Assembly (NCBI GenBank): GCA_965222765.1 | Contig: CBDCVG010000043.1 | Span: 161,053-225,052 of the forward strand | Length of the DNA: 64,000 bases | Origin: Caldora sp. | Lineage (GTDB): Bacteria; Cyanobacteriota; Cyanobacteriia; Cyanobacteriales; Coleofasciculaceae | Direction of reading: 5' to 3' | Shown here: piece after piece, positions 1-64,000 of the stretch | Layout of the letters: each line of letters begins with the position of its first letter | Position numbering within the stretch: position 1 is the first letter of the stretch | Notes under the pieces: model-generated | What the model was told of the DNA's origin: nothing | Seen by the model: the letters and a program-made list of their open reading frames with translations, nothing else | The model's database searches: none | Program-made: the position numbers and the translations under genes

Positions 1-1101
1 AAGAATCGCTGTCTTGAGACTAGCAATTAGACGTTGAATGGTAGATGGGTTGAGTTGCTCTATACTCAAACCTTGGGCTATACGTTTTGCTTCAACGTAG
101 TTTTGACTAATAGCCAACAAGTTTTGCACCAATCGCTGTTTACTAGCAGGCTGTTCACGGAACTGTTTTTGGACACCTTCGTAAACCACTTCCCACAGTC
201 GAGGTACACCTACCATCAAATTGGGTTGGAATTTTTGGAAATCTTTTTTGAAATTCCGCTGGTTGGTATACATTTGGGTGCATCCCTGAGAAAGTAGAAA
301 ATACTCCGCCGCTCGCTCGTAAGAGTGCCAAGTAGGTAGTATAGAAAGGATGCGATCGCCTGGTTGGAACACTAAGACTGCACCAAAGGTGGTAACTTGG
401 TGCATTAGGTTGCCATGGGTCAGCATTACACCTTTAGGTTTGCCAGTCGTACCAGATGTATAGATCAGGGTTGCTAGAGTTTCCCGATTGTAGTTAAAGC
501 TTGTTAGTTGATGGGATGCTCCAGCAAGCATTAGCTGGTTGTAGTTGAGAATTTGCCCAGTTTCCTCTGCTGGAGGCTCTTCTTCTGAGAGGAGAACAAC
601 CCACTCAATCGGCAGTTGATCCAAACGCTCTTGCAGTTTCTTGAGGGTATTAAGGTTTTCCACCAGTAAACCAACGCTGCCACTATCAGCCAAAATATAA
701 AGCAGTTCCTCTTTTTCTGCTTGGGAACTACGCACCACATTCGCTGCTCCTGCGGTCATGGTACCCTGGTCAGCAATCAGCCATCGGGGACTGTTATCGG
801 CAAACAAGGCAATTCTCTTAGGAATACCAGCTTCATCTAATCCTGGTTGGAAGCCAATTGCCTGCAAACCAGCGGCAAATTGCTGAATTTGCTGGTGCAA
901 CTCGGCATAGGTCAAACTTGTAGGCTCAGCACCGTAGGCTCCTACAGCATGGGGATCTTTGAGGACAATAGTGCTGCCAAAGCTTTGAGCAGCTAAGGGC
1001 CAGACATCTGTTAGCAACTCAACTGAAGAATAATCGGCACTGCGTTGGAGATTAGTCAGCTCTTGCTGGGTAAGGCGGTTGGTAGGATGGTTTTTTAACA
1101 T
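1..1101 (-). CDS. AMP-dependent synthetase/ligase (long-chain acyl-CoA/acyl-ACP synthetase-like). The N-terminal ~366 aa are present; the 3' end runs off the window start.
   Basis: Minus-strand translation starts at the ATG at 1101..1099 (MLKNHPTNRLTQQELTNL...). It contains the AMP-binding signature IYTSGTTGKPKGVMLTHGNL. The six-frame track missed it because there is no stop inside the window. Confidence 0.85.
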   Translation of the reverse strand, partial: MLKNHPTNRLTQQELTNLQRSADYSSVELLTDVWPLAAQSFGSTIVLKDPHAVGAYGAEPTSLTYAELHQQIQQFAAGLQAIGFQPGLDEAGIPKRIALFADNSPRWLIADQGTMTAGAANVVRSSQAEKEELLYILADSGSVGLLVENLNTLKKLQERLDQLPIEWVVLLSEEEPPAEETGQILNYNQLMLAGASHQLTSFNYNRETLATLIYTSGTTGKPKGVMLTHGNLMHQVTTFGAVLVFQPGDRILSILPTWHSYERAAEYFLLSQGCTQMYTNQRNFKKDFQKFQPNLMVGVPRLWEVVYEGVQKQFREQPASKQRLVQNLLAISQNYVEAKRIAQGLSIEQLNPSTIQRLIASLKTAIL

Positions 1102-1225
1102 AACTCCCCCATTTGGGTCGGTTTTATGTTTCTACCATATTCCTGTACTGAGGGAGTAGAGAAGCTTCGGTAGACACAATTGTTTCTGTCTGCGATTTGT
1201 TGTTTGTTGTTTCTGGAGTTTTAGC

Positions 1226-1327
1226 GCACCGTAACGGAATTATGTCATCCTGAGCGATAGCGAAGGACCTCCAGACGGCCGGTGATGCTTCACTATCACC
1301 TCAGCATAACAGTTGAGTGCGTAAGTC
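1226..1327. repeat. ~100-bp dispersed element, copy A (gcaccgtaa...gtcatcctgagcg.tagcgaagga...cagttgagtgcgtaagtc)
   Basis: About 90% identical to 38190..38291 in the same orientation. It lies ~120 bp upstream of the start of a minus-strand gene. Confidence 0.7.
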
Positions 1328-1390
1328 CTTTAAATTCCAAAAGCGATCGCATTTTCTAGGTTGAACAATGTAGTAGAGATTAATGTGTTG

Positions 1391-1816
1391 TCAAGCGGCT
1401 TGCTCTTCTTTGACTGTCACAGATAGTTTCAAACCTAGCTCGTTTAACAGTCTTGCAATTACAGGAAGTCTTGGCACTTCTTCCTGAAAAAGCAATTGAT
1501 AGTAATTCTCCAAATCAGAATTAGGTTCGTTTGAAGCTTCAATCAGACTGCTGTGGGCTTCTGCTACATTTTTCAATGCTAGTAGAATATGCTCAAGATC
1601 ACCATCCTCCAAGACAGTATCTAGATAAGCAGCCGCCTCTGCCGGATCTTTTAAAGATTCGATTAGATAGGATTGGTAGCTCTTATGAGTTGGTATTTCG
1701 TCTTTTGTTACGATAGAGCTAATTCCCTTGGCTGTGCCTCCATAAACCCCATATTCTAATCTAGTTTTGAAAATACATAAGTAATAATACTGAATTTTAT
1801 GTCGCCAACACTTCTC
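1391..1816 (-). pseudogene. HigA-like addiction-module antidote (TIGR02684-like) remnant. It has an open frame but no canonical start until a TTG at 1612.
   Basis: The translation ...HKSYQSYLIESLKDPAEAAAYLDTVLEDGDLEHILLALKNVAEA...PRLPVIARLLNELGLKLSV matches the antidote-family pattern (fDpaeYL..peaiaaYLnaaLedGD...vL.aLG.rLsv). The upstream part of the frame is overlapped by the AT-rich T5orf172 insert boundary. Confidence 0.35.
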
Positions 1817-3169
1817 TTATTAGTCGTATTAGCCTTAAGTGGTGTATTGATATACTCAGGTAGTGAATTAATAAAAATACAGCGTAAGAATGACAAACTA
1901 CGAGAAGAATTACTTAGGTATGAAAGTCTTTCTTCTCTGGAAGAAGAAAAAATTAAACTATATTCAAATATTGCCGACCTTGAAAGTAAACGAGAATTCT
2001 TAAACACTCAAATTAGAGAACTTCAACAGAAGTCTGGTGAGCTTGAGGCAAAAGCTTATCTTCAGGCTATAGATTCTTATGAACCAAAATATGATTTTAT
2101 AAATTCTGTAGATTACATCAATCGACTGCAAAACATTAAAAGACAGCAAGAAAGAATGCGAAAAAATGAACAAGCATTTATTTGTAATACTCAATGGAAA
2201 GTGAGAGAAAGTGAGAGAGAAGGAACAAAAATGATAAAAGACCTTCTCAAGCTGGTAGAGTTTTCATTTGAAACTCAATGTAAGTATAACACCAAAGAAG
2301 TTAGATACAATAATGTTGATAGTTTAAAGAAAAAAACAAATACCACTTTTAAAAAAATAAATAATTTTTTAAAAAAGATAGATTGTAGAATTTCAGTTGA
2401 GTACTTAGAACTCAAGTTGATAGAATTAGATCTACATTATGAGTTAGAAGAAAAAATACAACAAGAAAAGGAAAGAGAGAAAGTAATTCGCGATCAAATT
2501 AGACAAGAAGAGAAAGAGCGTCGTCAATTAGAAAAGGCTAGAAGAGAAGCTGAAGAAGCTGAGGAAATAGAAAAGCAATATGAAGAAGACATTGACAAAC
2601 TGCGTCGAGAAATGGAACAAGCAGTAGGTCTACAGCTAGACGACTATAATCGTCAAATTAAACATTTACAGGAGCAACTTGGTAAAGCTCAAATAAATAA
2701 AGAAAAAGCTATTTCAACTTTCACAAGACTTAAGTCCGGCTACATTTATGTAATTTCTAACATTGGATCTCTTGGACGAGATGTATATAGAATATTTATG
2801 ACTAAAAATAGTAATCCAGATGCATATATCAGAACAATGAATCCTATAGTTCCATTCCAATTTGATGTGCAGTTCAAGATTTTTTCAGAAGATGCTTCAG
2901 AGACAGTACAGCATTTACATCAGGAGTTCAATGATAAAAGAGTAAATACAGATAATCAAAGAAGGGAGTTTTTTAAAGTTTCATTTGATGAAATCGATCA
3001 GTTTGTACAAAAAATTTATAGAGAGACTGGAGCTTTAACAATTGAAAAACGTGAAAAAGTACCTCAGGCTCTTGAATATCGTAGAACTAGAGCTGCTGAG
3101 CGGAGAAAGGATAATCACACAAATTTAAATAATGTCTATGCACAAGAAGGTCAAATGGCTCAAGAATAG
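1799..3169 (+). CDS. DUF4041 coiled-coil protein with a C-terminal T5orf172 (GIY-YIG-like) domain, sitting in an AT-rich insert
   Basis: The N-terminus has a TM helix plus long coiled coils (E/K/R/Q-rich). The C-terminus reads GYIYVISNIGSLGRDVYRIFMTKN...VPFQFDVQFKIFSEDASETVQHLHQEFNDKRV...REFFKVSFDEI, the typical T5orf172 arrangement. GC drops sharply from ~1750 to 3200. Confidence 0.6.
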   Translation: MSPTLLLLVVLALSGVLIYSGSELIKIQRKNDKLREELLRYESLSSLEEEKIKLYSNIADLESKREFLNTQIRELQQKSGELEAKAYLQAIDSYEPKYDFINSVDYINRLQNIKRQQERMRKNEQAFICNTQWKVRESEREGTKMIKDLLKLVEFSFETQCKYNTKEVRYNNVDSLKKKTNTTFKKINNFLKKIDCRISVEYLELKLIELDLHYELEEKIQQEKEREKVIRDQIRQEEKERRQLEKARREAEEAEEIEKQYEEDIDKLRREMEQAVGLQLDDYNRQIKHLQEQLGKAQINKEKAISTFTRLKSGYIYVISNIGSLGRDVYRIFMTKNSNPDAYIRTMNPIVPFQFDVQFKIFSEDASETVQHLHQEFNDKRVNTDNQRREFFKVSFDEIDQFVQKIYRETGALTIEKREKVPQALEYRRTRAAERRKDNHTNLNNVYAQEGQMAQE

Positions 3170-3202
3170 GAACGAATTAATAAAATACTGAACTTGAATA
3201 AG

Positions 3203-4588
3203 TTATAAAGAGCGAATGATTCTAAAACCAATATTTTGAGAGTTTTTGTTAGTATTACCGTGCCAACGGTAAGCAGAGCGACATCGTAGGGGTTCGTTAC
3301 GCCATGAGCCACCACGCATGACACGAGTTTGATTTTCACTATTGTCTAGCCATTTATCTCCATTAGTAGGTGCATCATTGTAACTATCATGCCAATGATC
3401 TAAACACCACTCCCAAACATTACCATGCATATCGAACAGTCCAAAAGCATTAGCTATCTGGAAATGTCCCACTAGAGTAGTTTTTTGAAGATAAATTCCT
3501 TTAGGTTCTGAGCGATAGGGATAGCGACCATCATAATTAGCTAAGTTGCTAGTAATAGTTTCCCCAAAGTGAAAAGGGGTTGTAGTCCCAGCACGACAGG
3601 CATATTCCCACTCTGCTTCACTAGGAAGGCGATACTCGTGACCTGTTTTTTGAGATAAGCGATCGCAAAACTCGACCACATCATGCCAAGAAATTTCGGT
3701 AACGGGGTGACTTTTACCTCCAAGACGCGACGGACGAAGTTTGAGCTTCTGACGGACTTCAGTTAAAGAAGCAACTTCTTTCCACTGTGCTTTTGTAATA
3801 GGGTACTTGCTTATTAAAAATGGTTTGATTGCTACTGAGTGTTGAGGTCTTTCATTAGAGTATCGCTTTCCTTCTGTTTCCGGTGAACCCATTAAAAATG
3901 CTCTTCCCGGAATATAAACCATCTCTAAAGTTACCCCATTGCTAAGGTCTTCTGTTAAGTAGTGAGCTTGTCTTTGACGACGGCTAATCTCTTTGCCTTG
4001 GATATCTACCGTCACTGTTGTAAATTCAAAGGCTTGAATACCAGGAAGTGATGGGATAACTAACTTAGCTTCTTCTGACTCCTTCAATTCTTCTGCATTT
4101 TGACTAGAAGTAGAAAGGATAAACTGATTATCTGGCTGCCTAGTGAATTGTGACTGGGTTGGAGATTTTAAATTAGTATTGCTATACGTGCCTGTAAAAT
4201 TTTGCGAAGTGACTTGACCAAAGTCTGAGTTGAAACGTTTCAATGGTTGACTGCTTTTGTACTCGATACATTCGCGATTGAGTTTTTGAGTATCTAAAAC
4301 TGTAATCTCCGCGATGATATTGTTTAGTTTATTCCTGGCTTCAAAACCAACCCACGCACTATTTGCAAACTCATTAAGGAATTTTAATGATTGAACTTGT
4401 CCTTCACAGAAGATGAGTTCAATCAATTCTGAAAAAAAGACTAAATTATTTTTTTCAAAAGAATCTATTTTGGCACTTAGATGCTCAAATCCTGTGATCA
4501 TCAAGAGCGCTCTACGTTCTGGAACAGTTTGAGTCTTCGGCAAATAGGCTAGCAACTCCACTAACTGAGATTTGATACTCATAATCAT
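3203..4588 (-). CDS. Effector protein with an N-terminal adaptor (EAD-like) domain and a C-terminal formylglycine-generating-enzyme (FGE-sulfatase/SUMF1) domain
   Basis: The C-terminus carries RLPSEAEWEYACRAGTTTPF...GNVWEWCLDHW...MRGGSW...RSAYR (the FGE-sulfatase family signature). The N-terminal ~90 aa (LVELLAYLPKTQTVPERRALLMITGFEHLSAKID) are homologous to the N-terminus of the adjacent protease gene. Confidence 0.8.
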   Translation of the reverse strand: MIMSIKSQLVELLAYLPKTQTVPERRALLMITGFEHLSAKIDSFEKNNLVFFSELIELIFCEGQVQSLKFLNEFANSAWVGFEARNKLNNIIAEITVLDTQKLNRECIEYKSSQPLKRFNSDFGQVTSQNFTGTYSNTNLKSPTQSQFTRQPDNQFILSTSSQNAEELKESEEAKLVIPSLPGIQAFEFTTVTVDIQGKEISRRQRQAHYLTEDLSNGVTLEMVYIPGRAFLMGSPETEGKRYSNERPQHSVAIKPFLISKYPITKAQWKEVASLTEVRQKLKLRPSRLGGKSHPVTEISWHDVVEFCDRLSQKTGHEYRLPSEAEWEYACRAGTTTPFHFGETITSNLANYDGRYPYRSEPKGIYLQKTTLVGHFQIANAFGLFDMHGNVWEWCLDHWHDSYNDAPTNGDKWLDNSENQTRVMRGGSWRNEPLRCRSAYRWHGNTNKNSQNIGFRIIRSL

Positions 4589-4630
4589 TGAACTTTAGAT
4601 GCTTGTAGAACCTCTCCAAAACTGGGTAGT

Positions 4631-5686
4631 CTATTGTGCTGCCCTGAGCAGATTTACAAGCTGTGAAGGTAAGTCAGCTAAAATACTCTCTACCAGTATG
4701 CCTTCATTTCTGAAGTAACGCTGCTGAGTTATTGGTTCAGAGATATTAACTCCAGCATGATGCAAAGCAACAACCTCCCACATATCATTAAAGACTGGAG
4801 AGCCAGAAGAGCCTGGTAAGGTAGAGGTTATATACTGCACCACATTACTACCCACGTATTGAACAAAGTTGTTTTGTAGTGAAATTTGCTTAGGTTGTCC
4901 TAATGGGTGCTGAATAATATTAACTCGGTTATCCTTACGAATCACTTTCGGTAAGAGTGGTAAACAGCTCCATTTTTGTCCAGGTTCCCCTTCAAGTTGA
5001 ACTAAAGTATAGTCAAGAGCTTTGTTTGTATGAAAAACTCCATTAAATTTAGCTCGATACTCATCTGTTGGTTGTGCTTCTCCTTGAAAGTTCTCTTCGT
5101 AGTTAAAACGAAAAATTGTATCTGACAGTAAATTTGAATCAGGTAAAACATGATTGTTAGTCATAAACAAATCCTGAGTCACTAGAAATCCTGTACCTGA
5201 CCAACGTTCTTGGCTTGTTCGTACCCCAACATAGGCAACTGACTGCCCTACTTGAATCCCCTTTTGCAAGAATGAGATTGGGCGCAGCGTATTCTCACCA
5301 ATTATGTTCTCTAACACCTCTGTGGGAGTTTCTCTACCTCGCCACTGATCAATAGCAGGTAAAGTAGAGATAGGAGTCATCATCTCATACTTCGTCAGCA
5401 ACCTGTCTAAAAATTCTTGCTGCTGAACTCCTACAAAGCCTTTCAGAGTGTTTAAGAACAACCCTAGTGCCTCATGGTCATAGGTTAAACGCCCGCGATT
5501 AGACAAATAGCTCACGATCTCACTAACTGCCACAAATGAAGCACCAGAAAGATCAATCATTGGAGCTAATTCTTGTAGTCCTGCTAGCTCTAAAATTTGC
5601 TGACGCGATCGCTGTGTAGTTAGCTCTGGTAGCTCTTTTAGGAGAGTTATTAACTGCTTGCGGTCTTCAATTTCTAAATTGACCAT
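4631..5686 (-). CDS. Effector protein with the same N-terminal adaptor (EAD-like) domain and a C-terminal trypsin-like serine protease domain
   Basis: The protease motifs are GTGFLVTQDLFMTNNHV and GSSGSPVF (Ser-His catalytic region). The N-terminus MVNLEIEDRKQLITLLKELPELTTQRSRQQILELAGLQELAPMID aligns with the FGE gene's N-terminus. The first ATG is at 5686; a TTG at 5707 is also possible. Confidence 0.8.
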   Translation of the reverse strand: MVNLEIEDRKQLITLLKELPELTTQRSRQQILELAGLQELAPMIDLSGASFVAVSEIVSYLSNRGRLTYDHEALGLFLNTLKGFVGVQQQEFLDRLLTKYEMMTPISTLPAIDQWRGRETPTEVLENIIGENTLRPISFLQKGIQVGQSVAYVGVRTSQERWSGTGFLVTQDLFMTNNHVLPDSNLLSDTIFRFNYEENFQGEAQPTDEYRAKFNGVFHTNKALDYTLVQLEGEPGQKWSCLPLLPKVIRKDNRVNIIQHPLGQPKQISLQNNFVQYVGSNVVQYITSTLPGSSGSPVFNDMWEVVALHHAGVNISEPITQQRYFRNEGILVESILADLPSQLVNLLRAAQ

Positions 5687-5758
5687 ATAAATAACAAACT
5701 TGTGCAAATAATGCCGAAAAACAAACGTTTGAAACTGAATAACTCGTGATACTCCGAA

Positions 5759-6661
5759 TTAATGTAGCGACTGGAGAGCTTTTACCTGCCCTTCAGATAA
5801 TCCCAATAGTTGAGTAACTTGTTCAATATCCATTCCTGTTGCCAATAAATTTCGGGCAGCTTGCAGTAATTGAGCTTGAGTCTCTTCCTTAGATTTTTCT
5901 GCTTGCTCTGTATCGGTTAACAGCCAGTTACCTGCACTATCGCACCAGCGCAACCAATAACCTGGGATATTTTCAAACACCCCTTCCCAAATTCCCAAGC
6001 CAATTTCTAAATCAGCTAACCAAGCGATCGCATTTTCTGGGTTGAGCGATTGCTCCTGATATTGTCCTCCATCCAGCTTAAAATAGCGCAACTTTTGAGT
6101 GTAGCGGCTATAGACAAGGTAGTGAGGAATCCGCAAATATCGCTCATATACTTCTAGCTTGGCAGGAAGTTTGGTGGCAGTTTGTTCTGAGCCATTCTCC
6201 CTAGGATTAACAGCTGGAGTATCTGATTCTGCATTTACCGTTTCATTGTAGAAGCGTCCCAAATCTTCAACTTCAGTACCTGGAGACAAAAACTCAATCG
6301 CCACATAGGGACTTTTGCCTTCCTGCCAAATGACATAGCTTCGCCGTAGCTCTTTACCATCATACAAACGAGGCACATCAATTGCTAAAAACCAATCAGG
6401 ACGCTTATACCAAAGAGGATGATTGACATCGTAGTAGAGATTGAGGTCAGAGGCAGTAAAATAATTTTCACGAGTGTAACCACTCAACTGCAGGGTGCGA
6501 CTGAGCAATTGTGGTTGAAGGTCATGAAATTCATCAGGCAAACCGGGCTCCTCTGGGTTTTCACTGGGCAGATCATACATCGTGGGCAGTGTTTCACGCG
6601 CTGATCTTGGGGGATCTACCTGTTCGAGTATTGGTTTATGTGTGATGGAAACCATAGCCAA
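5759..6661 (-). CDS. Uma2 family endonuclease (DUF820, PD-(D/E)xK-like) with a C-terminal extension
   Basis: Contains the motif stretch LPDEFHDLQPQLLSRTL...YFTASDLNLYYD...PDWFLA...VIWQEGKSPYVAIEFLSPGT, typical of this abundant cyanobacterial family. Confidence 0.75.
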   Translation of the reverse strand: MAMVSITHKPILEQVDPPRSARETLPTMYDLPSENPEEPGLPDEFHDLQPQLLSRTLQLSGYTRENYFTASDLNLYYDVNHPLWYKRPDWFLAIDVPRLYDGKELRRSYVIWQEGKSPYVAIEFLSPGTEVEDLGRFYNETVNAESDTPAVNPRENGSEQTATKLPAKLEVYERYLRIPHYLVYSRYTQKLRYFKLDGGQYQEQSLNPENAIAWLADLEIGLGIWEGVFENIPGYWLRWCDSAGNWLLTDTEQAEKSKEETQAQLLQAARNLLATGMDIEQVTQLLGLSEGQVKALQSLH

Positions 6662-6713
6662 CCTCTTTTACGATATAGACAATGAGCCTGTGATCTAAAT
6701 CCAGTTTAACTAG

Positions 6714-6830
6714 ACTAGTACCGCTGCGCGGAATTAAGAATTAAGAATTAAGAATTAAGAATGCTTATAGTACGAGCAGAGTAAACTTCCTCAACTAAGT
6801 CTTCTGCCGTGCGTGGATCATCTTGCCAAG
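6714..6830 (+). mobile_element. MITE-like element, copy 1: left TIR ACTAGTACCGCTGCGCGG plus 4x AATTAAG; the right end is degenerate
   Basis: The left ~60 bp are identical to the elements at 20742 and 12941 (reverse complement). The right TIR is only partly recognisable (cttctgccgtgcg). It sits 53 bp upstream of the Uma2 start codon. Confidence 0.6.
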
Positions 6831-7041
6831 CTCCACATGTCTCTAAAAACATTTGCTGCTGTCAAGGATGAGAAATTTGCCAGCATCTCTGTTCGCTCCC
6901 AGTTTTCACTTTTTTTAACCACCAATTCCCAGACGACTGGCTAAACCGGGAGTCCAGGGGATAAGAGTTGCTGCCATCAAAAACAGTGCCAATAAAGCCA
7001 AAATTGCTCTAGTGTCATCCGGTTCTGTAATTTCATTAAGG

Positions 7042-8454
7042 TTAGGGACGCTCCTGGCCTCTTTGCAAGAACAGAATCACGATCGCCCAGTACAAAATGA
7101 GGGGATTTGCCGGATTCAAAAAAGCGACTATTCCTAGGATAATCAGGGTGGCAATGGTAGTGCGTCGAGCTATTTTACGTCCGTAGATTGCCTGAACAAT
7201 TCGCCCTCCATCTAACTGCCCTGCTGGCATTAAGTTCAAGGCTGTGATGAGTAAGCCTAACCAACCCATAATTGTCAGTGGGTGAATGTCAACTAATGTC
7301 CCTTGCAAAGAAGCTCCAAGGAAAACTCTTGCCATCCCTCCCACCAAAATAGAACCTTGGAAAAACTGAGATGGAACCTGCAAAGAACTGCCTTCATGAG
7401 AAAGCAATAATCCGCCAATGAGTAGCAGTAGAGAAACAATACCACCAACTGCTGGTCCGGCTAGAGAGATGTCAAACAAGGCTGTGCGGTTAGCCAACAG
7501 AGATTCAAAGCGGGTAATAGCACCAAAAGAGCCGATTTGCCAACTGGGGATGAAAAAAGGTAGACCGATGCGCACATTGTAGCGCTTCCCTTGCCACCAA
7601 TGGCCGAGTTCGTGAGCGATCAACACTGTCCAAATCCCGACACTAATGGGTAATGCTTCTGGAAATCGCTCCAGATTATTGAAAAAATCAAATTTCAGTA
7701 GCAAGCTAGCTGCTTCCAAAGTAGTGGCAATGGTAACAAGGAACAGGACAGCTGCCAGAATTTTCTGGGATACTGTTGCTGGTTCTGGATCATTGCTACT
7801 AGGTAGAACAATGATTACCGGTTTACCTTCAGGTCCTTCAACTAAAAATAACCGATAGCGATCGCCTAATCGCTCCTCCAAGTTGGTAGATAAGCGGGAA
7901 TACACAGTCTCTGGTTCTTTTCCCCGCAAATTACCTTTAAAAATCACCCCTTCCTGATAGGGAATTGTTTCTGTGCTAAAAAACGTATCAATGCCAAAAA
8001 TTTCTTGGATGTTCTTGAGATCTTCATCGGGAATGGGAGCTATCTCAGGAGCAACATTCTTACCCTGGGAAGGCGGTGGAGAATTTTCAGCAGTTGTGCT
8101 ATTCTCTGCATCTGAGGTTTCGATTGTGCTGCCTTGTTGTTGCTCGTTTAGTAGCTTCTTCGTACGTTCTCGCAATAACTCATCCTGTCCAGCAGCACGC
8201 AAACGCTTACCCAAGTAGATATACAACCCAGCAGAAGCAACTATTAAGAATAATATGCCGACGATATTGACGTAAATGCCAGCAGCAAGCAAGCCAAAAA
8301 ACAGCAGCCAGGGAACTGTTAAAACGACTGATTGCGACCAGGCTAAGATTCCTAGTTTACCGAAAGACTGAGCACGTTTGAAGCCCCAAGCTAACACACC
8401 AAGCGCCAGCAAGATAATCAAAATAGTTGCAGTAGTCTCTGATCCGTTAAACAT
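7042..8454 (-). CDS. Site-2 protease family zinc metallopeptidase (peptidase M50) with an N-terminal multi-TM region
   Basis: Contains the HExxH motif LIAHELGHWWQG, multiple hydrophobic helices, and the C-terminal LDGGRIV motif typical of M50. Confidence 0.8.
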   Translation of the reverse strand: MFNGSETTATILIILLALGVLAWGFKRAQSFGKLGILAWSQSVVLTVPWLLFFGLLAAGIYVNIVGILFLIVASAGLYIYLGKRLRAAGQDELLRERTKKLLNEQQQGSTIETSDAENSTTAENSPPPSQGKNVAPEIAPIPDEDLKNIQEIFGIDTFFSTETIPYQEGVIFKGNLRGKEPETVYSRLSTNLEERLGDRYRLFLVEGPEGKPVIIVLPSSNDPEPATVSQKILAAVLFLVTIATTLEAASLLLKFDFFNNLERFPEALPISVGIWTVLIAHELGHWWQGKRYNVRIGLPFFIPSWQIGSFGAITRFESLLANRTALFDISLAGPAVGGIVSLLLLIGGLLLSHEGSSLQVPSQFFQGSILVGGMARVFLGASLQGTLVDIHPLTIMGWLGLLITALNLMPAGQLDGGRIVQAIYGRKIARRTTIATLIILGIVAFLNPANPLILYWAIVILFLQRGQERP

Positions 8455-8496
8455 TTTGGTTATCCGTTATTGTTTATTAGCCAAATACTTGTGGGC

Positions 8497-9426
8497 TTAA
8501 CTATCTGCACTACCATTTTTCCAACTTTGGACAGCGGCTCTGAGATTACCTTGGTGTTGAGCAAGTAAGCGATCGCTTTGTTTATTATCTAATCTAGTCC
8601 AATGCATTAGCAATGCTAGTTTCACCTTGCGTCCACTACGCTCTAGTAATAAACCAGCCTCTTTCCGGCTCAAACTGGTGAGGTCTTGCAAAATTCGCAG
8701 TGCCCGATCATGCAGTTTTGTGTTAGTAACTGCCACATCTACCATGCGATTACCATAGACTTTGCCTAACTGCACCATAACTCCAGTCGAGAGAATGTTC
8801 AATGCCATTTTAGTCACAGTACCAGCTTTTAGTCGTGTGGAGCCAGTTAGTATTTCAGGTCCCACGAGTAATCGAATATCTAAATCAGCTTCAATGCTTA
8901 CTTGCTCAGTTGGTACACAAGCGAGCAAAATAGTAGTCGCTCCCCGCTGTCGTGCTGCTTGGATTGCTCCATGGACAAAAGGTGTAGTTCCACCAGCACT
9001 AATACCAACAACAACATCTAACTCAGTGATATGACGATGAGCAATTGCTTCTGCTCCATCTTCTTTTCGATCTTCCAAATCTTCTGAGCTGCGCACCAAT
9101 GCTCCTGCTCCTCCAGCAATTATCCCCTGTACCAACTCTGGTGGCGTACAAAAGGTGGGGGGACACTCAGCAGCATCAAGTACTCCTAAGCGTCCACTGG
9201 TTCCGGCTCCGACATAAAAGAGGTGTCCCCCCTTGCCTAGAGCCTTAGCTGTACAATCAATTGCTTGGGCTAGTTGGATGCGAGCAGCAGCGATCGCGCT
9301 GAGAGTTTTGGCATCTTCGCGATTAAACAACTCTACCAGTTCTAGGGAAGTTAACTGGTCAAGGTTCTGGCTATCGGGGTTAATTTGCTCGGTCAAAAGA
9401 TGACCCCGCTCTTGTGAATCAGTCAT
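8497..9426 (-). CDS. murQ: N-acetylmuramic acid 6-phosphate etherase
   Basis: SIS-domain protein with GKGGHLFYVGAGTSGRLGVLDAAECPPTF and a conserved C-terminus. Confidence 0.88.
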   Translation of the reverse strand: MTDSQERGHLLTEQINPDSQNLDQLTSLELVELFNREDAKTLSAIAAARIQLAQAIDCTAKALGKGGHLFYVGAGTSGRLGVLDAAECPPTFCTPPELVQGIIAGGAGALVRSSEDLEDRKEDGAEAIAHRHITELDVVVGISAGGTTPFVHGAIQAARQRGATTILLACVPTEQVSIEADLDIRLLVGPEILTGSTRLKAGTVTKMALNILSTGVMVQLGKVYGNRMVDVAVTNTKLHDRALRILQDLTSLSRKEAGLLLERSGRKVKLALLMHWTRLDNKQSDRLLAQHQGNLRAAVQSWKNGSADS

Positions 9427-9530
9427 TGGTTATTAGTCATTGGTTATTGGTCATTGGTCATTGGTTATTGGTCATTAGTCATTGGTACAAACAACAAATA
9501 ACAAACAACAAATTACAACAATCCTTCCAA
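9417..9530. repeat. STRR-type tandem heptamer array (CATTGGT/TATTGGT, then ACAACAA-like)
   Basis: About 10 tandem 7-nt units are visible directly. Confidence 0.9.
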
Positions 9531-9920
9531 CTGACGCCGAATCTGATCCAAATTAGACATTTCTACTTCTTCGACTTCCTCCACCATTTCCTTGGTGTCT
9601 GCTTGCAAGTCATCTGGTTCAAGATTAGCTTCTGGTGGAGCTAGGAAAAGGCGCTCCAGCGTGTTTTCTGGAACAAATCCTGCGGGGACTAACTGCCAGT
9701 CATAATCGAATTGTTCAGTGTCAATATCTTCCATATCGATTTCCTCAACACTCACCGGTGGAAAATCTTGAGCTTCTAACAGAAGTCCGTAGCGGGTGGC
9801 ATCGTCTTCTGACTCAAACATCAAAACTACGGTGCGATCTTGAATTTGCAGGGAGTGAACTCCTTCGTTTTCTGTGCCGACATTGTATAAGAGGATAAAT
9901 ACTCGCTTAGGTGAAGCCAT
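9513..9920 (-). CDS. Conserved acidic cyanobacterial protein (possibly DUF3110-like); function unknown
   Basis: 135-aa ORF with a coherent N-terminal beta-rich region and an acidic tail. The domain assignment is tentative. Confidence 0.45.
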   Translation of the reverse strand: MASPKRVFILLYNVGTENEGVHSLQIQDRTVVLMFESEDDATRYGLLLEAQDFPPVSVEEIDMEDIDTEQFDYDWQLVPAGFVPENTLERLFLAPPEANLEPDDLQADTKEMVEEVEEVEMSNLDQIRRQLEGLL

Positions 9921-10077
9921 AGGTTATTGCTAATTTTCAAGTTTATGTTTCACACATTACCGTCTTTACCTAGAATAACGTCAGTTAGGGAACAAGCTTT
10001 AAACCCAAACAAAGTTTGCTTTTAACTAAAATGTCGGGCTAAGTCCCACGTTCCAAAGGGTCACCGTAGGTAGTTCA

Positions 10078-10332
10078 CTAACTAAAGTCTTCCTCCATCT
10101 GGGCTATTTCTGCTAGAGATTTCCAACCAGGTTGCCACAAGGCACAATCTTTAAGCTGTTGAGCATTCAACCAAAAACGGACATTCGGGTCACACGAAGC
10201 AACCATTTCCGCAAATACCCACTTCCCCCGATTTTGACGGTTAATCACTTGGAAATGTCGCCAGCCCCAGGTTTGTTGCTGGGATGTCCATTTAGAACCA
10301 ACTAGGTGAGGGAATTTTTGCTTTTTTGACAT
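10078..10332 (-). CDS. Tryptophan-rich small protein (TIGR02450/DUF2389-like)
   Basis: MSKKQKFPHLVGSKWTSQQQTWGWRHFQVINRQNRGKWVFAEMVASCDP...; the ORF stays open upstream to 10485, but the family size fits the ATG at 10332. Confidence 0.45.
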   Translation of the reverse strand: MSKKQKFPHLVGSKWTSQQQTWGWRHFQVINRQNRGKWVFAEMVASCDPNVRFWLNAQQLKDCALWQPGWKSLAEIAQMEEDFS

Positions 10333-10631
10333 TCTTGCTAAATTTATATAGTTGGGATCCTCTTCAATAAGCACTAAGGGCAAAGCGGTGTACCACTTTA
10401 CCTGCACCGAAGACCTAATATATGCTTCGGTTACCACTTGGAAAAAAGTTGCGGTTGTCAGGAATCTAGTACAAGAAGGCTCCAATGCAGAAGACTGTAA
10501 TGTTTATGGTATCTGCTTTTTTGCCTATCGTTAAGAAGCTTGATTATTTCCACCGTACTGCACTAGATAGCCACCTTGTAGCCTTATTGAGCGAGTCATC
10601 TGTTTATACCCTTACAAAACCCTTATTGTTG

Positions 10632-12245
10632 ATGAAATTTTCCTACGAACTTTCAACAGCTTTGCTTGGTGCAGCAGCAATCATACTGGTGCAACCTCAA
10701 ATCACTCTAGCTTTGACAGCTTCGGAGGTTAATGCTATTGCTGAAAAGATTACTGTATTGATTGCGCAAGAGGAACAACAAGTTGCTTCAGGAGTGATTG
10801 TTGGCAAAGAAGGAAATACTTATTTTGTTTTGACTAGTCAACATGTAGTACAAACTGAGGGTCAGTACCAGATTATGACTCCTAGTAATGCTAAACATTC
10901 TGTTAACTACAGCAACATTATCAAATTACCTGGGATTGATTTAGCTATCTTACAATTTATTAGCCCAAACATTTATCAAGTTGCTACCTTTGGTAATTCC
11001 AGCGAAGTAATTGTGGGTTCTCCAGCTTATATTTCTGGGTGGCCAAAACCTGGTTTTGCTCTCCAAGATGAAGCACCAATTCGTCTTTTTCACTCTGGAC
11101 AAATTTCAGCTCGTCAACCTCTCAAAGATGGTTACGAGTTAATCTATACTACCCCTACTCGTCAAGGAATGAGTGGAGGACCGGTGCTCAATGAAAATGG
11201 CCAGCTGATTGGTATTCATGGGCGTACTGATTTACCTACCCTAGAAACAGATCCCAAGCCTTGGGGAGTTAATTTAGGTATTCCCATCAACACGTTCATT
11301 GAATTAGCTCCTAGTCTTTATACTGAACAAGGAGAAATCAAGCTCAAGGCGCAAGCTTACCAGGAAGCCATTGCCTATTTTAACCAGGTACTAAAGTTTA
11401 ATCCCAACTCTGCTGCTGCCTATAATGGGCAAAGTTATGCTCATTTTGCTCAGACAGGGTATGAGGAATCTATTCAGAAGGCAACCCAAGCAATCAAGAA
11501 TAACCCTAAATTAGCTGAAGCTTACCTCATCCGGGGGGCTAGCTATGCTCAGCAAGGAAGTCACCGCCAAGCAATTGAGAATTTTAACGAAGCGATCGCA
11601 ATTAATTCTCGTTTTGCTGATGCCTATGCTTTGCGAGGGGTAAGTAAGGCAAAAATAGGGGATTCTAATGGAGCTTATAAGGATGTTGAACTGTCTCTTA
11701 AACTAGCTCCTAAAAGTTCTATTGCCTACATCTGCCTTAGCCAAATTCACTCCCTTGTTGGCTACAGGATAGGTGCAGGGGAGGCTAGTAGGATTGCAGA
11801 TGAACTCTTAGATACTTCTAGGGAGATAAATCCTTATCAAATGACGCTCAATCAAGTACTGGAAAGCCGTTTACTTCAAGATCTTGTTGTACAGACAACG
11901 CCAACTTCTTCTAACCCTCAGACAGCAGTAAATCCAGGAAATGAGTACTATACCAACACCATTAATCTAGTTGAGGCTTGCAAGTCTTATGATGACTCGC
12001 CTCACCAAAATGAGGCACTGCTGTGGCTACAAGATCAAATCCCTAAGTCTACTCTCAAAACATTTACGATGATGTGGCGACTGCAACTCATCTTTGACAT
12101 GGATAAGGAGCCGATGGAGCTCGTTAACGTTTGTCAGCATTATGAGGGTAAGGAACACCAAGATAAGGCTTTAGAAAGGCTACAGACTCGAATTAACCAG
12201 GTAACAATTATTGAGTTTGCCCAAAGGTGGTTCCAAACTCAGTAA
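10632..12245 (+). CDS. Secreted trypsin-like serine protease with TPR repeats and a C-terminal domain of unknown function
   Basis: Signal-peptide-like start MKFSYELSTALLGAAAIILVQP. The protease motifs are VLTSQHVV and GMSGGPVLNENGQLIGIHG, followed by about four TPR units. An alternative upstream ATG lies at 10485. Confidence 0.75.
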   Translation: MKFSYELSTALLGAAAIILVQPQITLALTASEVNAIAEKITVLIAQEEQQVASGVIVGKEGNTYFVLTSQHVVQTEGQYQIMTPSNAKHSVNYSNIIKLPGIDLAILQFISPNIYQVATFGNSSEVIVGSPAYISGWPKPGFALQDEAPIRLFHSGQISARQPLKDGYELIYTTPTRQGMSGGPVLNENGQLIGIHGRTDLPTLETDPKPWGVNLGIPINTFIELAPSLYTEQGEIKLKAQAYQEAIAYFNQVLKFNPNSAAAYNGQSYAHFAQTGYEESIQKATQAIKNNPKLAEAYLIRGASYAQQGSHRQAIENFNEAIAINSRFADAYALRGVSKAKIGDSNGAYKDVELSLKLAPKSSIAYICLSQIHSLVGYRIGAGEASRIADELLDTSREINPYQMTLNQVLESRLLQDLVVQTTPTSSNPQTAVNPGNEYYTNTINLVEACKSYDDSPHQNEALLWLQDQIPKSTLKTFTMMWRLQLIFDMDKEPMELVNVCQHYEGKEHQDKALERLQTRINQVTIIEFAQRWFQTQ

Positions 12246-12428
12246 TTTAAGGTGTTAGGTGTTAGGTGTTAGGTAATGGAATTGAGAAGTGATTAGAGCC
12301 TTGAAGCTACAAGGAAAGCTATTAAGGAAGAGAGTAAATCTAAAATCTAAAATCTCAATGACGCATTTAAATTGGTTTATCTTAATCTCCGCATCCCTAC
12401 ATTTCTCCGCCTCAGCACAATTTACAAT

Positions 12429-12707
12429 TTAAATGCACAAAAGCTTATAGGCAGTTTCCAGTGCTGATCTGTGTTTAAAGCCTCTAGAGTTATCCGAAAC
12501 TTTATAGCGGAAGGAGTGGGAGGCTCCGGTACGCTCAAAAACCCCTAATCGATGGAGCATAGGAACTAACCGCCTGACGCTATGGGTATTCACTTTTGTT
12601 ACTTGTGCAATTTCCTCCAGATTCAGCCACTGAGAGGATTCCTTAACGCCAGCATAAACTCGAATTAAATGGGGAAGTTGGGGCTGCACTTTGTTGACAT
12701 CTTTCAT
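12429..12707 (-). CDS. Small putative winged-helix/HTH DNA-binding protein
   Basis: 92 aa with the HTH-like segment LNLEEIAQVTKVNTHSVRRLVPMLHRLG. It is on the same strand as, and immediately downstream of, the NB-ARC gene. Confidence 0.4.
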   Translation of the reverse strand: MKDVNKVQPQLPHLIRVYAGVKESSQWLNLEEIAQVTKVNTHSVRRLVPMLHRLGVFERTGASHSFRYKVSDNSRGFKHRSALETAYKLLCI

Positions 12708-12828
12708 TAAACTTCCTTGAAATTTAATAAATTTTAAGGAAGAGTCTAACGAGTAGTTGTGAAAAAAATGTGAAAATCTAAGGACAAAAGATTAAAAAGC
12801 TTACCCTACAAGCATTCTGCCTTCTTAC

Positions 12829-12941
12829 ACTAGTACAGCGCGGCAGAAGTAACTAACCAGTTTGAGATCGATAGAATCCTTACTCTATAAGCATTCTTAA
12901 TTCTTAATTCTTAATTCTTAATTCCGCGCAGCGGTACTAGT
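12829..12941 (-). mobile_element. MITE-like element, copy 2 (113 bp, inverted orientation): TIRs ACTAGTACCGCTGCGCGG / CCGCGCTGYACTAGT flanking 4x AATTAAG
   Basis: The reverse complement is ~92% identical across its full length to 20742..20854. It ends 5 bp after the NB-ARC gene stop codon. Confidence 0.8.
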
Positions 12942-12946
12942 CTCGA

Positions 12947-15076
12947 TTACGAGATCAGAAACAGCACAATTAAGGAGATTGCGATCGCTAACATCAAAGT
13001 ACCTAAAATGATATCTCCTAGGTGATACTCATGGGGAGTTGCTTTCGTAGATTGTACTTTATCTCCCTTATCCTCCCATCTCCCCATCTCCGTGTCAGGT
13101 GCGTCTCGCGTCTCCGCGTCTCCATTAATCTCCCTATCTACTACATTTACTTGCAACTCTGTATGAGGGGTTTCAGAAGTTATATCCTGCATTGACTCTA
13201 GCCATTCTGCTACCCGTTGAGCTTCTGATAACTCCGGTTTCAGTTTAGTGAGGGCTTCTCGCCATAGAGCAACAGCTTTGTGTTTGTTGCCCTGTTGTAC
13301 ATAGAGAATACCCATATTGACTAGAGTTTGACCTTCTTTGTTAATATCTCCTAGTTTTGTGAAGCTGCCTAGGCTCTGTTCGTAACAATCCCTAGCTTTA
13401 AGCCAATCTCCTTGCTGGGAATAGATATTAGCTAGATTGCCCAAACTCATCGCTTCTGCATGAGAGTCTTCCAACTCCCTGAAAATGCTTAGACTCTGCC
13501 CATAGCGCTCGATTGTTTTCCCCCAATCTCCTTGCCTAAAATAGACTTTACCCAGGTTAGTTAAGGTTTGAGCTTCTTCTTGGGTATTGCCTAGCTCGCG
13601 GGTTGCTTCCAAAGCCCACAATTGAGTCCGTTCCCAGTCAGCCAAGTAAGCACGGATATCAAAAAAGTTAACTAAGCTCTTGGCAAAGGGAACTACTATA
13701 TCCCATGCTTGAGCTTGGTAAGCCCATTCTAAAGAAGCTAACAAGTTGCTGCGCTCAGTCTCAAACCAGTTTAAGGCTGCCGCCAGCAAGTGTGGCTCAA
13801 TAGCTTCTATAGATTGGTGGTTCAAGACTTTCGTGAAATTCTCTGAATTCTCAAGATACCAGCGTGCCACCCTCAAACGAGTTGCTTGCCGTTCCTCTAC
13901 TAGCTCCTCTTGAGCCAATTGCCCTCGGGCAAAAGAGCGCACCAAATCGTGGAAACGGTAGCGCTCCCTTCCAACAGGCTCCAACAGTTGCCTCTCAACT
14001 AGATAATGTACAGATTCCTTGGCGACAGCTGGCTCAACATCTAACAAGGAAGCAGCTAAGGGGAGCGTAAAGTTAGGTCCGGTTAACAATCCCAGTAAGC
14101 GAAACAGGCGAGCAGCAGTTGTATCGAGCTCCTGATAGCTGAGAACAAGGCTAGCTCGTACATCCAAATCGCTCAGGTACAGTTGTGCTAGTCGTTGCTG
14201 CTCATCAGCAAGTTGATGTGTGTATTCTGCTAGTTCCCAGTTTGGTTGATTTCGTAGAGTATTACCAGTGATGCGGATAGCTAGGGGTAGCCCATTGCAA
14301 AGATTGATCAAGTTTTTGCTTGCTTCCAGTTCAGCCTGAGAGCGTTCTACTCCTACCAGATCCCGTAGCAGAGCCAAGGCATCTAGTTCCGTCATCACTT
14401 CTAAGTCAACGACAGTAGCTTCCCTTAGATTCTCAAACTGTTTGCGCGTTGTAACTAGGACTCCACAAGTGGGACTATTTGGTAGCAAAGGCCGTATCTG
14501 AACCTCATCCCGAGCATTATCCAGCAGTACCAAAGCTCGTTTATCTGAGAGCAAGGAACGGTAGAGTTCAGTTCTCTCTTTGAGAGTTTCAGGTATCAAA
14601 TCGTCTTCGATACCCAAGACTCGCAAAAAACTAGCTAACACTGCCAATGGCTCCTGGCTCTGGCTCTCACTTCCCCTGAGATTGATGTATAGTTGAGCAT
14701 CTGGAAAATACGACTGTAGTTGATGGGCAATGTGGATAGCAAGAGTTGATTTACCGACTCCTGCTATACCAGTCAATGTACAGAGCTTAACAAGGCTCTC
14801 GCCTTGTAAGGCAGAAGGAAAGAGTCCTTCATCCTTCTTCAAAGTGGGGTCTTTTTCTTTAAGCTTTGGTGTTGCCTGTTGCAAACAAGCTTTCACCTGC
14901 TCTAATTCTGCTTGGCGACCTATAAAGTTGGCAATATCAGAAGGGAGCTGATGTATGGATGTAGGCTGAACTAAGGTACTTTCAAACAGCTGCATGACTT
15001 TTTTATTGTCACCAGCTACCACGCCTTCTACTAAATCGTGAAAAATTAGTTTGTACTTTGGTCTATCTTCAGCCAT
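12947..15076 (-). CDS. NB-ARC (STAND) ATPase with TPR repeats and a C-terminal transmembrane anchor
   Basis: The P-loop is GIAGVGKSTLA and the Walker B-like motif is LVLLDN. There are about five TPR units (...NLGKVYFRQGDWGKTIERYGQSL...). The C-terminus ends ...LGDIILGTLMLAIAISLIVLFLIS (a single TM helix). Confidence 0.8.
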   Translation of the reverse strand: MAEDRPKYKLIFHDLVEGVVAGDNKKVMQLFESTLVQPTSIHQLPSDIANFIGRQAELEQVKACLQQATPKLKEKDPTLKKDEGLFPSALQGESLVKLCTLTGIAGVGKSTLAIHIAHQLQSYFPDAQLYINLRGSESQSQEPLAVLASFLRVLGIEDDLIPETLKERTELYRSLLSDKRALVLLDNARDEVQIRPLLPNSPTCGVLVTTRKQFENLREATVVDLEVMTELDALALLRDLVGVERSQAELEASKNLINLCNGLPLAIRITGNTLRNQPNWELAEYTHQLADEQQRLAQLYLSDLDVRASLVLSYQELDTTAARLFRLLGLLTGPNFTLPLAASLLDVEPAVAKESVHYLVERQLLEPVGRERYRFHDLVRSFARGQLAQEELVEERQATRLRVARWYLENSENFTKVLNHQSIEAIEPHLLAAALNWFETERSNLLASLEWAYQAQAWDIVVPFAKSLVNFFDIRAYLADWERTQLWALEATRELGNTQEEAQTLTNLGKVYFRQGDWGKTIERYGQSLSIFRELEDSHAEAMSLGNLANIYSQQGDWLKARDCYEQSLGSFTKLGDINKEGQTLVNMGILYVQQGNKHKAVALWREALTKLKPELSEAQRVAEWLESMQDITSETPHTELQVNVVDREINGDAETRDAPDTEMGRWEDKGDKVQSTKATPHEYHLGDIILGTLMLAIAISLIVLFLIS

Positions 15077-15159
15077 AGATTGCTCCGTTAGCTTGTTGCT
15101 CCCACATAAAACTAATAGCTATGGAATTTCTCAATAAATTGCAAAAATGCTATATCACT

Positions 15160-15696
15160 TCAGGCATTACCAGGAATCAAAAGCTCCATTGAAGTCATGA
15201 GAGTACTAAGTACAGAGGTTCTAAGATTAGGATTAACTATCACAATGGGAGGGCGATTACTCTCACTTACATAACCTAACTGGAGCGTAATTTCTTCTGA
15301 AGACAAGGCTCCTGAACAATCCATATGGGTTAAACCAATAATCATCGGTATTTCTACTCGCTGTTCCATAAACGAGAGAATTGAGCGAGCATAGGGGAAA
15401 TCATCAGGTCGATGAGCTGCTACCAACAGGATATAAGTCTGAGCATCTTGAATCAAAATATCCCACATGAAATCAAAGCGGGATTGACCTGGAGTACCGT
15501 AGATATGTAAATCAATATCAGGACCAAATGTAACTTTACCAAAGTCGAAAGCAACTGTGGTCTCTTCCTTATCTATGGATATTTCATCAGTAACAGTTCG
15601 TTCTATTTGTACAACTTCAATTTCACTGGCAGTTCGCACAAAGGTAGACTTTCCTGCTCCAACAGTCCCTGTTACTACTAAACGCATATTTTTCAT
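15160..15696 (-). CDS. Roadblock-associated small GTPase (COG2229 / conservon CvnD-like), copy 1
   Basis: The P-loop is GTVGAGKST, the switch II motif is YGTPGQ, and the NKxD equivalent is THMD. It is ~60% identical to the protein at 16313..16948. Confidence 0.75.
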   Translation of the reverse strand: MKNMRLVVTGTVGAGKSTFVRTASEIEVVQIERTVTDEISIDKEETTVAFDFGKVTFGPDIDLHIYGTPGQSRFDFMWDILIQDAQTYILLVAAHRPDDFPYARSILSFMEQRVEIPMIIGLTHMDCSGALSSEEITLQLGYVSESNRPPIVIVNPNLRTSVLSTLMTSMELLIPGNA

Positions 15697-15849
15697 GACA
15701 TTTTGCTCCGAAAAAATATTTGTTATTGGTTGTTTGTCTCAGCGTTAGTGTAGATATTTAAGGTAGATAGTGAAATAAACAAATAACCAACAACAAATCA
15801 CAAATACTTACTGCTACTATGGTTTCGATAGACAAGTAGCAAGGCTTAA

Positions 15850-16221
15850 CTAAGCTAATGCCGGCTTAAGCTCGGTAACAGTGCGTTTAATTTCTAACAT
15901 CAGCACTCCCTGCTTTGCTGCTTTACCAGCTAGTACGAGAAAGACTGCATCTTCACCACAACTAGTCAAAATGCTAAAGCCTTCATTACCCTCAACATAG
16001 ATGCGATCAATTGCACCCCGGACAAGTTCCTTTCCAATACGTTCCCCTAAAGAAAGCATAGCAGCCGACATAGCTGATACCCGTTCGTCATCCATACCAC
16101 CAGGTAAACTGGAGGCTAAGGGCAAACCATCAGGAGTAACCATTGCTGCTCCCTGAACATCACTAGTGCCAGTGACAAAGCTTTGTAATATCTGTCCAAG
16201 TTTTTCAGAATTGATTGCCAT
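15850..16221 (-). CDS. Roadblock/LC7 (MglB-like) domain protein, copy 1
   Basis: 123 aa reading ...GAAMVTPDGLPLASSL...AMSAAMLSLGERIGKEL...FLVLAGK..., a typical Roadblock fold sequence. It differs from 17344..17715 at only 2 of 123 residues. Confidence 0.8.
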   Translation of the reverse strand: MAINSEKLGQILQSFVTGTSDVQGAAMVTPDGLPLASSLPGGMDDERVSAMSAAMLSLGERIGKELVRGAIDRIYVEGNEGFSILTSCGEDAVFLVLAGKAAKQGVLMLEIKRTVTELKPALA

Positions 16222-16312
16222 AATTGTGTTCCTACTTTAATTAAATTGAATATTTATTTTTATCAAAAATTAGATGATTTTTTGACAAAAATCAATTAGA
16301 GATTTAGCTATT

Positions 16313-16948
16313 TTAAAAATCTCGTGACAAAGATCTTGTGGATAATTGATAGGAATGTTTTGTCTGAGACTGAGCTGCTTGACTAACTGCTCGCCTCGTT
16401 ATCAATTGCTCAAAATTACATTGAGAAAGCATCAGAGCCATCGAAGCCATAACAGCTTCAATTACTGAATGTTTATCCCTAGGATTTACTCGCACAAACA
16501 GGGGTTGTTGTAACCTATTGATATAGCCCAGATTTAACATTATTTCTTCTGGAGCCTTTGCTTCTGGATAATCCATATGGGTTATACCAATAACCATTGG
16601 GATTTTGACTCGCTGATTCATAAACGTAATAATCTGACGAGCTTGGCGGAAATCATTGGGGCGGTGGGCTGCTACTAGCACAATATAAGTGTGAGCTTTT
16701 TGGATCAAAAAATCCCACATAAAGCTAAAGCGAGATTGACCGGGAGTGCCATAAATTTGTATATCCATGGCAGAACCAAATGAAATGCGACCATAGTCGA
16801 AGGCAACAGTAGTTTTTCTCTTAAGCTGGGCTGTTTCATCGGTAGCAGTGCGTTCTGTACTGATAGCTTCAATTTGACTAATTGTCTGCACAAAGGTAGA
16901 CTTTCCAGCTCCTGGAGTGCCAGCTACAACTAAACGCATAGTTTTCAT
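16313..16948 (-). CDS. Roadblock-associated small GTPase, copy 2, with a ~30-aa C-terminal extension
   Basis: The motifs are GTPGAGKST, YGTPGQ and THMD. The tail QCNFEQLITRR...SRDF is absent from copy 1. Confidence 0.72.
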   Translation of the reverse strand: MKTMRLVVAGTPGAGKSTFVQTISQIEAISTERTATDETAQLKRKTTVAFDYGRISFGSAMDIQIYGTPGQSRFSFMWDFLIQKAHTYIVLVAAHRPNDFRQARQIITFMNQRVKIPMVIGITHMDYPEAKAPEEIMLNLGYINRLQQPLFVRVNPRDKHSVIEAVMASMALMLSQCNFEQLITRRAVSQAAQSQTKHSYQLSTRSLSRDF

Positions 16949-17343
16949 TTGATTCTGCTCCGAAAGATTATCTAAAATTCATCCAACCAAATTAACTCGG
17001 TAACTAGGGAATTTTACATGGGGGTTTTAAACCTCCATGTAAAACCTAGTATCTATAGAAATGGAGAGCTCTTACTCCTAATGCTAATAACTAAAAAAAT
17101 GTTAACTATCAACCGTTAACTATTCACTGTTGAGACCATGCACCAATACTGAAATCTGGCAGAATCTTTGCCTATACCTAACCTAATTGAACTGATGGTA
17201 GTTACTGCATCAAACTTGAGCAATCAAACCTGTTAAGATGCATGGTAGTTCTACGTCAAGTCCACCTTAAATTCACTCTGATGACCAGATAATTGCTAAT
17301 TAATCGTTCCTCGATTAACCTACAAACAATTGGCTAGATTTAA

Positions 17344-17715
17344 CTAAGCTAAAGCAGGCTTAAGCTCGGTAAGAGTTCGCTTAATTTCTAACATTAGCAC
17401 TCCCTGCTTTGCTGCTTTACCAGCTAGTACTAGAAAAACTGCATCCTCACCACAACTAGTCAAAATGCTAAAGCCTTCATTACCCTCAACATAGATGCGA
17501 TCAATTGCACCCCGAACCAGTTCCTTTCCAATACGCTCTCCTAAAGAAAGCATAGCAGCTGACATAGCTGATACCCGTTCGTCATCCATACCACCAGGCA
17601 AGCTAGAGGCTAGAGGTAAACCATCAGGAGTAACCATTGCTGCTCCCTGAACATCACTAGTGCCAGTGACGAAGTTTTGTAGTATCTGTCCAAGTTTTTC
17701 AGAATTAATTGCCAT
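17344..17715 (-). CDS. Roadblock/LC7 (MglB-like) domain protein, copy 2
   Basis: ~93% nt and 98% aa identical to 15850..16221. Confidence 0.8.
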   Translation of the reverse strand: MAINSEKLGQILQNFVTGTSDVQGAAMVTPDGLPLASSLPGGMDDERVSAMSAAMLSLGERIGKELVRGAIDRIYVEGNEGFSILTSCGEDAVFLVLAGKAAKQGVLMLEIKRTLTELKPALA

Positions 17716-17799
17716 TGTTGTATTCCTGCTTATTCCTACTTGAATTTCAGTTAGTGGGATCTGGTTGAGTTGTATACCTTGAAGCTAGCAAACTGAGAT

Positions 17800-18354
17800 T
17801 TACATAGTATTTGCACCAGTTTTGATCAAACGCCTGAAAAGACCTTCAGTCCAACCAGTTTCTCGGAGAACAGCAGCTGAACTAACTTCTACGTAAGCTT
17901 GCTCAATGAAAGCTAAATCAATCATGCAAATTCTGCTTAAAGCATCAAGCAATTCTATAGGTTTGCCATCTACTTTTAGTTGTTTGCGAGCTTCATTAAT
18001 TACGGTTGCCATTGCTGGCACAACGTGTTGAGGTCCAATGCCAATTTGTACATGTACTAAACCAATGCGCCAACGACGATCAGCATAAGAATCACCCCAT
18101 TCATCCATCCCATTGAACATTTCGGCAAACCATTGAACAAAGGTTTCCCGTAGGCGATGCATACGTCCTTCTTTTTCATTCAAAATAGCGCTCATTTCTG
18201 GATCGCGACCCAAGTAAGCATAAAAATGATCTGCCATTTCTGGAGCAATTTCTTTACCCCAATCGAGATTAGATTTTAGGATTTCTTTGTCTTCTGCGGT
18301 AAAAGCAACACGCTTTTCCATTGTAGTCATAAAATCATGAGGATTTAAGGACAT
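17800..18354 (-). CDS. Single-domain protoglobin / globin-coupled-sensor-type globin (no output domain)
   Basis: Contains HRLRETFVQWF...YADRRWRIGLVHVQIGIGPQHVVPAMATVINEA, the sensor-globin signature. The ATG is at 18354; an upstream TTG is at 18381. Confidence 0.7.
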   Translation of the reverse strand: MSLNPHDFMTTMEKRVAFTAEDKEILKSNLDWGKEIAPEMADHFYAYLGRDPEMSAILNEKEGRMHRLRETFVQWFAEMFNGMDEWGDSYADRRWRIGLVHVQIGIGPQHVVPAMATVINEARKQLKVDGKPIELLDALSRICMIDLAFIEQAYVEVSSAAVLRETGWTEGLFRRLIKTGANTM

Positions 18355-18959
18355 ACATCTCCTTCTTGTATCAAAAAGCAATCAAGTTCATTTCATTTCT
18401 AACAATTTAATATGCTACTGTCTAGTTTTATTTTGACATTTTGTTTAAATTTAAGAAAAATATTTTTTTTGTTTTTAGAGTAATTTAGTTTTTTTTTTAA
18501 AGAGAAATTAAGATTGTCGAATTAATTAAAAATGTATTAATTGTAACAATTTAAATTAATGATTTTTACCCTAAAATCTTTTTCTATCCAAATAAGTGCA
18601 AGGAAAAAGCGTCATGAGACTCAAAAGATGAGCACAAATGATGAAAATCTACCTTGTGAATCATGGATAATCACTCCGGAACTGTTGCCTGTTGCCTGTT
18701 GCCTCTCGTCACAACCCGACTTATTCAGCAAGCCCTACTTAAATTATCGCCAAAATGCTTGACCCCTACTGTCCCCTAAAACTGTTTTATCTTTTCAAGA
18801 ATTATTCAGTTCTATCCGGATGGTTTGTCAATGTATTGTTTTTGTATTTCGAGTGGGAGCAAACCTATATTGAATAAGAGTTTTCACGATTATGACTGCC
18901 CAATCCCTCAAGGAATGGGCTTCCCGCCGCTTTTGGTGAGAATTGGCACAGTAATAGAT

Positions 18960-19205
18960 TTATTTTTTATGCTTTTGTGACTGATGCTCCTCAAACAGAG
19001 GCTTAACTTCCCCAGCAACCTCTTCTAACGCGGAGAGTCGCTGCTCAATTTCTTCCAACCTCTGTTGAGAAGATGACATTCCTAGGTAGCTTCTTAGAGC
19101 CGCAATCACTATATCTGACTTAGACTGCCCGGTTTGTTTCATCCGAGCTGCGATCGCTTCATTCAGCTCAGGAGATATTCTGACACCAAGGAATGGGTTA
19201 GCCAT
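18960..19205 (-). CDS. Ribbon-helix-helix (CopG/Arc-like) protein; possibly an orphan antitoxin
   Basis: Reads MANPFLGVRISPELNEAIAARMKQTGQSKSDIVIAALRSYL, followed by a coiled-coil tail. Confidence 0.5.
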   Translation of the reverse strand: MANPFLGVRISPELNEAIAARMKQTGQSKSDIVIAALRSYLGMSSSQQRLEEIEQRLSALEEVAGEVKPLFEEHQSQKHKK

Positions 19206-19811
19206 AGTATCAGTTCCATAATTGTTCTAGAGATGATAACAGTAGAAGATAACAACTAGATGATAACAGTAGGTAGTCAGGACAAAATCAACTGTGACAA
19301 TTAATTAATTAATGCTAAAGTCACAACTCACTATGTTGTCACAAATGGTTGCTCAATCCTACACATACCAAGTTGTTCGGTATTTAGACGGGATACTTCA
19401 ATTCTCTCAAAGGGAACAGGGGACAAGGAAAAAAATAGGGAATATCCAATTTAAATGCAGATTATTTTACCCCTAACTTGAGGTGGAAACGTCTTAAACT
19501 ATGGTTGTCAGTTCGAGCTAGAGCCTTAAAAAAAGGAAAATAAACGTTATCATAATGATAACAAAGATCAATTAAAAGCAAATATATGGTGTGGCTGTAA
19601 TCAATGAATGACAATGGTTTCCGCTTCTTTACCCTAAAAAATAGTTGCTCACTTACTCTAGTATTCTTCCGCACAAATCAAAATGGGTTTTCTGGGAGCA
19701 AGATGTTATATCTGTATATCTGAATCTGCTGCGATCGTCCACCAGCTCAAGTCAACAAATGCTGATTGACCATTTTATTTACATAAATTCACTAAGGAGT
19801 ATTGATTAAAC

Positions 19812-20549
19812 GTGGAAAACCACACAGAAAAAATCCTGGTGGTAGACGACGAAGCCGCCCTCCGGCGTATTCTGGAAACTCGCCTTTCGATGATTGGTTA
19901 CAATGTAGTCACTGCTGCGGATGGTGAAGAGGCACTTCTACTTTTCTCTGAGGAAGCACCTGATTTGATAGTCTTAGACATAATGATGCCCAAGTATGAT
20001 GGCTATTATGTGTGTAAAGAAATAAGAAAAAAATCTGATGTGCCCATCATTATGCTAACTGCCTTGGGAGATGTCGCTGATCGAATCGCTGGTTTGGAAC
20101 TCGGAGCAGATGATTATCTCGTAAAACCATTTTCACCCAAAGAGTTAGAAGCTAGGATTGCTTCTATTTTGCGTCGGTTTAAATCTACCATCACTTCAGA
20201 TTTCATCAGTTCTGGAGAGATTCAAGTTGGTGCATTGCATATCAATACTAACAAACGACGAGTTGCTCGAGGCAATGAGCAAATTCGGTTAACGGGCATA
20301 GAATTTGATTTGCTGCAACTGTTAGTTAATCACTCAGGTAAACCGGTTTCCCGTGCCGATATTTTGAAAGCAGTTTGGGGGATAACTCCCATCTGTCATA
20401 GTGATTTGCGGATTGTTGACGTTCACATCTCTCGCCTGCGAGCCAAAATTGAACAGAACCCCAAGCAACCAGAATTTATTATTACCGCTCGTGGAACAGG
20501 CTACTTATTTCAGCGCATGGCTGAACTCGTAGAACCAGCAAGAGCTTGA
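19812..20549 (+). CDS. OmpR-family response regulator (RpaB-like)
   Basis: The receiver domain is MENHTEKILVVDDEAALRRILETRLSMIGY...DVPIIMLTALGDVADRIAGLELGADDYLVKPFSPKELEARI and the winged helix is VDVHISRLRAKIE...ITARGTGYLF. GTG start with an AAGGAG 12 nt upstream. The N-terminus closely matches RpaB, but the C-terminal half diverges. Confidence 0.85.
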   Translation: MENHTEKILVVDDEAALRRILETRLSMIGYNVVTAADGEEALLLFSEEAPDLIVLDIMMPKYDGYYVCKEIRKKSDVPIIMLTALGDVADRIAGLELGADDYLVKPFSPKELEARIASILRRFKSTITSDFISSGEIQVGALHINTNKRRVARGNEQIRLTGIEFDLLQLLVNHSGKPVSRADILKAVWGITPICHSDLRIVDVHISRLRAKIEQNPKQPEFIITARGTGYLFQRMAELVEPARA

Positions 20550-20741
20550 AATTTATTTTTGTTTATGGTAGAGCCGCTTTTTGCTAATGGCTAGTAGCTA
20601 GTTATTAGCAGAAAGCGGCTCCTAGTGTAAGAAGGCAGGAGGCAGAAGGCAGAAGACAGAAGGAAAAAAAGAGAGGTATTAAGCTGTTACGCATTTAAAT
20701 GATGAATTAGTACTGACGCCGGAACGCATAAATTAGGACTA

Positions 20742-20854
20742 ACTAGTACCGCTGCGCGGAATTAAGAATTAAGAATTAAGAATTAAGAATGCTTATATAG
20801 TAAGGATTCTATCTATCTAAAGCTGGTTGGTTATTTACGCCGCGCTGCACTAGT
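20742..20854 (+). mobile_element. MITE-like element, copy 3 (113 bp, complete): TIR + 4x AATTAAG + spacer + TIR
   Basis: ACTAGTACCGCTGCGCGG...CCGCGCTGCACTAGT; see copies at 6714 and 12829. Confidence 0.8.
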
Positions 20855-21138
20855 TTAAATGTGTCTTAGTTTACCAATTTCCAATTCGCAATTCCCAATT
20901 CGCAATTTAATAATTCCCAATTTAATAATTCTCAAGTTAGGATATGAGGAGTAGCTAGCAGTAGTGAACATTACTCAGGCCAGACCTGTGTTCTTTAGGA
21001 ACACAGATATTTTTGGTCGCATGCTTACCTTTTGATTACCCCACCAACAATATTCTCAACATTGGCAGGGTAATACTCTTCATATCACTGGGACATCTTC
21101 TCTTTGGAAGCAACTAACCTCAATTGGAGAGATTATTT

Positions 21139-23682
21139 ATGCAAGCAGATGGCTTACCTATTAGTCCACAAGTTATGGACTCCACAGATGCTATCAAGTC
21201 TGCTATTACCAACAACTTTCCCATCGTTGCTCCTGATATACCTCTTATTGATGCTCTGAAACTTATGAGTCAGGAGGGGACAGCTCTTAATAATGGTAGA
21301 GCTCGACCCTTAAAAGTGCCTAGCAATCCCACGATCCCCTCATCTTTAGCAGGATGTAGTTGTGTCTTGGTAGCACAAGATAAACAACTTTTGGGGATAA
21401 TTACTGCAGCAGATGTGGTGCAATTGGTAGCTACAGGAAAGGAGTTAGAGAAATTTGCGATCGCTGAAGTGATGCAGCCATTGGTTATCACTTTGAAGCA
21501 ATCAGATTTACCAGCTCCTAGAGCAATCACGTCTTTATTTTATCAGCACCAAATCTCCCATATACCAGTTTTGAGTGATCACGGAGAAGTGGTAGAGATT
21601 ATTACTCCGGAAAATCTTCTGTACCAAACGGCGGAACACCAGCAAGCGGAAGAAGCTCTCTCAAAAATCAACCAACAGTTAGAAAACAGAGTAGAAGAGC
21701 GAACAGCAGTTCTTTCTTCCACTGTTGAGCAATTCCAACAAGAGATACACCAACGCCAACAGATAGAAAAGGAACTCCGCAAGAGTCAGATACTCTATCA
21801 AGGTATTGTTGAAGATCAAACGGGATTGATCTGCCGTTTTTTACCCAATGGCACGATTACCTTTGTTAATCAAGCCTACTGCGATTATTTCCATAAGCAG
21901 CCAAAGGAAGTGATTGGCTACCAGTCTTTACATCTAATGCCAATAGAAAACTCACCTCTGTTGGCAGATATAATTGCTGCTGTAAGTCCTGAAAACCCAG
22001 TCTTTAGGGCACAATATCAGGTTACTTTACCTACGGGTAAGATGGGTTGGCATCGGTGGACTATTCGTGCCTTCTACAATAGCGAAGTGGAAAGCGCTAA
22101 TGTTCTTGAACCAACTTGCTTGTTTAAATTACAGGCAGTAGGTTGGGATATAACCGAATCAAAGCAAGTCGAGCAGGTACTCCGCGTCAGTGAGGAACGT
22201 TATCGGTTGTTGGCAGAAAACTCCACTGATCTGATTTCTCGTCGTGATTTGACAGGGGTTTATCTCTACGCCTCACCAGCCTGTCGTACTCTACTAGGTT
22301 ATGAACCGGAAGAATTAGTGGGATTATCTAGTAACGACTTGATTCATCCCCAGGATTTGGAACATGCTCAGCAATGCCGAACCAATATTCTTCAAACACA
22401 AGATAATTGTACTAGTTCCTACCGCATCAGGAAAAAAGACGGCAGTTATATCTGGTTTGAAACTACTAGTAAAACAGTAATTGATCGAGATACTGGTGCA
22501 CCCAAAGAATTTGTCTCAGTCTCCCGAGACATCACTGAACGCTACCTCTCACAAGAGCGTATGCGTTTGTTTGAGTCAGCAGTTACCAATGCTAACGACG
22601 TGATTCTGATCACTGACGCAGATACTATTAATGGTTCTGGACCGAGGATTGTGTATGTTAACAAAGCCTTTACTCAGATAACTGGTTACTTAGCAGAAGA
22701 AGTGATTGGGAGGACACCGCGCATCCTCCAAGGTCCCAAAACAGACCGCAGCCAATTAAATAAAATTCGGGCTGCTATCCTTAAGAAGGAACCAGTTCAG
22801 GCAGAGTTAATCAACTACTCTAAAGACGGTTCTGATTACTGGATAGAACTAAATATCGTTCCCATTGCTGATGAGCGGGGGCAGTTTACTCATTTTGTTG
22901 CCATACAACGGGATATTACCAAACGTAAACAAGCCGAAGCGGAAATGCTCAAAGCACTAGCAAAGGAGCGAGAACTAAACGAGCTGAAGTCTCGCTTCAT
23001 TGCTATCACTTCCCATGAATTCCGTACTCCTCTTGCCACTATCCTTTCTTCTGCCGACCTATTAGAGAAATTTCCCTGTACAAAAGCAGAAAAGCAGGGG
23101 CTGTTTAATCAAATTCAAACCTCTGTCAAGCATATGACTCGGCTTCTAGAAGATGTGCTGTTTGTAACCCGTTCGGAAGCAGGAAAACTAGAGTTTAAGC
23201 CTACCCAGCTTGATCTGACGCAATTTTGTAGTGCTCTAGTCAAGGAAGTAGAAATTGGTTTAGGCAAATACCACCGACTATATTTTACGAGTTGTGGTAT
23301 TTGCAGCGGCTTCATGGATGAAAAACTACTCCGTAGCATTCTCACTAATTTGCTTACCAATGCTATTAAGTATTCTCTCCAAGGTAGTAGAGTCAAAGTG
23401 AGGCTCGCTTGTGAGGATGGGAAAGCGATCTTTCAGGTTGAAGATGAGGGCATCGGTATTCCTGTTGCAGATCAACAACATCTATTTGAAAGCTTTCATC
23501 GAGCCAGCAACGTTGGCAGTATTTCGGGCACTGGGCTAGGATTGACCATTGTCAAGAAATGTGTGAAGTCCCACGGGGGAAAAGTTGCTGTGGAAAGTCA
23601 GGTGGACAGGGGCACTACTTTTACTGTCACACTACCAATGAATTATGAACCATCAAAACAAGAAAACTATTCTGGTGATTGA
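21139..23682 (+). CDS. Sensor histidine kinase with an N-terminal CBS pair and multiple PAS domains
   Basis: The H-box is ITSHEFRTPLATI, with a complete HATPase_c region (N, G1, G2 boxes: EDEGIGI, GTGLGLTIVKK). There are three PAS-like segments. GGAG lies 9 nt upstream of the ATG. Confidence 0.85.
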   Translation: MQADGLPISPQVMDSTDAIKSAITNNFPIVAPDIPLIDALKLMSQEGTALNNGRARPLKVPSNPTIPSSLAGCSCVLVAQDKQLLGIITAADVVQLVATGKELEKFAIAEVMQPLVITLKQSDLPAPRAITSLFYQHQISHIPVLSDHGEVVEIITPENLLYQTAEHQQAEEALSKINQQLENRVEERTAVLSSTVEQFQQEIHQRQQIEKELRKSQILYQGIVEDQTGLICRFLPNGTITFVNQAYCDYFHKQPKEVIGYQSLHLMPIENSPLLADIIAAVSPENPVFRAQYQVTLPTGKMGWHRWTIRAFYNSEVESANVLEPTCLFKLQAVGWDITESKQVEQVLRVSEERYRLLAENSTDLISRRDLTGVYLYASPACRTLLGYEPEELVGLSSNDLIHPQDLEHAQQCRTNILQTQDNCTSSYRIRKKDGSYIWFETTSKTVIDRDTGAPKEFVSVSRDITERYLSQERMRLFESAVTNANDVILITDADTINGSGPRIVYVNKAFTQITGYLAEEVIGRTPRILQGPKTDRSQLNKIRAAILKKEPVQAELINYSKDGSDYWIELNIVPIADERGQFTHFVAIQRDITKRKQAEAEMLKALAKERELNELKSRFIAITSHEFRTPLATILSSADLLEKFPCTKAEKQGLFNQIQTSVKHMTRLLEDVLFVTRSEAGKLEFKPTQLDLTQFCSALVKEVEIGLGKYHRLYFTSCGICSGFMDEKLLRSILTNLLTNAIKYSLQGSRVKVRLACEDGKAIFQVEDEGIGIPVADQQHLFESFHRASNVGSISGTGLGLTIVKKCVKSHGGKVAVESQVDRGTTFTVTLPMNYEPSKQENYSGD

Positions 23683-24661
23683 AGACCAGCAAGCAATTCG
23701 AGCTAATCTTCTGAAGATCTTAAAACATGTTGGATTTCAAACAATCGGCGCAGAAAATGGCTTAGAGGGTATGGAATTGGCAAAGAACCATTTACCTGAT
23801 CTCATTATTTGTGACATTATGATGCCAGATATAGATGGTCATGATGTACTCAAAGAGCTGCTTCAAGACCCAGGAACTGCTAGGATACCTTTTATTTTCC
23901 TCACCGCCAAAGCCAATAGGTCAGATATTCGGGAAGGAATGAATCTTGGCGCAGATGACTATCTCACTAAACCATTTACTAGCGACGAATTAATCGATAC
24001 GGTCTTTGCTCGACTAGCAAAACAGGAGGCTATCACTCAACCCTATCTAGAGGATATGAAGCGAGCAACAGATGTTCTGGACGAAGTAGCGGGTAACATC
24101 AAGCAAGCGGTAGATCAGGTGAGTAAGTTATCCTACCGGGACTCACTGACTAATCTTCCCAATAGGAAAGCACTGCTTCATTGGTTACCAGAAACTCTCT
24201 CTGAGGCACAAGAAAAACAGCAGCAGGTTGCAGTTTTGTTTTTAAATTTAGATAATTTTCGCAGTATTAATACCAATTTTGGACAAGGGACGGGAGATTT
24301 ATTACTCAAGGCAGTGGTAGAACGGCTGCAAAATGTAGTCCCGGAAGAAAATGCTATTACCCACATCGGTGGGGATGAATTTTGCCTAATTCAGATGGGG
24401 GTACTTCAGAAACAAAATGCTGCTAAATTAGCTAGAAACCTCCTCAACTCGATCACTCAACCCTACTCTCTCAATGGTAAGCAAGTATCTGTTAAGACTA
24501 GCATCGGTATTGCTCTCTATCCTGATGATGGTCAAAATCCAGATCAGCTGCTAGCAACTGCTGATCAAGCAAGACGCTCGTGTCGGATGCGGGGAGGCGG
24601 CAACTATCAGTTCTACAGCTCAATGGCCGATAGGGTCAATGACCCCTCATTGCTCCGTTGA
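23645..24661 (+). CDS. Response regulator with receiver + GGDEF (diguanylate cyclase) domains
   Basis: The receiver is ILVIEDQQAIRANL...DLIICDIMMPDIDG...LTKPF and the GGDEF motif is ITHIGGDEFCLIQ. It overlaps the kinase gene by 38 nt. Confidence 0.85.
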   Translation: MNHQNKKTILVIEDQQAIRANLLKILKHVGFQTIGAENGLEGMELAKNHLPDLIICDIMMPDIDGHDVLKELLQDPGTARIPFIFLTAKANRSDIREGMNLGADDYLTKPFTSDELIDTVFARLAKQEAITQPYLEDMKRATDVLDEVAGNIKQAVDQVSKLSYRDSLTNLPNRKALLHWLPETLSEAQEKQQQVAVLFLNLDNFRSINTNFGQGTGDLLLKAVVERLQNVVPEENAITHIGGDEFCLIQMGVLQKQNAAKLARNLLNSITQPYSLNGKQVSVKTSIGIALYPDDGQNPDQLLATADQARRSCRMRGGGNYQFYSSMADRVNDPSLLR

Positions 24662-24717
24662 AGGGAAGAAACACTCCAGGGCGAGTGAGGGTGTAGGGTG
24701 TGGGGTGTGGAGTATCG

Positions 24718-24750
24718 ATTGTGGAACTGGCATCTTGCCAGTTCCACAAT
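24718..24750. terminator. Perfect palindrome ATTGTGGAACTGGCA-TCT-TGCCAGTTCCACAAT between convergent genes (likely a bidirectional terminator)
   Basis: A 15-bp stem, located between the GGDEF gene stop (24661) and the ribBA stop (24764). Confidence 0.6.
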
Positions 24751-24763
24751 TGTTTCTTGAAAG

Positions 24764-26437
24764 TCAGATTCTTGCAAAACTATAGATCTTTTGGGTGGTT
24801 AAGTTATCGCAAATAGAGGAAGGTTGCATCTTTAAGGGGAAAGTTTGTCGGTCTAGCTGAACCTGTAAGTTGGCTAGAGGGTCACTGCCAGAAGATACTA
24901 TAAATTCTAGGCATCCTACTTGAGACCATTGACTTAAAGTATCCAGAATTTTAGCAATCGCTTGTACATAGGGATGAGTGTTGGACTTATACCAATCTGG
25001 TGTCGCTAGATCTGCTTGATCAAAGCCCACATGAATAGTTAAAGAAGGTTTGCTAAAAAGTGCGATCGCTAAAGGTCGTGCTTCCTCCTGTAATAATAAG
25101 TTCTGGCTATGAAACAAATGTCTTAGCTTGTCCAAGCGTTGATAACGCTCAGTGATTTCCTCAGGGGCATCTTGCCAATGAATTGCCAAGGTGATCAAAT
25201 AAGTCTGCAACAGCATATGACCTAGTTTTTGAGCCTTGGTTGCTAGATAAGTGGAATTGTAGTCGTTGGCTTCAATCAGCAAAGGAACCCGATCAACCAC
25301 TTCCAAACCGTAACCTTTCAAACCAGCAATTTTACGGGGATTGTTGGTAATCAAACGGATTTTTTTGACCCCTAAGTCATTGAGCATTTGTGCTCCCATA
25401 CCATAATCTCGCAAGTCGGCAGGAAATCCTAGGCGTTCATTAGCTTCTACTGTATCTAGTCCCATATCCTGCAATGAATAAGCTTTCAACTTATTCACCA
25501 GACCAATCCCACGTCCTTCTTGTCGCAAATAAACTACCACTCCCTGACCAGCATTTTCAATCATTTTCAGTGCTGCTTGGAGCTGCATTTGACAGTCGCA
25601 ACGCAGGGAACCCAAGGCATCTCCTGTTAAGCACTCTGAATGCATCCTTACCATTACGGGGTTATCGGAGAACTGTTCTGGATCTCCTTTGATAATTGCA
25701 ACATGTTCTGAGTTATCCAGGGTATTGCGGTAGCCGTAAATCTTAAAAGTCCCAAACTGGCTGGGCAATTTAGCGATGCTTTCTCGGTACACAAAGCGGT
25801 CGTACTGGAGACGATAACTAATTAAATTGGCAATGCTGATTATTTTCAAGTTGTATTCTTCAGCATACTTGATCAATTCTGGCAAACGTGCCATTGAACC
25901 ATCAGGATTTTGGATCTCACAGATAACACCCCCCAGATATAAACCTGCAAGTCGGGCAAGATCAATAGCTGCCTCAGTATGGCCTGCCCGTTTCAAGACC
26001 CCTCCTTCCTTGGCACGAATCGGAAAAATGTGACCAGGACGTCGTAAATCTTCTGGTTGAGTTTCTGGGTTGATGGCAACTTGAATTGTCTTGGCTCTGT
26101 CTTCAGCAGAGATGCCAGTAGTGACTCCCAAATCTGTTGCTGCATCAATACTAATGGTAAAGGCTGTCTGGTTAGTATCAGTATTTTGACTAACCATTAG
26201 AGGCACATCCAAGGCGTCTAAGCGATCGCCTGTTAGAGACAAACAAATAAGACCCCGTGCTTTTACTGCCATAAAATTAACCATGTTGGGGGTAGCAAAT
26301 TGGGCAGCACAGATTAAGTCCCCTTCATTCTCTCGGTTTTCGTCATCAACCACCACTACAGCACGACCAGCCTTGAAATCTGCCAACGCTGCATCAATTG
26401 AGTCAAATTCAAACGAATCAGTTCCAGACAATTTCAC
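24764..26437 (-). CDS. ribBA: Bifunctional 3,4-dihydroxy-2-butanone-4-phosphate synthase / GTP cyclohydrolase II with a ~150-aa C-terminal extension
   Basis: The RibB part is VVVVDDENRENEGDLICAAQ and the RibA part is RMHSECLTGDALGSLRCDCQ...GRGIGL. GTG start. Confidence 0.9.
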   Translation of the reverse strand: MKLSGTDSFEFDSIDAALADFKAGRAVVVVDDENRENEGDLICAAQFATPNMVNFMAVKARGLICLSLTGDRLDALDVPLMVSQNTDTNQTAFTISIDAATDLGVTTGISAEDRAKTIQVAINPETQPEDLRRPGHIFPIRAKEGGVLKRAGHTEAAIDLARLAGLYLGGVICEIQNPDGSMARLPELIKYAEEYNLKIISIANLISYRLQYDRFVYRESIAKLPSQFGTFKIYGYRNTLDNSEHVAIIKGDPEQFSDNPVMVRMHSECLTGDALGSLRCDCQMQLQAALKMIENAGQGVVVYLRQEGRGIGLVNKLKAYSLQDMGLDTVEANERLGFPADLRDYGMGAQMLNDLGVKKIRLITNNPRKIAGLKGYGLEVVDRVPLLIEANDYNSTYLATKAQKLGHMLLQTYLITLAIHWQDAPEEITERYQRLDKLRHLFHSQNLLLQEEARPLAIALFSKPSLTIHVGFDQADLATPDWYKSNTHPYVQAIAKILDTLSQWSQVGCLEFIVSSGSDPLANLQVQLDRQTFPLKMQPSSICDNLTTQKIYSFARI

Positions 26438-26721
26438 TTTAAAAGTGTGAGCTAGATGCCCCTAACGTGTGTTATTACTTGATTGTATCCCGTTTATTAG
26501 AGCACAGGAGTATCAATTCGTTCTTTAATTTACCCATCTGCCTCCTCGTCTTCCTCTCCCAGAAAGCACAAATTTCTTCTGTGAAAAAATCCCTAGGGGA
26601 CGTTTTTAATAAATTTTTAATTAAATTCCCAGATAGCTGTATCACCAAAAAGCAGTTTTGATACTAAAATGCAGCAAATGTTAAACATTTACGGTTTGAG
26701 CTCTCTTAGGAAAGAAATATT

Positions 26722-27780
26722 ATGGGGGATTTAGGACGCCTATCCGTAGGCATTATTGGGGCTTCAGGTTATGGCGGCGTGCAACTTGTACGGCTGTTGA
26801 TGGAGCACCCTGGAGTCGAAGTGGTTTATTTGGGGGGAAATAGCAGTGCTGGTAAAAAGTTTTCCGATCTATATCCTCATTTAGGTAATCTGGTTGATCT
26901 AACAATTGAGCCGATTGATTTAGATGCTATAGCAAGTCGCTGTCAAGCAGTGTTTCTCTCACTGCCCAATGGCTTAGCCCATACAATGGCACCAACACTA
27001 CTATCAAAAGGATGTAAAGTTCTTGATTTATCGGCTGACTATCGGTTTAAAAATTTAGAGACTTACAAAAATTGGTATGGTGGGGAACGACATGACCAGG
27101 AAATGGCAGCAACTGCAGTTTATGGTTTACCGGAACTATATCGCGATCGCATTGCCAAAGCTGAGTTGATAGGTTGTCCTGGTTGCTACGTCACTACCAG
27201 TCTATTAGCTCTTGCACCATTGTTGAAACAAGGCCTTATTGAACCAGACACTGCAATTATTGATGCTAAATCTGGAACCTCTGGTGGTGGACGTGCAGCT
27301 AAAACTAACCTCCTGTTGGCAGAAGCTGACAACTCAGTTGCTCCCTATGGGGTTGCTCGTCACCGACATACTCCAGAAATCGAGCAAATCTGCCATGATC
27401 TAGCAGGACATGAAGTTATGGTACAGTTCACACCGCACCTGATACCAATGGTAAGGGGCCTACTAGCAACTGTTTATGCTACGCTCCGAGATCCAGGACT
27501 GGTACGGGAAGACTTAGTGACAATTTACACTGCCTTTTACCGAGCATCTCCTTTCGTGAAGGTTTTACCTTCTGGTACTTATCCCCAAACTAAATGGCCT
27601 TGTGGTACTAATCTCTGTTATATCGGCGTCGAAGTTGATATTCGTACTAACCGAGTGATTGTGATGTCGGTTACTGACAACTTAATTAAAGGTCAAGCTG
27701 GTCAAGCAATCCAGTGTTTGAATCTGATAATGGGTTGGGAAGAAACTCTGGGTTTGCCTCGGTTGAGTTTTTATCCATAG
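26722..27780 (+). CDS. argC: N-acetyl-gamma-glutamyl-phosphate reductase
   Basis: [17 protein letters not shown]...; the protein is full length (352 aa) and matches ArgC throughout. Confidence 0.92.
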
Positions 27781-27857
27781 CAAGACTTACGAAAGTGGCG
27801 GGAAACTAATTTCTTCCGAAGTTTGGGAGGGATAGTGGTTCGCCACTTTTCATTTAT

Positions 27858-27997
27858 TCCATCTTTTTGAAGCACGGGAGCAAGATGCTCCCACTATTAA
27901 AGATTTTTCTTTCCCTCAATCGACACCACTCGACAAATCGCCGAAACCCTATATTTTTCCTTGAGTGGTGTCGATACCTTACAGGGAGAGAGTTTAT
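27858..27997 (+). repeat. Structured ~145-bp repeat R1 (contains the GGGAGCAAGATGCTCCC hairpin and a long imperfect hairpin TCAATCGACACCACTCGAC...GAGTGGTGTCGATA)
   Basis: ~90% identical to 28780..28927 in the same orientation. Confidence 0.8.
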
Positions 27998-28065
27998 CGA
28001 GATTTTCTCTTCAAGTAAACAATTAAAATAAATACAAGTATTTGCTTTGCCTCACAGCCAAAATC

Positions 28066-28299
28066 ATGCAAGTTATCATTCAACCTCCTTCCCTAATTGA
28101 AACCGGAATTAAAGTAGAAACTATCAACGGTTATCCGCTGTTCAAATTTACGAACTCACTTCAATCACGTTTAGAAACTCTTCTGGAAAAAAATCAAATC
28201 AATGCTTTAACTTCAGAAGAACAAGAGGAACTAAATGCCATTAGCGAACTTGATCGCCTCTTTACTTACTTAAACTCCCTGCTAATTGCTCAAAAATGA
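28066..28299 (+). CDS. Small hypothetical protein translationally coupled to the downstream HNH gene (ATGA overlap)
   Basis: 77 aa from the ATG at 28066 (a TTG at 28042 is also possible). Its stop overlaps the HNH start. Confidence 0.45.
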   Translation: MQVIIQPPSLIETGIKVETINGYPLFKFTNSLQSRLETLLEKNQINALTSEEQEELNAISELDRLFTYLNSLLIAQK

Positions 28300-28700
28300 C
28301 CATTACCGAAGCAACTCGCCAATATGTTAGACAACGTGCTAACTACCTTTGCGAATATTGCCACTCTCCAGAAGAAATCAGCACCTCTCGCTTCACAATC
28401 GACCACATTAAACCCCGTTCTTTAGCAGGTACGGATGATGTCAATAATTTGGCACTTGCTTGTAGCCGCTGCAATCAACGCCGTTACAATTTTACAGCAG
28501 GCAGCGATCTAGAAACTCAAGCAGAAGTTTCTCTATTTAACCCTCGAACTCAACAATGGAAAGAGCATTTTATTTGGACGAGGGATGGTATAAAAATTGT
28601 AGGAATCACCCCAATTGGTCGTGCTACTTGTAATCGCCTGGATGTGAACAACGAACGTTATCAAGGAGAGCGATCGATTCAGGAAGCACGAGCTTTATGA
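28296..28700 (+). CDS. HNH endonuclease (COG1403-type, the abundant cyanobacterial family)
   Basis: CEYCHSPEEISTSRFTIDHIKPRSLAGTDDVNNLALACSRCNQRRYN, then a C-terminal TPIGRATCNRL tail. Confidence 0.8.
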   Translation: MTITEATRQYVRQRANYLCEYCHSPEEISTSRFTIDHIKPRSLAGTDDVNNLALACSRCNQRRYNFTAGSDLETQAEVSLFNPRTQQWKEHFIWTRDGIKIVGITPIGRATCNRLDVNNERYQGERSIQEARAL

Positions 28701-28779
28701 ATGAAAGCAGGTTGTCATCCACACCCAGATGATCCAAAACAAACAGAAAGCCTGTAAGGAACTTCCAAATAAAAAAATA

Positions 28780-28927
28780 TTCCATCTTTCTGAAACAAGG
28801 GAGTAAGATGCTCCCACTACTATTAAAGATTTTTCTTGCCCTCAATCGACACCACTCGACAAATCGCCGAAACCCTTTATTTTTCGTTGATTGGTGTCGA
28901 TTTACCTGGCTTACAGGGAAAGAGTTT
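28780..28927 (+). repeat. Structured ~145-bp repeat R2
   Basis: See R1. The ORF 28808..29002 lies inside it and is judged spurious. Confidence 0.8.
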
Positions 28928-29021
28928 GAGGTGTGTGTTTGGCTTATTTTTTCGGCATGTATGTTAGTATTTTTTTTAGTGGTGCCGATTTATCGTACTT
29001 AAATATTTTTGTAAAAATATC

Positions 29022-39740: not shown

Positions 39741-40359
39741 TTATCAAGCTGCGCCATGCTAGGGATTGCCAGATTTAAGTCCTTATAACGGTAAAATTAT
39801 TGGTGATTCCAACTTAATTATTGAATATTTTCAGAAAACTTTAGGAATTGATCTTGATAAACATTTAAGCAAGGAAGAACAAGCCATTTCTCTTGCTTTT
39901 CGGCGGCTAATAGAAGAAAATCTCTACTGGGTTGCTATTTACTATTCTTATGCAATAGAAGAAAACTGGCAAATCTACAAGACAGTTATGGAAAAACTGT
40001 TCAACCAACTACCAGAATCAACACGCTATGAGCTCTTTGAAGAGTTACGCGACCAAATATTAAAGGAATGTTGGGGTCAAGGTATGAGTCGTCATTCTGA
40101 ACAAGAAATTTTTGAAATTGGCGAGCATGACTTGTCGGCTTTGTCTGATTTTTTAGGAGATAAACCATTTTTCATGGGAACAGAACCAAGCACTCTAGAT
40201 GCAGTTGCTTATGGTTTTTTAGCACGCATCATTGGTGATTCTTTGCAAACACCAGTAAAAATATATGCTCTTAAACTTGGGAATATTAAACCATTTTGTG
40301 AACGAGTGAGGTCAAAATTTTACACAGAAGAAGAAACCAAACTGTGGCAAGAAAAGTAG
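39741..40359 (+). pseudogene. GST-like (GST_N_4/GST_C, metaxin-like) gene with an in-frame TAG and an internal N-terminal deletion
   Basis: The frame reads IIELYQAAPC*GLPDLSPY then NGKIIGDSNLIIEYF.... The family consensus LYQF..GLP..SPF...(~35 aa)...NGKIIaDS is interrupted by a stop at 39769..39771, and the thioredoxin-fold core is missing. Confidence 0.5.
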
Positions 40360-40511
40360 GTTAGCTGAAGTAAAGCGACATCCAAGCCAAAACCCTCTGC
40401 TGTTAGGATCTGCTTTGGCTTTTGTTCGAGAGATTTTGAGCCAAAGTTGTGGAAACGCTTCACCCAATCTACAGTTGGATGGGTTGGGCTAGCTCGTCAC
40501 TCCGTTAGTTT

Positions 40512-41459
40512 ATGACCTTTCCTTACCGCCAGCGCCTCTCCCAAATCATTCCAGTTATCATTGGGTTTGTCCTGTTTGCTTTCTCCCTTTGGACAATTAG
40601 TCAAGAACTTCACCAGTACCCTCCTCGCCAAATTCTCGAACACCTTAAAGCAATTCCTCAGCAATCTCTTTTGATTGCAGTAGGTTTAACTCTGCTAAAT
40701 TACATGACGCTTACCGGTTATGACACCTTGGCAGTAAGCCTAGTGCGTCACTCCCTAACTTACCGTCAAACAGCGCTGGTGGCTGCCATCAGCTATGCCA
40801 TTAGCAACAATTTAGGTTTTACCCTGCTCAGTGGTGGTGCCATTCGCTATCGTTTCTACACCCGATGGGGACTTTCCGTAGTCAAGATTGCTCAAATCAT
40901 TGCCTTTTGCAGCCTCAGCTTTTGGATTGGGATATTTACTGTCGGAGGAGTCCTATTTCTAGTTAATCCCCTCATAGTTCCTGACTTACTCCATTTACCT
41001 TTTGATTCTGTTCATTCCTTGGGAGTTCTTTTCTTAGCCTGTATCTTGGGGTATTTAGGGTGGAGTGCAGTTAATACCAAGAAACGACTGCGAATTGGGA
41101 GTTGGGAGTTGCCTCACATTCCCCTTAGACTGGCATTGGCTCAAATTTTAGTGACTGCGGCTGATTGGACACTGGTAGCTGGGATATTGTACCTCCTTCT
41201 CCCTGCATCAATATCCATATCTTACTCTAGTTTTTTGGGTATTTATCTGCTCGCTAAGCTAACAGTAATTATTAGTAATGTTCCTGGTGGGCTTGGAGTT
41301 TTTGAAACCGTAATTCTGTTGCTATTACCGCCTCCTGTTACCTCTATTGATTTACTTGGTACTCTCTTAGCTTATCGCGGTATCTACTATTTTCTACCCT
41401 TAGCGATCGCACTTTTGCTGCTAAGTTTATATGAATCAAAGCAGCGATTTTGGAAATAA
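40512..41459 (+). CDS. UPF0104 / lysylphosphatidylglycerol-synthase-TM-like (flippase-like) integral membrane protein
   Basis: 315 aa with about eight TM helices, matching this family's pattern. Confidence 0.55.
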   Translation: MTFPYRQRLSQIIPVIIGFVLFAFSLWTISQELHQYPPRQILEHLKAIPQQSLLIAVGLTLLNYMTLTGYDTLAVSLVRHSLTYRQTALVAAISYAISNNLGFTLLSGGAIRYRFYTRWGLSVVKIAQIIAFCSLSFWIGIFTVGGVLFLVNPLIVPDLLHLPFDSVHSLGVLFLACILGYLGWSAVNTKKRLRIGSWELPHIPLRLALAQILVTAADWTLVAGILYLLLPASISISYSSFLGIYLLAKLTVIISNVPGGLGVFETVILLLLPPPVTSIDLLGTLLAYRGIYYFLPLAIALLLLSLYESKQRFWK

Positions 41460-41500
41460 ATAGGGTTTGCTGAATAAGTCGTAACTTTCTGGTTTGAATA

Positions 41501-41578
41501 GGTGTTAGGTAGTAGGTGGTAGGTGGTAGGTAAGGTTTTAGGTTTTAGGTTTTAGGTTTTAGGTTTTAGGTTTTAGGG
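41501..41578. repeat. STRR tandem heptamers (GGTGGTA then AGGTTTT x6)
   Basis: Visible directly. Confidence 0.9.
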
Positions 41579-41696
41579 ATTTTCCACTGGCGGTGCAAGG
41601 TTTTTGCATCGATGGGCTCAAAAAGCTTGCACTTTTTTTGCTCATAAATGCCTGTAAGGCTTGTCTGGCATAGCTTCCACACTTATACAGCAAACC

Positions 41697-41737
41697 CTAA
41701 TTATCAATTATCAATTATCAATTATCAATTATCCATT
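41697..41737. repeat. STRR tandem heptamers (AATTATC x5)
   Basis: Visible directly. Confidence 0.9.
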
Positions 41738-41768
41738 GATAAATGGGATACCTAAGCTGGATTTCAGA

Positions 41769-43407
41769 TTACCAGGTAACTCGTCCATCCAACTTTTCAA
41801 GCAAACTTGGTCCTACCCCCGACACCTGATCAAAATCTTCTAAAGAAGTAAATTGCTTCTGCTGCCGTGCGCTAATAATTCGCTGTGCTAGTTTCGGTCC
41901 AATTCCTGGCAGTGTTTCTAATTCTTCTTGGCTAGCGGTGTTAAGGTTAACCAATTCTCCTATAGCAGAGATATTACTATTATTCGCCTGAGTTATTTGG
42001 GTACATTGTTGCTGCTGTTCGTTAATCTTGTCTAGCACCGCCATCGGTACTCCTTGTACTGCCTTGCTGTAGAGGCGCTCGAATTCCCGCTCAAAATGAG
42101 CTGCAACAGTAGAACTATTAATGACTAATACTGTTTCATCATTCTGATGATTTGCTGCTGCTGACCAATTGTGAGAACCTGTAATCACTGTTTGAGTGTC
42201 TATAATGCCAAATTTGTGATGTAAGACATCTCCTTGGGGTAACTGGGGTACACCAACAGTGGTAATTGCCTCTTGCCAAGGACGGTTATCAGTTTCGTAT
42301 TGACACTTATTACTTAAAGCCACCCCCATCAGATCCAACCCTTCACTGTAGTAGCGGTAAGCAAAGCCAGGATCAATTACAGCTCTTATCTGAATTCCCT
42401 GTTGATGCATAGTACCTAAGACATCTGCTAGCCGCTGCTCTGAGAAAACAAACAATGCTAAGTCTATACTTTGGGTAGCATTACTGAGAGTTTTACTGAT
42501 TAAACCATTACTACTTAAACTCCAAGGTTGTGTTGCTGAAATTGGGGAAAATTGCACACCAACGGTGGTATTTCCCAGTGTAACTTCTTGAACTGGTCGC
42601 AAGGGCTTATTGATGCCAAACCTACTGTCTGGTTTACCACCAGGACCATCTCCCCACATCAAGTTAAATTCCTGGGTGAAGACCCGCAGCAAGTTCGGAA
42701 CTTTCAATTTTCAGCAGATTGTTGGCATTGCCGCGACTGTCAGGAGCTGCGAAATCTCCATGTATACCACTAGTGGTGAAGTTGGCTGAGGTAACAAGTA
42801 AAATGCGTCCATCGACGATGAGAAACTTATGGTGCATTAAACCGCTACCCTTTGAACCATCTGCTGTATCATCAATTACTGGTACTCCAGCATTACGCAG
42901 GATTACCAAGCCATCTCCTTGGTTAATTTCAGTCGGACTGAGTTTGGCATCTTTATTAAGGTCTATGAGCCTCACAGCTTCATCGTAGTGCGCCCGCTCT
43001 CTTTGAGACAATTTTGTTAGTTCTGCTTCTGTAAGGTCACTCCAGGGGCGACTGTAGTTATTTTCTAAGATGACCCTTACCTCAACTCCAGCTTGCCGAC
43101 GCTCTGCTAGAGCCTGAGCAATTTTGGGTAAGCGTAACTCCTGAACTGCTAGATCTACAGTTGATTGAGCTGAGGCGATCGCTTCGACTATCAATTGCTC
43201 TAAATCATCACCTGGTCGCTTCAACTGTCGGTAAGGTTCTTGATAGTTTGTTGAGGGGGAATGGTTAAAGTAAGCCTCGACAAAAGCATCTTGGGGTAGG
43301 GGAGCTAGACGCTGAACCTTAGAACCTAGTCTTTGACAGCCGAAAAAGTTCAGTACTATCAGCAAAGCACCAGAAAAATATAAGGAATAGGGAGACAGTA
43401 AACGCAC
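41769..43407 (-). pseudogene. Secreted two-HKD phospholipase-D-family nuclease with a C-terminal ComEA-like helix-hairpin-helix domain, split by a frameshift near 42680
   Basis: The upstream ORF (43407..42664) has a lipoprotein-like signal and the HKD motif MHHKFLIVDGRILLVTSANFTTSG. The downstream ORF (42707..41769) has LHHKFGIIDTQTVITGSHNWS plus LNTASQEELETLPGIGPKLAQRII. The ORFs overlap by 44 nt, and removing 1 nt at GGGTCTTC joins ...ESSELAAG to FTQEFNLMW. Confidence 0.75.
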
Positions 43408-43596
43408 GCTAGTTTAATCTATAAAAACGAAAAACTATTAAAAAATGTAGCTTTTGGCAATTTAGCATCAACCGCCATTCATCCCGTCTCTATGGAGCTA
43501 TCCATTAGGCAAAAGTCCTCGAAACATTGATAGAGACTACGATGTAGAAACAAGTTGTGAACCTTCAAGCAAGTATCATAATACCTATGATAGGCT

Positions 43597-44804
43597 ATGG
43601 TAAAAAAGAAAGCTAAAAAGCAATCCAAGCGAAAAAAAGCACAAAAAGAGCCAAGCATCAGAACTGATGTTTGGCTGTTAGTGATGACGCAAGAGCAGCG
43701 CCGATTAGCATTTCTTACCGTAGCTGAGTATCGACATTTTCTGAAGGTCAAAAGACCTCGGCAGAGGGTTTTCAGACCAGGTTCGCCATCTCCACTACGA
43801 GCTGGAAGCATCGCTACGACAAACCTCCCAAATTGACCGCGATGTGCAACAGCTACCCAGCACTGTACAAAGGTCAACAAATTAAATATCATTCCAACTT
43901 CAACTGTGTTGAGCTGAAAGTATGGAATGGTACCGACTGGGTTTGGATGCACAATATACCCGTCAAAAAGCATGGTAAAAGTCGGCATACCACAAAGGGA
44001 GCAAAACTCTTATCTCCCTCTTTCATTGCCAACAACAGAAGCGTACATCTTTCGATGCTTGTTGAGATTAATCCTCAGCCGTTACCAGATTCGGATTATG
44101 TTTGTGCAATTGATATTGGCATAAACACCACAGCAACCTGCTCGATAGTTGGCAAGGACGGTACTGTAAAAGCTAGGAAATTCATAAATCCTGCCAGAGA
44201 CATAGACCGTCGTGACCAACGTAAACAGCGCATTGCTGCTAAATCAAAATTAACTCGGAAAATCACCAATCAAGACTTACCCAAGGGTTTCTGTCAAGGC
44301 TTATATCGAAAGTCCAAAAATATCAATAAACACATTGCTCAAACTGTTTCAAGGCAGATTGTTGAGTTTGCCCAAAAACATAATGTCAGTGTGATTGTGT
44401 TTGAAGACTTGTCGAATTGGAAAGCCAAAGGCCCGAAGCATGGGTCTTTACAGAAACAGCGCTTTCATCAATGGTGTAAGGACAAATTGGTTTAGCTGAC
44501 TCTTGAGAAGTTCTCCGAGTTGGGCGGGACACTGAGCAAGATTAATGCCAAGTACACCAGCGCTTATGCCTTTGATGGTAGTGGCTTAATCAAGCGGAGT
44601 AACAAGAAGTATTCCCAAGCCATATTTCAGAGCGGCAAGCGGTACAACGCGGACTTATCCGCTTCTTACAACATTGGCGCACGGTATTGGTACGCTATAT
44701 TAACAAATAGTAAATTTACTAGGGTGTGGGAAGGCAAAATTTCCTCCCACACGCTGCGAACGCCAGTGACGCTTAGTACCTTATGGGGTCTAAGCAAAGC
44801 CTAG
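43597..44804 (+). pseudogene. tnpB: IS200/IS605-family tnpB (OrfB) split into three frames, with a degenerate zinc finger
   Basis: The RuvC-I motif is CAIDIGINTTATCSIV, the RuvC-II region is SVIVFEDLSNWK, and the C-terminal piece is KYTSAYAFDGSG...YNADLSASYNIGARYW (the CxxC cysteines are replaced). Frame breaks lie at ~43836 and ~44500. Confidence 0.75.
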
Positions 44805-44944
44805 CATAAGAATCCCCATCCAGAATTTTTAATTGGGATGGGGTGCGTTCAATTAAGATAAATTGCAGGCGATCAAAATTGATCGTCAAGTTCCGAGAGA
44901 ATTAGTTAGGGGAATTGCTCACAGGGTAGCATTACTGCGCGGTT

Positions 44945-45352
44945 GTGGGCTTGGAACCGTACCGCCGTCCTATGCCCAGAAGAAAAAAGACATTTCCGTG
45001 CGGTCATAAGGGGTATGGTCAAACCTGCCACCGTTGTCAGCAAAAAGACAAAGCACGGGAAGAGAAAAAACAGCAAAAACAGGAGTGGGAGTCCACCTTT
45101 GCGGAAGACCCTATCGATTTAACTTGTCTTCCTATCCATGTGGTAGTCAAAGCTCGTGAAATCATTGCTGGCTTGGAAAGTCAGAAAAACTACAGGGAAT
45201 ATAATGGTAAGCGGTTGCGCCACAACCGTTGGATTGTCAGTATTCCAGTTACCAGGAACTACCGAATGCTCTGCCGAGATCAAGGTAGCCTGTTAATACC
45301 CCAAGCGGTTTTGTCTCACGAGGACTATAACGTAGATAAACCAGGGGGTTAG
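44945..45352 (+). CDS. Hypothetical protein with an N-terminal Cys-rich (zinc-ribbon-like) segment and a C-terminal RelE/ParE-like region
   Basis: The N-terminus is CGHKGYGQTCHRCQ and the C-terminus is NRWIVSIPVTRNYRMLCRDQGSLLIPQAVLSHEDYN, resembling the RelE/ParE consensus (yRiRvgdYRiiY...il.vgHR.dvY). Confidence 0.35.
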   Translation: MGLEPYRRPMPRRKKTFPCGHKGYGQTCHRCQQKDKAREEKKQQKQEWESTFAEDPIDLTCLPIHVVVKAREIIAGLESQKNYREYNGKRLRHNRWIVSIPVTRNYRMLCRDQGSLLIPQAVLSHEDYNVDKPGG

Positions 45353-45489
45353 TTATTGGGAATTAGTTATTGGGAATTGGGAATTGGGAATTGAAAATTG
45401 GTTGTTTTACTTTCCCTGTTCCCCTACTCTCTACTCCTCTGCTCCCTGCTCTCTGTTAGAAAGAAAGATAGATCGTCGCCTGAATAACC

Positions 45490-46664
45490 ATGCAAATTTA
45501 TCTCGACTACAGCGCCACAACCCCACCACGTCCAGAAGTAATTACTGCAATGCAAAAGGTACTAACTCAGCAGTGGGGGAATCCCTCCAGCTTGCACGAG
45601 TGGGGTCAGCAATCAGCAATAGTTGGTAGAAAGGGCGAGAATGCAAGTAGCTGGAGTTGATTAATGCATCAGCTGAGTCAGTTATTTTTACCTCTGGTGG
45701 CACTGAGGCGAATAATCTGGCAATCATGGGTATTGCTCACCGCTACAGATTACCTCAGCATTTAATTATTTCTAGTGTTGAACATTCAGCGATCGCTCAA
45801 CCAGTAGAATTGTTGGAACAGTGGGGTTGGGAAGTGACGCGGTTGCCAGTGGATAGCAAGGGACGAGTTAATCCGACTGATCTAGAGGCAGCACTACAGC
45901 CTAATACGGTCTTAGTTTCCATAATCTATGGTCAAAGTGAAGTTGGTACACTGCAACCAATTGATGCCCTTAGTCAAATTGCTCGCGATCGCAGCATCTT
46001 GTTTCATACTGATGCAGTTCAAGTTGCTGGACGCCTACCAATTGATGTGCAACATCTACCCATAGATTTACTTTCTATCTCCAGCCACAAGATTTATGGT
46101 TCCCAAGGAGCAGGGGCTCTATATATCCGTCCCGGTGTAGAATTAGTACCGCTCCTATCTGGTGGGGGTCAGGAATTGGGACTGCGTTCTGGTACCCAGG
46201 CAGTTCCTGCAATTGTTGGTTTTGGTGTAGCAGCAGAACTAGCCGCAACGGAAATGGTAAAAGAGACACCCCGGTTAATTAAATTGCGCGATCGCTTGTT
46301 TGAGCAGTTAGCTGACACCCCTAACTTAAAAGCTACAGGCTCTCGACTGCACCGCTTGCCTCATCACGTTAGTTTCTGTCTTACTAACATTTCTCCTTAC
46401 TCCAAGAAAGTTACTGGTAAAACCTTAGTGCGCCAGCTAAATCTTGCTGGGATTGGCATTAGTGCGGGATCTGCATGTCACAGTGGTAAACTCAGTCCCA
46501 GTCCTATACTGCGGGCAATGGGCTATAGTGACTCAGCTGCTCTGGGAGGTATTCGCCTAACTTTGGGAAGAGATACCACAGAAGCAGATGTGGACTGGAC
46601 AGCAATAGTTGTCAAGCAAATTCTAGAACGGCTGATGCCAGAACCTGTACTATCTCCAGTTTGA
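45490..46664 (+). pseudogene. Cysteine desulfurase (NifS/IscS family) carrying two +1 frameshifts 30 nt apart (~45624 and ~45656)
   Basis: Frame 1 reads MQIYLDYSATTPPRPEVITAMQKVLTQQWGNPSSLHEWGQQSAIVGRKGENASSWS*. Removing one G in GTTGGTAG and one in GGAGTTG gives ...[39 protein letters not shown]..., which then runs uninterrupted to 46664. Confidence 0.8.
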
Positions 46665-46807
46665 TTTCAGGTCTAGGAAAAATTTGTGTTGATTGGTGTT
46701 TAGGATTAGGAATAGGTAATTTATCAAATGAAGGTAAAATTACTTATTGCTATAGAGTAAAAATATTAAGAATCATATACTACTTCTTCACCAAAAAATT
46801 AAGATTA

Positions 46808-47545
46808 ATGGTTCAACTGCCCAACACTTTAGACGAAGCGATCGCACAAGCGAAACAAGCAACTCAAGCTGCCCTGAATGACGGTTACACTAGGGTGCAG
46901 GTAGAGTTAGTCTTTCCAGAAATAGCCCTCCAAGCTCAGTCGATTGCCCAGCAATTTATACCTATTTTTGAGGAGTATGGCTCAGGGCTCAAAGTCTTCT
47001 TTCCCGATACTGGAGCTGCTGCTCTAGCACGCCATGACTGGGGAGAAGTTCCATGTAAGACTACAGATATAGGAACTAGTCGGTCGCCAGTAAACAACAA
47101 AGTTGAACCAGAGGACAAGGCTTTTTTGATTGTTTCCCCTTCCTCAGTGGAAGTTAGTCAAGTTGAAAAACTTTGCAATCTTGCAGAGGAGCGCCCCTGT
47201 ATTTTGCTCAACCCTCAACTGGAAGATATCAGCATCGTGGGTATTGGCGTAGCGGCTCGCAAATTAAGGGAGCGTTTCCTCAACACTATTGAATCTTGTT
47301 ACTATCTCCGACCCCTAGATGGAGCCGCCATCATGCGAACCTATCCTGGGCTCTGGCAAGTTTGGTTAGAAACTGATGAAGAATATCAATTGATTGCCGA
47401 AGAGCCTCAAAAGCCAGTGGGAGAAGCTCTTGAGCAAATTCTTGCTCGAGCTAGGGGTATTAGTGAGGGTGACGGAGCACCAGCCCCCAAAAAGCCAGGA
47501 CTATTTAACAATCTTCAGCGCTTCTTAAATGCTCTGGGTCGATAA
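46808..47545 (+). CDS. DUF1995-like conserved cyanobacterial/plastid-lineage protein
   Basis: MVQLPNTLDEAIAQAKQATQAALNDGYTRVQVELVFPE... The upstream part of the ORF (from 46661) looks non-coding (low complexity). Confidence 0.5.
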   Translation: MVQLPNTLDEAIAQAKQATQAALNDGYTRVQVELVFPEIALQAQSIAQQFIPIFEEYGSGLKVFFPDTGAAALARHDWGEVPCKTTDIGTSRSPVNNKVEPEDKAFLIVSPSSVEVSQVEKLCNLAEERPCILLNPQLEDISIVGIGVAARKLRERFLNTIESCYYLRPLDGAAIMRTYPGLWQVWLETDEEYQLIAEEPQKPVGEALEQILARARGISEGDGAPAPKKPGLFNNLQRFLNALGR

Positions 47546-47732
47546 GCAATACAATCCAAATATCTTCTGTCTTCTTCCCTTGGAGCCCTCTGCCTCCTGC
47601 CTCCTGCCTCCTCAAAGGTTGGAGTAAAAGCTGATTGGTATCTTTCCAGTAAAGAACCTAGTCAAGTAGAGTAGAATAATTGCCCAGCCATATACTAAAG
47701 GCAAGCATTTGGAGTCAACAAGGGAACTAGAG

Positions 47733-49199
47733 ATGGCATCCATCCGCGAGTTGCATGAACAACTTATTCGCAAAGAACGCTCAGCTGTAGAAATTACCCA
47801 AGCAGCCCTAGATCGTATTCAGGCTCTAGAGCCACAAATACACAGCTTTTTACATGTGACCTCAGAATATGCCTTAGAGCAAGCAGGTCAAGTGGATGCC
47901 AAAATTGCAGCAGGGGAAGAAATTGGTCTGTTGGCAGGGATTCCCATTGGCATCAAAGATAACATGTGTACTCAAGGAATTCCTACTACCTGTGCTTCCC
48001 GTATCTTAGAAAACTTTGTGCCACCTTATGAGTCAACGGTGACCCAAAAGCTCAAAGATGCTGGAGCGGTAATGGTTGGTAAAACCAATATGGACGAGTT
48101 TGCTATGGGTAGTTCCACAGAAAACTCTGCCTATCAAATCACTGGTAACCCTTGGGATTTGTCTCGTGTTCCTGGTGGTTCTTCTGGAGGTTCAGCAGCA
48201 GCGGTAGCAGCTGAAGAATGTGTTGTAGCTCTTGGTTCTGATACTGGCGGCTCCATTCGTCAACCTGCTTCCTTTTGTGGGGTTGTGGGAATGAAACCTA
48301 CCTATGGCTTAGTTTCCCGTTACGGTTTAGTTGCCTATGCTTCTTCTCTAGATCAAATTGGTCCAGTAGCACGAACTGTAGAAGATGCAGCAATTTTACT
48401 CAGTGCCATCGCTGGTCATGATCCCAAGGATTCTACTAGTCTCAAAGTTAACACCCCTGACTACGCCAAACTACTCCAACCTGATTTTAAACCTAGAGGA
48501 CAAATTAAGATTGGCATTATTAAAGAAACCTTTGGCAATGGTTTAGACTCCGTAGTCGAACGAGCAGTAACTACAGCCATAGATCAGCTGCAAAACTTAG
48601 GAGCCGAAATTCAGATAGTTTCTTGTCCTCAATTCCGTTACGGTTTGCCTACTTACTACATCATCGCACCCTCAGAAGCATCAGCCAATCTTGCTCGCTA
48701 TGATGGTGTCAAGTATGGTTTTCGGGAAGCTAACTCTGACAATCTTCTCTCGATGTACACCAAAACTCGTGCTACTGGATTTGGTACAGAAGTCAAACGC
48801 CGGATTATGTTGGGAACCTATGCTTTGTCAGCAGGATACTACGATGCTTATTACCTCAAAGCTCAGAAAGTCCGCACCCTGATTAAACAAGACTTTGAGG
48901 GAGTTTTGGAAAAAGTAGATCTTTTAGTGTGTCCTACTTCTCCAACAACAGCATTTAAAGCAGGGGAAAAGACAGAAGATCCCTTAAGTATGTACCTCTC
49001 TGACTTGATGACCATTCCGGTAAACCTTGCTGGTTTGCCAGGAATCAGTATACCCTGTGGCTTTGATGAGCAGGGACTACCAATTGGGATGCAGTTGATT
49101 GGTAAAGTTTTGCGAGAAGACCAGCTGCTTAAGGTAGCCTATGCCTACGAGCAATCGACTAACTGGCAGATCAAAAAACCTATGCTGAAAACATTTTAG
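47733..49199 (+). CDS. gatA: Glutamyl-tRNA(Gln) amidotransferase subunit A
   Basis: [22 protein letters not shown]...[24 protein letters not shown]...[13 protein letters not shown], the amidase signature. Confidence 0.93.
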
Positions 49200-49210
49200 T
49201 GTTGGGGGTG

Positions 49211-49236
49211 TAGAGACGTTGCATGGAACGTCTGTA
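49211..49236 (+). terminator. Hairpin TAGAGACGTT-GCATGG-AACGTCTGTA 12 nt after the gatA stop
   Basis: A 10-bp stem with one mismatch. It is related in sequence to the palindrome at 60409. Confidence 0.5.
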
Positions 49237-50163
49237 GGAGATCTGATATAACGGGGGTATGTATGCCGGGGGTGAAGAAATATGAAGTGGGATTTCAATT
49301 CTCCGCGTCCCCGTGTCTACAGTGTGTGCTTATTTTTCTCCCATGCCTTTTTTCCCTTACCCGTATGCCGGATTTTGTATGAAAACATCGTTGGAGTGCC
49401 ATGGAAGAGGATTTGCTGCCAACCAATAAACTTCTTGCACTAGCTCACAGGACAATGGTATAAAATTTAACATTGGGTCTGTTGGTAACTAATGGTGAAA
49501 AAAGTATCAAGGATACTACATTTTTTATTAATCAATTATAGGCTCTCACTTAGATAGTCTGTTAAACTTAAGTCAAACTAACAAGTTTTTAGTTATAACC
49601 AAACATCAGAGTGTAGTATTCTGCAATTATAGTTATTAAATTAGAGAATTATTACCCTCAGTAAACTTTGATCTCAATCAATAAGAACTATAGATTTACC
49701 CATAATGTGAATTAGATGCCCAAAACATACAACATTAATTGTTGTAGGGGGCGGGTTTAGGGTCACCGTAGGAAGCATTTGGCGACAATCTTAACACAAA
49801 ACCAGCCCCCTAGAATCGGTACAATTTAATTCACATGAGACGTGATTTAGTAATTTTGATAATATCTCTTCAAAAGTTATTAACTTGTCTCTTTGATTAT
49901 TAAAAATAATAATAATTTCTGTAAAAAACAGAGTATAAATTGCTTTGATTCTCTATTATCGCTTCCGAATCAAGGCAAAATTTAAGGTAGTATCCAGAAA
50001 TTTATATTAGTAAAAATTATCACCATCAATCCTGGAAAGAGCTTCTTTTTAGCACACAATAATATCTGATTGAGGAATAAGGTGTGGGGTGTAGGCAACA
50101 GAGACTTGCAGATGATGTGTAAGTTATTATTTAAGCAATCTTAGCAAGTCAGGTGTCAAAAAA

Positions 50164-50865
50164 ATGACATGTCAAACAGGGCAAGTAAAGTGCAAAAAAC
50201 ATCGCGGGGGCAACAGAATGAAAGAAACCACCCTTAGAGAAAACAAGAGACTACTCCTAATTGATGATGATCCCAACCTCATTTTGCTAGTTAAGGACTA
50301 CTTAGAGTTTCAAGGTTATCAAGTAGTAACTGCTACCAATGGCCTAGAAGCACTTTTAGTGTTAGAGGACAAAACCCCTGACATGATCATTTGTGATATC
50401 ATGATGCCAGAGATGGATGGTTATACTCTAGTTGAGCAAATTAGGCAAGACCCTCGCACTAGTTGGATTCCTGTGCTATTTCTTTCAGCAAAGGGTCAAA
50501 CTCAAGACCGTGTCAAGGGGCTAAATATAGGTGCTGATGTCTACATGGTGAAGCCATTTGAGCCAGAAGAACTAGTAGCACAGGTAGAATCTTCTCTCAA
50601 GCAAGCTAAACGTCTAATTTATCGCTCAGTTATAGGAACAGAAGCAGAATCGGCAAACTCAGTTCCTAGAGATATTGAGTTGACTCGAACAGAGTTGAAA
50701 GTACTCCAATTAGTAGCACAGGGTATGGCTAACAGGGAAATTGCTAAGCATTTAAAAGTCAGCCAGAGGACAATTGAAACCCATGTATCTAATATGTTGA
50801 GTAAAACCCATCTCCATAACCGCACTGAGTTAGCACGTTGGGCGATAGACAACAGAGTGGTATGA
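50164..50865 (+). CDS. NarL/FixJ (LuxR-HTH) family response regulator
   Basis: The receiver is LLLIDDDPNLILLV...DMIICDIMMPEMDG...MVKPF and the LuxR HTH is LTRTELKVLQLVAQGMANREIAKHLKVSQRTIETHVSNMLSK. An alternative start MKETT is at 50218. Confidence 0.85.
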   Translation: MTCQTGQVKCKKHRGGNRMKETTLRENKRLLLIDDDPNLILLVKDYLEFQGYQVVTATNGLEALLVLEDKTPDMIICDIMMPEMDGYTLVEQIRQDPRTSWIPVLFLSAKGQTQDRVKGLNIGADVYMVKPFEPEELVAQVESSLKQAKRLIYRSVIGTEAESANSVPRDIELTRTELKVLQLVAQGMANREIAKHLKVSQRTIETHVSNMLSKTHLHNRTELARWAIDNRVV

Positions 50866-51249
50866 CAACAGTCTATTGCTAGTAAGGTTACTTTGGATTA
50901 TCGGCTAATTAAACTTTGAAGGAGCACTCGTTCCAAACCTCCATAGGTAAGGTATTTTAGCAAGCAGTATTTCTTTGTCACATCACGGCTGCATTTACAT
51001 TTGCTTACCAGTACTATTATACTATCAGCATTATGAGGCATTAGCTCTTCACCTCAGCGAGAGGCATTGACTCATTTTGGTATCAAATCATTTGAACAGC
51101 TTACGGGGAGAGCAAATCGAACTCTATGTGATCCCATAATAAGCTTGTTGGTAATTCAGCTCACCTACGAGCAGAGAAAAGTATCATCTTTTCAAAGGGT
51201 TTTCCATCACTGAGCTTTACCCAAAAAAATACCATACTAAAAACATAAT

Positions 51250-52730
51250 AGTTTTTGGTAGTTTTATGGAATCTCTCAATATTTTGTCTGAAGTCAAAAA
51301 TGAGAAATTTTTAATTCCGAGTTTAGAGCAAGGTCAGCTAATTTCACCCTACAGTTACATCTCAAACAATTGTGTCAATTCAAAGCAATCTTAAACGAGG
51401 ATATTTCTCTTTCACAAGCATCAGAAACTATTTGTAGATTTTTTCCTCAAACAAGTCAATGAATTAACACCGGAAACAGTTTTGTTGAAAGTTCAAAAAA
51501 ATATTCATTGAACTAACTGAAATGGTTGATTCAGAACCTCAACAAGCGATAGTAAAAATTGTCAATTCTGGTTCCGAAGAAACGTTTATTAATACTTTCA
51601 AAAGGTCAATTTATATTCTCTTAAATAATTGGAATTCACTGAAGAAAGATTGAATATGTAGAATCATTAATTCAACTAATTAAAGCTAATTTAAACAATC
51701 AAGAACAATCCTCTAGTCAAGCTTGTAAATCAGCTTGAAAAATTGAAATTGTGGCGCAGTAATTTTGCAACTAGTCAGGATTACCAAGAACTGCTAAAAT
51801 CTCGCATTAAAAACCAATAATCATTCCTTAAACAATTGGAGTCATCGCTACAGTTCTTACTTGTTGGTTTATCAATCGATGGATCACAGAAAATCGGTCA
51901 AGGAAAAAGCAACTGCAAAAACTCGCTCTCTTGTACTTAAGAAACAGTTTAAGTCTGAATTAGCAATGTATACAGCTCGTTCAAGCGCAACTTCTAATGA
52001 ACAAAGCAACTCCGATAACCCGACAATAATCGGCAATAAGGTGTTTTCTCTTATTAAGAAAATATTACAAAAACGTGGTTCTTTTAACTATACCAATTTG
52101 GCTCGAATATTTCTTAATCAAGCTCAGGAAATTTCTTACAAAGATTTTAAGCATAACCTTCTCAACTATTTATTTTATTCCCTAGATGAACAAGATTTAG
52201 ACCAATCAACCAAAAAACAACTAGAGCAACAGATAGAAAAACTCTATGAGGGATATCATGATCAAGATTGGGACAATCAATTACTTCTGAGAACGTGCAA
52301 TCGTTTAATTGAGCATTTTACCACATTGAATCAGGCAAATCCTTCTCAGTTATTTATGTTTTTAATAGCCCAAGATAAGGATTTAATTTTAGCAATTATG
52401 CTCCTTAAGCTTATATTGCTTTGCCCACAAAGCCGCACTCATTTAGAATGCTGTCTTGCCCAATTAATTGAACACTATCAAAGTCAGTCAGCATCAGATT
52501 GTCAGTGGTTAATTAACTTTTTAGAAGTTCTGCAAGTGACTCTAAGTGTCTATGCTGAAGATGTGCAGTACAACTTAGTCAAGATGTCAGAAGCACAGCA
52601 AGAAATTTCGGTCAACCTGGAGAGCAATGCCTATCGCATTTTTTCTCAGATGAAAGGGAAAACAAAGAAGGCAGGAGGCAGGAGGCAGGAGGCAGGAGGC
52701 AAACCCTCCCTATGTTTACTCAAGGGATAA
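51250..52730 (+). pseudogene. Decayed gene of unknown function. The 3' 870 nt (51861..52730) are still an intact ORF; the upstream ~600 nt read as protein-like text across all three frames with many stops.
   Basis: Upstream translations such as ...DYQELLKSRIKNQ*SFLKQLESSLQFLLVGLSIDGSQKIGQGK... and MESLNILSEVKNEKFLIPSLEQGQLISPYSY... look like residual coding sequence. Low GC. Confidence 0.4.
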
Positions 52731-53030
52731 GGTTAATTCTCTAGAGGAAAAAAATTTCATGTATCCCTTTCCCCAACAGAACTTTTTTGGTGAAGAGGAC
52801 TCATTGGCTTATTTCAGTTACTCTAAAAAAGTCGATTTGGCAGCACCTATGCTAGATTTTGCGGAGAGCCACCATTGAGCTCTCTAATACCAATTTCCTT
52901 AAATCCTGCTACACATCGATTCCCCCAACTCCCTTTGGCAAGGGGGAAGCAAGACAAACATCATGTAACAAGCATTGAAGAAATTGGTATAAGTAAACAA
53001 AACTGTTTTAATTGATTAAGGAAAAGTGCC

Positions 53031-53998
53031 GTGGATGCGGGGAATCAACAAAGGATCGTCGGCTACTTCATCGAAGAAGCAAAAGAACACCTCGATACTA
53101 TTGAACAAGGGCTCTTAGAGCTCCCCTCAGTAGTGACAGATCCCGAGAGAGTGAATGAAATGTTTCGTGCTGCTCATTCTGTTAAGGGAGGTGCAGCAAT
53201 GCTTGGCTTTGTCAGTCTTCAAAAGACAGCCCACAAGTTAGAGGATTCTTTTAAAGTCCTCAAAGAGAATGACATCAGCGTTGACGAAAAGCTAGAGACT
53301 TTGTTTTTAAGGGGCTATGATACTCTCAAAGACCTACTTGATAAGCTACAAGGTCCATTCGGTCTTCAGGAAGAGGAAGCAGAGAAAACAGTCCAAGCAG
53401 CAGAACCTTGCTTTGTTGAATTGGAGAGTTACCTCAAACAGCTAATGACTGGCTCCAGCGAATCAGCAACGGCAACAGCGCCGACTCCCTCACCCACCCC
53501 ACAGCAAACTCAAAAACAACTTTCGCCTAATTTTGCGCCTCAGGTAAAAGACTGCCTCAAGCAGATGTTGCAGGTATTTAAACAACAAGAAACATCACAC
53601 ACTCGTCAGAGGCTACAGAAGCACTGCAAGGATTTATTTGTGCTGGATCCAGGAAATAAAACTTGGCAAGAATTAGTTAAAATCTCTAATAAAGCGATCG
53701 CAAATCCTCAGAATTCTTATCAAACCCTAGCACCAGTAGTGATTAAAGAACTCAAGCAAGCTAGCGATCAATTGCAACAAAACCAAGGTTGTGTGCTTAC
53801 TCCCAGTCCAACTTTGCAGCAACTTATCAAAAAACACCGCCTGCTGGGGCGGCAAAAGTTGCTAATAACAAACTTAAGCAAATCACTTTGACGGTAGAAC
53901 CCAAAGCCGCTGCTAAGACGATTGTTCAAACGTTTGATAATAAACAACTCAGACAACTGATTAAGTTCCTTGCCCAAGCAGCTCGTTCCTCCTCTTGA
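53031..53998 (+). CDS. Hpt (histidine phosphotransfer, CheA-P1-like) domain protein with a P/Q/S-rich C-terminal region; a probable frameshift at an A6 run (~53826)
   Basis: The Hpt motif is FRAAHSVKGGAAMLGF. The main ORF ends LIKKHRLLGRQKLLITNLSKSL*, but the overlapping frame reads YQKTPPAGAAKVANNKLKQITLTVEPKAAAKTIVQTFDNKQLRQLIKFLAQAARSSS*, which looks like the genuine tail. Confidence 0.7.
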
Positions 53999-54176
53999 AT
54001 CTTGGTTGGGAATTGGGGGAGCTCGGGGAGAAACGGAGACAAGGGAGAGAAGAGAGAAATTCCCGATTCCCTAGTTTCTCGATAGCTCGCCTCGGAGCGC
54101 TTCGCGCCCCCAATTGAATGGGAGAAACAATATCTCCTTCCTACCTTCTACCTCCTGCCTTCTTTCTCAAGAGCAA

Positions 54177-54740
54177 TTAGCAATTAGTAATTCCCAAATG
54201 ACAAAATTGGAGTTCTCTTACCCTTTGAGATAGCGCCCCTGCTAGCTGCATTGCATCAGACATATCTATATCCCCATCACCATCAGCATCTAAAAAGCTA
54301 CTGAGAACTGAATTAGCACCTTGGGGATTTTGGCGATCAGTACCAGTTTCTAGGAGATTCAGCACTAGGGGAACTAGAGCAGGGAGCATTGATTGAATAG
54401 TTCCAGCAGGGATAGGGGTTCTGCTTTCAATTTCCTTCACAATCTGTTGTATCTGAGGGCTACTGAAGAGCACATTTACTGCTTGATTGTTGGGGCCATT
54501 GCCACTGTATTGATGCACAATGTCCTGTGCCTGCTGCTCCCCTTGTGCATCTCGCTTCTGCTGTAGCGCAGAGCGTACATGCTTGCCAACAATAGCAGTA
54601 GCAGTCTGCACCGCTTCTGGATTGGATTGGTAGGTACTACTCAGCTGCTGCACAGTATTGAAAATACCGGCTAATTGACCGGCACTCGCCATCTGGTTAG
54701 GATTATCGATCGCACCGAGAATTTGATTGAACAAGCTCAT
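54177..54740 (-). CDS. DUF937-like protein
   Basis: MSLFNQILGAIDNPNQ...LDADGDGDIDMSDAMQLAG, a pattern typical of DUF937. Confidence 0.45.
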   Translation of the reverse strand: MSLFNQILGAIDNPNQMASAGQLAGIFNTVQQLSSTYQSNPEAVQTATAIVGKHVRSALQQKRDAQGEQQAQDIVHQYSGNGPNNQAVNVLFSSPQIQQIVKEIESRTPIPAGTIQSMLPALVPLVLNLLETGTDRQNPQGANSVLSSFLDADGDGDIDMSDAMQLAGALSQRVRELQFCHLGITNC

Positions 54741-54860
54741 AGTTTTTAAGTGAGTTTTCCCTTCCTACGGACTTTACCTAGACATTAGGAAGTGTAGGCT
54801 AGTATTTAGGTTACCTGACCAGCCTCAATTAATTTTGTTGACAAATTGTAAGATTTGTCC

Positions 54861-54926
54861 CAATTCCCAATTCTAAATTCTAAATTCTAAATTCCCAATT
54901 CCCAATTCCCAATTCTAAATTCCCCA
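54861..54926. repeat. STRR tandem heptamers (CCCAATT / CTAAATT)
   Basis: Visible directly. Confidence 0.9.
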
Positions 54927-56485
54927 TGCCCCTCCCACGCTTGTTGACGCTGATTATTGGTCTTAGCTTAATTCTGGGGCTAATGCTGTGGTTAATCAAT
55001 TCTCTCTACCGACTGTATATCCAAATTTCCTTTACAACCCCTCTGCTCGCCAATTTACTGCTGTTGTTGCTGATTGCCTTGCTTGGGTTACTAATCTTCG
55101 CCTTCATCTACTATATGGGCTTGTTGGGACCTACTCAGAAGGGACAACCCAGGCGTCTCATGCCACCAAAAGTTCCAGAAGTAAAAACAGAGGCAGCTTC
55201 AGAAACTCTCAAAGCAGTAAGGCAACAGGTAACCCAGATTCAGGATGAAGTAGCACGGCAAGCTTTACTAACGCGATCGCGGGAAATTGAATCTATCTTA
55301 GCTCGCGGGGAACTTTTGGTAGTAGTGTTTGGTACGGGGTCAGCTGGTAAAACTTCCCTCGTCAATGCTTTGTTGGGGCGGATGATTGGTGAAGTGGGGG
55401 CTCCAATGGGGACAACGGAGGTGGGAGAAACTTACAGCTTGAAATTGAAGGGATTAAATCGCCAGATTCTGATTACTGATACACCAGGAATTCTAGAAGC
55501 AGGTGTTGCTGGTACACAACGAGAGCAAATGGCGCGAGAGTTGGCAACGGAAGCAGATTTGCTGTTGTTTGTGGTGGATAATGATCTACGGCAGTCGGAA
55601 TATATTCCACTAGAGCGTTTGGCAGAGATTGGGAAGCGCTCTATCCTGATTCTGAATAAAGTAGACCTCTATTCGGAAGTAGACAAGGAGAAGATTATTG
55701 CTCGGTTGCGGCAGCGAGTGCGCGGATTTATTGCTCCGTCAGATGTCGTAGCGATCGCGGCAAGTCCTGAATCAGTGGAGTTAGATGATGGTGAAATCTT
55801 TCAACCAGAGCCTGATGTCATGCCCTTAATCCGACGTCTTGCTGCTGTTCTACGCTCTGAGGGGGAAGATTTAGTTGCCGATAATATTCTCATGCAATCT
55901 CAGCGCTTAGGAGAAGAAGCCAGAAAAATCATTGACAACCAACGCAGACGGGAAGCGGAGAAGGTGGTGGAACGTTTCCAGTGGATTGGAGCAGGGGTGA
56001 TTTCGGTGACTCCTTTACCGGTGGTGGATTTACTGGCAACCGCAGCAGTCAATGCTCAAATGGTGGTAGAAATTGGCAGAATCTACGGCTGTGAACTGAA
56101 TAGTTCGCGAGGCAAAGAACTTGCTCTTTCTCTGGGAAAAACCTTAGCAAGTTTGGGCATTGTCAAAGGAGCAATTCAACTCCTCTCAACGGCTCTCCAA
56201 CTAAATATCGCTACCTATTTAGTGGGCAAGGCAATTCAAGGTGTCACAGCAGCTTATCTCACCAGAATTGCAGGTAAAAGCTTCATTGAATATTTTCGCC
56301 ATAATCAAGATTGGGGCGATGGTGGTATGACGGAGGTAGTACAGAAGCAATTCCAATTAAACCGCCGGGATGAGTTTATCAAGGCTTTTGTCCAGGATGC
56401 GATCGCACGGGTAGTGAAGCCGCTGACAGATAACTCCCAGACAGAATTGGAGTCACAAGATTCTAGTCACCAACAGGATTGGTGA
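54926..56485 (+). CDS. Membrane-anchored GTPase (HSR1/YcjF-like G domain + DUF697)
   Basis: The N-terminus has two TM helices. The P-loop is GTGSAGKTS, then DTPG and NKVD, followed by a C-terminal DUF697-like segment. Confidence 0.65.
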   Translation: MPLPRLLTLIIGLSLILGLMLWLINSLYRLYIQISFTTPLLANLLLLLLIALLGLLIFAFIYYMGLLGPTQKGQPRRLMPPKVPEVKTEAASETLKAVRQQVTQIQDEVARQALLTRSREIESILARGELLVVVFGTGSAGKTSLVNALLGRMIGEVGAPMGTTEVGETYSLKLKGLNRQILITDTPGILEAGVAGTQREQMARELATEADLLLFVVDNDLRQSEYIPLERLAEIGKRSILILNKVDLYSEVDKEKIIARLRQRVRGFIAPSDVVAIAASPESVELDDGEIFQPEPDVMPLIRRLAAVLRSEGEDLVADNILMQSQRLGEEARKIIDNQRRREAEKVVERFQWIGAGVISVTPLPVVDLLATAAVNAQMVVEIGRIYGCELNSSRGKELALSLGKTLASLGIVKGAIQLLSTALQLNIATYLVGKAIQGVTAAYLTRIAGKSFIEYFRHNQDWGDGGMTEVVQKQFQLNRRDEFIKAFVQDAIARVVKPLTDNSQTELESQDSSHQQDW

Positions 56486-56725
56486 GAAACACCTCAGGAC
56501 TTAGGCAAAACCTCTATTTGTAGGGTGTGAAGCCCTTACTGGGGTTATCTTCTGTATGTTGGTTGCGGATTTAATCCCAGATGCGGAGACAGGCTAGAAG
56601 CCTGTTCCACAGGAGATTTTTCTACAGGAGATGCATCATATGTGGAACTGGCATCTTGCCAGTGTTGACCTTTATTCTTTGTCAAATTCCCTGCTAAAGT
56701 AGCTAAAAAGGAGGTTATTTAAAAA

Positions 56726-56848
56726 ATGAGCGTCAAACTAATTTTAGTGGGATTAACAGTTGCTTTCACTGTATTGTCTCTGTTCTTTGGTACTAAGAAC
56801 GGATTTTATGATTCAGATGATTACCACGGTAATGGTTCTGCCCATTAG
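56726..56848 (+). CDS. Small single-TM protein (40 aa) with a strong Shine-Dalgarno sequence
   Basis: AAGGAGG sits 8 nt upstream of the ATG. The protein is MSVKLILVGLTVAFTVLSLFFGTKNGFYDSDDYHGNGSAH. It is absent from the ORF track (too short). Confidence 0.4.
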   Translation: MSVKLILVGLTVAFTVLSLFFGTKNGFYDSDDYHGNGSAH

Positions 56849-56925
56849 GTTTAACGACAAATGACGAATGATAAATGACGATCCCCAGGTTGCTTTGCTG
56901 AACCTGTGGTCTCACGGAAATTACG

Positions 56926-58662
56926 ATGAGCAATCAACGCTCCCTGGCATCTTCTTCTGAAGATGACAGATTAACTTGCTTCCCTTATGGTGTTGGTCAG
57001 GGCGCAGAGGGGGTTTGTTTGTTGGTGCAGATGGGGCCACACCGCATCCTCCTCGACTGTGGTTTAGCGGATATTACGCCTCTACAAGCCGAAGAGCATC
57101 CACCAGCAGATTTGGTATTGTGTAGCCATGCCCATAACGATCATGCCCAGGGCTTACTGGCTCTGCACCAAGCTTTTCCCCATTTGCCAGTCTACGCTAG
57201 TGAAGAAACGACGACCCTACTGCCACTGAACTGGTTGCCGTTCACCTCAGGGATCATGACCGGTTTACATAGTCAAGGTAGGGAAGTAGGGGAAAGCGAT
57301 AGAGAAGTTAACCAAGCCGATAGTACTCCAGAAGCACCAGTAGTGGAGAGTAGAGGAGCTTCGGATATTCCCCAATTCTGTCAGGCTTTGCCTTGGTACT
57401 CACCTGTAGAATTAAGAGATGGACTAACTGCCCAATTATTTCCTGCAGGTCATTTGCCAGGAGCAGCGGCAGTGTTACTTGCTTACACTGCTCCCCGTAA
57501 AACTTACCGACTACTTTATACCGGGGACTTTTTTCTGTCTAACTCACGGTTGGTAGAGGGATTGTCTATTGAACCTCTTAGGGGTACACAACCAGACGTA
57601 GTGATTGTGGAAGGCAGTTATGGCACTGCTCGACATCCTCATCGAAGGCAACAGGAAAATCAGCTGGTAGAGTTAATTGAGCAAGCAATCACATCTAACA
57701 AGTCCGTTTTGCTACCAGTACCTACCTTGGGTTTAGGTCAAGAAATCCTCATGCTCCTGCGGAGCCATCACCAATTCACTGGTCGTGATTTAGATATTTG
57801 GGTAGATGGTACTGTCGCCGCAGCTTGTGACATCTATTTAGAGCTCCTACCTCACTTACCTACTTCCGTACAAAATTTTGCTCGACATCAACCCCTGTTT
57901 TGGGATGAGCGAGTGCGCCCTCGGGTGCGGCGATTGGATGAACAAAACCGGTGCGTCATCGGTAAACCTCCCTGTATAGTCATTACCGATGAAAGTGCTG
58001 ATTTAAGCAACTATTTTCATCCAGATTGCGGTTCTCAGCTCGTGTTAATACCAGAACAACCAAGATATTCTGTCAGCTTAGAAAACCCCGAGCAACATGC
58101 AATTCAAACCTATTCACTAGCTCAACATAGTGATTATTTAGGAACAACTCAGTTAATTCATAACCTGCGTCCTCAACACGTTATTTTTTTCCACGGTTCT
58201 CCAACCTACCTGGCTGATTTAACAAGCTTAGAAGAGTTGCAAAATCGCTACCATCTACATTCTCCAGCTACAGGCACACTGGTAGAGCTGCCGATTGGTG
58301 AAATATTTGTGCAACCAGCAGCACCACCCCCAACCAATTACGAAGGGGAGCTGACGGAACTAGACACATTTGTCAATATTAATCTCCCAGAAGCAATCAT
58401 CGCTGACCCTCGCTGGCAAGATTTTGCTGATACTGGTTTGGTGGAGGCTCGCTGGCAAGGAAAAGAGCTGGTATTGCGGGGTTTATCACAAAGGGAGTTG
58501 CTTAAGGAAAGTGGTAATACTAGAATACCGATGAACATCGACTGCTGCGGTATCTGTCGCCACCAACGAGGACAACGCTGCTGGAATCCAGCTTCTCCCC
58601 TATATGGCTTTAAGGTGACACCAGAGGGTTACTGTCCAGTCTTTGAACCCACAGCACCTTAG
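56926..58662 (+). CDS. MBL-fold metallo-hydrolase with a Cys-rich C-terminal domain
   Basis: The motif is HAHNDHAQG (the HxHxDH signature). The C-terminus reads CCGICRHQRGQRCW...C. Confidence 0.75.
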   Translation: MSNQRSLASSSEDDRLTCFPYGVGQGAEGVCLLVQMGPHRILLDCGLADITPLQAEEHPPADLVLCSHAHNDHAQGLLALHQAFPHLPVYASEETTTLLPLNWLPFTSGIMTGLHSQGREVGESDREVNQADSTPEAPVVESRGASDIPQFCQALPWYSPVELRDGLTAQLFPAGHLPGAAAVLLAYTAPRKTYRLLYTGDFFLSNSRLVEGLSIEPLRGTQPDVVIVEGSYGTARHPHRRQQENQLVELIEQAITSNKSVLLPVPTLGLGQEILMLLRSHHQFTGRDLDIWVDGTVAAACDIYLELLPHLPTSVQNFARHQPLFWDERVRPRVRRLDEQNRCVIGKPPCIVITDESADLSNYFHPDCGSQLVLIPEQPRYSVSLENPEQHAIQTYSLAQHSDYLGTTQLIHNLRPQHVIFFHGSPTYLADLTSLEELQNRYHLHSPATGTLVELPIGEIFVQPAAPPPTNYEGELTELDTFVNINLPEAIIADPRWQDFADTGLVEARWQGKELVLRGLSQRELLKESGNTRIPMNIDCCGICRHQRGQRCWNPASPLYGFKVTPEGYCPVFEPTAP

Positions 58663-58690
58663 GGGTGTTGGGAGTATGGGGAGACAAGGG

Positions 58691-58785
58691 AGATATTTCC
58701 AATTCCCAATTCCCAATTCCCTTCTTCGTTCAAGTCAATTAACAATTTAACAATTTAACAATTTAACAATTTTCAATTTGACCAA
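58691..58785. repeat. STRR tandem heptamers (CCCAATT x3, then AACAATTT x4)
   Basis: Visible directly. Confidence 0.9.
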
Positions 58786-58847
58786 AAGTAAACATTTGCT
58801 AAAGTAATTCCTTGCTCTGTCTTTCTTACTGATATATTACTGAAACC

Positions 58848-60317
<1,470 letters not shown>

Positions 60318-60408
60318 GTTCGGAGTTAATGTAGGGTGGGTATTGTCAAAAATATCAAACATCTTCGTTCGATATGATTACAAAGCAATGCCCACAGTAT
60401 TATTAGAT

Positions 60409-60438
60409 TGTAGAGACGCGCCATGGCGCGTCTCTACA
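60409..60438 (+). terminator. Perfect 30-nt palindrome TGTAGAGACGCGCCATGGCGCGTCTCTACA downstream of thiC
   Basis: A 14-bp stem, 91 nt after the thiC stop. Confidence 0.55.
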
Positions 60439-60703
60439 GGGTTTCACGATTTGCTCAAAACGGGTGTGGCTAACCCGGATTTGGTAAAACATCTAAATTA
60501 TATGGTTCTGGATTCTACTTCTTTGATCAGCACAGCTTCCCGCTTCAGCAGTTGGGTATTATCTGCGGCACTACTTTGGGGTGGTGCTGCTCAAGCGCAG
60601 ATAGAATTTCGCCTATAGTGATTGAGCTGGAAGCAGAGCGGTGTCAAGCTCAGGGGGTTATCAGTGTCACCAACACCAGTAATGCTTATTCTGGTCTATT
60701 TTC

Positions 60704-62041
60704 TTGCCTTTTGGAGGACATTTGCATACTACCCTATCTATTGTTCTATTAGCACTGGTTACTGGTTGTGCAGCAGATTTGCCCCAAGATACATTTGTCT
60801 CTCCTCAATCTGAAGCCTCTGAACCATTAGTTAATGAGTCAATTGTCACAAAAAAGAACAATTCCTTAGAACTAGTAAAAAATCTCAATAATCCTAACCC
60901 AGCAACTCAAAAGCAAATTGAGCAATACATCAATAAGCTGGCTGCGAAAGGAGCGGCAAAAGCAAATCAAGGGGTATGGATACAAGCTGGTGATACCCTG
61001 TTGGCAAATTACCAGAGTACTGTGCCTCAGCCTGCTGCTTCCATTGCCAAGGTGGCAACTACCCTAGCAGCTTTGAAAACCTTTGGACCAGACCATCAGT
61101 TTGTTACCCTAATTGGAGCAACTGGAGCGATCGCAAATGGAGTATTGCAGGGTGACTTGGTAATTCAAGGAGGAGCAGACCCCTTTTTTGTCTGGGAAGA
61201 GGCAGTTGCGGTGGGAAATCTCCTCAATCAGCTGGGTATTAAGCGGGTAACTGGTAATTTGGTAATCACTGGCAAGTTTTATATGAACTTTCAGTTTGAC
61301 CCGATGGCGTCAGGAAATCTACTCAAGCAAGGATTAAATGCTAAGATTTGGTCTAAGGAAGCAGAAACTCAGTATCTAACTTTACCGACTGGAACTCCTA
61401 GACCTCAGGTGGAAATTGAAGGCTCTGTATTTGTCTCTCCCTCTGCTCCTAGCAATGTGCAACTGCTAGTGCGCCACTATTCTTTCCCCCTGGCTGAACT
61501 ACTCAAAAAAATGAATCTCTATAGTAACAATGTAATGGTAGAGATTTTAGATAATGCTGTCGGTGGTACAGCAGCCGTAGCACAAAAAGCAGCTGAAGCC
61601 GCTGGAGTTCCCCTAACAGAAATTCAACTCAACGGTTCTATTGCCGAAAGAAAGATTTCTCCCCGCGCTGCTTGTGGTATGTTTTTGGCAATTGAGCGCT
61701 ATTTGCAAGCTCACAATCTGACAGTTGCCGATGTGTTTGCCATTATTGGTCAAGATCCAGGAATTTTAGAAAAACACCAACTACCGAGATTATCTGTGAT
61801 TAAATCCGGTAGCTGGAATAATATCGGAGCCTTAGTAGGAAGATTGCCTACTCAAAAACAGGGTACAGTCTGGTTGGCCGTTATGAATCTTGGTGAAGAC
61901 TTTAAGGAATCTCATGCTGAGCAAGAAATTCTCCTCAAGGGTTTGTTGAATCAGTGGGGTACTGTAGAATCTTTGCCAGTCGATTTAAAGCCCAATCCAG
62001 AAAGAAAGAACAAAACTTCTCGTAGTGAAATTGTCAATTGA
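60704..62041 (+). CDS. D-alanyl-D-alanine carboxypeptidase/endopeptidase (PBP4, peptidase S13 family) lipoprotein
   Basis: The SxxK motif is ASIAKV and the lipobox is LVTGC. TTG start. Confidence 0.8.
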   Translation: MPFGGHLHTTLSIVLLALVTGCAADLPQDTFVSPQSEASEPLVNESIVTKKNNSLELVKNLNNPNPATQKQIEQYINKLAAKGAAKANQGVWIQAGDTLLANYQSTVPQPAASIAKVATTLAALKTFGPDHQFVTLIGATGAIANGVLQGDLVIQGGADPFFVWEEAVAVGNLLNQLGIKRVTGNLVITGKFYMNFQFDPMASGNLLKQGLNAKIWSKEAETQYLTLPTGTPRPQVEIEGSVFVSPSAPSNVQLLVRHYSFPLAELLKKMNLYSNNVMVEILDNAVGGTAAVAQKAAEAAGVPLTEIQLNGSIAERKISPRAACGMFLAIERYLQAHNLTVADVFAIIGQDPGILEKHQLPRLSVIKSGSWNNIGALVGRLPTQKQGTVWLAVMNLGEDFKESHAEQEILLKGLLNQWGTVESLPVDLKPNPERKNKTSRSEIVN

Positions 62042-62186
62042 TTTTTTTCTTGTGTAACAGGCATCTTGCCTGTCATCGAACCGAATCGATCCTGCAATCG
62101 CTTAAGATCCCCTATGATTTTTGCTTAGCTTCCAACCATGATTAGTTACATAGTTGATCACATCTTCAATACCAATATCTGACAAG

Positions 62187-62455
62187 TCATCTATTACGAT
62201 CCTCTCGAATCAAAACAGTGCTATCCGGTAATCCAAAACTAATTGGATTAACTCTGGGGCGGTTACGAATTCTTCCTAAAACTGTTGACATCGGTTCCGT
62301 CTGAGGTTCCTGAATAATTTTTCGCTCATTGGGCTGAAATGCTTGCTGCAACAGATGAATTACTGTCTCATTCAGAGTAAGCTGGTTGCCAGCAGCAAGA
62401 CTTTGAATGCGGTTATAAAGTTCATCTGGTAGGTGTCAATCTGGAGGGTAGCCAT
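62187..62455 (-). pseudogene. Ribbon-helix-helix antitoxin remnant with a frameshift after codon ~10
   Basis: MATLQIDTYQ (frame A) continues as LPDELYNRIQSLAAGNQLTLNETVIHLLQQAFQ... in another frame. There is no start codon in the long frame, which is why it is absent from the ORF track. Confidence 0.45.
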
Positions 62456-62637
62456 TGCAGTCTCCGAGGAGCCTAACTATTACAGTGTAAGTGTAGCGTA
62501 ACATTGCTATTGATATTATATTACCCAGTTGCCGTAAATCTTAGTTGCGATCGCTCAGTGTTTGACAGGGATGCTCACACGCTTACAACTTGTTCCAAGG
62601 TAACTTCCGTTGGCTGAAACCACAGTTTTAAAAGTTG

Positions 62638-62904
62638 TTAGGCTACGTTGCTTGAATAGTTATACACAGGAACCTGAACAAAATGGTCAGGTTTTTCTTG
62701 AGCTAAAACTATCTGTTGTAGATGTTCCACAGTTGATGGAGAGAAGAACTGCTCACCTGTTTCTTCATTGACACGGGCAGGCACATTTTCAATGAGGATA
62801 ATCTTGCCGCTGAGTTCTAAAGTATAGGTGACTTGCTTCTCCACTAATGTCTCTTGCCATTCAGTTGTCATCGCTGCTACGCCTCCTTTGCGTAAAATCA
62901 TCAT
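62638..62904 (-). CDS. Putative antitoxin-like partner of the DUF4258 protein
   Basis: Small ORF overlapping the upstream DUF4258 gene by 44 nt. The probable start is MTTEWQ at 62871. Confidence 0.4.
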   Translation of the reverse strand: MMILRKGGVAAMTTEWQETLVEKQVTYTLELSGKIILIENVPARVNEETGEQFFSPSTVEHLQQIVLAQEKPDHFVQVPVYNYSSNVA

Positions 62905-63193
62905 TCCATTGCTGAGGTAATGGTTCGTATACTGTAATAATCTTAATCAGTGGACGAGAAGGATAGCTACATTGAATATGAATTGGGCGTCGTGCTTGTG
63001 TCCAACCACAAATTAAGCAACTTGCTCCGTACTTATCATCTGGATAATCTTCAATGATTTGACCATTCGCAACTGCCTCCCGAATTTCTTGAACCAGAAT
63101 TTGCCGCAGGATAGATTGGTCAACAGCGTGCTTAGAAAACTCAAATTGGTTCTCAGCAAATTTGCGGCGTATTTCAGTAATTATTGTGGTCAC
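62861..63193 (-). CDS. DUF4258-family toxin-like protein
   Basis: FSKHAVDQSILRQI...EIREAVANGQIIEDYPDDKYGASCLICGWTQARRPIHIQCSY...IKIITVYEP matches the DUF4258 pattern. Confidence 0.55.
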   Translation of the reverse strand: MTTIITEIRRKFAENQFEFSKHAVDQSILRQILVQEIREAVANGQIIEDYPDDKYGASCLICGWTQARRPIHIQCSYPSRPLIKIITVYEPLPQQWNDDFTQRRRSSDDN

Positions 63194-63266
63194 CCAACTA
63201 TAAGTAGTTGAACAGAATCAATTATATATTATGAAATCATCAATAACATCAGTATATTTTGAGAAT

Positions 63267-63719
63267 CTATCGAACATTGTCAAGAGTCTGGAAAAGATAA
63301 GTAACAATCGCCAAAACTTGTTGAGCAAAATCGCGATCGCTTTTGATTGTTTCTTGTTGGAGCATGAAAGAATCTCGGAGTGCGATCGCTTGGCTAAGAA
63401 TATCGTGGTTTTCTAGAGAAATTAAATTGTTTTGGCAAAAAAATTGTAAAAGTTCAGTTGGTGTTTTTGTTTCAAAATCAATTTTGTGCTTTTGTGCCAT
63501 TAAAGGCATAATTGCTTCTAAAATAAAGATTGCTGAAGCAATTGCAGTTTCACAAGCACCAAGTTCGATAATTTCCGCAGCTCGTCCTAAATATTCCCGT
63601 ATGTCTTCTTGAGCACGGCGAGGATAATCATATAAAATGATATCTTCAGCTTTATCCTCAGGCTTTACCAAAGTGTTTAGCAAAGATTTTTCCTGAATAT
63701 TTTCTAGATTTGTTGTCAT
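63267..63719 (-). CDS. Hypothetical protein
   Basis: 150-aa ORF immediately downstream of the rusA-like gene. No confident domain. Confidence 0.35.
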   Translation of the reverse strand: MTTNLENIQEKSLLNTLVKPEDKAEDIILYDYPRRAQEDIREYLGRAAEIIELGACETAIASAIFILEAIMPLMAQKHKIDFETKTPTELLQFFCQNNLISLENHDILSQAIALRDSFMLQQETIKSDRDFAQQVLAIVTYLFQTLDNVR

Positions 63720-63722
63720 GAT

Positions 63723-64000
63723 AAAATCTCCATTCAGATAGAAGACATCTCAACTTTCACAGAAATAAAAGGTTGATTTTCAGTTAATGCTAGCGCAATT
63801 GTGGGGGAAAGATTCTCATTGTCTAAACTGGGATAGAGCAATCGCTTTCTAATAATCAGATCTGTGATTTGGCGATCGTCGATATAGACCAACAGATTTA
63901 AGGCATCCAGAATAGGCTTGGCAATGTTATCAATATCGAGAGGTGTACTCTTATAATAATAAACAATTTCAACTATAACGGCCTCACGACTGGGAATGGT
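63723..64000 (-). CDS. rusA: RusA-family Holliday-junction resolvase (partial; the 5' end lies beyond the window end)
   Basis: ...DIDNIAKPILDALNLLVYIDDRQITDLIIRK... matches the RusA D-x-DN-x-K...D-L...DD-QI signature. Confidence 0.55.

Follow-up and report, generated by a model that had tools for sequence, protein, structure and literature searches.

SNIPE, or PD-lambda-1, of E. coli is the closest described system to the gene discussed here (Vassallo et al. 2022, PMC9519451; Saxton et al. 2026, PMC13190303). It has been described as a nuclease system of one gene in which location separates self from non-self, since DNA is cut solely while it enters through the membrane (PMC13190303). The DUF4041 domain of the E. 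coli protein binds DNA and the tape-measure protein, and the E414A mutation abolishes the defence (PMC13190303). EAD-coupled effectors of NTP-dependent conflict systems have been described by Kaur, Burroughs, Iyer and Aravind (2020, PMC7159879; 2021, PMC8195603), and neither of these papers mentions DUF4041, T5orf172 or GIY-YIG. Orthocaspase-, CHAT- or TIR-FGE-sulfatase fusions of filamentous cyanobacteria are known from surveys of prokaryotic caspase homologues (PMC3501461). Our literature search returned no paper linking DUF4041 with cyanobacteria or with formylglycine.

The DNA analysed here is a 64-kb stretch from Caldora sp., referred to below as the window. It carries an AT-rich gene at positions 1799–3169 (+ strand, 31.8% GC), and its 456-residue product is, as judged by profile and pairwise comparison, a member of the PD-lambda-1/SNIPE family. 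The PADLOC PD-Lambda-1 profile (PDLC03977) matches residues 42–446 over profile positions 86–484 of 496 (E 6.4e-94, 313.6 bits), and BLASTP against E. coli SNIPE gives 35% identity over 346 residues (E 1e-56). The NCBIfam profile search returned no family for the protein. The initial annotation had described a DUF4041 protein with a T5orf172 domain, of unknown function. The domain call has been confirmed by Pfam HMMs on the 456-aa ORF, which match DUF4041 (E 1.1e-10, residues 151–206), T5orf172 (E 1.5e-8, residues 314–406) and MUG113, but the function can no longer be called unknown, since the family is PD-lambda-1/SNIPE and its mechanism is published.

The N-terminal hydrophobic helix of this protein, residues 1–22 (positions 1799–1864, +), is a predicted membrane anchor, based on hydropathy and an AF2 model. 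The Kyte-Doolittle mean over 19 residues is 2.2 for residues 1–19 (MSPTLLLLVVLALSGVLIY), the modelled helix begins at residue 3, and the hydrophobic N-termini align across a cyanobacterial clade of SNIPE-like proteins. The DUF4041 core (Pfam ‘SNIPE’, PF13250), residues 151–206 (2249–2416, +), scores 41.7 bits against a cutoff of 27. The GIY-YIG-fold (T5orf172) domain is located at the C-terminal side (2738–3016, +) and has non-canonical active-site residues.

The identity of these residues was read from an ungapped BLASTP block with E. coli SNIPE, the reference having been validated by its residues E223, N250, W257, I308 and E414. In this block E414 aligns with V370, and the arginine of DRVNEL (R386) with Y343. 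We take R386 of the E. coli protein to be the conserved GIY-YIG arginine, at the I-TevI R27-type position. The window protein has Y343 (2825–2827) in place of the family arginine, V370 (2906–2908) in place of Glu414, F333 in place of the glycine of YKIG, and Q358 in place of His402. The replacement pattern is typical of the cyanobacterial clade, of which at least 142 sequences were sampled. All 58 canonical homologues have Arg in the arginine column, where 135 of the 142 clade members have Tyr, the Glu414 column is Glu in 58/58 and Leu or Val in 125/142, and the glycine column is Gly in all 58 canonical homologues. As aligned, the clade is without the canonical arginine and the glutamate (E414) that is essential in E. 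coli SNIPE defence. At the same time, it has acquired new invariant residues (R331, Y343, T369 and P349) and retains both tyrosines, His402 (Gln in the window copy), Asn427/430 and mostly Glu/Asp434, so that a rewired yet active nuclease is possible. The GRD motif is also largely conserved in the clade.

Two genes on the opposite strand follow the SNIPE-like gene. The nearer one (3203–4588, −) is convergent with it across a gap of 33 bp and encodes a 461-aa protein with an FGS (FGE-sulfatase-like) domain (Pfam FGE-sulfatase, E 3.5e-54), 75% identical to its Trichocoleus counterpart. The N-terminus of this protein is weakly EAD8-like, its 23.1 bits lying under the cutoff of 27 (a local EAD8 HMM gave E 1.6e-4), and the homologous FGS partner in another locus (L096) matches EAD8 strongly. 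The farther gene (4631–5686, −) encodes a 351-aa fusion of EAD8 (E 2.1e-24, 86.5 bits) with a trypsin-like serine peptidase (Trypsin_2, E 6.6e-23, 82.5 bits). The peptidase carries the His/Asp/Ser motifs TNNHV, LDYTL and GSSGSP, and the protein is 84% identical to the Trichocoleus copy and 79% to the Nostoc copy. Beyond this pair, the local HMM found no EAD8 in the six-frame ORFs of the window, and no VMAP, iSTAND, GAP1 or STAND core bearing EAD8 was found there, which is atypical for EAD-coupled systems. The FGS gene has also been considered as the target of a diversity-generating retroelement; this was rejected, as no template repeat was found and positions 3203–3420 have no second copy in the window.

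The association of the SNIPE-like gene with an FGS gene is seen in many loci. A convergent effector-FGS gene lies 0–73 bp downstream in 33 of the 36 clade loci (34 when the window is counted), and the linkage, counted from SNIPE-like loci, covers 16 or more non-redundant pairs whose genomic contexts differ. In the other loci, the FGS partners carry an N-terminal EAD8, CHAT, caspase or TIR domain. Of the more distant SNIPE loci, 40 have 500 bp or more of flanking sequence, and none of these has an FGS partner; enterobacterial and viral SNIPE loci have none either. The viral contigs searched yielded only five distant canonical SNIPE matches, none with FGS and none belonging to the cyanobacterial clade. 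Among loci that keep the canonical Arg and Glu, an FGS partner is present in L119, L134, L135 and L138 only; these four also retain the canonical Gly, and the FGS pairing is therefore independent of the active-site change. Among 80 unrelated cyanobacterial loci, the single FGS match was the SNIPE-linked one. The SNIPE-like and FGS proteins co-diverge (Mantel r 0.91, reached in 0 of 2000 permutations), as is expected from mere co-transfer too. Since the two genes are convergent, they cannot be co-transcribed. No terminator was found between them.

The three genes make up a strain-specific cassette of 3.9 kb (1763–5705), delimited by blastn synteny breakpoints and by junction alignment against contig L085 of Symploca sp. 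SIO2C1. The close relatives were located through homologues of the neighbouring antidote gene and not through a scan of GTDB species representatives with the aas fragment, in which the best match reached merely 70% amino acid identity and aas synteny was not conserved, the Nostoc CCCryo trio excepted. On the left, the conserved flank holds the 5' part of aas (acyl-ACP synthetase/AMP-binding; 1–1101, −, by six-frame translation), which has its ATG at 1101 and runs off the window; Pfam AMP-binding was matched on the orthologue. This flank is 95.7% identical at the nucleotide level to SIO2C1 (L085 8595 onward), and the window is syntenic with SIO2C1 at 95.5% identity. On the right, sliding identity and blastn place the 3' end of a conserved Uma2 gene (5759–6661) and a spacer at 5706–5916 (−), where identity to SIO2C1 falls from ~95% to 78–79%, a drop that resembles the edge of a recombination tract. 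In place of the cassette, the relatives have 3.4 kb (L085 4264–7662) with pentapeptide, ParA-like and 249-aa genes. Symploca sp. SIO1B1, which is ~87% identical to SIO2C1 and 83–91% to the window over short segments, has the SIO2C1 arrangement and was used as the outgroup for slot polarity, with only three or four related genomes to draw on. The segment 1763–5705 is a three-gene defence cassette, and its slot has Uma2 on one side and, on the other, a HigBA-like toxin-antitoxin (TA) pair that lies just upstream of aas.

These alignments bear on several claims of the initial annotation, which had proposed the insertion of a single gene between ~1750 and ~3200. The region is indeed foreign with respect to close relatives, the segment 1763–5705 being absent from those in Symploca, and the left boundary agrees with the synteny breakpoint at 1762/1763. 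The right boundary marks merely the end of the AT-rich gene, and the missing segment contains three genes, not one. The suggested alignment of the junctions to related genomes did yield breakpoints, but the slot in the relatives is occupied instead of empty, and it gave no target-site duplication.

When ~15 billion proteins are clustered at 90%, each protein of the trio remains a singleton; the flanks do have relatives at 90% or above. The trio also occurs in Nostoc, in Trichocoleus, on a Nostoc plasmid and in metagenomes, where its sites are unrelated, and the Nostoc trio is an indel at the HAD-rplL site (4504 bp vs 619 bp). The cassette holds its three genes only, with no integrase or transposase; no tRNA was found for it, and neither target-site duplications nor terminal inverted repeats were found at 1763 and 5705. 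The lack of an integrase, a transposase and a target duplication, together with a divergence from SIO2C1 that rises toward the junction, points to acquisition by allelic replacement, through homologous recombination from a related donor. Arrival of the cassette together with an L096-type donor Uma2 gene was rejected, the L096 Uma2 genes being unrelated. A pair of 29-nt repeats that contain HIP1, at 1341 and 6022, falls outside both junctions. Promoter and terminator consensus scans over 1100–6000 gave no excess over the shuffled expectation.

The low GC content of the region has been confirmed by quantitative analysis, with 31.8% for the gene at 1799–3169 and 31.2% for 1750–3200 against 41.8% for the window (z = −2.8; equally low in only 2% of windows of equal length). 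The drop had been described as abrupt; the drop itself is real, but the profile declines gradually from ~1300 to its lowest value, 27% at 2100–2500, and has recovered by ~3300. Two further low-GC patches are present in the window, at ~28.5–31.2 kb and ~50.8–52.7 kb. Low GC is common to the SNIPE-like gene family in five genomes; in all hosts that were examined, the coiled coils are rich in Lys, Glu, Ile and Asn and GC3 is low. This family trait accounts for part of the low GC of the window gene, which is not simply a sign of recent arrival.

The neighbouring antidote frame (1391–1816, −) is open and has no ATG, the earliest ATG, GTG or TTG being the TTG at 1612, as had been reported. The assignment to a TIGR02684-type antidote family has also held up: the frame matches PF21716 (dnstrm_HI1420) with 36 bits (cutoff 27) and TIGR02684 with 30.6 bits, below its cutoff of 53.7, and in the cyanobacterial subfamily intact antidotes, too, stay under the TIGR02684 cutoff (31.9 bits in L085). 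Homologue alignment defines the PF21716/TIGR02684-like gene as 101 codons (1391–1696, −) starting with ATA (1694–1696). It is not the remnant it was taken for, since 101 of 101 codons are colinear with intact homologues at 91% identity and the sole lesion is ATG to ATA. The 13 aligned homologues begin MPTHKSY; the start is ATG in 11 and GTG in one, and that of Symploca sp. SIO1A3 is a truncated call. The dN/dS against SIO2C1 is 0.22 (0.13 between two intact copies), from 9 non-synonymous and 11 synonymous substitutions, which are too few to judge. The antidote is probably a recent pseudogene or orphan.

No killer ORF is present upstream of the antidote frame in the window, in agreement with the initial annotation, and a look at the orthologous position, as it had advised, revealed an intact TIGR02683/TIGR02684 pair with a 14-nt overlap in both SIO2C1 and SIO1B1. 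Against TIGR02683, the toxin of L085 reaches 135 bits, and the pair also occurs in several metagenomic relatives. In the window, what remains of the TIGR02683 (RelE/ParE-type, Gp49-like) toxin is a 12-codon stub (1708–1743, −), in which a 1-nt deletion creates a stop; it reads ATG GAG GCA CAG CCA AGG GAA TTA GCT CTA TCG TAA, that is, MEAQPRELALS and a stop. Positions 1750–1698 align to L085 7663–7716 at 90.7% (blastn), and the cassette junction is ~20 bp upstream of the stub. A deletion junction with the microhomology AAAAGACGA (1698–1706, −), seen as a blastn overlap, joins the stub to the last nucleotides before the antidote start, 274 bp (L085 7717–7990) having been lost between AAGACGA repeats. 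The same deletion junction is found in SIO1A3, on a contig (L094) that ends at the cassette junction. The antidote of this sister strain carries an independent frameshift, which suggests relaxed selection after toxin loss; an independent toxin truncation is found in L188/L189. The decay of the TA pair is due to lesions of its own, namely the 274-bp microhomology deletion, the stub frameshift and the ATG to ATA change of the antidote. The cassette junction probably removed the promoter region of the TA operon, and for this reason it may have contributed to the decay.

The best explanation, which we regard as probable, is a cassette replacement, a separate TA decay, and a SNIPE-like protein that acts as a membrane detector with FGS and protease partners. 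The protein keeps the SNIPE architecture of predicted N-terminal membrane anchor, DUF4041 and GIY-YIG fold, and in this mechanism it would at the membrane detect or tether injecting phage DNA without being the nuclease. It would work with the adjacent FGS protein, to which the protease of the window cassette could be recruited through EAD8-EAD8 pairing; elsewhere, a caspase, CHAT or TIR domain is fused straight to FGS. The SNIPE-like protein and the FGS/effector would jointly execute an abortive response. The arrangement suggests a sensor-plus-effector variant of SNIPE. A more specific form of this proposal is put forward tentatively, as one we would not bet on: a SNIPE repurposed in filamentous cyanobacteria, in which an anchor protein with a dead GIY-YIG domain senses injection via DUF4041 and hands over to an FGS protease/TIR executioner, either fused (caspase, CHAT, TIR) or EAD8-recruited (trypsin). 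It would be a hitherto undescribed abortive-infection system of two or three genes, with its origin in a direct-defence nuclease. Somewhat less plausible, at roughly one chance in a few, is that the SNIPE-like protein works by itself, in the manner of E. coli SNIPE, as an active nuclease whose catalytic site has been rewired, and that the FGS and trypsin genes are independent co-travellers of a defence island. The domain remains strongly conserved, in that both GIY/YIG tyrosines and Asn383/386 are kept and positions 368 and 390 are acidic; this would fit such an enzyme, as would the canonical residues in four FGS-linked loci, the convergent, non-operonic genes and the single-gene nature of E. 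coli SNIPE. However, E414A kills the E. coli defence and this position holds Leu or Val in 125 of the 142 clade sequences, Arg386 is present in all 58 canonical members and replaced by Tyr in 135 of 142 of the clade, and the adjacency (0–73 bp in 33 loci, at least 16 non-redundant pairs, Mantel r 0.91) is far tighter than the usual co-occurrence in islands.

The history of the site can likewise be read in other ways. It is unlikely that the antidote is still expressed, from the ATA or the TTG at 1612, and serves as an anti-addiction orphan antitoxin or regulates a gene such as the SNIPE-like one. Its 101 codons are open without internal stops, table 11 permits ATA as a rare start, another lineage has an orphan antidote with an intact ATG, and the SNIPE-like gene is divergent from it and only 102 bp off; the dN/dS values given above lean the same way, but on too few substitutions for a judgement. 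Against expression, ATG is kept in nearly all homologues (11/13, the others being the GTG and the truncated SIO1A3 call), a product from TTG-1612 would miss 28 N-terminal residues, many of them near-invariant, the translationally coupled toxin has been lost and so, probably, has the promoter region upstream, and the frameshift in SIO1A3 suggests relaxed selection. That the cassette is ancestral and that SIO2C1 and SIO1B1 swapped in the pentapeptide/ParA-like genes, with nothing inserted here, is improbable: the polarity does hang on one outgroup among three or four related genomes, but SIO1B1, more distant from SIO2C1 (~87%) than the window is (95.5%), shares the SIO2C1 arrangement, the trio lacks the relatives at 90% or above that the flanks have among ~15 billion proteins, and the degraded TA state is clearly derived. 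Slightly more improbable still is the model of the initial annotation, in which a lone AT-rich gene (1750–3200) entered the TA operon, removing the killer and truncating the antidote. Its underlying observation, an AT-rich gene beside an antidote-like frame with neither a canonical start nor a killer gene, was accurate, and the GC break at ~1750 coincides with the synteny breakpoint. Its interpretation stands in part and had to be corrected in four respects, and the L085 alignment already contradicts the single-gene insertion model: the segment missing in relatives extends to 5705 and holds three genes, the toxin start codon with the first 47 nt and ~20 nt upstream persists beside the junction, the 274-bp loss is internal to the toxin body and clear of the cassette, the antidote is full length, and target-site duplication and terminal repeats are absent. 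Destruction of the TA locus by the insertion is not supported; the toxin body was lost through this separate deletion, with the 1-nt frameshift in addition.

In cassette replacement with separate TA decay, the site becomes a clean natural case of cassette exchange at a defence hotspot and of stepwise TA decay, the toxin having been lost first and the antidote inactivated later and independently in sister strains. More broadly, a large cyanobacterial branch has kept the entire SNIPE scaffold, lost the essential Glu and the invariant Arg, and become attached to an effector-FGS gene across many contexts. If the SNIPE-like and FGS proteins cooperate, injection sensing and killing would be split over two proteins. 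Such a split would connect the SNIPE family with the ‘apoptosis-like’ EAD/FGS conflict systems that have been predicted in multicellular bacteria, and these systems would gain a concrete, testable trigger.

The known systems resemble this locus in different ways. The HigBA-like TIGR02683/TIGR02684 pair sits intact upstream of aas in Symploca sp. SIO2C1, whereas the window keeps merely a frameshifted toxin stub and a start-less antidote. The resemblance to SNIPE lies in the family profile match (E 6e-94), the 35% identity to the E. coli protein over 346 residues, and the order of parts, with an N-terminal membrane helix, a coiled coil, DUF4041, a long helix and a C-terminal GIY-YIG/T5orf172 fold. 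[quoted passage not shown] E. coli SNIPE acts alone and its copies lie in P2-like and lambdoid prophages; the cyanobacterial clade gene is paired with a convergent FGS-domain gene (33/36 loci) and was not found on viral contigs. The caspase-, CHAT- and TIR-FGE-sulfatase fusions have exactly the architectures that the FGS partners show at other SNIPE-like loci, but in the literature search none was tied to a DUF4041 or SNIPE-like neighbour. Finally, the EAD-coupled systems are matched by the EAD8-trypsin fusion, by the adjacent FGS protein with its EAD8-like, below-cutoff N-terminus, and by the other loci, whose caspase, CHAT or TIR domain is always N-terminal to FGS, the cyanobacterial ‘syntax’ of PMC7159879 and PMC8195603. 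They differ in that this locus has no EAD8 core within 64 kb, its constant neighbour being the SNIPE-like protein.

The left end of the window, from a filamentous cyanobacterium, carries the 5' part of aas on the minus strand (ATG at 1101). The GC content, ~0.46 at first, is lowest at 2100–2500 (0.27) and is again near 0.40 by ~3300. The ORF at 1799–3169 (+) has a GC content of 31.8%, compared with 41.8% for the window (z = −2.8; a value this low is reached by 2% of windows of the same length), confirming the drop reported in the initial annotation, and its 456-aa product matches DUF4041, T5orf172, and MUG113, which bears out the proposed domain assignment. The low GC mostly characterizes the gene family as such: it recurs in all five genomes examined (29.5–35.8%, with low GC2 and GC3), where the gene lies 6–11 points under its FGE-sulfatase (FGS) and trypsin partner genes. 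The window has two more low-GC patches. The second compositional island (~28.5–31.2 kb) contains a 517-aa ORF (29022–30575, +; 29% GC, GC3 0.18) with a C-terminal HNH endonuclease motif, and the third (~50.8–52.7 kb) contains a 289-aa ORF (51861–52730, +) without a Pfam match. A TPP riboswitch (58844–58939, +; 66.4 bits) is located directly upstream of the ORF at 58947–60317.

The 456-aa protein is assigned by PADLOC to the PD-Lambda-1 family (E 6.4e-94, with the profile covered almost entirely). PD-lambda-1 was found by functional selection in E. coli (PMC9519451) and was renamed SNIPE in 2026 (PMC13190303). [quoted passage not shown] Given this family membership and the published mechanism, the earlier description of the function as unknown is out of date. 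The gene belongs to a known defence family, in a variant clade with features undescribed in the literature searched. The finding is real, and richer than the earlier description.

A convergent FGS gene comes after the SNIPE-like gene in the contigs of the closest homologues looked up, those of Nostoc sp. CCCryo 231-06, a JGI genome, Trichocoleus sp. FACHB-69, and Microcoleus sp. FACHB-SPT15, and beyond it there is usually an EAD8-trypsin, EAD8, or Pepco gene. In the window, these partners are EAD8-FGS (3203–4588, −), whose N-terminus is weakly EAD8-like (23.1 bits, under the cutoff of 27), and EAD8-trypsin (4631–5686, −), the latter with intact Ser-protease motifs. A scan with the clade alignment, with flanks searched by local HMMs, covered 84 loci (80 metagenome contigs and the four closest-homologue loci), and an opposite-strand FGS ORF lies 0–73 bp past the SNIPE-like stop in 33 of them. 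These are all the clade loci except three, two with a contig end within 352 bp and L120, which has a split SNIPE-like gene and alone among the clade loci has ample flank yet no FGS gene. The gene is present as two ORFs at L120 (5992–7365) and also in Nostoc sp. CCCryo 231-06 (118 + 316 aa; 9641–10951 of its contig). No FGS gene is found near the more distant SNIPE loci (0 of 40 whose flank extends to 500 bp or more), nor beside enterobacterial and viral SNIPE loci. The N-termini of the FGS partners are EAD8, CHAT, caspase (Peptidase_C14), or TIR, and the trio is present on a Nostoc plasmid too. The Trichocoleus copy adjoins a small TA-like ParE/ParD pair (10060–10622 of its contig, L097), and the JGI-genome copy another, DUF5615 plus a neighbour (5099–5783 of L096). 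DUF4041, T5orf172, and GIY-YIG are absent from the papers that defined EADs and presented FGS as an effector or 'neutralising' domain of cyanobacteria; the SNIPE paper (PMC13190303) is silent on cyanobacteria, sulfatase, and caspase; and no paper combining SNIPE/DUF4041 with cyanobacterial-FGS terms was found in the literature searched.

The slot was compared with that of Symploca sp. SIO2C1 (contig L085), reached via antidote homologues, which is 95.5% identical in nucleotides on both flanks and has the gene order Uma2, pentapeptide protein, ParA-like ATPase, 249-aa protein, toxin, antidote, aas. Blocks of homology pair window 9594–6844 with L085 1–2775, 6716–5706 with 3230–4263, 1750–1698 with 7663–7716, and 1706–1 with 7991–9695; therefore window 1763–5705 occupies the place of L085 4264–7662. 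This segment contains SNIPE-like, EAD8-FGS, and EAD8-trypsin genes, and not the single gene first proposed. In relatives, the slot lacks the trio and instead encodes a pentapeptide-repeat protein of 495 aa, an ATPase of ParA/MinD type, and a 249-aa protein without Pfam or NCBIfam match (L085 4350–7544; L095 479–3664), a set that may be another exchangeable module. The window state is derived because the more divergent Symploca SIO1B1 (about 87% identical to SIO2C1; 83–91% to the window in short segments) has the SIO2C1 arrangement. When a collection of ~15 billion proteins is clustered at 90%, each of the three cassette proteins is a singleton. The Nostoc trio is likewise an indel, with 4504 bp between rplL and a HAD gene compared with 619 bp in a relative. 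Neither integrase, tRNA, nor terminal repeats were found at the cassette, and a check of its junctions found no target-site duplication. Over the final 200 bp leading to the right junction, identity to SIO2C1 decreases to 78–79%, which, together with the lack of mobile-element hallmarks, fits allelic replacement by homologous recombination. Two repeats were observed nearby. A ~69-bp dispersed repeat containing GTCATCCTGAGCGATAGCGAAGGAC, which may be a small MITE-like element, is located upstream of aas in the window (1225–1292), upstream of Uma2 in SIO2C1 (L085 3163–3230, inverted), and at 423–492 of the Symploca sp. SIO1A3 contig. A 29-nt direct repeat with a GCGATCGC (HIP1) site (1341–1369 and 6022–6050, 90% identical) flanks the entire variable region, outside its junctions.

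The minus-strand frame at 1391–1816 is open, with TTG at 1612 as its first canonical start, as originally described; it matches PF21716 (36 bits), and TIGR02684 only below cutoff. At the orthologous position in SIO2C1, the pair is intact, with a 114-aa toxin (135 bits on TIGR02683) overlapping a 101-aa antidote by 14 nt. The window antidote is more than the remnant it was taken for: all 101 codons are colinear with intact homologues at 91% identity, and the start is ATA, not ATG. Its dN/dS is uninformative. The toxin retains its ATG and first 47 nt (1743–1698), where a 1-nt deletion yields MEAQPRELALS*, and the following 274 bp are deleted, with the junction within AAAAGACGA microhomology. Symploca sp. 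SIO1A3 shares this deletion junction; its antidote retains the ATG but carries a 1-nt insertion of independent origin. In another lineage, an orphan antidote, intact and ATG-initiated, arose independently by a different truncation, which removed all of the upstream toxin gene except its final ~56 nt (L188 3315–3676; L189 626–987). The toxin ATG lies ~20 bp from the cassette junction, which is upstream of it and probably took away the promoter of the TA operon. The suggestion that the insertion destroyed the TA locus is right only in part: the killer is indeed gone, but the cassette did not excise it, because the toxin start persists and its body was lost by the microhomology deletion. The cassette neighbourhood is rich in conflict-type genes, with a trypsin-TPR protein (10485–12245, +) and an NB-ARC (STAND)-TPR protein (12947–15076, −), both without EAD8, within 10 kb.

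For the active site, a 500-aa homologue encoded by a lambdoid prophage of E. coli was used as SNIPE reference since its E223, N250, W257, I308, and E414 are exactly as the paper names them. E. coli homologues occupy prophage accessory slots, one in a P2-like prophage, flanked by the CI repressor and the integrase, and the other in a lambdoid nin region with IS2 adjoining (L181 1244–2920; L182 1476–2978). In the ungapped BLASTP block against the reference, V370 of the window protein lies opposite E414, and Y343 opposite the Arg of DRVNEL. The family alignment (n = 206) includes 58 sequences with canonical residues, in all of which G376, R379, R380, R386, E414, and E434 are invariant, and 142 of the cyanobacterial-type clade. 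In the clade, R386 is replaced by Tyr (135/142), E414 by Leu/Val (125/142), and G376 by Cys/Phe, one residue is deleted at position 391, and there are near-invariant residues of its own (R331, Y343, T369, and P349). The window copy has Gln at the His402 position, where nearly all others have His. The clade GIY-YIG domain is under selection, but inactive or else rewired.

The domain architecture, active-site substitutions, conserved FGS partner, and Ser-protease motifs of EAD8-trypsin are observed, and from them we infer a coupled abortive mechanism. The SNIPE-like protein would reside in the membrane, where DUF4041 would recognize injecting phage DNA or tape-measure protein without cutting by canonical chemistry. 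The FGS protein would be coupled to it and would recruit the trypsin-like peptidase through EAD8-EAD8 pairing, leading to an abortive response of a kind that suits filamentous growth. The main rival, an active nuclease with a rewired site whose neighbours merely co-travel, is considered rather unlikely. Arg, Glu, and Gly are all canonical in four FGS-linked loci. Distances among the SNIPE-like proteins co-vary with those among the FGS domains (Mantel r 0.91; 0 of 2000 permutations as high). The clade also differs from canonical SNIPE at the C-terminus. The canonical homologues (L124–L178, L182) end in a conserved ...FP(A/E/S)(S/T)(L/I) motif, whereas the tail of the cyanobacterial clade (L096–L123) is mostly acidic, ...(D/E)EIA, and the window protein ends in ...EGQMAQE.

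Follow-up and report, generated by a model that had tools for sequence, protein, structure and literature searches.

The 64-kb stretch of DNA analysed here (the window) carries two adjacent minus-strand genes, coding for a trypsin-like serine protease and for a protein with an FGE-sulfatase (FGS) domain, that begin with different members of one adaptor family, EAD8, and that adjoin a convergent gene for a homologue of the nuclease SNIPE. We propose, with a probability of about 0.55, that the products of the two minus-strand genes act as sensor and effector of one cognate pair, joined through two distinct members of a single family of Death-fold adaptors. The features of the locus are as follows.

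1799..3169 (+): SNIPE / PD-lambda-1 homologue, 456 aa (Pfam, PADLOC)
2249-2416 and 2738-3016 (+): DUF4041 and T5orf172 GIY-YIG-type nuclease domains of SNIPE (Pfam, T5orf172/MUG113)
3170..3202: SNIPE/FGS tail-to-tail spacer of 33 nt, genes convergent
3203..4588 (-): EAD8(subtype B)-linker-FGS (FGE-sulfatase / C-type-lectin-fold) gene, 461 aa, without an NTPase module
3206..4063 (-): beta-rich N-terminal extension and FGS domain (Pfam match 3212-3925, 184.6 bits)
4064..4309 (-): 82-aa linker rich in S, T, Q, E and N, from composition
4310..4579 (-): EAD8 subtype B domain, aa 4-93, predicted six-helix Death-fold bundle
4589..4630: spacer of 42 nt from protease stop to FGS start
4631..5686 (-): EAD8(subtype A)-trypsin-like serine protease gene, 351 aa, start MVNLE
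4763..5197 (-): Trypsin_2 peptidase domain, aa 164-308 (Pfam, 82.5 bits)
5387..5668 (-): EAD8 subtype A domain, aa 7-100, predicted six-helix Death-fold bundle
1910..5689: nucleotide homology (78-83%) to metagenome contigs L003/L004 and L005/L006, flanks unrelated

EAD8 domains of the protease and the FGS protein

The initial annotation had noticed that these adjoining, same-strand protease and FGE-sulfatase genes have homologous N-termini, and Pfam, BLASTP, profile and hhalign comparisons all bear this out. Against the Pfam EAD8 model PF19961, the protease N-terminus scored 86.5 bits (E = 2.1e-24, model positions 2-96 of 96) and the FGE-like N-terminus 23.1 bits (E = 1.2e-4, positions 2-94 of 96), the latter lying under the 27-bit gathering score. 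The EAD8 domains of the FGS orthologues in loci L010 and L011 scored 21.6-21.7 bits; in L008, where the partner has no FGS domain, its subtype-B EAD8 reached 29.5 bits. BLASTP aligned the two N-termini of the window directly with 25% identity over 92 aa (E = 9e-6). An independent profile of 177 EAD8 instances, from which the close orthologues P0001 and P0002 were excluded while distant subtype-B relatives were kept, gave the FGE-like N-terminus 39.3 bits compared to 12.6 bits for the best of 2000 shuffles, and a profile of protease-type EAD8s only gave it 21.7 bits (best shuffle, 9.2). The profile-profile comparison that the annotation had proposed aligned the two EAD8 subfamilies over 88 columns (hhalign, 96.7% probability, E = 4.2e-10). 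Taken together, these scores assign both N-termini to EAD8, that of the FGE-like protein with less certainty. The homology therefore stands, while the length of ~70 residues first given to it does not, since it spans about 90-100 residues.

Both EAD8 copies were modelled as six-helix bundles (pLDDT of 89.5 and 89.0), and the fold predicted for each is Death/CARD-like, a six-helix antiparallel bundle of ~90 residues. Together with the statistics above, these folded-domain models rule out that the likeness is due to chance or to a signal or targeting peptide. The adaptor is a genuine effector-associated domain (EAD), the EAD8 of Kaur et al. (PF19961), as had been supposed: a ~95-aa, all-helical, N-terminal domain fused in one gene to Trypsin_2 and in the other to FGE-sulfatase. 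The C-terminal domains are indeed unrelated, as judged from their Pfam matches. Since the EAD8 adaptor and its use on trypsin and FGS proteins were already known, the earlier finding amounts to a correct recognition of known biology.

The protease open reading frame was listed as 4631-5707, extended to a TTG at 5707. Its true start is almost certainly the ATG at 5686, because every orthologue begins there and the 351-aa product is on record; the exact 351-aa and 461-aa products are both present in the protein collection. The catalytic triad of S1-type trypsin-like serine peptidases is intact, with His179 (5150-5152), Asp225 (5012-5014) and Ser294 in GSSGSP (4805-4807), and the three columns are invariant in an alignment of 11 protease homologues. 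Orthologues of the protease share 78-83% identity. The protease and FGS genes are probably expressed as one transcript, and their close tandem order is the same as in 54 related loci.

Comparison of the FGS domain with the formylglycine-generating enzyme (FGE) of S. coelicolor (2q17/6muj) revealed that the first catalytic cysteine (C272) is replaced by Asn431 (3296-3298), while the second (C277) is kept as Cys436 (3281-3283). The nearest solved structure is that of PvdO (5hha, E 1.1e-38), a non-FGE protein. Because the first catalytic cysteine is an asparagine and the best structural match is PvdO, the residues and matches indicate that the domain is not a working FGE. [quoted passage not shown] The position occupied by the linker corresponds in relatives L018, L017, L049 and L085 to a STAND NTPase of ~400 aa or more. 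A Pfam scan of the FGS protein of the window matched no NTPase family, so that a central STAND module is lacking, and a Walker A motif was absent from every FGS-bearing match in our EAD8 library, including the relatives P0001, P0029 and P0030.

Tandem EAD8 loci and the partner slot

In 80 metagenome loci seeded with the protease, a second EAD8 gene lies directly downstream of the first and on the same strand in nearly all that have downstream sequence. Across the 54 related loci, the EAD8-trypsin gene is followed by a second EAD8 gene, usually coding for a STAND NTPase fused to a sensor of the WD40, TPR or FGS type; the partner types recognised by Pfam were nSTAND1-WD40, NB-ARC-TPR, NACHT-FGS, TCAD2 and FGS alone. 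A central STAND NTPase sits between EAD8 and FGS in L049, L085 and L058. In the window, the slot downstream of EAD8-trypsin holds EAD8 joined directly to FGS, with no NTPase. The neighbourhood comparison in relatives that the annotation had suggested thus recovered the expected STAND NTPases with EAD8 (nSTAND1, NB-ARC, NACHT), but it placed them directly downstream of EAD8-trypsin and not at a distance.

The two copies within a locus differ strongly. Identity between the protease EAD8 (EAD8-A) and the partner EAD8 (EAD8-B) has a median of 24% (range 17-45%, n=54). In the window, the subtype B domain shares 41-47% of its residues with the EAD8s of STAND partners, but only 23% with the EAD8 next to it. 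The pattern described for EADs, in which adjacent copies are mutual closest relatives, does not hold at these values; each copy is closer to the one at the same position in other loci. When nearest neighbours were determined, protease EAD8s paired with another protease EAD8 in 84 cases out of 85, and partner EAD8s with another partner EAD8 in 79 out of 83. The A-A and B-B identity matrices are correlated (Mantel r = 0.80, with 0 of 2000 permutations as high), a correlation that is no proof of contact since it is expected for any two adjacent, co-inherited genes. From these identities, EAD8-A and EAD8-B are old, distinct subtypes that lie adjacent in fixed order and diverge in parallel. The lasting adjacency and the parallel divergence hint indirectly at an assembly between the two domains. 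EADs have been proposed in the literature to act as homotypic coupling adaptors; here the pairing would be heterotypic, because the two copies belong to distinct subtypes. The exception is L005, in which two near-identical subtype A domains (79% identity) are found, and A/B heterotypy is therefore not obligatory.

Subtype B is in addition carried by NB-ARC proteins and further P-loop proteins (P0166, P0148 and P0147), and a profile search of genome contigs with a five-sequence subtype B alignment found only four loci, none of them in the genome from which the window comes. With the CARD-only inhibitors of phages in mind, we also queried viral contigs with alignments of SNIPE and of the protease and with the N-terminus of the latter; these scans returned only EAD8-less trypsin domains or nothing. 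Inside the window, a six-frame hmmsearch detected no third EAD8 below E = 0.1 in the 64 kb. The only two copies are those described here, neither with an NTPase, and no copy fused to a core protein (VMAP, iSTAND, STAND NTPase or GAP1) was found within the same 64 kb, in agreement with the initial statement that the window holds no cognate EAD8-NTPase. As also anticipated, the NB-ARC-TPR protein at 12947-15076 is not a candidate: it has no EAD8, and housekeeping genes separate its gene from the pair.

The cassette with SNIPE and its relation to known systems

The gene facing the pair codes for a SNIPE homologue that matches the PADLOC model PD-Lambda-1 with 313.6 bits (E 6.4e-94, model positions 86-484 of 496, 399 covered). 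A hydrophobic, transmembrane-like helix at its N-terminus (MSPTLLLLVVLALSGVLIY, a putative membrane anchor), DUF4041 and the GIY-YIG-type nuclease are combined in one polypeptide, and this combination is kept in cassette orthologues. Since the genes are convergent, SNIPE and FGS/protease are expected to form separate transcripts. No terminator-like site was found in the SNIPE/FGS spacer, and a promoter and terminator scan of the cassette gave nothing above shuffle expectation.

The cassette SNIPE / EAD8-FGS / EAD8-trypsin (1799-5686 of the window) has a GC content of 0.36-0.40 compared to about 0.42-0.45 in neighbouring sequence, and the block was found in at least six unrelated flanking contexts. 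SNIPE and the NTPase-free pair change genomic context together, as one unit. Convergent SNIPE was present in all eight distinct loci in which an EAD8-FGS gene without NTPase lies downstream of EAD8-trypsin. Conversely, each of five sampled SNIPE homologues (40-62% identity), picked before their neighbour genes were known, has a convergent FGS gene 16-42 nt away (L092-L096). Three of these five (L092, L094 and L095) have Pepco and a caspase-FGS fusion alongside, and the FGS domains of the fusions are 67%, 55% and 47% identical, respectively, to that of the window over 278-311 aa. A jackhmmer search with the L092 Pepco found just L092, L094 and L095, and none in the window or in the EAD8-trypsin loci fetched. 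The cassette itself contains no Pepco or Trypco and no gasdermin or other pro-toxin gene that we could find. Among plasmids, a SNIPE relative was found only on a plasmid of Nostoc sp. HK-01. Frameshifted or truncated copies of all three genes occur across L001, L003, L005, L009, L040 and L056: L005, L040 and L056 have a split protease gene, L003 and L009 a split FGS gene, and in L005 SNIPE is split as well. In Nostoc PCC 7524 only 613 nt of the protease gene are left. These cases suggest that the cassette decays frequently in relatives.

Among the closest known systems are those in which an EAD8-STAND-FGS gene is paired with an EAD8-trypsin gene (Kaur, Burroughs, Iyer, Aravind, eLife 2021, PMC8195603; also the 'DGR6' locus of Thiohalocapsa, see below), which share with the window the EAD8 adaptor, a trypsin-like protease carrying one copy and a C-terminal FGS domain on the adjacent partner. 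Unlike them, the window has the 82-aa low-complexity linker in place of the STAND NTPase, is linked to SNIPE and has no detected diversity-generating retroelement (DGR). Kaur et al. (2021) describe, in Symploca, tandem bDLD3-NPCBM / bDLD3-PNPase genes and bDLD3-FGS; as presented there, these likewise have a Death-like adaptor fused straight to a lectin-fold domain, without NTPase and beside an enzymatic effector with the same adaptor, but the adaptor is bDLD3 rather than EAD8 and the effector PNPase rather than trypsin. The main texts of the two Kaur papers make no mention of SNIPE. In operons that need an NLR-like ATPase, experiments have shown that defence depends on the CARD-like domains of trypsin-like proteases (Wein et al., PMC10312443); by gene content, the level at which the likeness was drawn, these gasdermin-type operons (PDB 9frr, 8ss1) combine the NLR-like ATPase with an effector that can be cleaved (a gasdermin, a phospholipase or a nuclease), and both are missing here. 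Modules of Pepco with a protease-FGE sensor (Evans et al., PMC12642450) also couple a protease to an FGE-fold sensor, and the same module lies beside SNIPE in L092, L094 and L095; in the window, in contrast, the protease is trypsin-like instead of a caspase, it is joined by an adaptor instead of fused, and there is no Pepco homologue. The published work on SNIPE / PD-lambda-1 (Saxton et al., bioRxiv 10.1101/2025.11.03.685801) dealt with a stand-alone gene. The homologue of the window has the same N-terminal hydrophobic helix, DUF4041 and GIY-YIG-type nuclease, but here and in 12 other cyanobacterial loci SNIPE is paired convergently with a protease-linked FGS gene.

Proposed coupling and alternative readings

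In the proposed sensor-effector pair, the lectin-fold FGS domain would bind a phage-derived molecule, and clustering of the FGS protein driven by this ligand would expose EAD8-B. The latter would dock and concentrate the EAD8-A of the protease, much as the CARD of Apaf-1 does with the CARD of caspase-9, and the trypsin-like domain, activated by proximity, would then cleave its target. The Apaf-1/caspase-9 system is eukaryotic, driven by an NTPase (the apoptosome) and uses a caspase and not a trypsin, so that the likeness is one of fold and logic only. The simplest reading is that the pair represents a split counterpart of the caspase-FGS fusion proteins that other cyanobacteria have at the same place next to SNIPE, with its EAD8-A/EAD8-B pair grafted from EAD8-trypsin/EAD8-STAND systems, and that it would work without an NTPase switch of its own. 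The orthologous FGS domains of these fusions (47-67% identity, see above) lend a Rosetta-stone argument to the proposed coupling. Because the CARD-protease systems known from experiments need an NLR-like ATPase and most close relatives of the protease have a STAND partner, the NTPase-free version may be crippled or depend on an NTPase in trans. More tentatively, and with the odds rather against it, SNIPE in filamentous cyanobacteria could be, instead of a stand-alone nuclease, part of a conserved unit with two layers, the second being a lectin-fold FGS sensor wired to a protease, by either direct fusion (Pepco and caspase-FGS) or, as in the window, a heterotypic CARD-like EAD8 pair. The protease module might then act on SNIPE, for instance by releasing or licensing the membrane-tethered nuclease, or might fire as an abortive back-up once cleavage at the injection stage fails. 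If so, the version with adaptors would be evidence that two Death-fold domains are able to link a sensor to a protease without an NTPase switch.

What is new here is the predicted Death/CARD-like fold of EAD8 together with its consistently different neighbouring subtypes diverging in parallel, which, if the models hold, would resemble the Apaf-1 and caspase-9 CARDs rather than a strictly self-associating tag. New as well is the conserved, naturally NTPase-free pair of sensor, adaptor and protease, a minimal system in which to ask whether Death-fold coupling alone can activate a protease. Finally, a cyanobacterial SNIPE clade is tightly and anciently paired with protease-linked FGS, with protease type and mode of attachment swapped. 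This suggests that a nuclease acting at the injection stage cooperates with a proteolytic pathway, a link that the SNIPE paper does not raise. At ~3.9 kb, the three-gene cassette is compact enough for direct tests.

The initial annotation regarded both proteins as effectors awaiting a core encoded elsewhere, i.e., as peripheral proteins recruited in trans via EAD8 to a distant STAND or other NTPase. Kaur et al. do report EAD copies away from the core, whose presence in a genome goes along with that of a copy fused to the core, and EAD8 occurs on nSTAND1, NACHT and NB-ARC proteins, subtype B in particular on NB-ARC and other P-loop proteins. Yet the EAD8 partner is adjacent and not distant in 54 loci, the FGS gene occupies the exact STAND slot, the cassette that travels with SNIPE recurs in its at least six contexts and none of the flanks fetched contains an EAD8-NTPase, the caspase-FGS fusions that take the same position require neither adaptor nor NTPase, and the window runs for 64 kb without a third EAD8. 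The loci compared thus do not support the claim of a remote core, which we consider unlikely but far from negligible. A much closer call, on which we place even odds, is that the pair and SNIPE are independent defence systems hitch-hiking in a small mobile islet, their adjacency being functionally meaningless: one gene, that of SNIPE, is enough to protect E. coli, and partner genes are not described in its paper, SNIPE and the pair are convergent, Pepco with protease-FGE has been described as a system in its own right, and defence genes generally cluster. Against this stand the tightness and age of the linkage, seen in the eight of eight EAD8-FGS loci with convergent SNIPE and the five of five SNIPE homologues with an FGS gene 16-42 nt away, and the persistence of the pairing while the protease (caspase or trypsin), its attachment (fusion or adaptor), the effector (Pepco or none) and all flanks changed. 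That the locus is instead a decaying remnant, a pair without function left behind when an EAD8-STAND-sensor gene was stripped of its NTPase, is improbable: pseudogenisation is frequent in relatives such as Nostoc PCC 7524, and genes are split in several loci as listed above, but the three open reading frames of the window are full length with intact catalytic residues, and both the EAD8-linker-FGS layout in eight loci and the protease orthologues at 78-83% identity are conserved.

The last alternative concerns a loop of the FGS domain.

3221..3268 (-): least-conserved FGS loop, RWHGNTNKNSQNIGFR, rich in AAY codons, before GFR

Its location is that of DGR variable regions in related lectin-fold proteins, and the FGS protein could accordingly be a DGR target, with a C-terminal loop that undergoes hypermutation templated by a repeat in another part of the genome. 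The literature ties EAD8/STAND/FGS proteins and cyanobacterial FGS domains to DGRs, also in trans, and EAD8-nSTAND1-FGE proteins are the targets of the 'DGR6' locus of Thiohalocapsa (Dore et al., bioRxiv 10.1101/2023.09.22.558884). Over the last 700 nt of eight orthologues, the AAY-rich loop is the least conserved 30-nt stretch, with a mean pairwise nucleotide identity of 0.61 compared to 0.71-0.92 elsewhere, and it diverges sharply in L003 (52% identity compared to about 85% elsewhere). However, neither an adenine-tolerant scan nor a general repeat search found a DGR template repeat in the window, no reverse transcriptase was found among the 36 window open reading frames scanned with Pfam, and no G+C-rich IMH-like sequence follows the loop. 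Many of the changes that set the window apart from L005 or L003 lie at positions without adenine, and the loop hardly varies among L009, L010, L011 and L050, four orthologues that have otherwise diverged. We thus give hypermutation little credence; as far as the alignment goes, the loop is a faster-evolving rather than a hypervariable part of the FGS domain.

The EAD8 adaptor and the domains attached to it

The pair comprises two adjacent genes at 3203-5707, both on the (-) strand in the ORF listing:

4631-5686 (-): EAD8-trypsin gene, encoding the protease
3203-4588 (-): EAD8-linker-FGS gene, encoding the FGE-like partner protein

The upstream (protease) gene was listed with a TTG start at 5707. 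The methionine of MVNLE (5686) is the start in all protease orthologues, and the recorded product of 351 aa begins there; the downstream gene product on record is 461 aa. Pfam analyses revealed an EAD8 domain in the protease (PF19961; 86.5 bits, E 2.1e-24, model positions 2-96 of 96), followed C-terminally by Trypsin_2 (82.5 bits), and an FGE-sulfatase domain in the second protein (184.6 bits), whose N-terminus matched EAD8 below the 27-bit Pfam threshold (23.1 bits, E 1.2e-4, model 2-94 of 96). BLASTP aligned the two N-termini at 25% identity over 92 residues (E 9e-6). A profile built from protease-type EAD8 only gave 21.7 bits against the FGE-like N-terminus (best of 2000 shuffles, 9.2), and a profile of 177 EAD8 instances, from which the close orthologues P0001 and P0002 were omitted and more distant subtype-B relatives retained, gave 39.3 bits (best shuffle, 12.6). 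Finally, a profile-profile comparison of the two subfamily alignments with hhalign returned a probability of 96.7% (E 4.2e-10, 88 columns). These four independent tests are concordant, and the homology of the two N-termini is real. They confirm the shared EAD-like adaptor that the initial annotation had described and place it in the EAD8 family; the similarity of ~70 residues reported there is genuine but understates its extent, as it covers the entire 90-100-residue domain.

EAD8 is a sizeable family: among 1.84 billion representative proteins, a profile recovered 823 at E ≤ 1e-3. Where the Kaur et al. papers treat EAD8, they list this all-helical EAD beside bDLD3 and not as a Death-like domain; its assignment to the Death fold comes from predicted structures.

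The protease retains His179, Asp225 and Ser294 (GSSGSP), three columns that are invariant in 11 homologues. The FGE-like domain is closest to PvdO (5hha, E 1.1e-38, compared to about 1e-20 for true FGEs), and in an alignment with the FGE of Streptomyces coelicolor the first catalytic cysteine is replaced by Asn431 and the second is kept as Cys436. Given this best match and the loss of the first cysteine, the domain is best treated as a putative non-enzymatic, lectin-fold binding domain ("FGS"), which is how its relatives are handled in the pertinent part of Kaur et al. Only 82 residues, rich in S/T/Q/E/N, separate EAD8 from FGS; this linker is too short for an NTPase, and the Pfam scan found no NTPase family in the FGS protein.

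The loop preceding the GFR motif, in which AAY codons abound, has the lowest conservation in the 3' third of the FGS gene (0.61 versus 0.71-0.92); across four diverged orthologues it is nearly unchanged. The window contains no DGR template repeat for this loop, and Pfam detected no reverse transcriptase in the 36 window ORFs that were scanned. Diversification by a DGR acting in trans seems improbable. We read the loop as a fast-evolving, putative binding loop.

Partner genes and adaptor subtypes in related loci

We fetched 80 metagenome loci, each encoding a full-length relative of the protease (38-82% identity), and annotated them using six-frame stop-to-stop ORFs, local profiles (EAD8, trypsin, FGS and SNIPE) and a simple Walker-A/P-loop pattern. 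Where downstream sequence exists, a second EAD8 gene almost always lies directly 3' of the protease gene on the same strand. For examples of these loci, Pfam gave the following partner architectures:

L018: EAD8-nSTAND1-WD40
L017 and L013: EAD8-NB-ARC-TPR
L049, L085 and L058: EAD8-NACHT-FGS
L036: EAD8-TCAD2
L022: EAD8 with unknown domains

A census of 77 EAD8 proteins of at least 280 aa from the representative library (Trypsin_2, 10; nSTAND1, 7; NACHT, 6; FGE-sulfatase, 4; TIR_2, 4) agrees with this picture. The protease and its adjacent EAD8 partner correspond to the two-gene system presented in the relevant parts of Kaur et al. 2021 (eLife, PMC8195603) and of the report on the Thiohalocapsa DGR6 locus (Dore et al., bioRxiv 10.1101/2023.09.22.558884), except that here the partner slot holds EAD8 fused directly to FGS. 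The initial annotation was right to assign the pair to the EAD-adaptor conflict systems; relatives pair EAD8-trypsin with EAD8-STAND genes. An EAD8-NTPase encoded outside the window may act in trans; the earlier proposal that the core is encoded elsewhere is probably wrong, since the STAND gene of the relatives adjoins the protease gene and the same slot is filled here by EAD8-FGS.

Across 54 loci, the EAD8 of the protease (subtype EAD8-A) and that of the adjacent partner (EAD8-B) share a median identity of 24% (range 17-45%), of which the 23% found in the window is typical. The nearest neighbour of a protease EAD8 is another protease EAD8 in 84 of 85 cases, and that of a partner EAD8 another partner EAD8 in 79 of 83. 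This low identity within loci and the same-position nearest neighbours indicate that the two EAD8s of a locus are less closely related to each other than to copies elsewhere. They thereby break the general rule stated for EADs in Kaur et al., according to which adjacent copies are closest relatives; what is paired here are two members of a single family. The identity matrices of A and B correlate in 50 non-redundant loci (Mantel r 0.80, reached by 0 of 2000 permutations), a correlation that reflects co-inheritance and is compatible with co-evolution, and is no proof of contact.

The B-type EAD8 of the window shares 52-84% identity with its counterparts in other EAD8-FGS genes, 69% with that of the partner in L008 (see below) and 41-47% with those of STAND NTPase partners; B-type EAD8 also occurs on library proteins P0166, P0148 (NB-ARC) and P0147. 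The exception to the A/B arrangement is L005 (8905-11383), where the EAD8s of both genes are of the protease type and share 79% identity over 126 aa. Outside the adaptor, its FGS gene is ~80-90% identical to that of the window, with a switch point ~420 nt from the gene start. This pattern indicates a recent adaptor replacement, which looks like in-situ replacement or gene conversion.

In L008 (6001-7299, Chroococcales MAG DATNPT010000134.1), the partner following EAD8-trypsin combines a subtype B EAD8 with a match to the PADLOC model 'Aga_REase-PNTD1-PNTD2' (E 2.8e-92), and protein P0037 likewise carries a subtype B EAD8 with a domain of this type. The PADLOC models of this name represent partners of short prokaryotic Argonautes, and the L008 partner looks like an APAZ-like module coupled to the protease via EAD8. 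On metagenome contigs L071-L075, L078 and L084, the EAD8-trypsin gene is followed by an array of 2-3 further EAD8 genes (~360-570 aa), whose products continue into additional C-terminal domains.

The SNIPE cassette

Nucleotide homology of 78-83% between the window and contigs L003/L004 and L005/L006 is confined to window positions 1910-5689, a stretch that takes in the protease and FGS genes and, convergent with them, a third gene:

1799-3169 (+): SNIPE / PD-lambda-1 homologue with DUF4041, a T5orf172 nuclease domain and a hydrophobic N-terminus (PADLOC, 313.6 bits)

The three genes keep an identical order in L009 (Rivularia chromosome), L010, L011, L012 and L050. Flanking sequence is unrelated among the cassette loci, L009/L011 excepted, which amounts to at least six contexts, and the G+C content of the cassette is below that of its surroundings. 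Among the 80 protease-seeded loci, an EAD8-FGS gene free of NTPase follows EAD8-trypsin at 8 distinct ones, and all 8 have SNIPE; no locus with a STAND partner does. A more distant EAD8-FGS gene (L007, marine) adjoins neither protease nor SNIPE.

For a reverse sample, five SNIPE homologues (40-62% identity) were picked for their long contigs, their neighbours being then unseen. In each of the five, a convergent FGS gene lies 16-42 nt from the stop codon of SNIPE:

L092 (Microcoleus), L094 (Trichocoleus) and L095: Pepco gene, then a caspase (Peptidase_C14)-FGS fusion
L093 (Scytonema): lone FGS domain that seems to have lost its 5' end
L096 (37-kb plasmid of Nostoc sp. HK-01): B-type EAD8-FGS, with EAD8-trypsin on the other side of SNIPE

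Because the FGS domains of these loci are 47-70% identical to that of the window over 278-311 residues, beta-rich extension included, sequence comparison identifies the SNIPE-adjacent FGS domain as orthologous throughout, the attached module being what varies. The 13 SNIPE-FGS loci share ancestry and therefore represent an old, maintained linkage rather than 13 independent events. SNIPE was described as a single-gene system, without partners (Saxton et al., bioRxiv 10.1101/2025.11.03.685801); neither of the two Kaur papers contains DUF4041, T5orf172 or GIY-YIG in its main text, and the Pepco paper (Evans et al., PMC12642450) reports proteases fused to FGE sensors and does not mention SNIPE.

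The order in L096 (AP018324.1, 37 kb) is EAD8-trypsin, an 87-aa ORF, SNIPE and the convergent EAD8-B-FGS gene, with a DDE transposase and ParA/McdB-type partition genes nearby; this plasmid may be one route of cassette spread. In L092 (Microcoleus sp. FACHB-SPT15), an NTase-conflict/Polbeta protein and a HamA-helicase (Hachiman-like) gene (712-2472 and 9953-13335) bracket the SNIPE/Pepco/caspase-FGS unit, surroundings that constitute a defence island.

Several relatives carry frameshifts in at least one of the three cassette genes, which may reflect errors of assembly or genuine decay. Nostoc sp. PCC 7524 (L001 9999-10645, CP003552.1) retains a 613-nt 5' remnant of the protease gene, and L005, L040 and L056 have a split protease gene. 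A split FGS gene occurs in L003 and L009, and in L005 SNIPE is broken into three pieces.

Proposed sensor-protease complex and other genes of the window

The locus is an NTPase-free heterotypic EAD8 (predicted Death-fold) putative sensor-protease pair within a conserved SNIPE cassette. In some genomes the orthologous FGS is fused to a caspase. Compared with the split genes found here, this fusion is classic Rosetta-stone evidence and suggests that protease and FGS work together in a complex, with EAD8-A and EAD8-B as the putative glue. Upon ligand binding by FGS, the sensor would cluster, clustered EAD8-B would nucleate EAD8-A, and recruitment of EAD8-A would activate the protease by proximity. 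We base this proposal on the analogy with CARD-CARD recruitment and with bacterial trypsin-like proteases whose CARD-like domains proved essential in experiments. The cassette contains no gasdermin or MBL nuclease gene, and Pepco was found neither in the window nor near any fetched EAD8-trypsin locus. SNIPE is one candidate substrate of the protease; there is precedent for protease-licensed nucleases.

Further features lie elsewhere in the window:

10485-12245 (+): Trypsin_2-TPR protein
12947-15076 (-): NB-ARC-TPR protein with a C-terminal hydrophobic helix and without EAD8
15160-16948 (-): two small GTPase ORFs (ATP_bind_1/Ras-like) and a Roadblock/LC7 ORF, just past the NB-ARC gene
17800-18381: protoglobin gene
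30680-33322 (-): 880-aa ORF with the full Major Vault Protein architecture (Pfam)

The first two may form a STAND-protease pairing in their own right; between them and the cassette lie housekeeping genes (M50 peptidase, SIS/MurQ-like, DUF3110 and DUF2389). Region 15160-16948 contains internal 300-nt repeats (74-92% identity), another copy of which is found at 17326-17625. The 880-aa ORF matches Vault repeats (E 3e-65), Vault_2, Vault_3, Vault_4 and MVP_shoulder (E 1.5e-54), so that the eukaryotic vault shell protein has a homologue in this cyanobacterium. A short repeat with runs of the AATTAAG heptamer occurs at 6712-6770, 12825-12943 and 20742-20858, one copy lying just past Uma2, a gene flanking the cassette; the three are identical over 56-59 nt, two of them are 91% identical over 117 nt, and the element looks like a MITE or STRR-type repeat.

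Follow-up and report, generated by a model that had tools for sequence, protein, structure and literature searches.

Current work on bacterial ATPases of the STAND/NLR type treats them chiefly as phage sensors or transcription factors, and what is known of bacterial small GTPases with their Roadblock partners comes mainly from Myxococcus polarity and the actinobacterial conservons. Conservon operons combine a Roadblock/MglB-type protein and an ATP_bind_1-type GTPase with a membrane ATPase; a further, ligand-binding protein is often encoded as well (PMC4316618, PMC13343842). The polarity module of Myxococcus xanthus comprises the small GTPase MglA, its Roadblock partner MglB and the TPR protein SgmX, an effector of the GTP state (papers cited in PMC13343842; PMC7668184); MglA-GTP binds SgmX (refs 15 and 16 cited in PMC13343842). 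Wuichet and Sogaard-Andersen assigned cyanobacterial MglA-family proteins to Group 5 and M. xanthus MglA to Group 1 (PMC4316618).

The window analysed here, 64,000 nucleotides of a Caldora sp. contig, contains six genes on one strand in the order protoglobin, Roadblock, GTPase, Roadblock, GTPase and STAND ATPase, the last of these closing the cluster (Table 1). By analogy with the systems above, the STAND protein, as the product of the last gene of a conserved operon, is best explained as an effector or scaffold that sits in a membrane and serves an MglA/MglB-like G-protein switch, a reading to which a probability of roughly 0.55 is given. The protoglobin-Roadblock-GTPase-STAND cluster is undescribed in the literature searched, including the texts of PMC13343842, PMC13581612 and PMC7159879.

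Table 1. Features of the locus, with positions counted from the first letter of the 64-kb window.
Feature	Position	Strand	Basis
Half MITE copy, right end, 59 bp	6712..6770	.	100% identical
Stand-alone winged-helix protein gene, 92 aa	12429..12707	minus	ORF, AlphaFold2, restricted to Symploca lineage
Upstream block of 92-aa gene, ~70 nt (TTTCACATTTTTTTCACAAC...)	12708..12776	minus	Conserved in five genomes, rest of spacer not
MITE-like element, 113 bp	12829..12941	.	Imperfect terminal inverted repeats; internal (ATTCTTA)x4 heptamer array
Tail-anchored NB-ARC/TPR STAND ATPase gene, 709 aa	12947..15076	minus	ORF, ATG start, stop codon 12947-12949
C-terminal transmembrane helix (predicted), aa 686-709 (GDIILGTLMLAIAISLIVLFLIS)	12950..13021	minus	Hydropathy, AlphaFold2 helix, conservation
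Acidic disordered tether, aa 634-685	13022..13177	minus	pLDDT 30-46; gapped, variable alignment columns
TPR sensor-type domain, aa 458-633, four helix pairs + capping helix	13178..13705	minus	TPR_12 x2, AlphaFold2 helices
NB-ARC module, aa 96-390	13907..14791	minus	Pfam, invariant motifs, predicted secondary structure
N-terminal segment, ~45 aa, conserved	14942..15076	minus	Family alignment; no Pfam match
MglA-like small GTPase, 178 aa	15160..15696	minus	Pfam ATP_bind_1, Arf, Ras
Roadblock/LC7 (MglB-like) protein, 123 aa	15850..16221	minus	Pfam Robl_LC7, 54 bits; synteny
Second MglA-like GTPase, 211 aa	16313..16948	minus	60% identical to 178-aa GTPase; synteny
Second Roadblock/LC7 protein, 123 aa	17344..17715	minus	ORF; copy of first Roadblock
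Protoglobin (single-domain haem globin)	17800..18381	minus	Pfam Protoglobin, 76 bits; synteny
Second full MITE copy	20742..20854	.	Opposite orientation, 92% identical over 113 bp

The 709-aa open reading frame is a genuine member of a conserved NB-ARC/TPR STAND ATPase family of filamentous cyanobacteria, and its start (MAEDRPKY) agrees with that of its homologues. The P-loop NB-ARC module proposed in the first-pass annotation is matched by the Pfam NB-ARC profile (PF00931) at residues 96-314, with 66 bits against a cut-off of 23.5. It contains the P-loop GIAGVGKST (103-111), the Walker B motif LVLLDNA (D186), TTR (R211), GLPLAI (263-268) and the MHD-like FHD (375-377), and residues G103, G106, G108, K109, S110, D186, P264, L265 and H376 are invariant in an alignment of 31 family members. 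The AlphaFold2 model (mean pLDDT 80) follows the order of nucleotide-binding domain, helical domain, winged helix and repeat sensor, the last consisting of nine TPR-type helices at 458-633, where Pfam TPR_12 matches the protein twice (E 4e-27). The earlier count of about five TPRs is fair, since these helices form four pairs and a capping helix. Many TPR positions are invariant across the family, among them W481, N507, G509, W518, Y525, N547 and Y565. The N-terminal segment has the family consensus M..DRPRYELHFH..VQ.AVV.DYNKVTQIFQ, followed by LHQLPPDIADFTGR, and is modelled with pLDDT mostly below 55. It could be the real output element; an inspection by eye for an amyloid-type signalling motif found no matching C-terminal sequence in the neighbouring genes. 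No DNA-binding or enzymatic effector domain was found in the STAND protein.

Among solved structures, the best sequence match is AfsR of Streptomyces coelicolor, a SARP-family STAND regulator (PDB 8JKE, 8K60), whose NB-ARC and TPR core aligns over residues 95-623 of the STAND protein (E 1.7e-84). With the NCBIfam AfsR model, the similarity covers residues 40-611 (E 1e-111), but with a score of 374 against a cut-off of 1430 and only from model position 287 onwards. Unlike AfsR, the window protein lacks the N-terminal SARP portion (OmpR-type DNA-binding domain and BTAD): no Pfam domain occurs before residue 90, and only about 95 residues precede the P-loop strand. It also adds the tether and the predicted C-terminal transmembrane helix, and its genomic context is different. 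PH0952 (6MFV), Apaf-1 (1Z6T), MalT (8BOB) and plant NLR resistosomes, including NRC and ZAR1 among the Foldseek matches, share the same fold order (E 1e-14 to 1e-7), and the STAND protein retains their P-loop, Walker B, GLPL and MHD-like motifs. These proteins are soluble and have a recognised effector (CARD, coiled coil, TIR or DNA-binding domain), whereas the window protein lacks one and has a predicted tail anchor.

The final residues of the STAND protein, IILGTLMLAIAISLIVLFL, form its sole strongly hydrophobic 19-mer (689-707; mean Kyte-Doolittle hydropathy 2.94), which is followed by only two residues. Its summed insertion free energy comes to -4.7 kcal/mol, whereas the runner-up segment scores +5.4. 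AlphaFold2 places a helix at 686-708 (pLDDT 87-89) after a disordered stretch at 634-685, a tether whose length differs among homologues. The single hydrophobic C-terminal helix noted in the first-pass annotation is thus borne out and, together with the lack of a signal peptide or any other transmembrane segment, it makes the protein a predicted tail-anchored protein. On the combined basis of hydropathy, the modelled helix and conservation, the tether of about 50 residues and one transmembrane helix are predicted to fasten the protein to a membrane, plasma or thylakoid, leaving its ATPase and TPR parts in the cytoplasm. Most homologues carry Arg/Lys just before the helix, which is compatible with an N-in orientation; the window protein does not have these residues. 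Among the 120 best homologue clusters, 90 share the hydrophobic C-terminal tail, as do 25 of the 27 complete orthologues in reference genomes, so that the anchor is the rule in this cyanobacterial family, and the earlier description of membrane-tethered STAND proteins as uncommon was overstated. Differences in the tail coding sequence among close relatives are synonymous and conservative. Because the tail is conserved in relatives without the MITE, it is not junk created by that insertion, an outcome that the first-pass annotation had considered. In some orthologues encoded in the same operon, an amphipathic helix takes the place of the hydrophobic tail (W-S-P-L-E-L-A-R-N-A-L-Q-W-F-R-R; hydrophobic moment 0.47-0.50), and in more distant relatives a two-helix hairpin occurs at the C-terminus or a transmembrane helix at the N-terminus. 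What appears to be under selection is attachment to the membrane as such.

The upstream conserved cluster was absent from the first-pass account. The 178-aa GTPase gene lies directly upstream of the STAND gene, separated from it by 83 bp. The two Roadblock copies are identical at 121 of 123 residues, whereas their DNA is only 91.9% identical, and these proteins are under very strong conservation. The listed protoglobin reading frame begins at a TTG and encodes 193 aa, while homologues have 184 aa, which suggests that translation starts at the ATG at 18354. The cluster is of housekeeping character, as seen in the invariant TPR residues, the Roadblock conservation and the lack of a PADLOC family match. 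No Rfam match was found across 12200-19000, and a scan of 12300-18800 for consensus promoters and terminators was uninformative because it gave fewer sites than shuffled sequence. In relatives, accessory proteins of 155-171 aa that match no Pfam family are encoded beside the Roadblock genes; they are absent from the cluster in the window.

The likeness to the actinobacterial conservons (CvnA-D) lies in the pairing of Roadblock and GTPase with a membrane-bound ATPase in one operon, with two such pairs (CvnB-type and CvnD-type) at 15160-17715. The membrane ATPase here, however, is a STAND NB-ARC protein instead of the histidine-kinase-like CvnA, the accessory sensor is a protoglobin in place of a GAF protein or cytochrome P450, and the host is a cyanobacterium. 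The same-strand genes at 12429-18381 include neither a histidine-kinase-like CvnA sensor nor CvnC (DUF742). As a candidate CvnC analogue, the 92-aa protein encoded downstream was rejected, as it gave no DUF742 Pfam match even at E<=10. The Myxococcus module shares with the locus a small GTPase, a Roadblock partner and a TPR protein; SgmX differs in being a soluble TPR protein without an NB-ARC module, and its gene is not located beside mglA.

If the STAND protein is the effector of such a switch, the haem protoglobin would sense a gas or redox signal, and Roadblock (MglB-like) dimers would set the GDP/GTP state of the MglA-like GTPases. The GTP-bound GTPase would then bind the invariant TPR surface of the STAND protein, a contact inferred by analogy with MglA-GTP and SgmX. 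This binding would relieve NB-ARC autoinhibition, leading to ADP-to-ATP exchange and to oligomerisation on the membrane, and the resulting oligomer would act as a localised platform; filament polarity, motility and development are the likeliest guesses for its output. The order of action could be reversed, with the STAND protein regulating the GTPases. The complete chain, in which the protoglobin passes information on oxygen, nitric oxide or redox state to GTPases under Roadblock control and STAND oligomers then set filament polarity, gliding reversals or development, is a tentative and rather doubtful extension. The gene that follows the homologous GTPase in Nostoc desertorum encodes a PATAN-domain protein; as PATAN regulators are tied to pilus-based motility (bioRxiv 10.1101/2021.06.11.447907), this hints that the effector is encoded at this position. 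If correct, the proposal would describe a 'signalosome' that resides in a membrane, has no immune role and shares its components with eukaryotic NLRs and Ras-type switches, and a conserved operon joining a membrane-tethered STAND protein to Roadblock/GTPase pairs and a haem sensor would put the NB-ARC switch to a third use. Such an operon would also provide a first functional lead on the widespread, unstudied Roadblock/GTPase modules of filamentous, mat-forming cyanobacteria, and with this cluster the idea of a small GTPase as the ligand that activates a STAND protein could be cleanly tested.

The STAND protein might alternatively be a membrane-associated regulator that works independently of the upstream genes, the neighbourhood being a gene order inherited in one clade. 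The orthologues come mainly from Coleofasciculaceae-type genomes and their neighbours, a fairly narrow clade, and part of the synteny may therefore reflect common descent. Roadblock/GTPase clusters without a STAND gene are widespread, occurring in Moorena, Nostoc, Allocoleopsis PCC 7113 and Symploca sp. SIO2G7, so the module can do without the STAND gene, which can be lost alone. The distribution of the cluster genes nevertheless makes independence unlikely. Roadblock, GTPase or protoglobin genes lie upstream on the same strand in all 29 reference loci whose STAND bit score exceeds 550, against just 1 of 34 lower-scoring, more distant STAND loci, and in 23 of the 29 the gene directly upstream (within 600 bp) encodes the 178-aa-type GTPase. 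Downstream flanks vary by genus, with every downstream neighbour replaced, and the protoglobin shifts within the cluster, but the adjacency of this GTPase and the STAND gene outlasts these rearrangements, with same-strand gaps of as little as 22-53 bp in Symploca and Caldora. The consistent partners of the STAND gene are thus the upstream Roadblock/GTPase pairs and the haem globin, not the MITE or the winged-helix gene. Between Symploca sp. SIO2C1 and the window, the STAND protein is 90% and the GTPase 99% identical.

Two further explanations are each improbable. One is an NLR-like anti-phage or abortive-infection protein whose TPRs would sense an invader and whose clustered C-terminal helices would damage the membrane upon oligomerisation. 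Such a role would suit a STAND protein that carries no other obvious effector, and many bacterial STAND proteins are defence receptors, some systems having transmembrane effectors (PMC13581612, PMC7159879). In the PADLOC scan, however, none of the six cluster proteins matched a defence family, the STAND protein giving only a generic TPR match and two marginal P-loop matches at E>1e-3; neither the defence model nor the defence-island context of known anti-phage STAND proteins (Avs, bNACHT) was found, and the neighbours are signalling genes. Gene order is stable, the TPR residues of the sensor are fixed and not diversifying, and the amphipathic and N-terminal anchors within the family fit localisation but not pore formation. 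The other explanation, put forward in the first-pass annotation, treats the 92-aa winged-helix protein as a dedicated regulator paired with the STAND sensor. The two genes share a strand with 239 bp between them, the arrangement recurs in Symploca/Caldora loci (L001/L015, L011, L012, L013, L014 and L016), and the small protein is modelled as a winged helix. The orthologue comparison recommended earlier weighs against the pairing, with the small gene present in only 4 of the 29 orthologous reference loci and confined to Symploca/Caldora-type genomes. In Symploca sp. SIO2G7 (L010), it remains beside the GTPase in a locus that lacks the STAND gene, a clean absence for which tblastn and blastn recovered no remnant, and a 69%-identical copy occupies an unlinked locus. 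The MITE and variable heptamer arrays lie between the two genes, and the small gene has its own conserved upstream block, which contains a 15-nt palindrome at 12712-12742 over a Shine-Dalgarno-like AAGGAAG and is likely to be that gene's own promoter or operator. The proposed role as a dedicated regulator is therefore unsupported.

The 92-aa gene is a neighbour specific to its lineage, with a likely control region of its own upstream, and both it and the MITE are ordinary local features. That its product resembles a winged helix, as first suggested, agrees with the AlphaFold2 model (pLDDT 86.6), in which H1, a strand, H2, H3 and a beta-hairpin wing succeed one another. Foldseek matches of this model include SqrR, SmtB, BigR, MarR and TubR (E ~5e-4, TM-score ~0.55). 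No curated HTH family matched the protein above threshold (the best Pfam hit was a Dimerisation domain, 19.9 bits against 25.6), and there was no NCBIfam match; a distant relative, P0247, exceeds the thresholds of HTH_36, HTH_11, HTH_DeoR and HTH_24. The family is small, with six matches in an indexed search and 16 proteins at E<=1e-3 in an exhaustive profile search of 1.84 billion representatives.

The 113-bp element was correctly placed and delimited in the first-pass annotation: the stop codon of the STAND gene lies at 12947-12949, leaving 5 bp (12942-12946) before the element. Its terminal inverted repeats are 24 nt long and 75% complementary, and it folds into a hairpin (z = -2.9). Flanks of five copies revealed no target-site duplication outside the element, while a CTAG or TA duplication inside the terminal ACTAGT would escape such a comparison, and no transposase with matching ends was found within the 64-kb window. 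The suggested comparison with orthologues was informative here, as the element is missing at the same spot in four relatives; it is a later, strain-specific insertion in a repeat-prone spacer that left the STAND reading frame intact. As a short, non-coding sequence with inverted repeats, several copies and sharp homology ends, it is MITE-like: homology among copies ends precisely at the terminal ACTAGT on both sides, three further full copies occur in metagenome contigs, and the second full copy within the window sits between a response-regulator gene and a histidine-kinase gene.

The STAND protein unites an NB-ARC/TPR architecture and a conserved membrane anchor with a conserved operon. The first-pass annotation had described a tail-anchored STAND protein, an abutting MITE-like repeat (MITE) and a downstream helix-turn-helix gene; these observations were confirmed, and as first written they are mostly ordinary. 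What lifts the finding above that level is the conserved coupling of the STAND gene to a G-protein and haem-sensor operon. The accompanying interpretation stands for the tail, is not supported for the 92-aa gene as a dedicated regulator, and missed five further genes upstream on the same strand.

Features of the STAND locus and its surroundings (window coordinates)
Feature	Coordinates	Strand	Remarks
MITE, half copy	6712-6770		59 bp, perfect
Peptidase/TPR protein, 586 aa	10485-12245	plus	trypsin-like peptidase domain, then TPRs; convergent with 92-aa gene
Winged-helix gene, 92 aa	12429-12707	minus	
Palindrome, 15 nt	12712-12742		93% complementary; directly upstream of 92-aa start codon, covers AAGGAAG ribosome-binding stretch
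MITE, full copy	12829-12941		113 bp; five bases from STAND stop codon (12947-12949)
STAND gene, 709 aa	12947-15076	minus	start MAEDRPKY agrees with homologues
MglA-like GTPase, 178 aa	15160-15696	minus	83-bp gap to STAND gene
Roadblock/LC7 protein	15850-16221	minus	
GTPase, 211 aa	16313-16948	minus	
Second Roadblock protein	17344-17715	minus	
Protoglobin	17800-18381	minus	
MITE, full copy	20742-20854		92% identical; opposite orientation to 12829-12941 copy

The cluster also lies upstream of the STAND orthologue in Symploca sp. SIO1C2, Coleofasciculus, a Microcoleus strain and GCA_037025365.1. When the open reading frames of 63 related loci from reference genomes were searched with the window proteins, Roadblock, GTPase or protoglobin genes were found upstream on the same strand in all 29 loci with a STAND score above 550 bits. 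In 23 of these 29, the 178-aa-type GTPase gene directly precedes the STAND gene at a distance of no more than 600 bp, the gap being 22-53 bp in Symploca and Caldora. Among the 34 lower-scoring STAND loci, which include Phormidesmis and actinobacterial proteins of the SARP type, only one contained any of these genes, namely a Roadblock gene. Adjacency of GTPase and STAND genes is kept despite genus-specific downstream neighbours and a shifting position of the protoglobin gene. The Roadblock/GTPase module is more widespread than the STAND family: Moorena, Nostoc desertorum and Allocoleopsis franciscana PCC 7113 have the module but no STAND gene with it. At the N. desertorum locus (L077, 8872-9741), a PatA_N (PATAN) domain protein follows the homologous Roadblock/GTPase pair in the STAND slot, with FraC nearby, which hints at a link to filament polarity or motility.

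The two Roadblock paralogues of the window share 121 of 123 residues, and their DNA is 91.9% identical over 406 nt (33 mismatches); near-identity of the proteins despite about 8% DNA divergence indicates very strong purifying selection. One or more genes of 155-171 aa adjoin the Roadblock genes in five loci of relatives (L004, L006, L011, L077 and L078; for example, L006 5722-6207) and are repeated several times in Coleofasciculus; their products match no Pfam family, and the genes are absent from the window cluster. The stretch past the protoglobin gene (window 18960-24661) holds a small ORF for a ribbon-helix-helix protein together with genes for a response regulator of the OmpR type, a histidine kinase with a PAS domain and a response-regulator/GGDEF protein; the second MITE copy separates the regulator gene from the kinase gene. 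In Symploca sp. SIO1C2, too, genes for a response regulator, for a PAS protein and for a GGDEF protein flank the cluster.

Because all sequence and modelled-fold features tested agreed, the STAND protein is assigned to the NB-ARC STAND clade. The annotated NB-ARC module was recovered by Pfam at residues 96-314 (66 bits versus a cut-off of 23.5), together with two TPR_12 domains (E 4e-27). The P-loop (GIAGVGKST), Walker B (LVLLDNA), TTR, GLPLAI and MHD-like FHD motifs are present, with key residues invariant across the family. An AlphaFold2 model built from 31 family members (mean pLDDT 80) begins with an ill-defined N-terminal segment of about 45 residues, continues through nucleotide-binding, helical and winged-helix subdomains, two long helices and nine TPR-type helices (458-633), and ends in a disordered acidic stretch (634-685, pLDDT 30-46) and a confidently modelled helix (686-708). 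Foldseek matched this model to PH0952, Apaf-1, plant NLRs and MalT. Among solved structures, AfsR is nearest in sequence (8JKE, 8K60; E 1.7e-84, query residues 95-623), and the NCBIfam AfsR model aligns to residues 40-611 (E 1e-111), from model position 287 onward only and with a score of 374, far under the cut-off of 1430. An AfsR/SARP regulator was ruled out, as the DNA-binding module is absent. Residues 1-45 (window 14942-15076), modelled with low confidence, carry a motif kept family-wide (RYELHFH..VQ.AVV.DYNKVTQIF) for which a search returned no family match; short GD.N-type repeats take its position in more distant cyanobacterial NB-ARC/TPR relatives.

The tail segment IILGTLMLAIAISLIVLFL is the sole strongly hydrophobic 19-mer of the protein (mean Kyte-Doolittle hydropathy 2.94) and is followed by two residues; its summed insertion free energy is -4.7 kcal/mol versus +5.4 for the next best segment. 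A hydrophobic C-terminal helix ends 90 of the 120 best homologue clusters and 25 of 27 complete orthologues (reference contigs, one genome per species), with the consensus GG.I..IAIALFL across the family and synonymous or hydrophobic-conservative differences among close relatives. This conservation decides against a tail of junk sequence created by the MITE. In six clusters the C-terminus is instead a conserved amphipathic helix, WSPLELARNALQWFRR, with a hydrophobic moment of 0.47-0.50; the same operon type encodes at least two such proteins (L006 and L038). More distant relatives have either a two-helix hairpin at the C-terminus or a transmembrane helix at the N-terminus. That the membrane is reached in several distinct ways suggests selection for membrane attachment as such. 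The orthologue of Caldora sp. SIO3E6 (L014, 2287-4686) ends in ...GDIILGSVMFVSRSF, a shortened transmembrane helix that is probably due to a frameshift or sequencing error.

We infer that the STAND protein may serve as a membrane-bound effector or scaffold of a G-protein switch. Ligand binding by the repeat sensor of STAND proteins allows ADP to be exchanged for ATP and the protein to oligomerise. A second analogy is provided by the TPR protein SgmX, which is bound by MglA-GTP according to work cited in a passage of PMC13343842. On these two analogies, a gas or redox cue would be sensed by the protoglobin, Roadblock dimers would set the nucleotide state of the GTPases, a GTP-bound GTPase would bind the invariant TPR face of the STAND protein, and the latter would then assemble on the membrane. 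Against an effector or scaffold count the dispensability of the STAND gene for the Roadblock/GTPase module, its narrow clade and the conserved N-terminal motif, for which such a role does not account; the order of action could also be reversed. An endogenous signalling role fits better than an arms-race role, because the sensor residues are invariant, the Roadblock paralogues are nearly identical and no defence-family match was found for the cluster.

Like the actinobacterial conservon, the window cluster combines Roadblock and GTPase proteins, a membrane ATPase and an accessory sensor; a conservon proper was ruled out, as CvnA and CvnC are lacking. Cyanobacterial MglA-like GTPases form Group 5 of Wuichet and Sogaard-Andersen (PMC4316618), passages of which on this group name no conserved neighbours. 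Neither a protoglobin-Roadblock-GTPase-STAND cluster nor bacterial tail-anchored NB-ARC proteins were found described in the literature covered, a coverage that is incomplete, so that absence is not proof.

A role as dedicated STAND regulator is not supported for the 92-aa gene: it lies downstream of the STAND gene in loci of Symploca and Caldora, is missing from 25 of 29 orthologous reference loci, directly follows the 178-aa-type GTPase gene in Symploca sp. SIO2G7, where the STAND gene is lacking, has a second copy (69% identical) at an unrelated locus, and is preceded by its own block of about 70 nt, kept in five genomes in which the remaining spacer is not. We read it as a separately controlled, lineage-specific neighbour that is probably autoregulated; the palindrome just before its start codon, which is part of the conserved block and unchanged in Symploca sp. 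SIO2C1, may act as an operator or as a hairpin affecting translation. AlphaFold2 models the protein as a classical winged helix bearing an additional C-terminal helix (pLDDT 86.6), closest to small ArsR/SmtB-, MarR- and TubR-type proteins (E ~5e-4, TM-score ~0.55), and no Pfam or NCBIfam family scored above threshold. An indexed search returned six proteins, all Symploca-type; a profile search run exhaustively over 1.84 billion representatives gave 16 with E<=1e-3, of which two reached E<=1e-10, the more distant matches being other small winged-helix proteins. Between the GTPase and winged-helix genes of SIO2G7 (L010, 7613-8001), tblastn detected no STAND remnant; the junction has heptamer arrays, the STAND gene is cleanly absent, and in this metagenome-assembled genome the absence may reflect either a genuine deletion or a collapsed assembly.

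Metagenome contigs contain three further full copies of the MITE. Homology among the five full copies stops precisely at the terminal ACTAGT at either end, and their flanks are unrelated; the 24-nt arms are 75% complementary, the interior holds a heptamer array of variable length, and the RNA would form a hairpin (z = -2.9). Outside the element there is no evident target-site duplication, and the 64-kb window holds no autonomous partner. The MITE is missing at the equivalent spot in four relatives, the sequence around the STAND stop (TCTCG-TAA-TCGAGA) is common to all five genomes compared, and other repeats follow the stop in relatives (AATGACC arrays, and GGCAGAA/GGCAGGA arrays in the closest relative); these comparisons mark the insertion as recent and strain-specific, with no change to the protein. 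The spacer behind the stop is a repeat-prone hot spot. Heptamer tandem arrays fill it, with ATTCTTA inside the MITE (window 12893-12920) and others in L011, L013, L014 and L015.

Follow-up and report, generated by a model that had tools for sequence, protein, structure and literature searches.

Introduction

The conservons of Actinomycetota (AGPS; CvnA-CvnB-CvnC-CvnD, and the mycobacterial mfp operon) encode a Roadblock/LC7 protein, a Ras-like GTPase of the GTPGQ type and a dedicated sensor in one operon, with multiple copies per locus (PMC4316618, PMC13621833). The sensor is the histidine-kinase-like CvnA, and CvnC, a DUF742 protein, is the putative GEF. The MglA/MglB switch, known from Myxococcus and Thermus (MglA group 1), likewise places a Ras-like GTPase under the control of a Roadblock dimer. 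To our knowledge no globin belongs to the Mgl system. MglA-GTP is reported to work via the TPR protein SgmX (PMC7668184), which provides a precedent for a TPR-bearing GTPase effector, and PATAN genes are known neighbours of MglA/MglB homologues (Makarova 2006, as cited in PMC4316618). MglA proteins of groups 2-5, together with their MglB partners, carry a signature made up of GTPGQ in G3, TT in G2 and, in the Roadblock protein, TPDG (PMC4316618).

In HGbRL of Methylacidiphilum infernorum one polypeptide joins a haem globin to a Roadblock/LC7 domain, to which the globin has been proposed to relay ligand binding; the same genome encodes an MglA-like GTPase and Roadblock pair apart from HGbRL (PMC4476040). 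The globin-coupled sensors (HemAT, AfGcHK, GsGCS, BpeGReg, DosC) hold the globin and its output domain, which may be an MCP, a kinase or GGDEF, on one polypeptide. The T. elongatus protein NP_682779 was named among bacterial 'protoglobin' entries in 2006 (PMC1457004). In Synechocystis the PATAN output domain binds the pilus motor proteins PilB1 and PilC (10.1101/2021.06.11.447907).

Here we describe a cyanobacterial locus in a 64 kb stretch of DNA (the window). Like the conservons it combines repeated Roadblock/LC7 and GTPGQ-type GTPase genes with a dedicated sensor; however it has neither a CvnA-like sensor nor DUF742, a soluble haem globin fills the sensor role, and modules of this type carry PATAN or NB-ARC/TPR proteins as extras. 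The GTPases differ from those of the Mgl system in that they have no intrinsic Arg finger beside the G2 Thr, GTPGQ in place of TVPGQ, and THxD as G4. The globin shares the fold, Tyr-B10 and His-F8 of Tlr1989 and the globin-coupled sensors but stands alone, its presumed partners being separate genes. HGbRL, in contrast, is one fused polypeptide of a single verrucomicrobial genus with no adjoining GTPase gene, and its globin is flavohaemoglobin-like (Tyr-B10, Gln-E7, site-swapped dimer) rather than of the S family. Given its fused form, its other globin group and the missing adjacent GTPase, we therefore conclude that the globin-Roadblock combination arose independently.

Results

The block is a minus-strand run of six genes (12947-18354) encoding a sensor globin, a Roadblock protein, a GTPase, a second Roadblock protein, a second GTPase and an NB-ARC/TPR protein (Table 1). 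This agrees with the original prediction for the locus, and Pfam backs each domain call. Pfam likewise confirmed that neither a sensor kinase gene nor a gene for DUF742, the GEF-like component, is present in the block. Short spacers had been claimed throughout. In gene order the spacers are 84, 395, 91, 153 and 83 bp, so four are short but the second is not. The prediction also looked to Nostocales as the host group; however the closest genomes are Symploca (98% globin identity in L001), which places the host outside Nostocales. In composition the block is not unusual.

Table 1. Features of the block and its surroundings, with positions in the window.
Feature	Position	Strand	Support
Sensor globin, S-family, single-domain, 184 aa	17800..18354	-	Pfam PF11563 (Protoglobin) 3.5e-21
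Roadblock/LC7 protein 1, 123 aa, CvnB/MglB-like	17344..17715	-	Pfam Robl_LC7 1.1e-14
GTPase 1, small Ras-superfamily, 211 aa	16313..16948	-	Pfam ATP_bind_1 2e-16; also Ras, Roc, Arf
Roadblock/LC7 protein 2, 123 aa	15850..16221	-	Pfam Robl_LC7 1.1e-14
GTPase 2, small Ras-superfamily, 178 aa	15160..15696	-	Pfam ATP_bind_1 4e-14; also Arf, Ras
NB-ARC/TPR STAND NTPase, 709 aa	12947..15076	-	Pfam NB-ARC 4e-18, TPR_12 4e-27
Palindrome/hairpin in Roadblock-1/GTPase-1 spacer	17013..17043	-	RNA fold and conservation
92-aa ORF, possibly winged-helix	12429..12707	-	Weak Pfam match only

The hairpin in the longest spacer (RNA fold -22.3 kcal/mol, z = -4.8) is present in a single copy in the window and is conserved in three loci of the Symploca clade (L001, L003, L004). 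It is possibly an RNA element or an operator. Because this conserved hairpin and the 395-bp spacer lie between the Roadblock-1 and GTPase-1 genes, a single transcript for the block is not assured. A gap of 239 bp separates the NB-ARC gene from the 92-aa ORF downstream, which occupies this place only in the same three loci and matches a Dimerisation domain at 6.6e-4, under the Pfam cutoff. Its membership of the block is uncertain.

The globin frame runs on to a TTG at 18381 in the ORF table; translation from the ATG gives a protein of the same length as the orthologues. The motif originally quoted for the globin, RIGLVHVQIGIGPQHV, is found in this protein and includes the proximal His101. The haem pocket is intact, since Tyr45 (Tyr-B10), Thr71 (Thr-E11) and His101 (His-F8) are unchanged in 85/85 globin orthologues. 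Compared with the PDB, the globin matched 8H17 (E=1.5e-79), AfGcHK (6.7e-11), GsGCS (9e-10) and HemAT (7e-5). The first of these is the crystal structure of Tlr1989, the Thermosynechococcus orthologue of the window globin (66% identity in structural alignment). An AF2 model of the window globin (pLDDT 89) fits 8H17 with a Foldseek TM of 0.95; it can also be superposed on globin-coupled sensors over their sensor domains. The protein is therefore the stand-alone sensor-type globin that had been predicted, and we propose that it is a haem-based gas or redox sensor.

Instead of acting as an input, the globin could be an enzyme or buffer, such as an NO dioxygenase or O2 scavenger, or the GTPase might control it, setting where it is located or how active it is. 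Many of the host lineages are nitrogen fixers and must manage O2, and enzymatic activities such as nitrite reductase are reported for single-domain globins and protoglobins (PMC4020757). We consider this improbable, since the nearest kin of the globin in both sequence and structure are the sensor domains of AfGcHK, GsGCS and HemAT rather than flavohaemoglobin-type enzymes, the module is present in the non-diazotrophic Thermosynechococcus too, and no reductase partner gene was found nearby.

The original prediction called for the same gene order to be sought in relatives. We compared 85 globin genes from 80 genomes plus the window and found that most of the 80 other cyanobacterial genomes retain the globin-Roadblock-GTPase order. 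A Roadblock gene adjoins the globin gene on the same strand in 76/85 loci, and a GTPase gene lies within 3 kb of the globin gene in 72. The linkage spans Coleofasciculaceae, Leptolyngbyaceae, Nodosilinea, Crocosphaera, Pseudanabaena, Thermosynechococcus and Nostocales. Three proteins make up the conserved core of the module, namely a single-domain sensor globin that binds haem, a CvnB/MglB-like Roadblock/LC7 protein and a GTPGQ-type Ras-superfamily GTPase.

Such adjacency might be mere inherited synteny with no functional coupling among the neighbours, as the 395 bp spacer and the loss of one or another member in some relatives could suggest. We found this highly improbable, because adjacency survives in distant orders under two opposite gene orders (PATAN, GTPase, Roadblock, globin in Nostocales, where NB-ARC is absent), insertion of extra genes and tandem duplication of the whole trio (L010, L012), while the flanking genes differ entirely between lineages. 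In Thermosynechococcus the genes are tightly packed, with spacers of 63, 35, 27 and 13 bp. This linkage suggests that the globin serves as an input to the GTPase switch. Since related Roadblock/GTPase clusters occur without a globin (L086, L087), the globin is an accessory input rather than an essential part. Three globin loci have neither a Roadblock nor a GTPase gene (L058, L059, L075), so that the coupling is optional. The combination had been thought undescribed, and full-text literature searches returned no description of it, HGbRL being the nearest precedent; nor did we find a paper that connects Roadblock/GTPase genes with Tlr1989 or other members of its family.

Roadblock 1 matched 7F8M (1e-21) and CvnB5 (3LEQ; 1.2e-9) in the PDB, where no MglB structure was matched at E<=1, and the TPDG motif is conserved. 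We propose that Roadblock 1 regulates the GTPase and is probably the protein that the globin contacts. The two Roadblock proteins differ at 2 residues; the 24 nucleotide differences between their genes fall in 22 synonymous and 2 non-synonymous codons, and both copies are under purifying selection. Their flanks are unrelated. In the closest relative, L001, a 23-aa remnant of Roadblock 2 is present, and in L003 Roadblock 2 is absent.

The two GTPases share identical G1 (GTPGAGKST), G2 (TTVAFD), G3 (YGTPGQ) and G4 (ITHMD) motifs, with the GTPGQ of MglA-family groups 2-5, and are 57-60% identical. GTPase 1, the long paralogue nearest the globin, clusters in an NJ tree with the globin-proximal GTPases of ~211 aa from Coleofasciculaceae. 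GTPase 2, the shorter of the two paralogues, is encoded closest to the NB-ARC gene.

These proteins could belong to a cyanobacterial counterpart of the conservons, with the globin in place of the CvnA kinase and gene regulation (development, secondary metabolism) rather than motility as output. Roadblock 1 does resemble CvnB5 more than any MglB in the PDB, and the GTPase matches PF03029 and has GTPGQ, as CvnD-type GTPases do. The C-terminal region of the module's PATAN protein gives a faint, non-significant match to DUF742 (CvnC) or a wHTH-like domain (E=0.2), and in the Symploca clade the small ORF after the NB-ARC gene is wHTH-like. However a kinase of the CvnA type is not encoded in the block, nor does any protein there match DUF742 above threshold, and PATAN is tied experimentally to the pilus motor, not to transcription. 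We therefore regard a conservon counterpart as unlikely.

The NB-ARC protein consists of a conserved stretch of ~45 aa at the N-terminus, NB-ARC (Walker A GIAGVGKST), TPR and a C-terminal transmembrane anchor, and matches the NCBIfam AfsR-like core at 1e-111, under that model's cutoff. A tail-anchored STAND ATPase had been predicted directly downstream of the GTPases, and the hydrophobic C-terminal tail is real; it is found in 13/17 orthologues.

We found that the fourth component of the module is a PATAN protein in 33 loci, including Thermosynechococcus, and an NB-ARC/TPR protein in 19, including the window, and that no locus has both. The two are mutually exclusive; PATAN is the fourth partner in most cyanobacteria and NB-ARC/TPR a lineage variant. 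The module's PATAN protein lacks the receiver domain of the PatA-type (PATAN-REC) phototaxis regulators PixG, PixE and LsiR. No PATAN or V4R-like gene is present within the whole 64 kb of the window. In six lineages the PATAN gene is followed by a gene for hemerythrin, a second type of O2-binding protein.

Bacterial conflict systems often contain NB-ARC/TPR STAND proteins. The block might thus be an NLR-like defence unit in which this protein is both sensor and executor (anti-phage or self/non-self), the other genes being regulators or neighbours. Beside the block lies a divergent gene (10485-12245) for a TPR-bearing, trypsin-like protease that matches the PADLOC models RT-Protease (5e-13) and LmuA (2e-10), and an RHH antitoxin-like ORF lies upstream. 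Set against this, PADLOC returned nothing for the globin, Roadblock proteins or GTPases and a generic TPR match alone for the NB-ARC protein, the core is found without NB-ARC in many cyanobacterial orders, mostly with PATAN, and the composition of the block is, as noted above, not unusual. Moreover, domain searches of the NB-ARC protein detected no nuclease, protease, TIR-like or other recognisable effector domain. We give a defence role little credence, and propose that the NB-ARC/TPR protein acts at the membrane as an effector or scaffold for the GTPase.

Discussion

Our data are best explained by a haem-gated small-GTPase switch, kin to MglA/MglB and the conservons but with another sensor and another output, a reading to which we assign a probability of roughly 0.55. 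From the gene content and linkage we infer its physical contacts, direction of signalling, ligand, output and function. Binding of O2, NO or CO, or a redox change, at the globin haem would cause a conformational change that is passed in trans to the Roadblock dimer, possibly via the invariant C-terminal tail of the globin (residues ~165-181). A GAP- or GEF-like action of the Roadblock protein would then be altered, and with it the GTP/GDP state of the GTPase, which in its GTP-bound form would engage an effector.

At loci of the PATAN type the co-encoded PATAN protein would be that effector. Since the type IV pilus motor is what PATAN binds in Synechocystis, the module at these loci is likely to control surface motility or polarity. 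In the Symploca/Coleofasciculaceae lineage of the window the Roadblock/GTPase pair is duplicated and the membrane-anchored NB-ARC/TPR protein takes the place of PATAN; its TPR array may bind the GTPase and its NB-ARC domain may oligomerise at the membrane. The output is the weakest step for the window because this protein has no recognisable effector domain.

Since the globin-Roadblock-GTPase arrangement is kept in about 76 other cyanobacterial genomes, it suggests that cyanobacteria possess a previously undescribed route by which an oxygen, NO or redox signal may reach a molecular switch.

Gene content of the block and its neighbours

In the ORF table, positions 12947-18354 of the window are filled exactly by six minus-strand ORFs without overlap, and in Pfam all six identities exceed the gathering thresholds. 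This agrees with the original prediction of six same-strand genes. The spacers, which had been called short, measure 84, 395, 91, 153 and 83 bp, so the description fits four of the five but not the 395-bp one. The base composition of the block was unremarkable. Promoter and terminator consensus scans of 12300-19900 gave site counts below those of shuffles and nothing usable, and the sole Rfam match in 12000-20000 was a chance plant-miRNA (E=0.07). PADLOC left the core genes without a defence-system assignment, and we judge a role in defence to be less likely than the haem-gated small-GTPase switch that we propose below.

Features of the block, its neighbours and selected loci from other genomes (L numbers); coordinates are those of the window unless a locus number precedes them
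Feature	Coordinates	Strand	Length	Remark
CBS-PAS histidine kinase	21124-23682	+		divergent, paired with the OmpR-type regulator
OmpR-type regulator	19812-20549	+		divergent, upstream of block
RHH (CopG/RelB-like) ORF	18960-19205	-	81 aa	same strand, 600 bp upstream of globin
Globin	17800-18354	-	184 aa
Roadblock-1	17344-17715	-	123 aa
Spacer	16949-17343		395 bp
Hairpin	17013-17043			inside the 395-bp spacer
GTPase-1	16313-16948	-	211 aa
Roadblock-2	15850-16221	-	123 aa
GTPase-2	15160-15696	-	178 aa
NB-ARC/TPR	12947-15076	-	709 aa
Trypsin-like peptidase + TPR protein	10485-12245	+	586 aa	downstream of block, convergent; Trypsin_2 1.4e-21
161-aa/Roadblock array	L083:8000-20200			Coleofasciculus chthonoplastes PCC 7420
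PATAN protein	L067:11906-12889			faint C-terminal matches
Hemerythrin	L088:10512-10922			Thermosynechococcus, directly after PATAN
Uncalled gap, ~1 kb	L086:6358-7428			expected globin position

The 395-bp spacer contains a hairpin, the perfect palindrome TTTTACATGG...CCATGTAAAA, about 65-95 nt upstream of GTPase-1, with a predicted RNA fold of -22.3 kcal/mol (z = -4.8). No second copy exists in the window, and the hairpin is kept in the Symploca-clade relatives L001, L003 and L004. Since no U-tract follows it, we ruled it out as a canonical terminator.

The RHH ORF, the OmpR-type regulator and the CBS-PAS kinase, which is the only kinase near the block, adjoin it only in the Symploca clade (L001-L004). 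The downstream peptidase/TPR gene was not found beside the module in other genomes; its protease part matches the PADLOC models RT-Protease (5e-13) and LmuA (2e-10). A different gene set is conserved upstream of the globin in L006, L008, L010, L012-L014, L020, L083, L085 and L086, consisting of a partner-switching trio (an anti-sigma-kinase-like HATPase_c_2 protein, a REC-SpoIIE phosphatase and a STAS protein) followed by an FAD oxidoreductase and an epimerase. This set is the upstream neighbour of the module in Coleofasciculaceae, Lyngbya and Waterburya and is absent from the window.

The globin belongs with sensor globins and retains its haem pocket

The window globin scores 76.3 bits against PF11563 (cutoff 25), and its length from the ATG start is the same in nearly all orthologues. 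Its top PDB match (E=1.5e-79) is 8H17, 'Globin domain of Thermosynechococcus elongatus BP-1', released 2023-04-26; this is the orthologue Tlr1989, which we take to be a characterised haem protein. The next matches are the GCS sensor domains of AfGcHK, GsGCS and HemAT. An AF2 model (pLDDT 89) has a 3-on-3 globin fold nearest to GCS sensor domains, with Foldseek TM scores of 0.95 for 8H17, 0.84 for both AfGcHK and GsGCS, and 0.82 for HemAT. The match to M. acetivorans protoglobin is weak (E=0.003-0.07 over residues 10-102; TM 0.64-0.68), and only about 20 residues lie ahead of the first core helix.

Tyr45, Thr71 and the proximal His101 align with HemAT Tyr70 (B10), Thr95 (E11) and His123 (F8), and none of the three varies among the 85 orthologues from the window and the best 80 of 305 relatives' loci. 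The haem pocket on which the original prediction depended is thus present. Taken together, the 8H17 and GCS matches, the weak M. acetivorans match, the conserved Tyr/Thr/His and the model identify the window globin as a single-domain sensor globin of the S family. A strict protoglobin of the M. acetivorans Pgb type, in which an N-terminal extension buries the haem, was rejected on the weaker match and the short N-terminus, so that of the original label 'sensor-type' stands while 'protoglobin' does not. A 2006 paper already listed the T. elongatus member among bacterial 'protoglobins' (PMC1457004). We judge it less likely that the globin serves as an enzyme or a target than that it acts as the sensor of the haem-gated switch.

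The last ~25 residues of the globin are near-invariant (E165, T166, G167, W168, L172, F173, R175, L176, T179, G180, A181). This tail has low confidence in the AF2 model, and only 157 residues are modelled in the 8H17 chain. We consider it a candidate partner-docking element.

The GTPases and Roadblock proteins resemble MglA-family groups 2-5

Across 96 homologues the GTPase motifs are G1 GT(V/P)GAGKST, G2 K-T-T-V-A-F-D, an invariant G3 Y-G-T-P-G-Q and G4 (L/I)-T-H-x-D, that is THxD without Lys. MglA-family groups 2-5, CvnD included, are defined by GTPGQ and by Thr replacing the Arg finger, and their partner Roadblocks have a conserved Asp-Gly pair (PMC4316618). The window Roadblock carries this pair within TPDG; GTPGQ, TT and TPDG thus place the proteins with groups 2-5 of Wuichet & Sogaard-Andersen 2014. 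MglA group 1/MglB was rejected, as the G2 Thr (K-T-T-V) leaves no Arg finger and G3 is GTPGQ, not TVPGQ. The GTPase profile matched only Arf, Arl8 and KRas in the PDB, which does not discriminate MglA from CvnD affinity. The neighbour-joining tree of the GTPases is crude and does not establish orthology of GTPase-2 with the NB-ARC-proximal GTPases of other families.

The Roadblock protein matched Robl_LC7 in Pfam (1.1e-14) and CvnB5 (3LEQ, 1.2e-9), and no MglB structure was matched in the PDB search. Roadblock-1 and Roadblock-2 differ at 24 nt, synonymously in 22 codons and non-synonymously in 2, and their flanks are unrelated. This pattern indicates that both copies are under purifying selection and that the duplication is not fresh. 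Roadblock-2 is reduced to a remnant in the closest relative, L001, and is absent in L003. Several NCBI Symploca MAG records label the 123-aa Roadblock (Roadblock-1 and members of its cluster) 'diacylglyceryl transferase', likely an annotation error, through which keyword searches would miss the module.

The block shares parts with the conservon (AGPS), namely a CvnB-type Roadblock and a GTPase with CvnD-type traits (YGTPGQ, TTVAFD, no Arg finger). In contrast, the block holds no counterpart of the CvnA histidine-kinase-like sensor, and no window protein matches CvnC (DUF742), so the absence of both from the block, as originally claimed, was borne out. The only trace of DUF742 is in PATAN proteins of other genomes, whose C-terminal ~60 residues (L067 and others) show faint, non-significant matches to DUF742 (E=0.2) and to a wHTH; if this resemblance is real, the module would be closer to a conservon. 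A conservon-like transcriptional regulator is in our judgement less likely than the haem-gated switch.

The NB-ARC/TPR protein is a predicted tail-anchored STAND NTPase

Pfam assigns an NB-ARC domain (66 bits) followed by TPR_12 (94.6 bits), and a Walker A motif (GIAGVGKST) and a Walker B motif (LVLLDNA) are visible. These features are those of a STAND NTPase of the NB-ARC/AP-ATPase clade with a TPR sensor. No N-terminal effector domain was recognised, residues 1-90 being without a Pfam match; the N-terminus carries a conserved motif of ~45 residues, also without a match. At the C-terminus the best 19-residue Kyte-Doolittle window (2.94) begins at residue 690 of 709, and a hydrophobic tail is common to 13 of 17 NB-ARC orthologues. 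By hydropathy alone, the protein is predicted to be a tail-anchored membrane protein. The earlier description as a tail-anchored STAND ATPase is therefore supported by Pfam for NB-ARC and TPR, and by hydropathy only for the anchor, a single segment at the extreme C-terminus.

Linkage of globin, Roadblock and GTPase is conserved

Scanning one genome per species yielded 305 relatives, and we analysed the best 80 loci by tblastn and ORF clustering. Counting these loci and the window, a Roadblock gene adjoins the globin on the same strand in 76 of 85 globin genes, and a GTPase of the same family lies at most 3 kb away in 72 of 85. The nine exceptions to Roadblock adjacency are mostly contig ends, tandem globin copies and ORF-calling artefacts; among the best 80 of 305, only L058, L059 and L075 lack both Roadblock and GTPase.

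Layouts of the module
Layout	Gene order	Lineages
1	globin>Roadblock>GTPase>PATAN	Leptolyngbya, Nodosilinea, Crocosphaera, Pseudanabaena, Crinalium, Oculatellaceae
2	PATAN>GTPase>Roadblock>globin	Nostocales: Calothrix, Rivularia, Richelia, Westiellopsis, Mastigocoleus
3	globin>Roadblock>GTPase>[161-aa protein>Roadblock]n>GTPase>NB-ARC/TPR	Symploca, Coleofasciculaceae, Allocoleopsis, Potamolinea, some Leptolyngbyaceae and Elainellaceae

The original prediction had proposed Nostocales as the place to look for the same gene order. We found the globin/Roadblock/GTPase linkage there, but in reversed order and with PATAN in place of NB-ARC. The linkage persists through this full reversal, through insertions and through tandem duplications, while the flanking genes are completely different between lineages. 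This argues for functional coupling of globin, Roadblock and GTPase and against mere inherited synteny, and we judge coincidence less likely than the haem-gated switch.

PATAN was present in 33 loci and NB-ARC in 19, with no co-occurrence among the best 80 of 305 relatives and the window. The two behave as alternative fourth components, and PATAN (PF14332) is absent throughout the 64-kb window. The Thermosynechococcus cluster, whose globin in the genome examined is 97% identical to Tlr1989, reads globin>Roadblock>GTPase>PATAN>hemerythrin with spacers of 63, 35, 27 and 13 bp. A hemerythrin gene also follows just after PATAN in five Nodosilinea/Leptolyngbya loci (L062, L063, L067, L068, L080); matches to PF01814 were 3e-14 and 4e-11. 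Hemerythrin is a second O2-/NO-binding protein type in the cluster.

When neighbourhoods were fetched starting from the GTPase, the globin was present in the Lyngbya aestuarii cluster, while one Allocoleopsis cluster held only the 161-aa protein, Roadblock and GTPase. The globin is thus not obligatory in Roadblock/GTPase clusters. In L086, a Waterburya-like metagenome locus, synteny is kept both upstream and downstream, and a gap without called genes takes the place of the globin, which suggests lineage-specific loss.

Further variation was seen at individual loci. Four Coleofasciculaceae loci (L010, L012, L016, L018) hold two globins or two globin-Roadblock-GTPase trios within 20 kb, the copies being ~70% identical to each other. 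L015, binned as 'Candidatus Sericytochromatia', has a globin 78% identical to that of the window and a Roadblock and GTPase at typical cyanobacterial identity; we regard the contig as probably cyanobacterial and mis-binned, and not as a case of the module in a non-photosynthetic organism.

In arrays of as many as seven pairs (L083, L034, L036, L037, L071, L085, L086, L087), Roadblock genes alternate with a conserved ~161-aa protein that has no Pfam assignment and that the window lacks. This protein is a possible alternative sensor for the GTPase family of the module. Its identity as V4R, a small-molecule-binding domain, stays a lead: Pfam gave two sub-threshold matches (E=0.08 and 0.17), and no PDB entry was found with its profile.

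Discussion

Single-domain sensor globins have no output domain, and their signalling route is for that reason unclear. Here a conserved putative operon joins such a globin with a GTPase and a Roadblock protein, which offers each side a candidate partner. From the observed domain identities, intact ligand- and nucleotide-binding motifs, conserved linkage and mutually exclusive partners, we propose that single-domain sensor globins signal in trans, with haem ligation acting on a Roadblock dimer and through it on the nucleotide state of a Ras-like GTPase. Via PATAN this would control type IV pilus polarity and O2- or NO-guided movement of mat-forming cyanobacteria; in Symploca and Coleofasciculaceae it would instead control assembly of a membrane-anchored NB-ARC/TPR signalling hub. 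The proposal is tentative, and as a whole we give it about a 40% chance of being correct.

The haem state of the globin would be passed in trans to the Roadblock dimer, and this would then set the state of the GTPase, as MglB does for MglA. The GTP-bound GTPase would engage PATAN or, in the window, the TPR array of the predicted tail-anchored NB-ARC protein, by analogy with the TPR protein SgmX, to which MglA-GTP binds. MglB sets the state of MglA (PMC13408092), and CvnB is thought to set that of its GTPase (PMC13621833). In Synechocystis, PATAN binds both PilB1 and PilC, and it suffices to switch the orientation of phototaxis (10.1101/2021.06.11.447907). A precedent for haem-to-Roadblock signalling is HGbRL of Methylacidiphilum, an independent globin-Roadblock fusion whose globin comes from another family than that of the window (PMC4476040).

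Each part of the module is known; as new we class the sensor on a small-GTPase/Roadblock switch and, in the window's lineage, the STAND-type partner. The PATAN-MglA/MglB neighbourhood was noted before (Makarova 2006, as cited in PMC4316618), and the latter survey of the MglA family does not mention globins. In the full-text literature, with most subscription journals outside its coverage, we found no description of a globin-Roadblock-GTPase module in cyanobacteria, in keeping with the original belief that the combination is undescribed, and no paper on Tlr1989 or 8H17.

If our proposal is true, the module would give bacteria a gas-gated G-protein switch. MglA/MglB and conservon modules are known but, to our knowledge, the signals feeding them mostly are not. 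A STAND NTPase downstream of a bacterial Ras-like GTPase, as the exchange of PATAN for NB-ARC/TPR would imply, would be unusual. The hypothesis is directly testable. The orthologue Tlr1989 has been crystallised and lies within a compact five-gene cluster of Thermosynechococcus, a motile organism open to genetic manipulation. Benthic, mat-forming cyanobacteria make up most of the lineages that bear the module, and these lineages experience daily swings between O2 supersaturation and anoxia, which a haem-based input to behaviour would suit.

Follow-up and report, generated by a model that had tools for sequence, protein, structure and literature searches.

Gene organization of the locus

The window, i.e. 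the whole stretch of 64,000 nucleotides analyzed here, contains a cassette of six genes, all on the minus strand, in the order protoglobin, RB2, GTPase-2 (G2), RB1, GTPase-1 (G1), and NB-ARC/TPR:

17800..18381, minus strand: single-domain sensor globin of the protoglobin family, first gene of the cassette (Pfam Protoglobin, 76 bits; cutoff 25)
17344..17715, minus strand: RB2, Roadblock/LC7 protein (MglB-like; Pfam Robl_LC7), probable conversion donor
16313..16948, minus strand: G2, MglA-family small GTPase of 211 aa with a C-terminal tail (about 16316-16414), assigned by Pfam matches and motifs
15850..16221, minus strand: RB1, Roadblock/LC7 protein, probable conversion recipient (from dS, tree placement, and residues)
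15160..15696, minus strand: G1, MglA-family small GTPase of 178 aa without the tail, assigned by Pfam matches and motifs
12947..15076, minus strand: final gene of the cassette, an NB-ARC/TPR STAND ATPase whose C-terminus is hydrophobic (Pfam NB-ARC and TPR_12)

The globin matches PDB entry 8H17 (Tlr1989 of Thermosynechococcus) with E = 4.6e-80; our literature search found no relevant paper on Tlr1989 or 8H17. In the alignment with the globin-coupled histidine kinase 5OHE, its segment RIGLVHVQIG lies opposite RIGRVHVRIG, and we take the aligned histidine to be the proximal haem ligand. At the opposite end of the cassette, the NB-ARC/TPR protein has a partial match to an AfsR-like NCBIfam model that falls under the model's cutoff. 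In a promoter scan, promoter-like sites were rarer than in shuffled sequences, with none on the coding strand within the cassette, and the two "terminators" called by a terminator scan are one coding stretch that is present in both RB1 and RB2.

We compared the window with 79 other loci. The protoglobin-RB2-G2-RB1-G1-NB-ARC/TPR order was found across many filamentous cyanobacteria, among them the independent assemblies L001, L008, L014, L021, and L059. In 56 of 80 cyanobacterial loci, a globin gene lies immediately 5' of a Roadblock gene, and in 70 of the 80 the gene after a Roadblock gene encodes a GTPase. The NB-ARC gene, whose position is conserved, comes after a G1-type gene in 23 loci. 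The number and order of Roadblock genes are highly variable among relatives, which include RB-RB-G-G arrangements (L027 and L029) and Roadblock arrays (L039 and L049). Many relatives also encode a protein of about 160 aa, termed X, with a weak V4R-like match, for which a PDB sequence search gave no meaningful match. Relatives of the Symploca clade, which are referred to repeatedly below, include L001, L002 (Symploca SIO2C1, the Symploca genome nearest to the window), L003, and L004. In the literature searched we found no description of a protoglobin, Roadblock, and MglA-type GTPase gene order; an eLife 2020 paper on conflict systems mentions neither Roadblock, MglA, MglB, nor globin, and the photoglobin paper is silent on GTPases.

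Sequence motifs of the GTPase and Roadblock proteins

Both GTPases match the Pfam families ATP_bind_1, Ras, Arf, and Roc, their only PDB sequence matches are weak ones to Arf proteins, and an exact-sequence lookup of the G2 protein returned no record. The P-loop at residues 9-17 reads GTVGAGKST in G1 and GTPGAGKST in G2, in agreement with GxxxxGK[ST]. In the G3 motif both proteins have YGTPGQSRF, that is, GTPGQ in place of DxxGQ. The G2-motif region is ETTVAFDFG in GTPase-1 and KTTVAFDYG in GTPase-2, with a threonine where the arginine finger would be. The G4 motif is THMD in both, so that relative to [NT]KxD the threonine and aspartate are kept and lysine is replaced by histidine. In MglA groups 2-5, of which group 5 includes cyanobacteria, G3 likewise contains GTPGQ and the G2 motif contains TT rather than an arginine finger, and the G4 motif of group 2 deviates as well, to NxFD (Wuichet and Sogaard-Andersen, 2015; PMC4316618). 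The Roadblock protein matches Robl_LC7 with 54.4 bits (Pfam cutoff 23) and the PDB entries 7F8M, 9JUE, and 3LEQ, and it carries an Asp-Gly (DG) pair at residues 31-32, within TPDGLPLA (29-36). On the Pfam matches and on the P-loop, G2, and G3 motifs we assign the GTPases to the GTPGQ type of the MglA family (groups 2-5), with the Roadblock proteins as their predicted MglB-type partners.

Intergenic elements

Four elements were located in the spacers preceding the GTPase genes:

17012..17044, no strand assigned: inverted repeat (hairpin) between RB2 and G2, lying 63 nt ahead of the start codon of G2, from repeat search and folding
16949..16971, minus strand: translation-initiation leader of G2 with Shine-Dalgarno GGAG, TGCTCCGAAA on the plus strand at 16956-16965, from alignment
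15718..15798, no strand assigned: inverted repeat with 20-nt arms and a 41-nt loop in the RB1-G1 spacer, also in L002
15697..15719, minus strand: translation-initiation leader of G1 with Shine-Dalgarno GGAG, TGCTCCGAAA on the plus strand at 15704-15713, from alignment

A strong hairpin between RB2 and G2 was part of the original prediction. The hairpin is present, although at 17012-17044, 8 nt away from the predicted 17020-17052; it has a folding energy of -17.6 kcal/mol (z = -4.5), and its stem contains an A.C mismatch when read on the sense strand. It occurs only once in the window and was therefore rejected as a repeated element. Its exact pattern recurs only in L002, with a variant in L001 and L004, and its core TTTTACATGG...CCATGTAAAA is kept in these three genomes, the hairpin being conserved only within the Symploca clade. 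A Rho-independent terminator was also rejected for it, given that there is no U-tract, that AAAAUUCCCUAG comes next on the sense strand, and that it is absent from the calls of the terminator scan. The only match of an Rfam search of the 12-20 kb region (E <= 1), a spurious plant microRNA, falls on the inverted repeat in the RB1-G1 spacer, and the fold of this whole spacer was not significant (z = -1.4).

The leader sequence that had been described as conserved before both GTPase genes is a 12-mer, TTTGCTCCGAAA, that is exact only before G1 (15702-13) and reads TCTGCTCCGAAA before G2 (16954-65). What the two leaders have exactly in common is the core TGCTCCGAAA, whose reverse complement contains the Shine-Dalgarno GGAG, and the conserved leader is simply the ribosome-binding region. 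The nucleotide alignment of G1 and G2 begins about 23 nt upstream of the ATG; the G2 leader is unchanged in L001, L002, and L004, and CGGAGCA of the G1 leader is kept in L001-L004.

Divergence of the Roadblock and GTPase pairs

RB1 and RB2 differ at 24 of 372 nt (93.5% identity), with 22 of the differences synonymous and 2 changing an amino acid (S14N and V115L), and the proteins are 98.4% identical. For the Roadblock genes, this agrees with the original prediction of about 93% nucleotide and 98% amino-acid identity with mostly synonymous differences. The GTPases, predicted to be only about 60% identical, share 58% of their residues (70% identity in DNA), and the predicted tail of the second copy does exist, with 33 aa rather than 30 and with a terminal motif, YQ...SR[DG][FR], that is kept across genera. 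The pairwise comparison of substitution rates proposed at that time gave dS 0.30 and dN 0.007 for the Roadblock pair (Nei-Gojobori; about 90 synonymous sites are available per Roadblock comparison, hence a dS standard error of about 0.07-0.2), and dS 0.74 and dN 0.30 for the GTPase pair. The longest exact run is 68 nt in the Roadblock pair versus 19 nt in the GTPase pair. Among the Roadblock codons that specify the same amino acid in both copies, 99 of 121 are identical, compared to 47 +/- 5 expected from the codon usage of the window (z = 10.7). The similarity of RB1 and RB2 is far above chance or codon bias.

Age of the cassette and phylogeny of its genes

G1-type and G2-type genes hold their positions and features across genera, dN between them is 0.24-0.35 in each genome examined, and in the GTPase tree the paralogs never group by genome (G2 clade bootstrap 72%). 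Judged by these comparisons, the two-module arrangement was in place before several cyanobacterial families diverged, and the cassette is an ancient, conserved, putative signaling unit rather than a recent duplication. The heading of the original prediction, a tandem duplication with copies diverging at different rates, is not supported, since the duplication is old and its synteny is conserved across genera.

The Roadblock paralogs behave variably among genomes, with dS between the copies ranging from 0.07 to about 1.2. In the unhomogenized genomes L008, L014, and L016, the pair has a dS of about 1.0-1.2, 85% amino-acid identity, and a dN of about 0.10, the latter two being the values predicted from the relative rates of Roadblock and GTPase evolution. 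In a neighbor-joining tree, RB1-type and RB2-type clades are separate in these three genomes and in L059, and the paralogs cluster by genome in L007, L009, L018, L021, L024, and L026 (88-100% bootstrap); L021, L018, and L024 each have genome-specific amino-acid substitutions common to both copies. Homogenization of the Roadblock genes has thus taken place more than once, in separate lineages.

In the same tree, all Roadblock genes of the Symploca clade fall in one clade (100%), within which RB1 and RB2 of the window group with L002 RB2 (98%). The window RB1 lacks the RB1-type residues I8, V11, E91, and LL120-121, and its dS is 0.30 to its own RB2, 0.91 to L001 RB1, and 0.71 to L003 RB1; the species distances given by the GTPases are about 0.45 for the window and L001 and about 0.1 for the window and L002. 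Clock-constrained maximum likelihood gave lnL of -1120.8 and -1122.5 for late conversion versus -1128.6 for orthology, with RELL supports of 0.96 and 0.04, respectively, the bootstrap interval of the lnL difference spanning zero for one tree variant. Without the clock, the alternative positions of the window RB1 inside the Symploca clade differ by one parsimony step (146 vs. 147) and by 2 lnL units in unrooted ML. These two methods are uninformative within the clade, so that our conclusion on the placement is based on the clock model, pairwise dS, and the characters of the flanks.

The copy number in relatives, another check proposed with the original prediction, showed that the two-module order is widespread and that RB1 is lost in two close relatives of the Symploca clade: in L002 it is reduced by an internal deletion to a 66-nt remnant that carries RB1-specific variants, and L004 is without RB1.

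The probable conversion tract and its flanks

The blastn comparison of the two Roadblock regions delimited the following tract:

17326..17731, minus strand: high-identity tract, copy A, comprising the RB2 coding sequence with 16 nt upstream and 18 nt downstream
15832..16237, minus strand: high-identity tract, copy B, the putative converted segment, comprising the RB1 coding sequence with short flanks

The two copies align over 406 nt with 91.9% identity, and the spacers beyond the tract are unalignable. The flanks of the window RB1 are of the RB2 type: its Shine-Dalgarno region reads AAGTAGGAACACAA, its stop codon is TAG, and its 3' flank, TTAAGCCTTGCTACTTGTCT, matches that of L002 RB2. RB1 flanks in L001 and L003 differ from these. 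So do the 14 nt just upstream of the RB1 remnant in L002, which speaks against the conversion account. The flanks of the window RB2, on the other hand, match those of RB2 at the same position in L001, L002, and L004. The search for conversion tracts that had been suggested was therefore positive for a tract of 406 nt with RB2-type flanks, and negative for internal sub-tracts: clustering of the differences within the Roadblock pair of the window was not significant (P = 0.12), and no mosaic was detected. The even spread of the differences, the dS of 0.30, and the RB1-specific variants already present in the L002 remnant speak against the conversion being recent.

Outside the tract, the G2-RB1 spacer of the window and L002 can be aligned to that of L001 and L003 over only about 25 nt; where it begins, this spacer is orthologous to those of relatives, and so is the G1-proximal spacer.

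Origin of the Roadblock similarity

The explanation that we consider probable is that of an old cassette in which the GTPases specialized and RB2 overwrote RB1 by gene conversion. Had the Roadblock genes instead simply aged together with the GTPases, without conversion, their near-identity would have to come from strong purifying selection and codon preference. The Roadblock protein is indeed extremely conserved (80% identity between Symploca and Anabaena; ortholog dN/dS of about 0.04), and the orthology topology is not rejected by unrooted ML or parsimony. However, protein-level selection does not conserve synonymous sites, and the dS of 0.30 stands against about 1.0-1.2 in L008, L014, and L016; the excess of identical codons, the RB2-type character of the non-coding flanks of RB1, and the low RELL support for orthology under the clock point the same way, and we regard this explanation as very improbable. 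An assembly artefact, through false expansion or chimeric joining of one Roadblock-GTPase unit, has nothing in its favor and is hardly credible, because there are 24 differences between the copies, their spacers are unique and cannot be aligned, the adjacent GTPases are only 58% identical, and the six-gene order recurs in independent assemblies of other species.

The native RB1 might also have been lost in the common ancestor of the window and L002, with a new copy of RB2 and its short flanks inserted between G2 and G1. RB1 can evidently be lost (it is absent in L004 and internally deleted in L002), Roadblock number and order vary in L027, L029, L039, and L049, and the G2-RB1 spacer is mostly unalignable to that of L001 and L003, so that conversion in situ is not fully separable from a re-inserted copy. 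Such an event would nevertheless require a precise insertion of ~410 nt at the ancestral position and in the ancestral orientation, neither repeats nor mobile-element scars were seen, and the orthologous start of the G2-RB1 spacer and the orthologous G1-proximal spacer argue against it as well. Moreover, clustering by genome recurs in many lineages with the same synteny, which is a signature of conversion. We therefore consider loss and re-duplication unlikely, if less so than the absence of conversion.

Under the preferred account of conversion within an old cassette, the two modules would have been established early and the GTPases would have specialized, G2 by its conserved C-terminal tail and G1 by its tie to the STAND protein. 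With the slow evolution of the Roadblock protein, exact runs of 23-68 nt persist between the copies, which may be sufficient for homologous recombination, so that the copies would occasionally overwrite each other; the GTPase genes, at 70% identity and with runs of at most 19 nt, would be past recombining. In the lineage of the window, RB2 would have replaced RB1 over the coding sequence and its flanks, the tract starting near -16 and reaching +22 nt or further. This replacement would postdate the separation from the lineage of L001, L003, and L004 and predate that from Symploca SIO2C1 (L002), and the copies would since have been subject to purifying selection alone (dN/dS of about 0.02). The original prediction had offered two alternatives, conversion between the Roadblock genes and an older duplication whose GTPases became specialized; each is partly right, and according to synteny, dN, and flanks the two hold together.

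As to function, we give about even chances to a model derived from the sequences, in which one Roadblock type would be able to serve both GTPases and the globin would control the GTPase switch. A broader proposal is more doubtful, and we put it forward only tentatively: the cassette may act in filamentous cyanobacteria as a so far undescribed G-protein switch that senses gas or redox state, with the Roadblock dimer as a common hub. The soluble protoglobin, and in many relatives also the X protein as another small protein that binds a ligand, would signal through this hub to two specialized GTPases of the MglA type and to a STAND ATPase anchored in the membrane. Repeated conversion would keep the hub interchangeable between the modules, allowing the Roadblock copies to form mixed pairs and to act on either GTPase. 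If true, this would account for the loss of Roadblock copies in L002 and L004 and for the Roadblock arrays in Coleofasciculus. The prediction that one Roadblock protein serves both GTPases is supported by the natural loss of a copy in these two relatives.

Comparison with known systems

As in the MglA/MglB systems of groups 2-5, a GTPGQ-type GTPase is encoded here beside a Roadblock/LC7 protein with a DG pair. The cassette differs from them by its two tandem modules, by the protoglobin gene in front and the STAND ATPase gene behind, and by THMD rather than [NT]KxD in G4. A Roadblock and MglA-family GTPase signaling unit duplicated within genomes is also characteristic of the actinobacterial conservon (CvnA-D), for which the literature describes 1:2 GTPase:Roadblock arrangements derived from adjacent duplicates, and the CvnB5 structure 3LEQ matches the Roadblock protein with E = 1e-9. 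Unlike the conservon, the cassette contains neither a CvnA-type histidine kinase nor CvnC, and its sensor position is taken by a soluble globin. The histidine kinase closest to it (21124-23682) is of the PAS/HisKA type and lies ~3 kb off on the opposite strand. With all six genes accounted for as globin, Roadblock, GTPase, Roadblock, GTPase, and NB-ARC, a conservon was rejected.

A globin coupled to Roadblock/LC7 is known from HGbRL of Methylacidiphilum infernorum, a fusion reported to be unique to one genus, with a separate MglB/MglA-like pair elsewhere in the genome (PMC4476040). There the domains are fused and the globin belongs to another family, whereas in cyanobacteria the two are separate adjacent genes. 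The protoglobin-Roadblock-GTPase order, with its 56 of 80 loci, offers an entry point to what the non-motility MglA/MglB groups 2-5 sense or control.

Recurrent concerted evolution of syntenic prokaryotic paralogs has been described for tufA/tufB and for cyanobacterial psbA and psbD (Wang and Chen, 2018; PMC6053082). Neither the text of that paper nor the gene-table portions examined contain Roadblock or MglB. Two of the features given there for concerted evolution, clustering by genome despite synteny and similarity at synonymous sites, were found here, together with distinguishable conserved contexts, recurrence in several lineages, and a role of the products as subunits of protein complexes. 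The present case differs in that the paralogs are 1.5 kb apart in one putative operon, that homogenization is intermittent (dS from 0.07 to about 1.2), and that the partner genes between the copies are unconverted. Gene conversion as a process is thus well known from tuf, psbA, and psbD, and this locus is a clean new example of it, which brings the interplay of conversion and selection together in one putative operon: the slowly evolving regulator would stay recombinable and of one type, and its GTPase partners would have passed the point of no return and specialized.

Organization of the cassette and divergence of its paralog pairs

Every gene within 12.9-18.4 kb of the window is carried on the minus strand. 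The Roadblock/LC7 (MglB-like) genes are termed RB1 and RB2, and their partner MglA-type small GTPases G1 and G2. The Pfam-assigned genes and the spacers of the Roadblock modules are, in order of transcription:

17800-18381, minus strand: protoglobin-family globin, first gene
17344-17715, minus strand: Roadblock RB2, second gene
395-nt spacer between RB2 and G2
16313-16948, minus strand: GTPase G2, 211 aa
91-nt spacer between G2 and RB1
15850-16221, minus strand: Roadblock RB1, downstream of G2
153-nt spacer between RB1 and G1
15160-15696, minus strand: GTPase G1, 178 aa
12947-15076, minus strand: NB-ARC/TPR STAND ATPase, last gene, downstream of G1

The hydrophobic C-terminal stretch of the STAND protein (12947-15076), LGDIILGTLMLAIAISLIVLFLIS, suggests that it is membrane-anchored at that end; the protein gave a partial match to an AfsR-like NCBIfam model, far under the model cutoff. 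Nearby genes (3203-5707; 10485-12245) encode an EAD8 plus trypsin-like peptidase protein, a protein with an FGE-sulfatase domain, and a trypsin-like peptidase with TPR. Domains of these types have been described from NTPase-centred conflict systems in multicellular bacteria.

The original prediction of near-identical Roadblock copies paired with diverged GTPases was borne out in its figures for both pairs. Between RB1 and RB2 there are 24 differences over 372 nt, 22 of them synonymous and two changing an amino acid (dS 0.30, dN 0.007; Nei-Gojobori). By the same method, G1 and G2 (58% identity) are separated by a dS of 0.74 and a dN of 0.30, and G2 bears a 33-aa tail relative to G1. Codon bias was ruled out as the cause of the RB1/RB2 likeness, as 99 of the 121 same-amino-acid codons are identical compared to 47 ± 5 expected from the codon usage of the window. 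No clustering is seen among the 24 differences (P = 0.12), and thus no sign of a later partial conversion tract.

Conservation and age of the two-module arrangement

Scanning the RB2 protein against one genome per species yielded 79 loci (L001-L079), almost all from filamentous cyanobacteria. Those closest to the window come from Symploca and Caldora MAGs (L001-L004; with the window, the Symploca clade), and Symploca sp. SIO2C1 (L002) is the nearest relative at a dS of ~0.1. When the six cassette proteins were mapped onto all 80 loci, Roadblock was followed by GTPase in 70 and GTPase by NB-ARC in 23; the complete order globin-RB-G2-RB-G1-NB-ARC was found in L001, L008, L014, L021, L024, and L059.

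The GTPase tree shows no grouping of paralogs by genome; G2-type genes from different genera form one clade (72% bootstrap), and dN between G1 and G2 is 0.24-0.35 in all genomes. The low-complexity G2 tail (window 16316-16414) is an old orthologous feature and keeps its terminal motif, ...YQxxxxxxSR[DG][FR], across genera, which suggests a short linear docking motif peculiar to the G2-type GTPase. The description as a tandem duplication therefore holds only for the distant past of the locus.

Recurrent homogenization of the Roadblock genes

In a Roadblock tree built from nucleotide sequences with codon bootstrap, the window paralogs group together with L002 RB2 (98%). Paralogs also group by genome in L007 and L009 (100%), L024 (100%), L021 (99%), L018 (96%), and L026 (88%), and genome-specific amino-acid substitutions are common to both copies in L021, L018, and L024. 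RB1-type and RB2-type clades (named by cassette position) stay separate in L008, L014, L016, and L059. Within-locus dS is lowest in L066 (0.07), lies at 0.14-0.35 in L007, L009, L024, and the window, and reaches ~1.0-1.2 in L008, L014, L016, L027, and L029.

Unhomogenized pairs, with 85% amino-acid identity, dN of ~0.10 and dS of ~1, are the outcome of purifying selection alone: Roadblock orthologs evolve at ~0.3x the rate of GTPase orthologs, and the predicted value (0.3 x 0.30 = ~0.09) fits the dN of these pairs. Since selection alone gives 85% identity at a dS of ~1, the window pair (98%, dS 0.30) requires homogenization.

The longest exact runs are 23-68 nt in Roadblock pairs, even old ones, and at most 19 nt in GTPase pairs. 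From the known properties of recombination, we infer that the very slow protein evolution of the regulator would keep the Roadblock genes recombinable, with the GTPases out of reach of homologous recombination.

Direction and timing of the probable conversion in the window lineage

The dS of window RB1 is 0.30 to its own RB2 and 0.40 to L002 RB2; to the same-position RB1 it is 0.91 (L001) and 0.71 (L003), with the window-L001 split placed at ~0.45 by the GTPases. The high-identity tract covers 406 nt (91.9%), extending from the coding sequence by 16 nt on the upstream side and 18 nt on the downstream side, and the spacers outside it are not alignable.

RB1 of the window compared with RB1 of two Symploca-clade loci (L001, L003)
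Region before ATG: window, RB2-type Shine-Dalgarno (SD) region AAGTAGGAACACAA; L001/L003, own leader CAAAGGATTTTTTTATT
Stop codon: window, TAG; L001/L003, TAA
3' flank: window, TTAAGCCTTGCTACTTGTCT, matching the L002 RB2 flank to ~+43; L001/L003, own flank

The RB1-type residues of unhomogenized genomes (I8, V11, E91, LL120-121) are missing from window RB1. Together with the RB2-type flanks, this indicates that conversion probably ran from RB2 into RB1.

In L002 (4986-5051, equivalent to window 16155-16221 and joining near 15806), RB1 is cut to its first 66 nt, followed by a ~350 bp deletion. This remnant has the RB1 state at 4/4 sites separating window RB1 from RB2 there; therefore, the conversion is older than the window-L002 split, which sets a lower age bound. 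For the placement of window RB1, parsimony gave 146 vs 147 steps, and unrooted maximum likelihood, with a 2 lnL difference, did not place it within the Symploca clade. A clock-constrained model favors late conversion (lnL -1120.8 and -1122.5 vs -1128.6; RELL 0.96 vs 0.04), with a wide interval of the difference. Despite the RB1-like coding remnant, the 14 nt directly upstream of it (L002 4972-4985, TAAGGAGGAGAAGG) are unlike those at window RB1 (16222-16237, GTAGGAACACAATT), which may reflect pseudogene decay or a small patch converted later on in the lineage of the window.

The window RB2-G2 spacer (~17320-17326) lacks ~130 nt found just past the RB2 stop in L002 (3778-3905) and L001; the start of this ancestral flank persists at window RB1. 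L002 RB2 (3386-3754) is nearly identical to window RB2 except over its final 30 nt, where differences are densely clustered (gene nt 339-366); this may be a short patch of recombination or a chimera from MAG assembly.

Noncoding elements

The hairpin predicted at 17020-17052 in fact spans 17012-17044 in the RB2-G2 spacer and folds at -17.6 kcal/mol (z = -4.5). Its stem core, TTTTACATGG/CCATGTAAAA, does not vary in L001, L002, and L004, and one stem position is A-U in L002, A.C in the window, and G-C in L001 and L004. The hairpin has no U-tract, was not among the calls of the terminator scan, and was not found beyond the Symploca clade; it could be an RNA stability/processing element or a palindromic protein-binding site. 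As for the 12-mer leader described before both GTPases, a core, TGCTCCGAAA, is shared, but the exact 12-mer precedes G1 alone. The complement of the core holds the SD sequence GGAG ~10 nt ahead of both ATG codons, and the leader is the ribosome-binding region, kept from the old duplication. Inverted repeats occur in the RB1-G1 spacer (15718-15798; 20-nt arms, 41-nt loop; conserved in L002) and the G2-RB1 spacer (16252-16296; AT-rich, 18-nt arms).

Roadblock loss, arrays and protein X

Besides its truncation in L002, RB1 is wholly absent from Symploca SIO2E6 (L004), where the G2-G1 gap is merely 98 bp. These two losses, the RB-RB-G-G order in L027 and L029, and Roadblock arrays in L039 and L049 suggest that the Roadblock copies are largely interchangeable. 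Coleofasciculus loci (L039 11416-17897; L049; L032; L048; L057) contain as many as five [X + Roadblock] units arrayed in tandem, X being a ~160-aa protein, and the Roadblock copies inside one array are 0.2-0.5 dS apart.

In 43/80 loci (e.g., L008 12173-12658; L039 12038-17216), the gene for X immediately precedes the second, RB1-type Roadblock gene, so that the older layout looks like globin-RB-G2 plus X-RB-G1-STAND. X is absent from the window and L001-L004, having been lost in the Symploca clade. Two X paralogs gave sub-threshold matches to V4R (E = 0.03 and 0.07).

Identity of the system and comparison with known systems

Both GTPases contain a P-loop, TT in the G2 motif (the arginine finger thus being absent), GTPGQ in G3, and THMD in G4, apparent marks of MglA-family groups 2-5, of which group 5 takes in cyanobacteria (PMC4316618). 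The Roadblock proteins share the DG pair noted for MglB coupled to these groups, and match the solved Roadblock structures 7F8M, 9JUE, and CvnB5 (3LEQ). A conservon was rejected because the cassette has neither a CvnA kinase nor CvnC.

The globin (17800-18381) is ~70% identical to its Thermosynechococcus ortholog Tlr1989 (solved structure, PDB 8H17) and conserves the histidine aligning with that of a globin-coupled kinase. Globin, Roadblock and GTPase form a conserved triad, with the protoglobin-family gene directly upstream of Roadblock in 56/80 cyanobacterial loci; a globin-Roadblock fusion is known in Methylacidiphilum (HGbRL; PMC4476040). Among the papers searched, none dealt with Tlr1989/8H17 or the globin-Roadblock-GTPase trio. 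The module order in Anabaena azotica (L079 10001-12741) is Roadblock-GTPase-PATAN(DUF4388)-protoglobin, which links the cassette to PATAN-domain proteins, noted in group 5 MglA neighborhoods (PMC4316618). In our working model, drawn from gene order, the globin would sense gas or redox state and act via the Roadblock dimer on the two GTPases, which would have different outputs.

The Roadblock locus yields a useful functional prediction, and its conserved gene neighborhood is apparently undescribed. Roadblock is absent from the text of PMC6053082, which reports recurrent concerted evolution for tuf, psbA, and psbD. The Roadblock pattern appears to fit the criteria set in that paper for syntenic paralogs under recurrent concerted evolution, as those genes do; the locus is a new example, the process and the protein families being already known.
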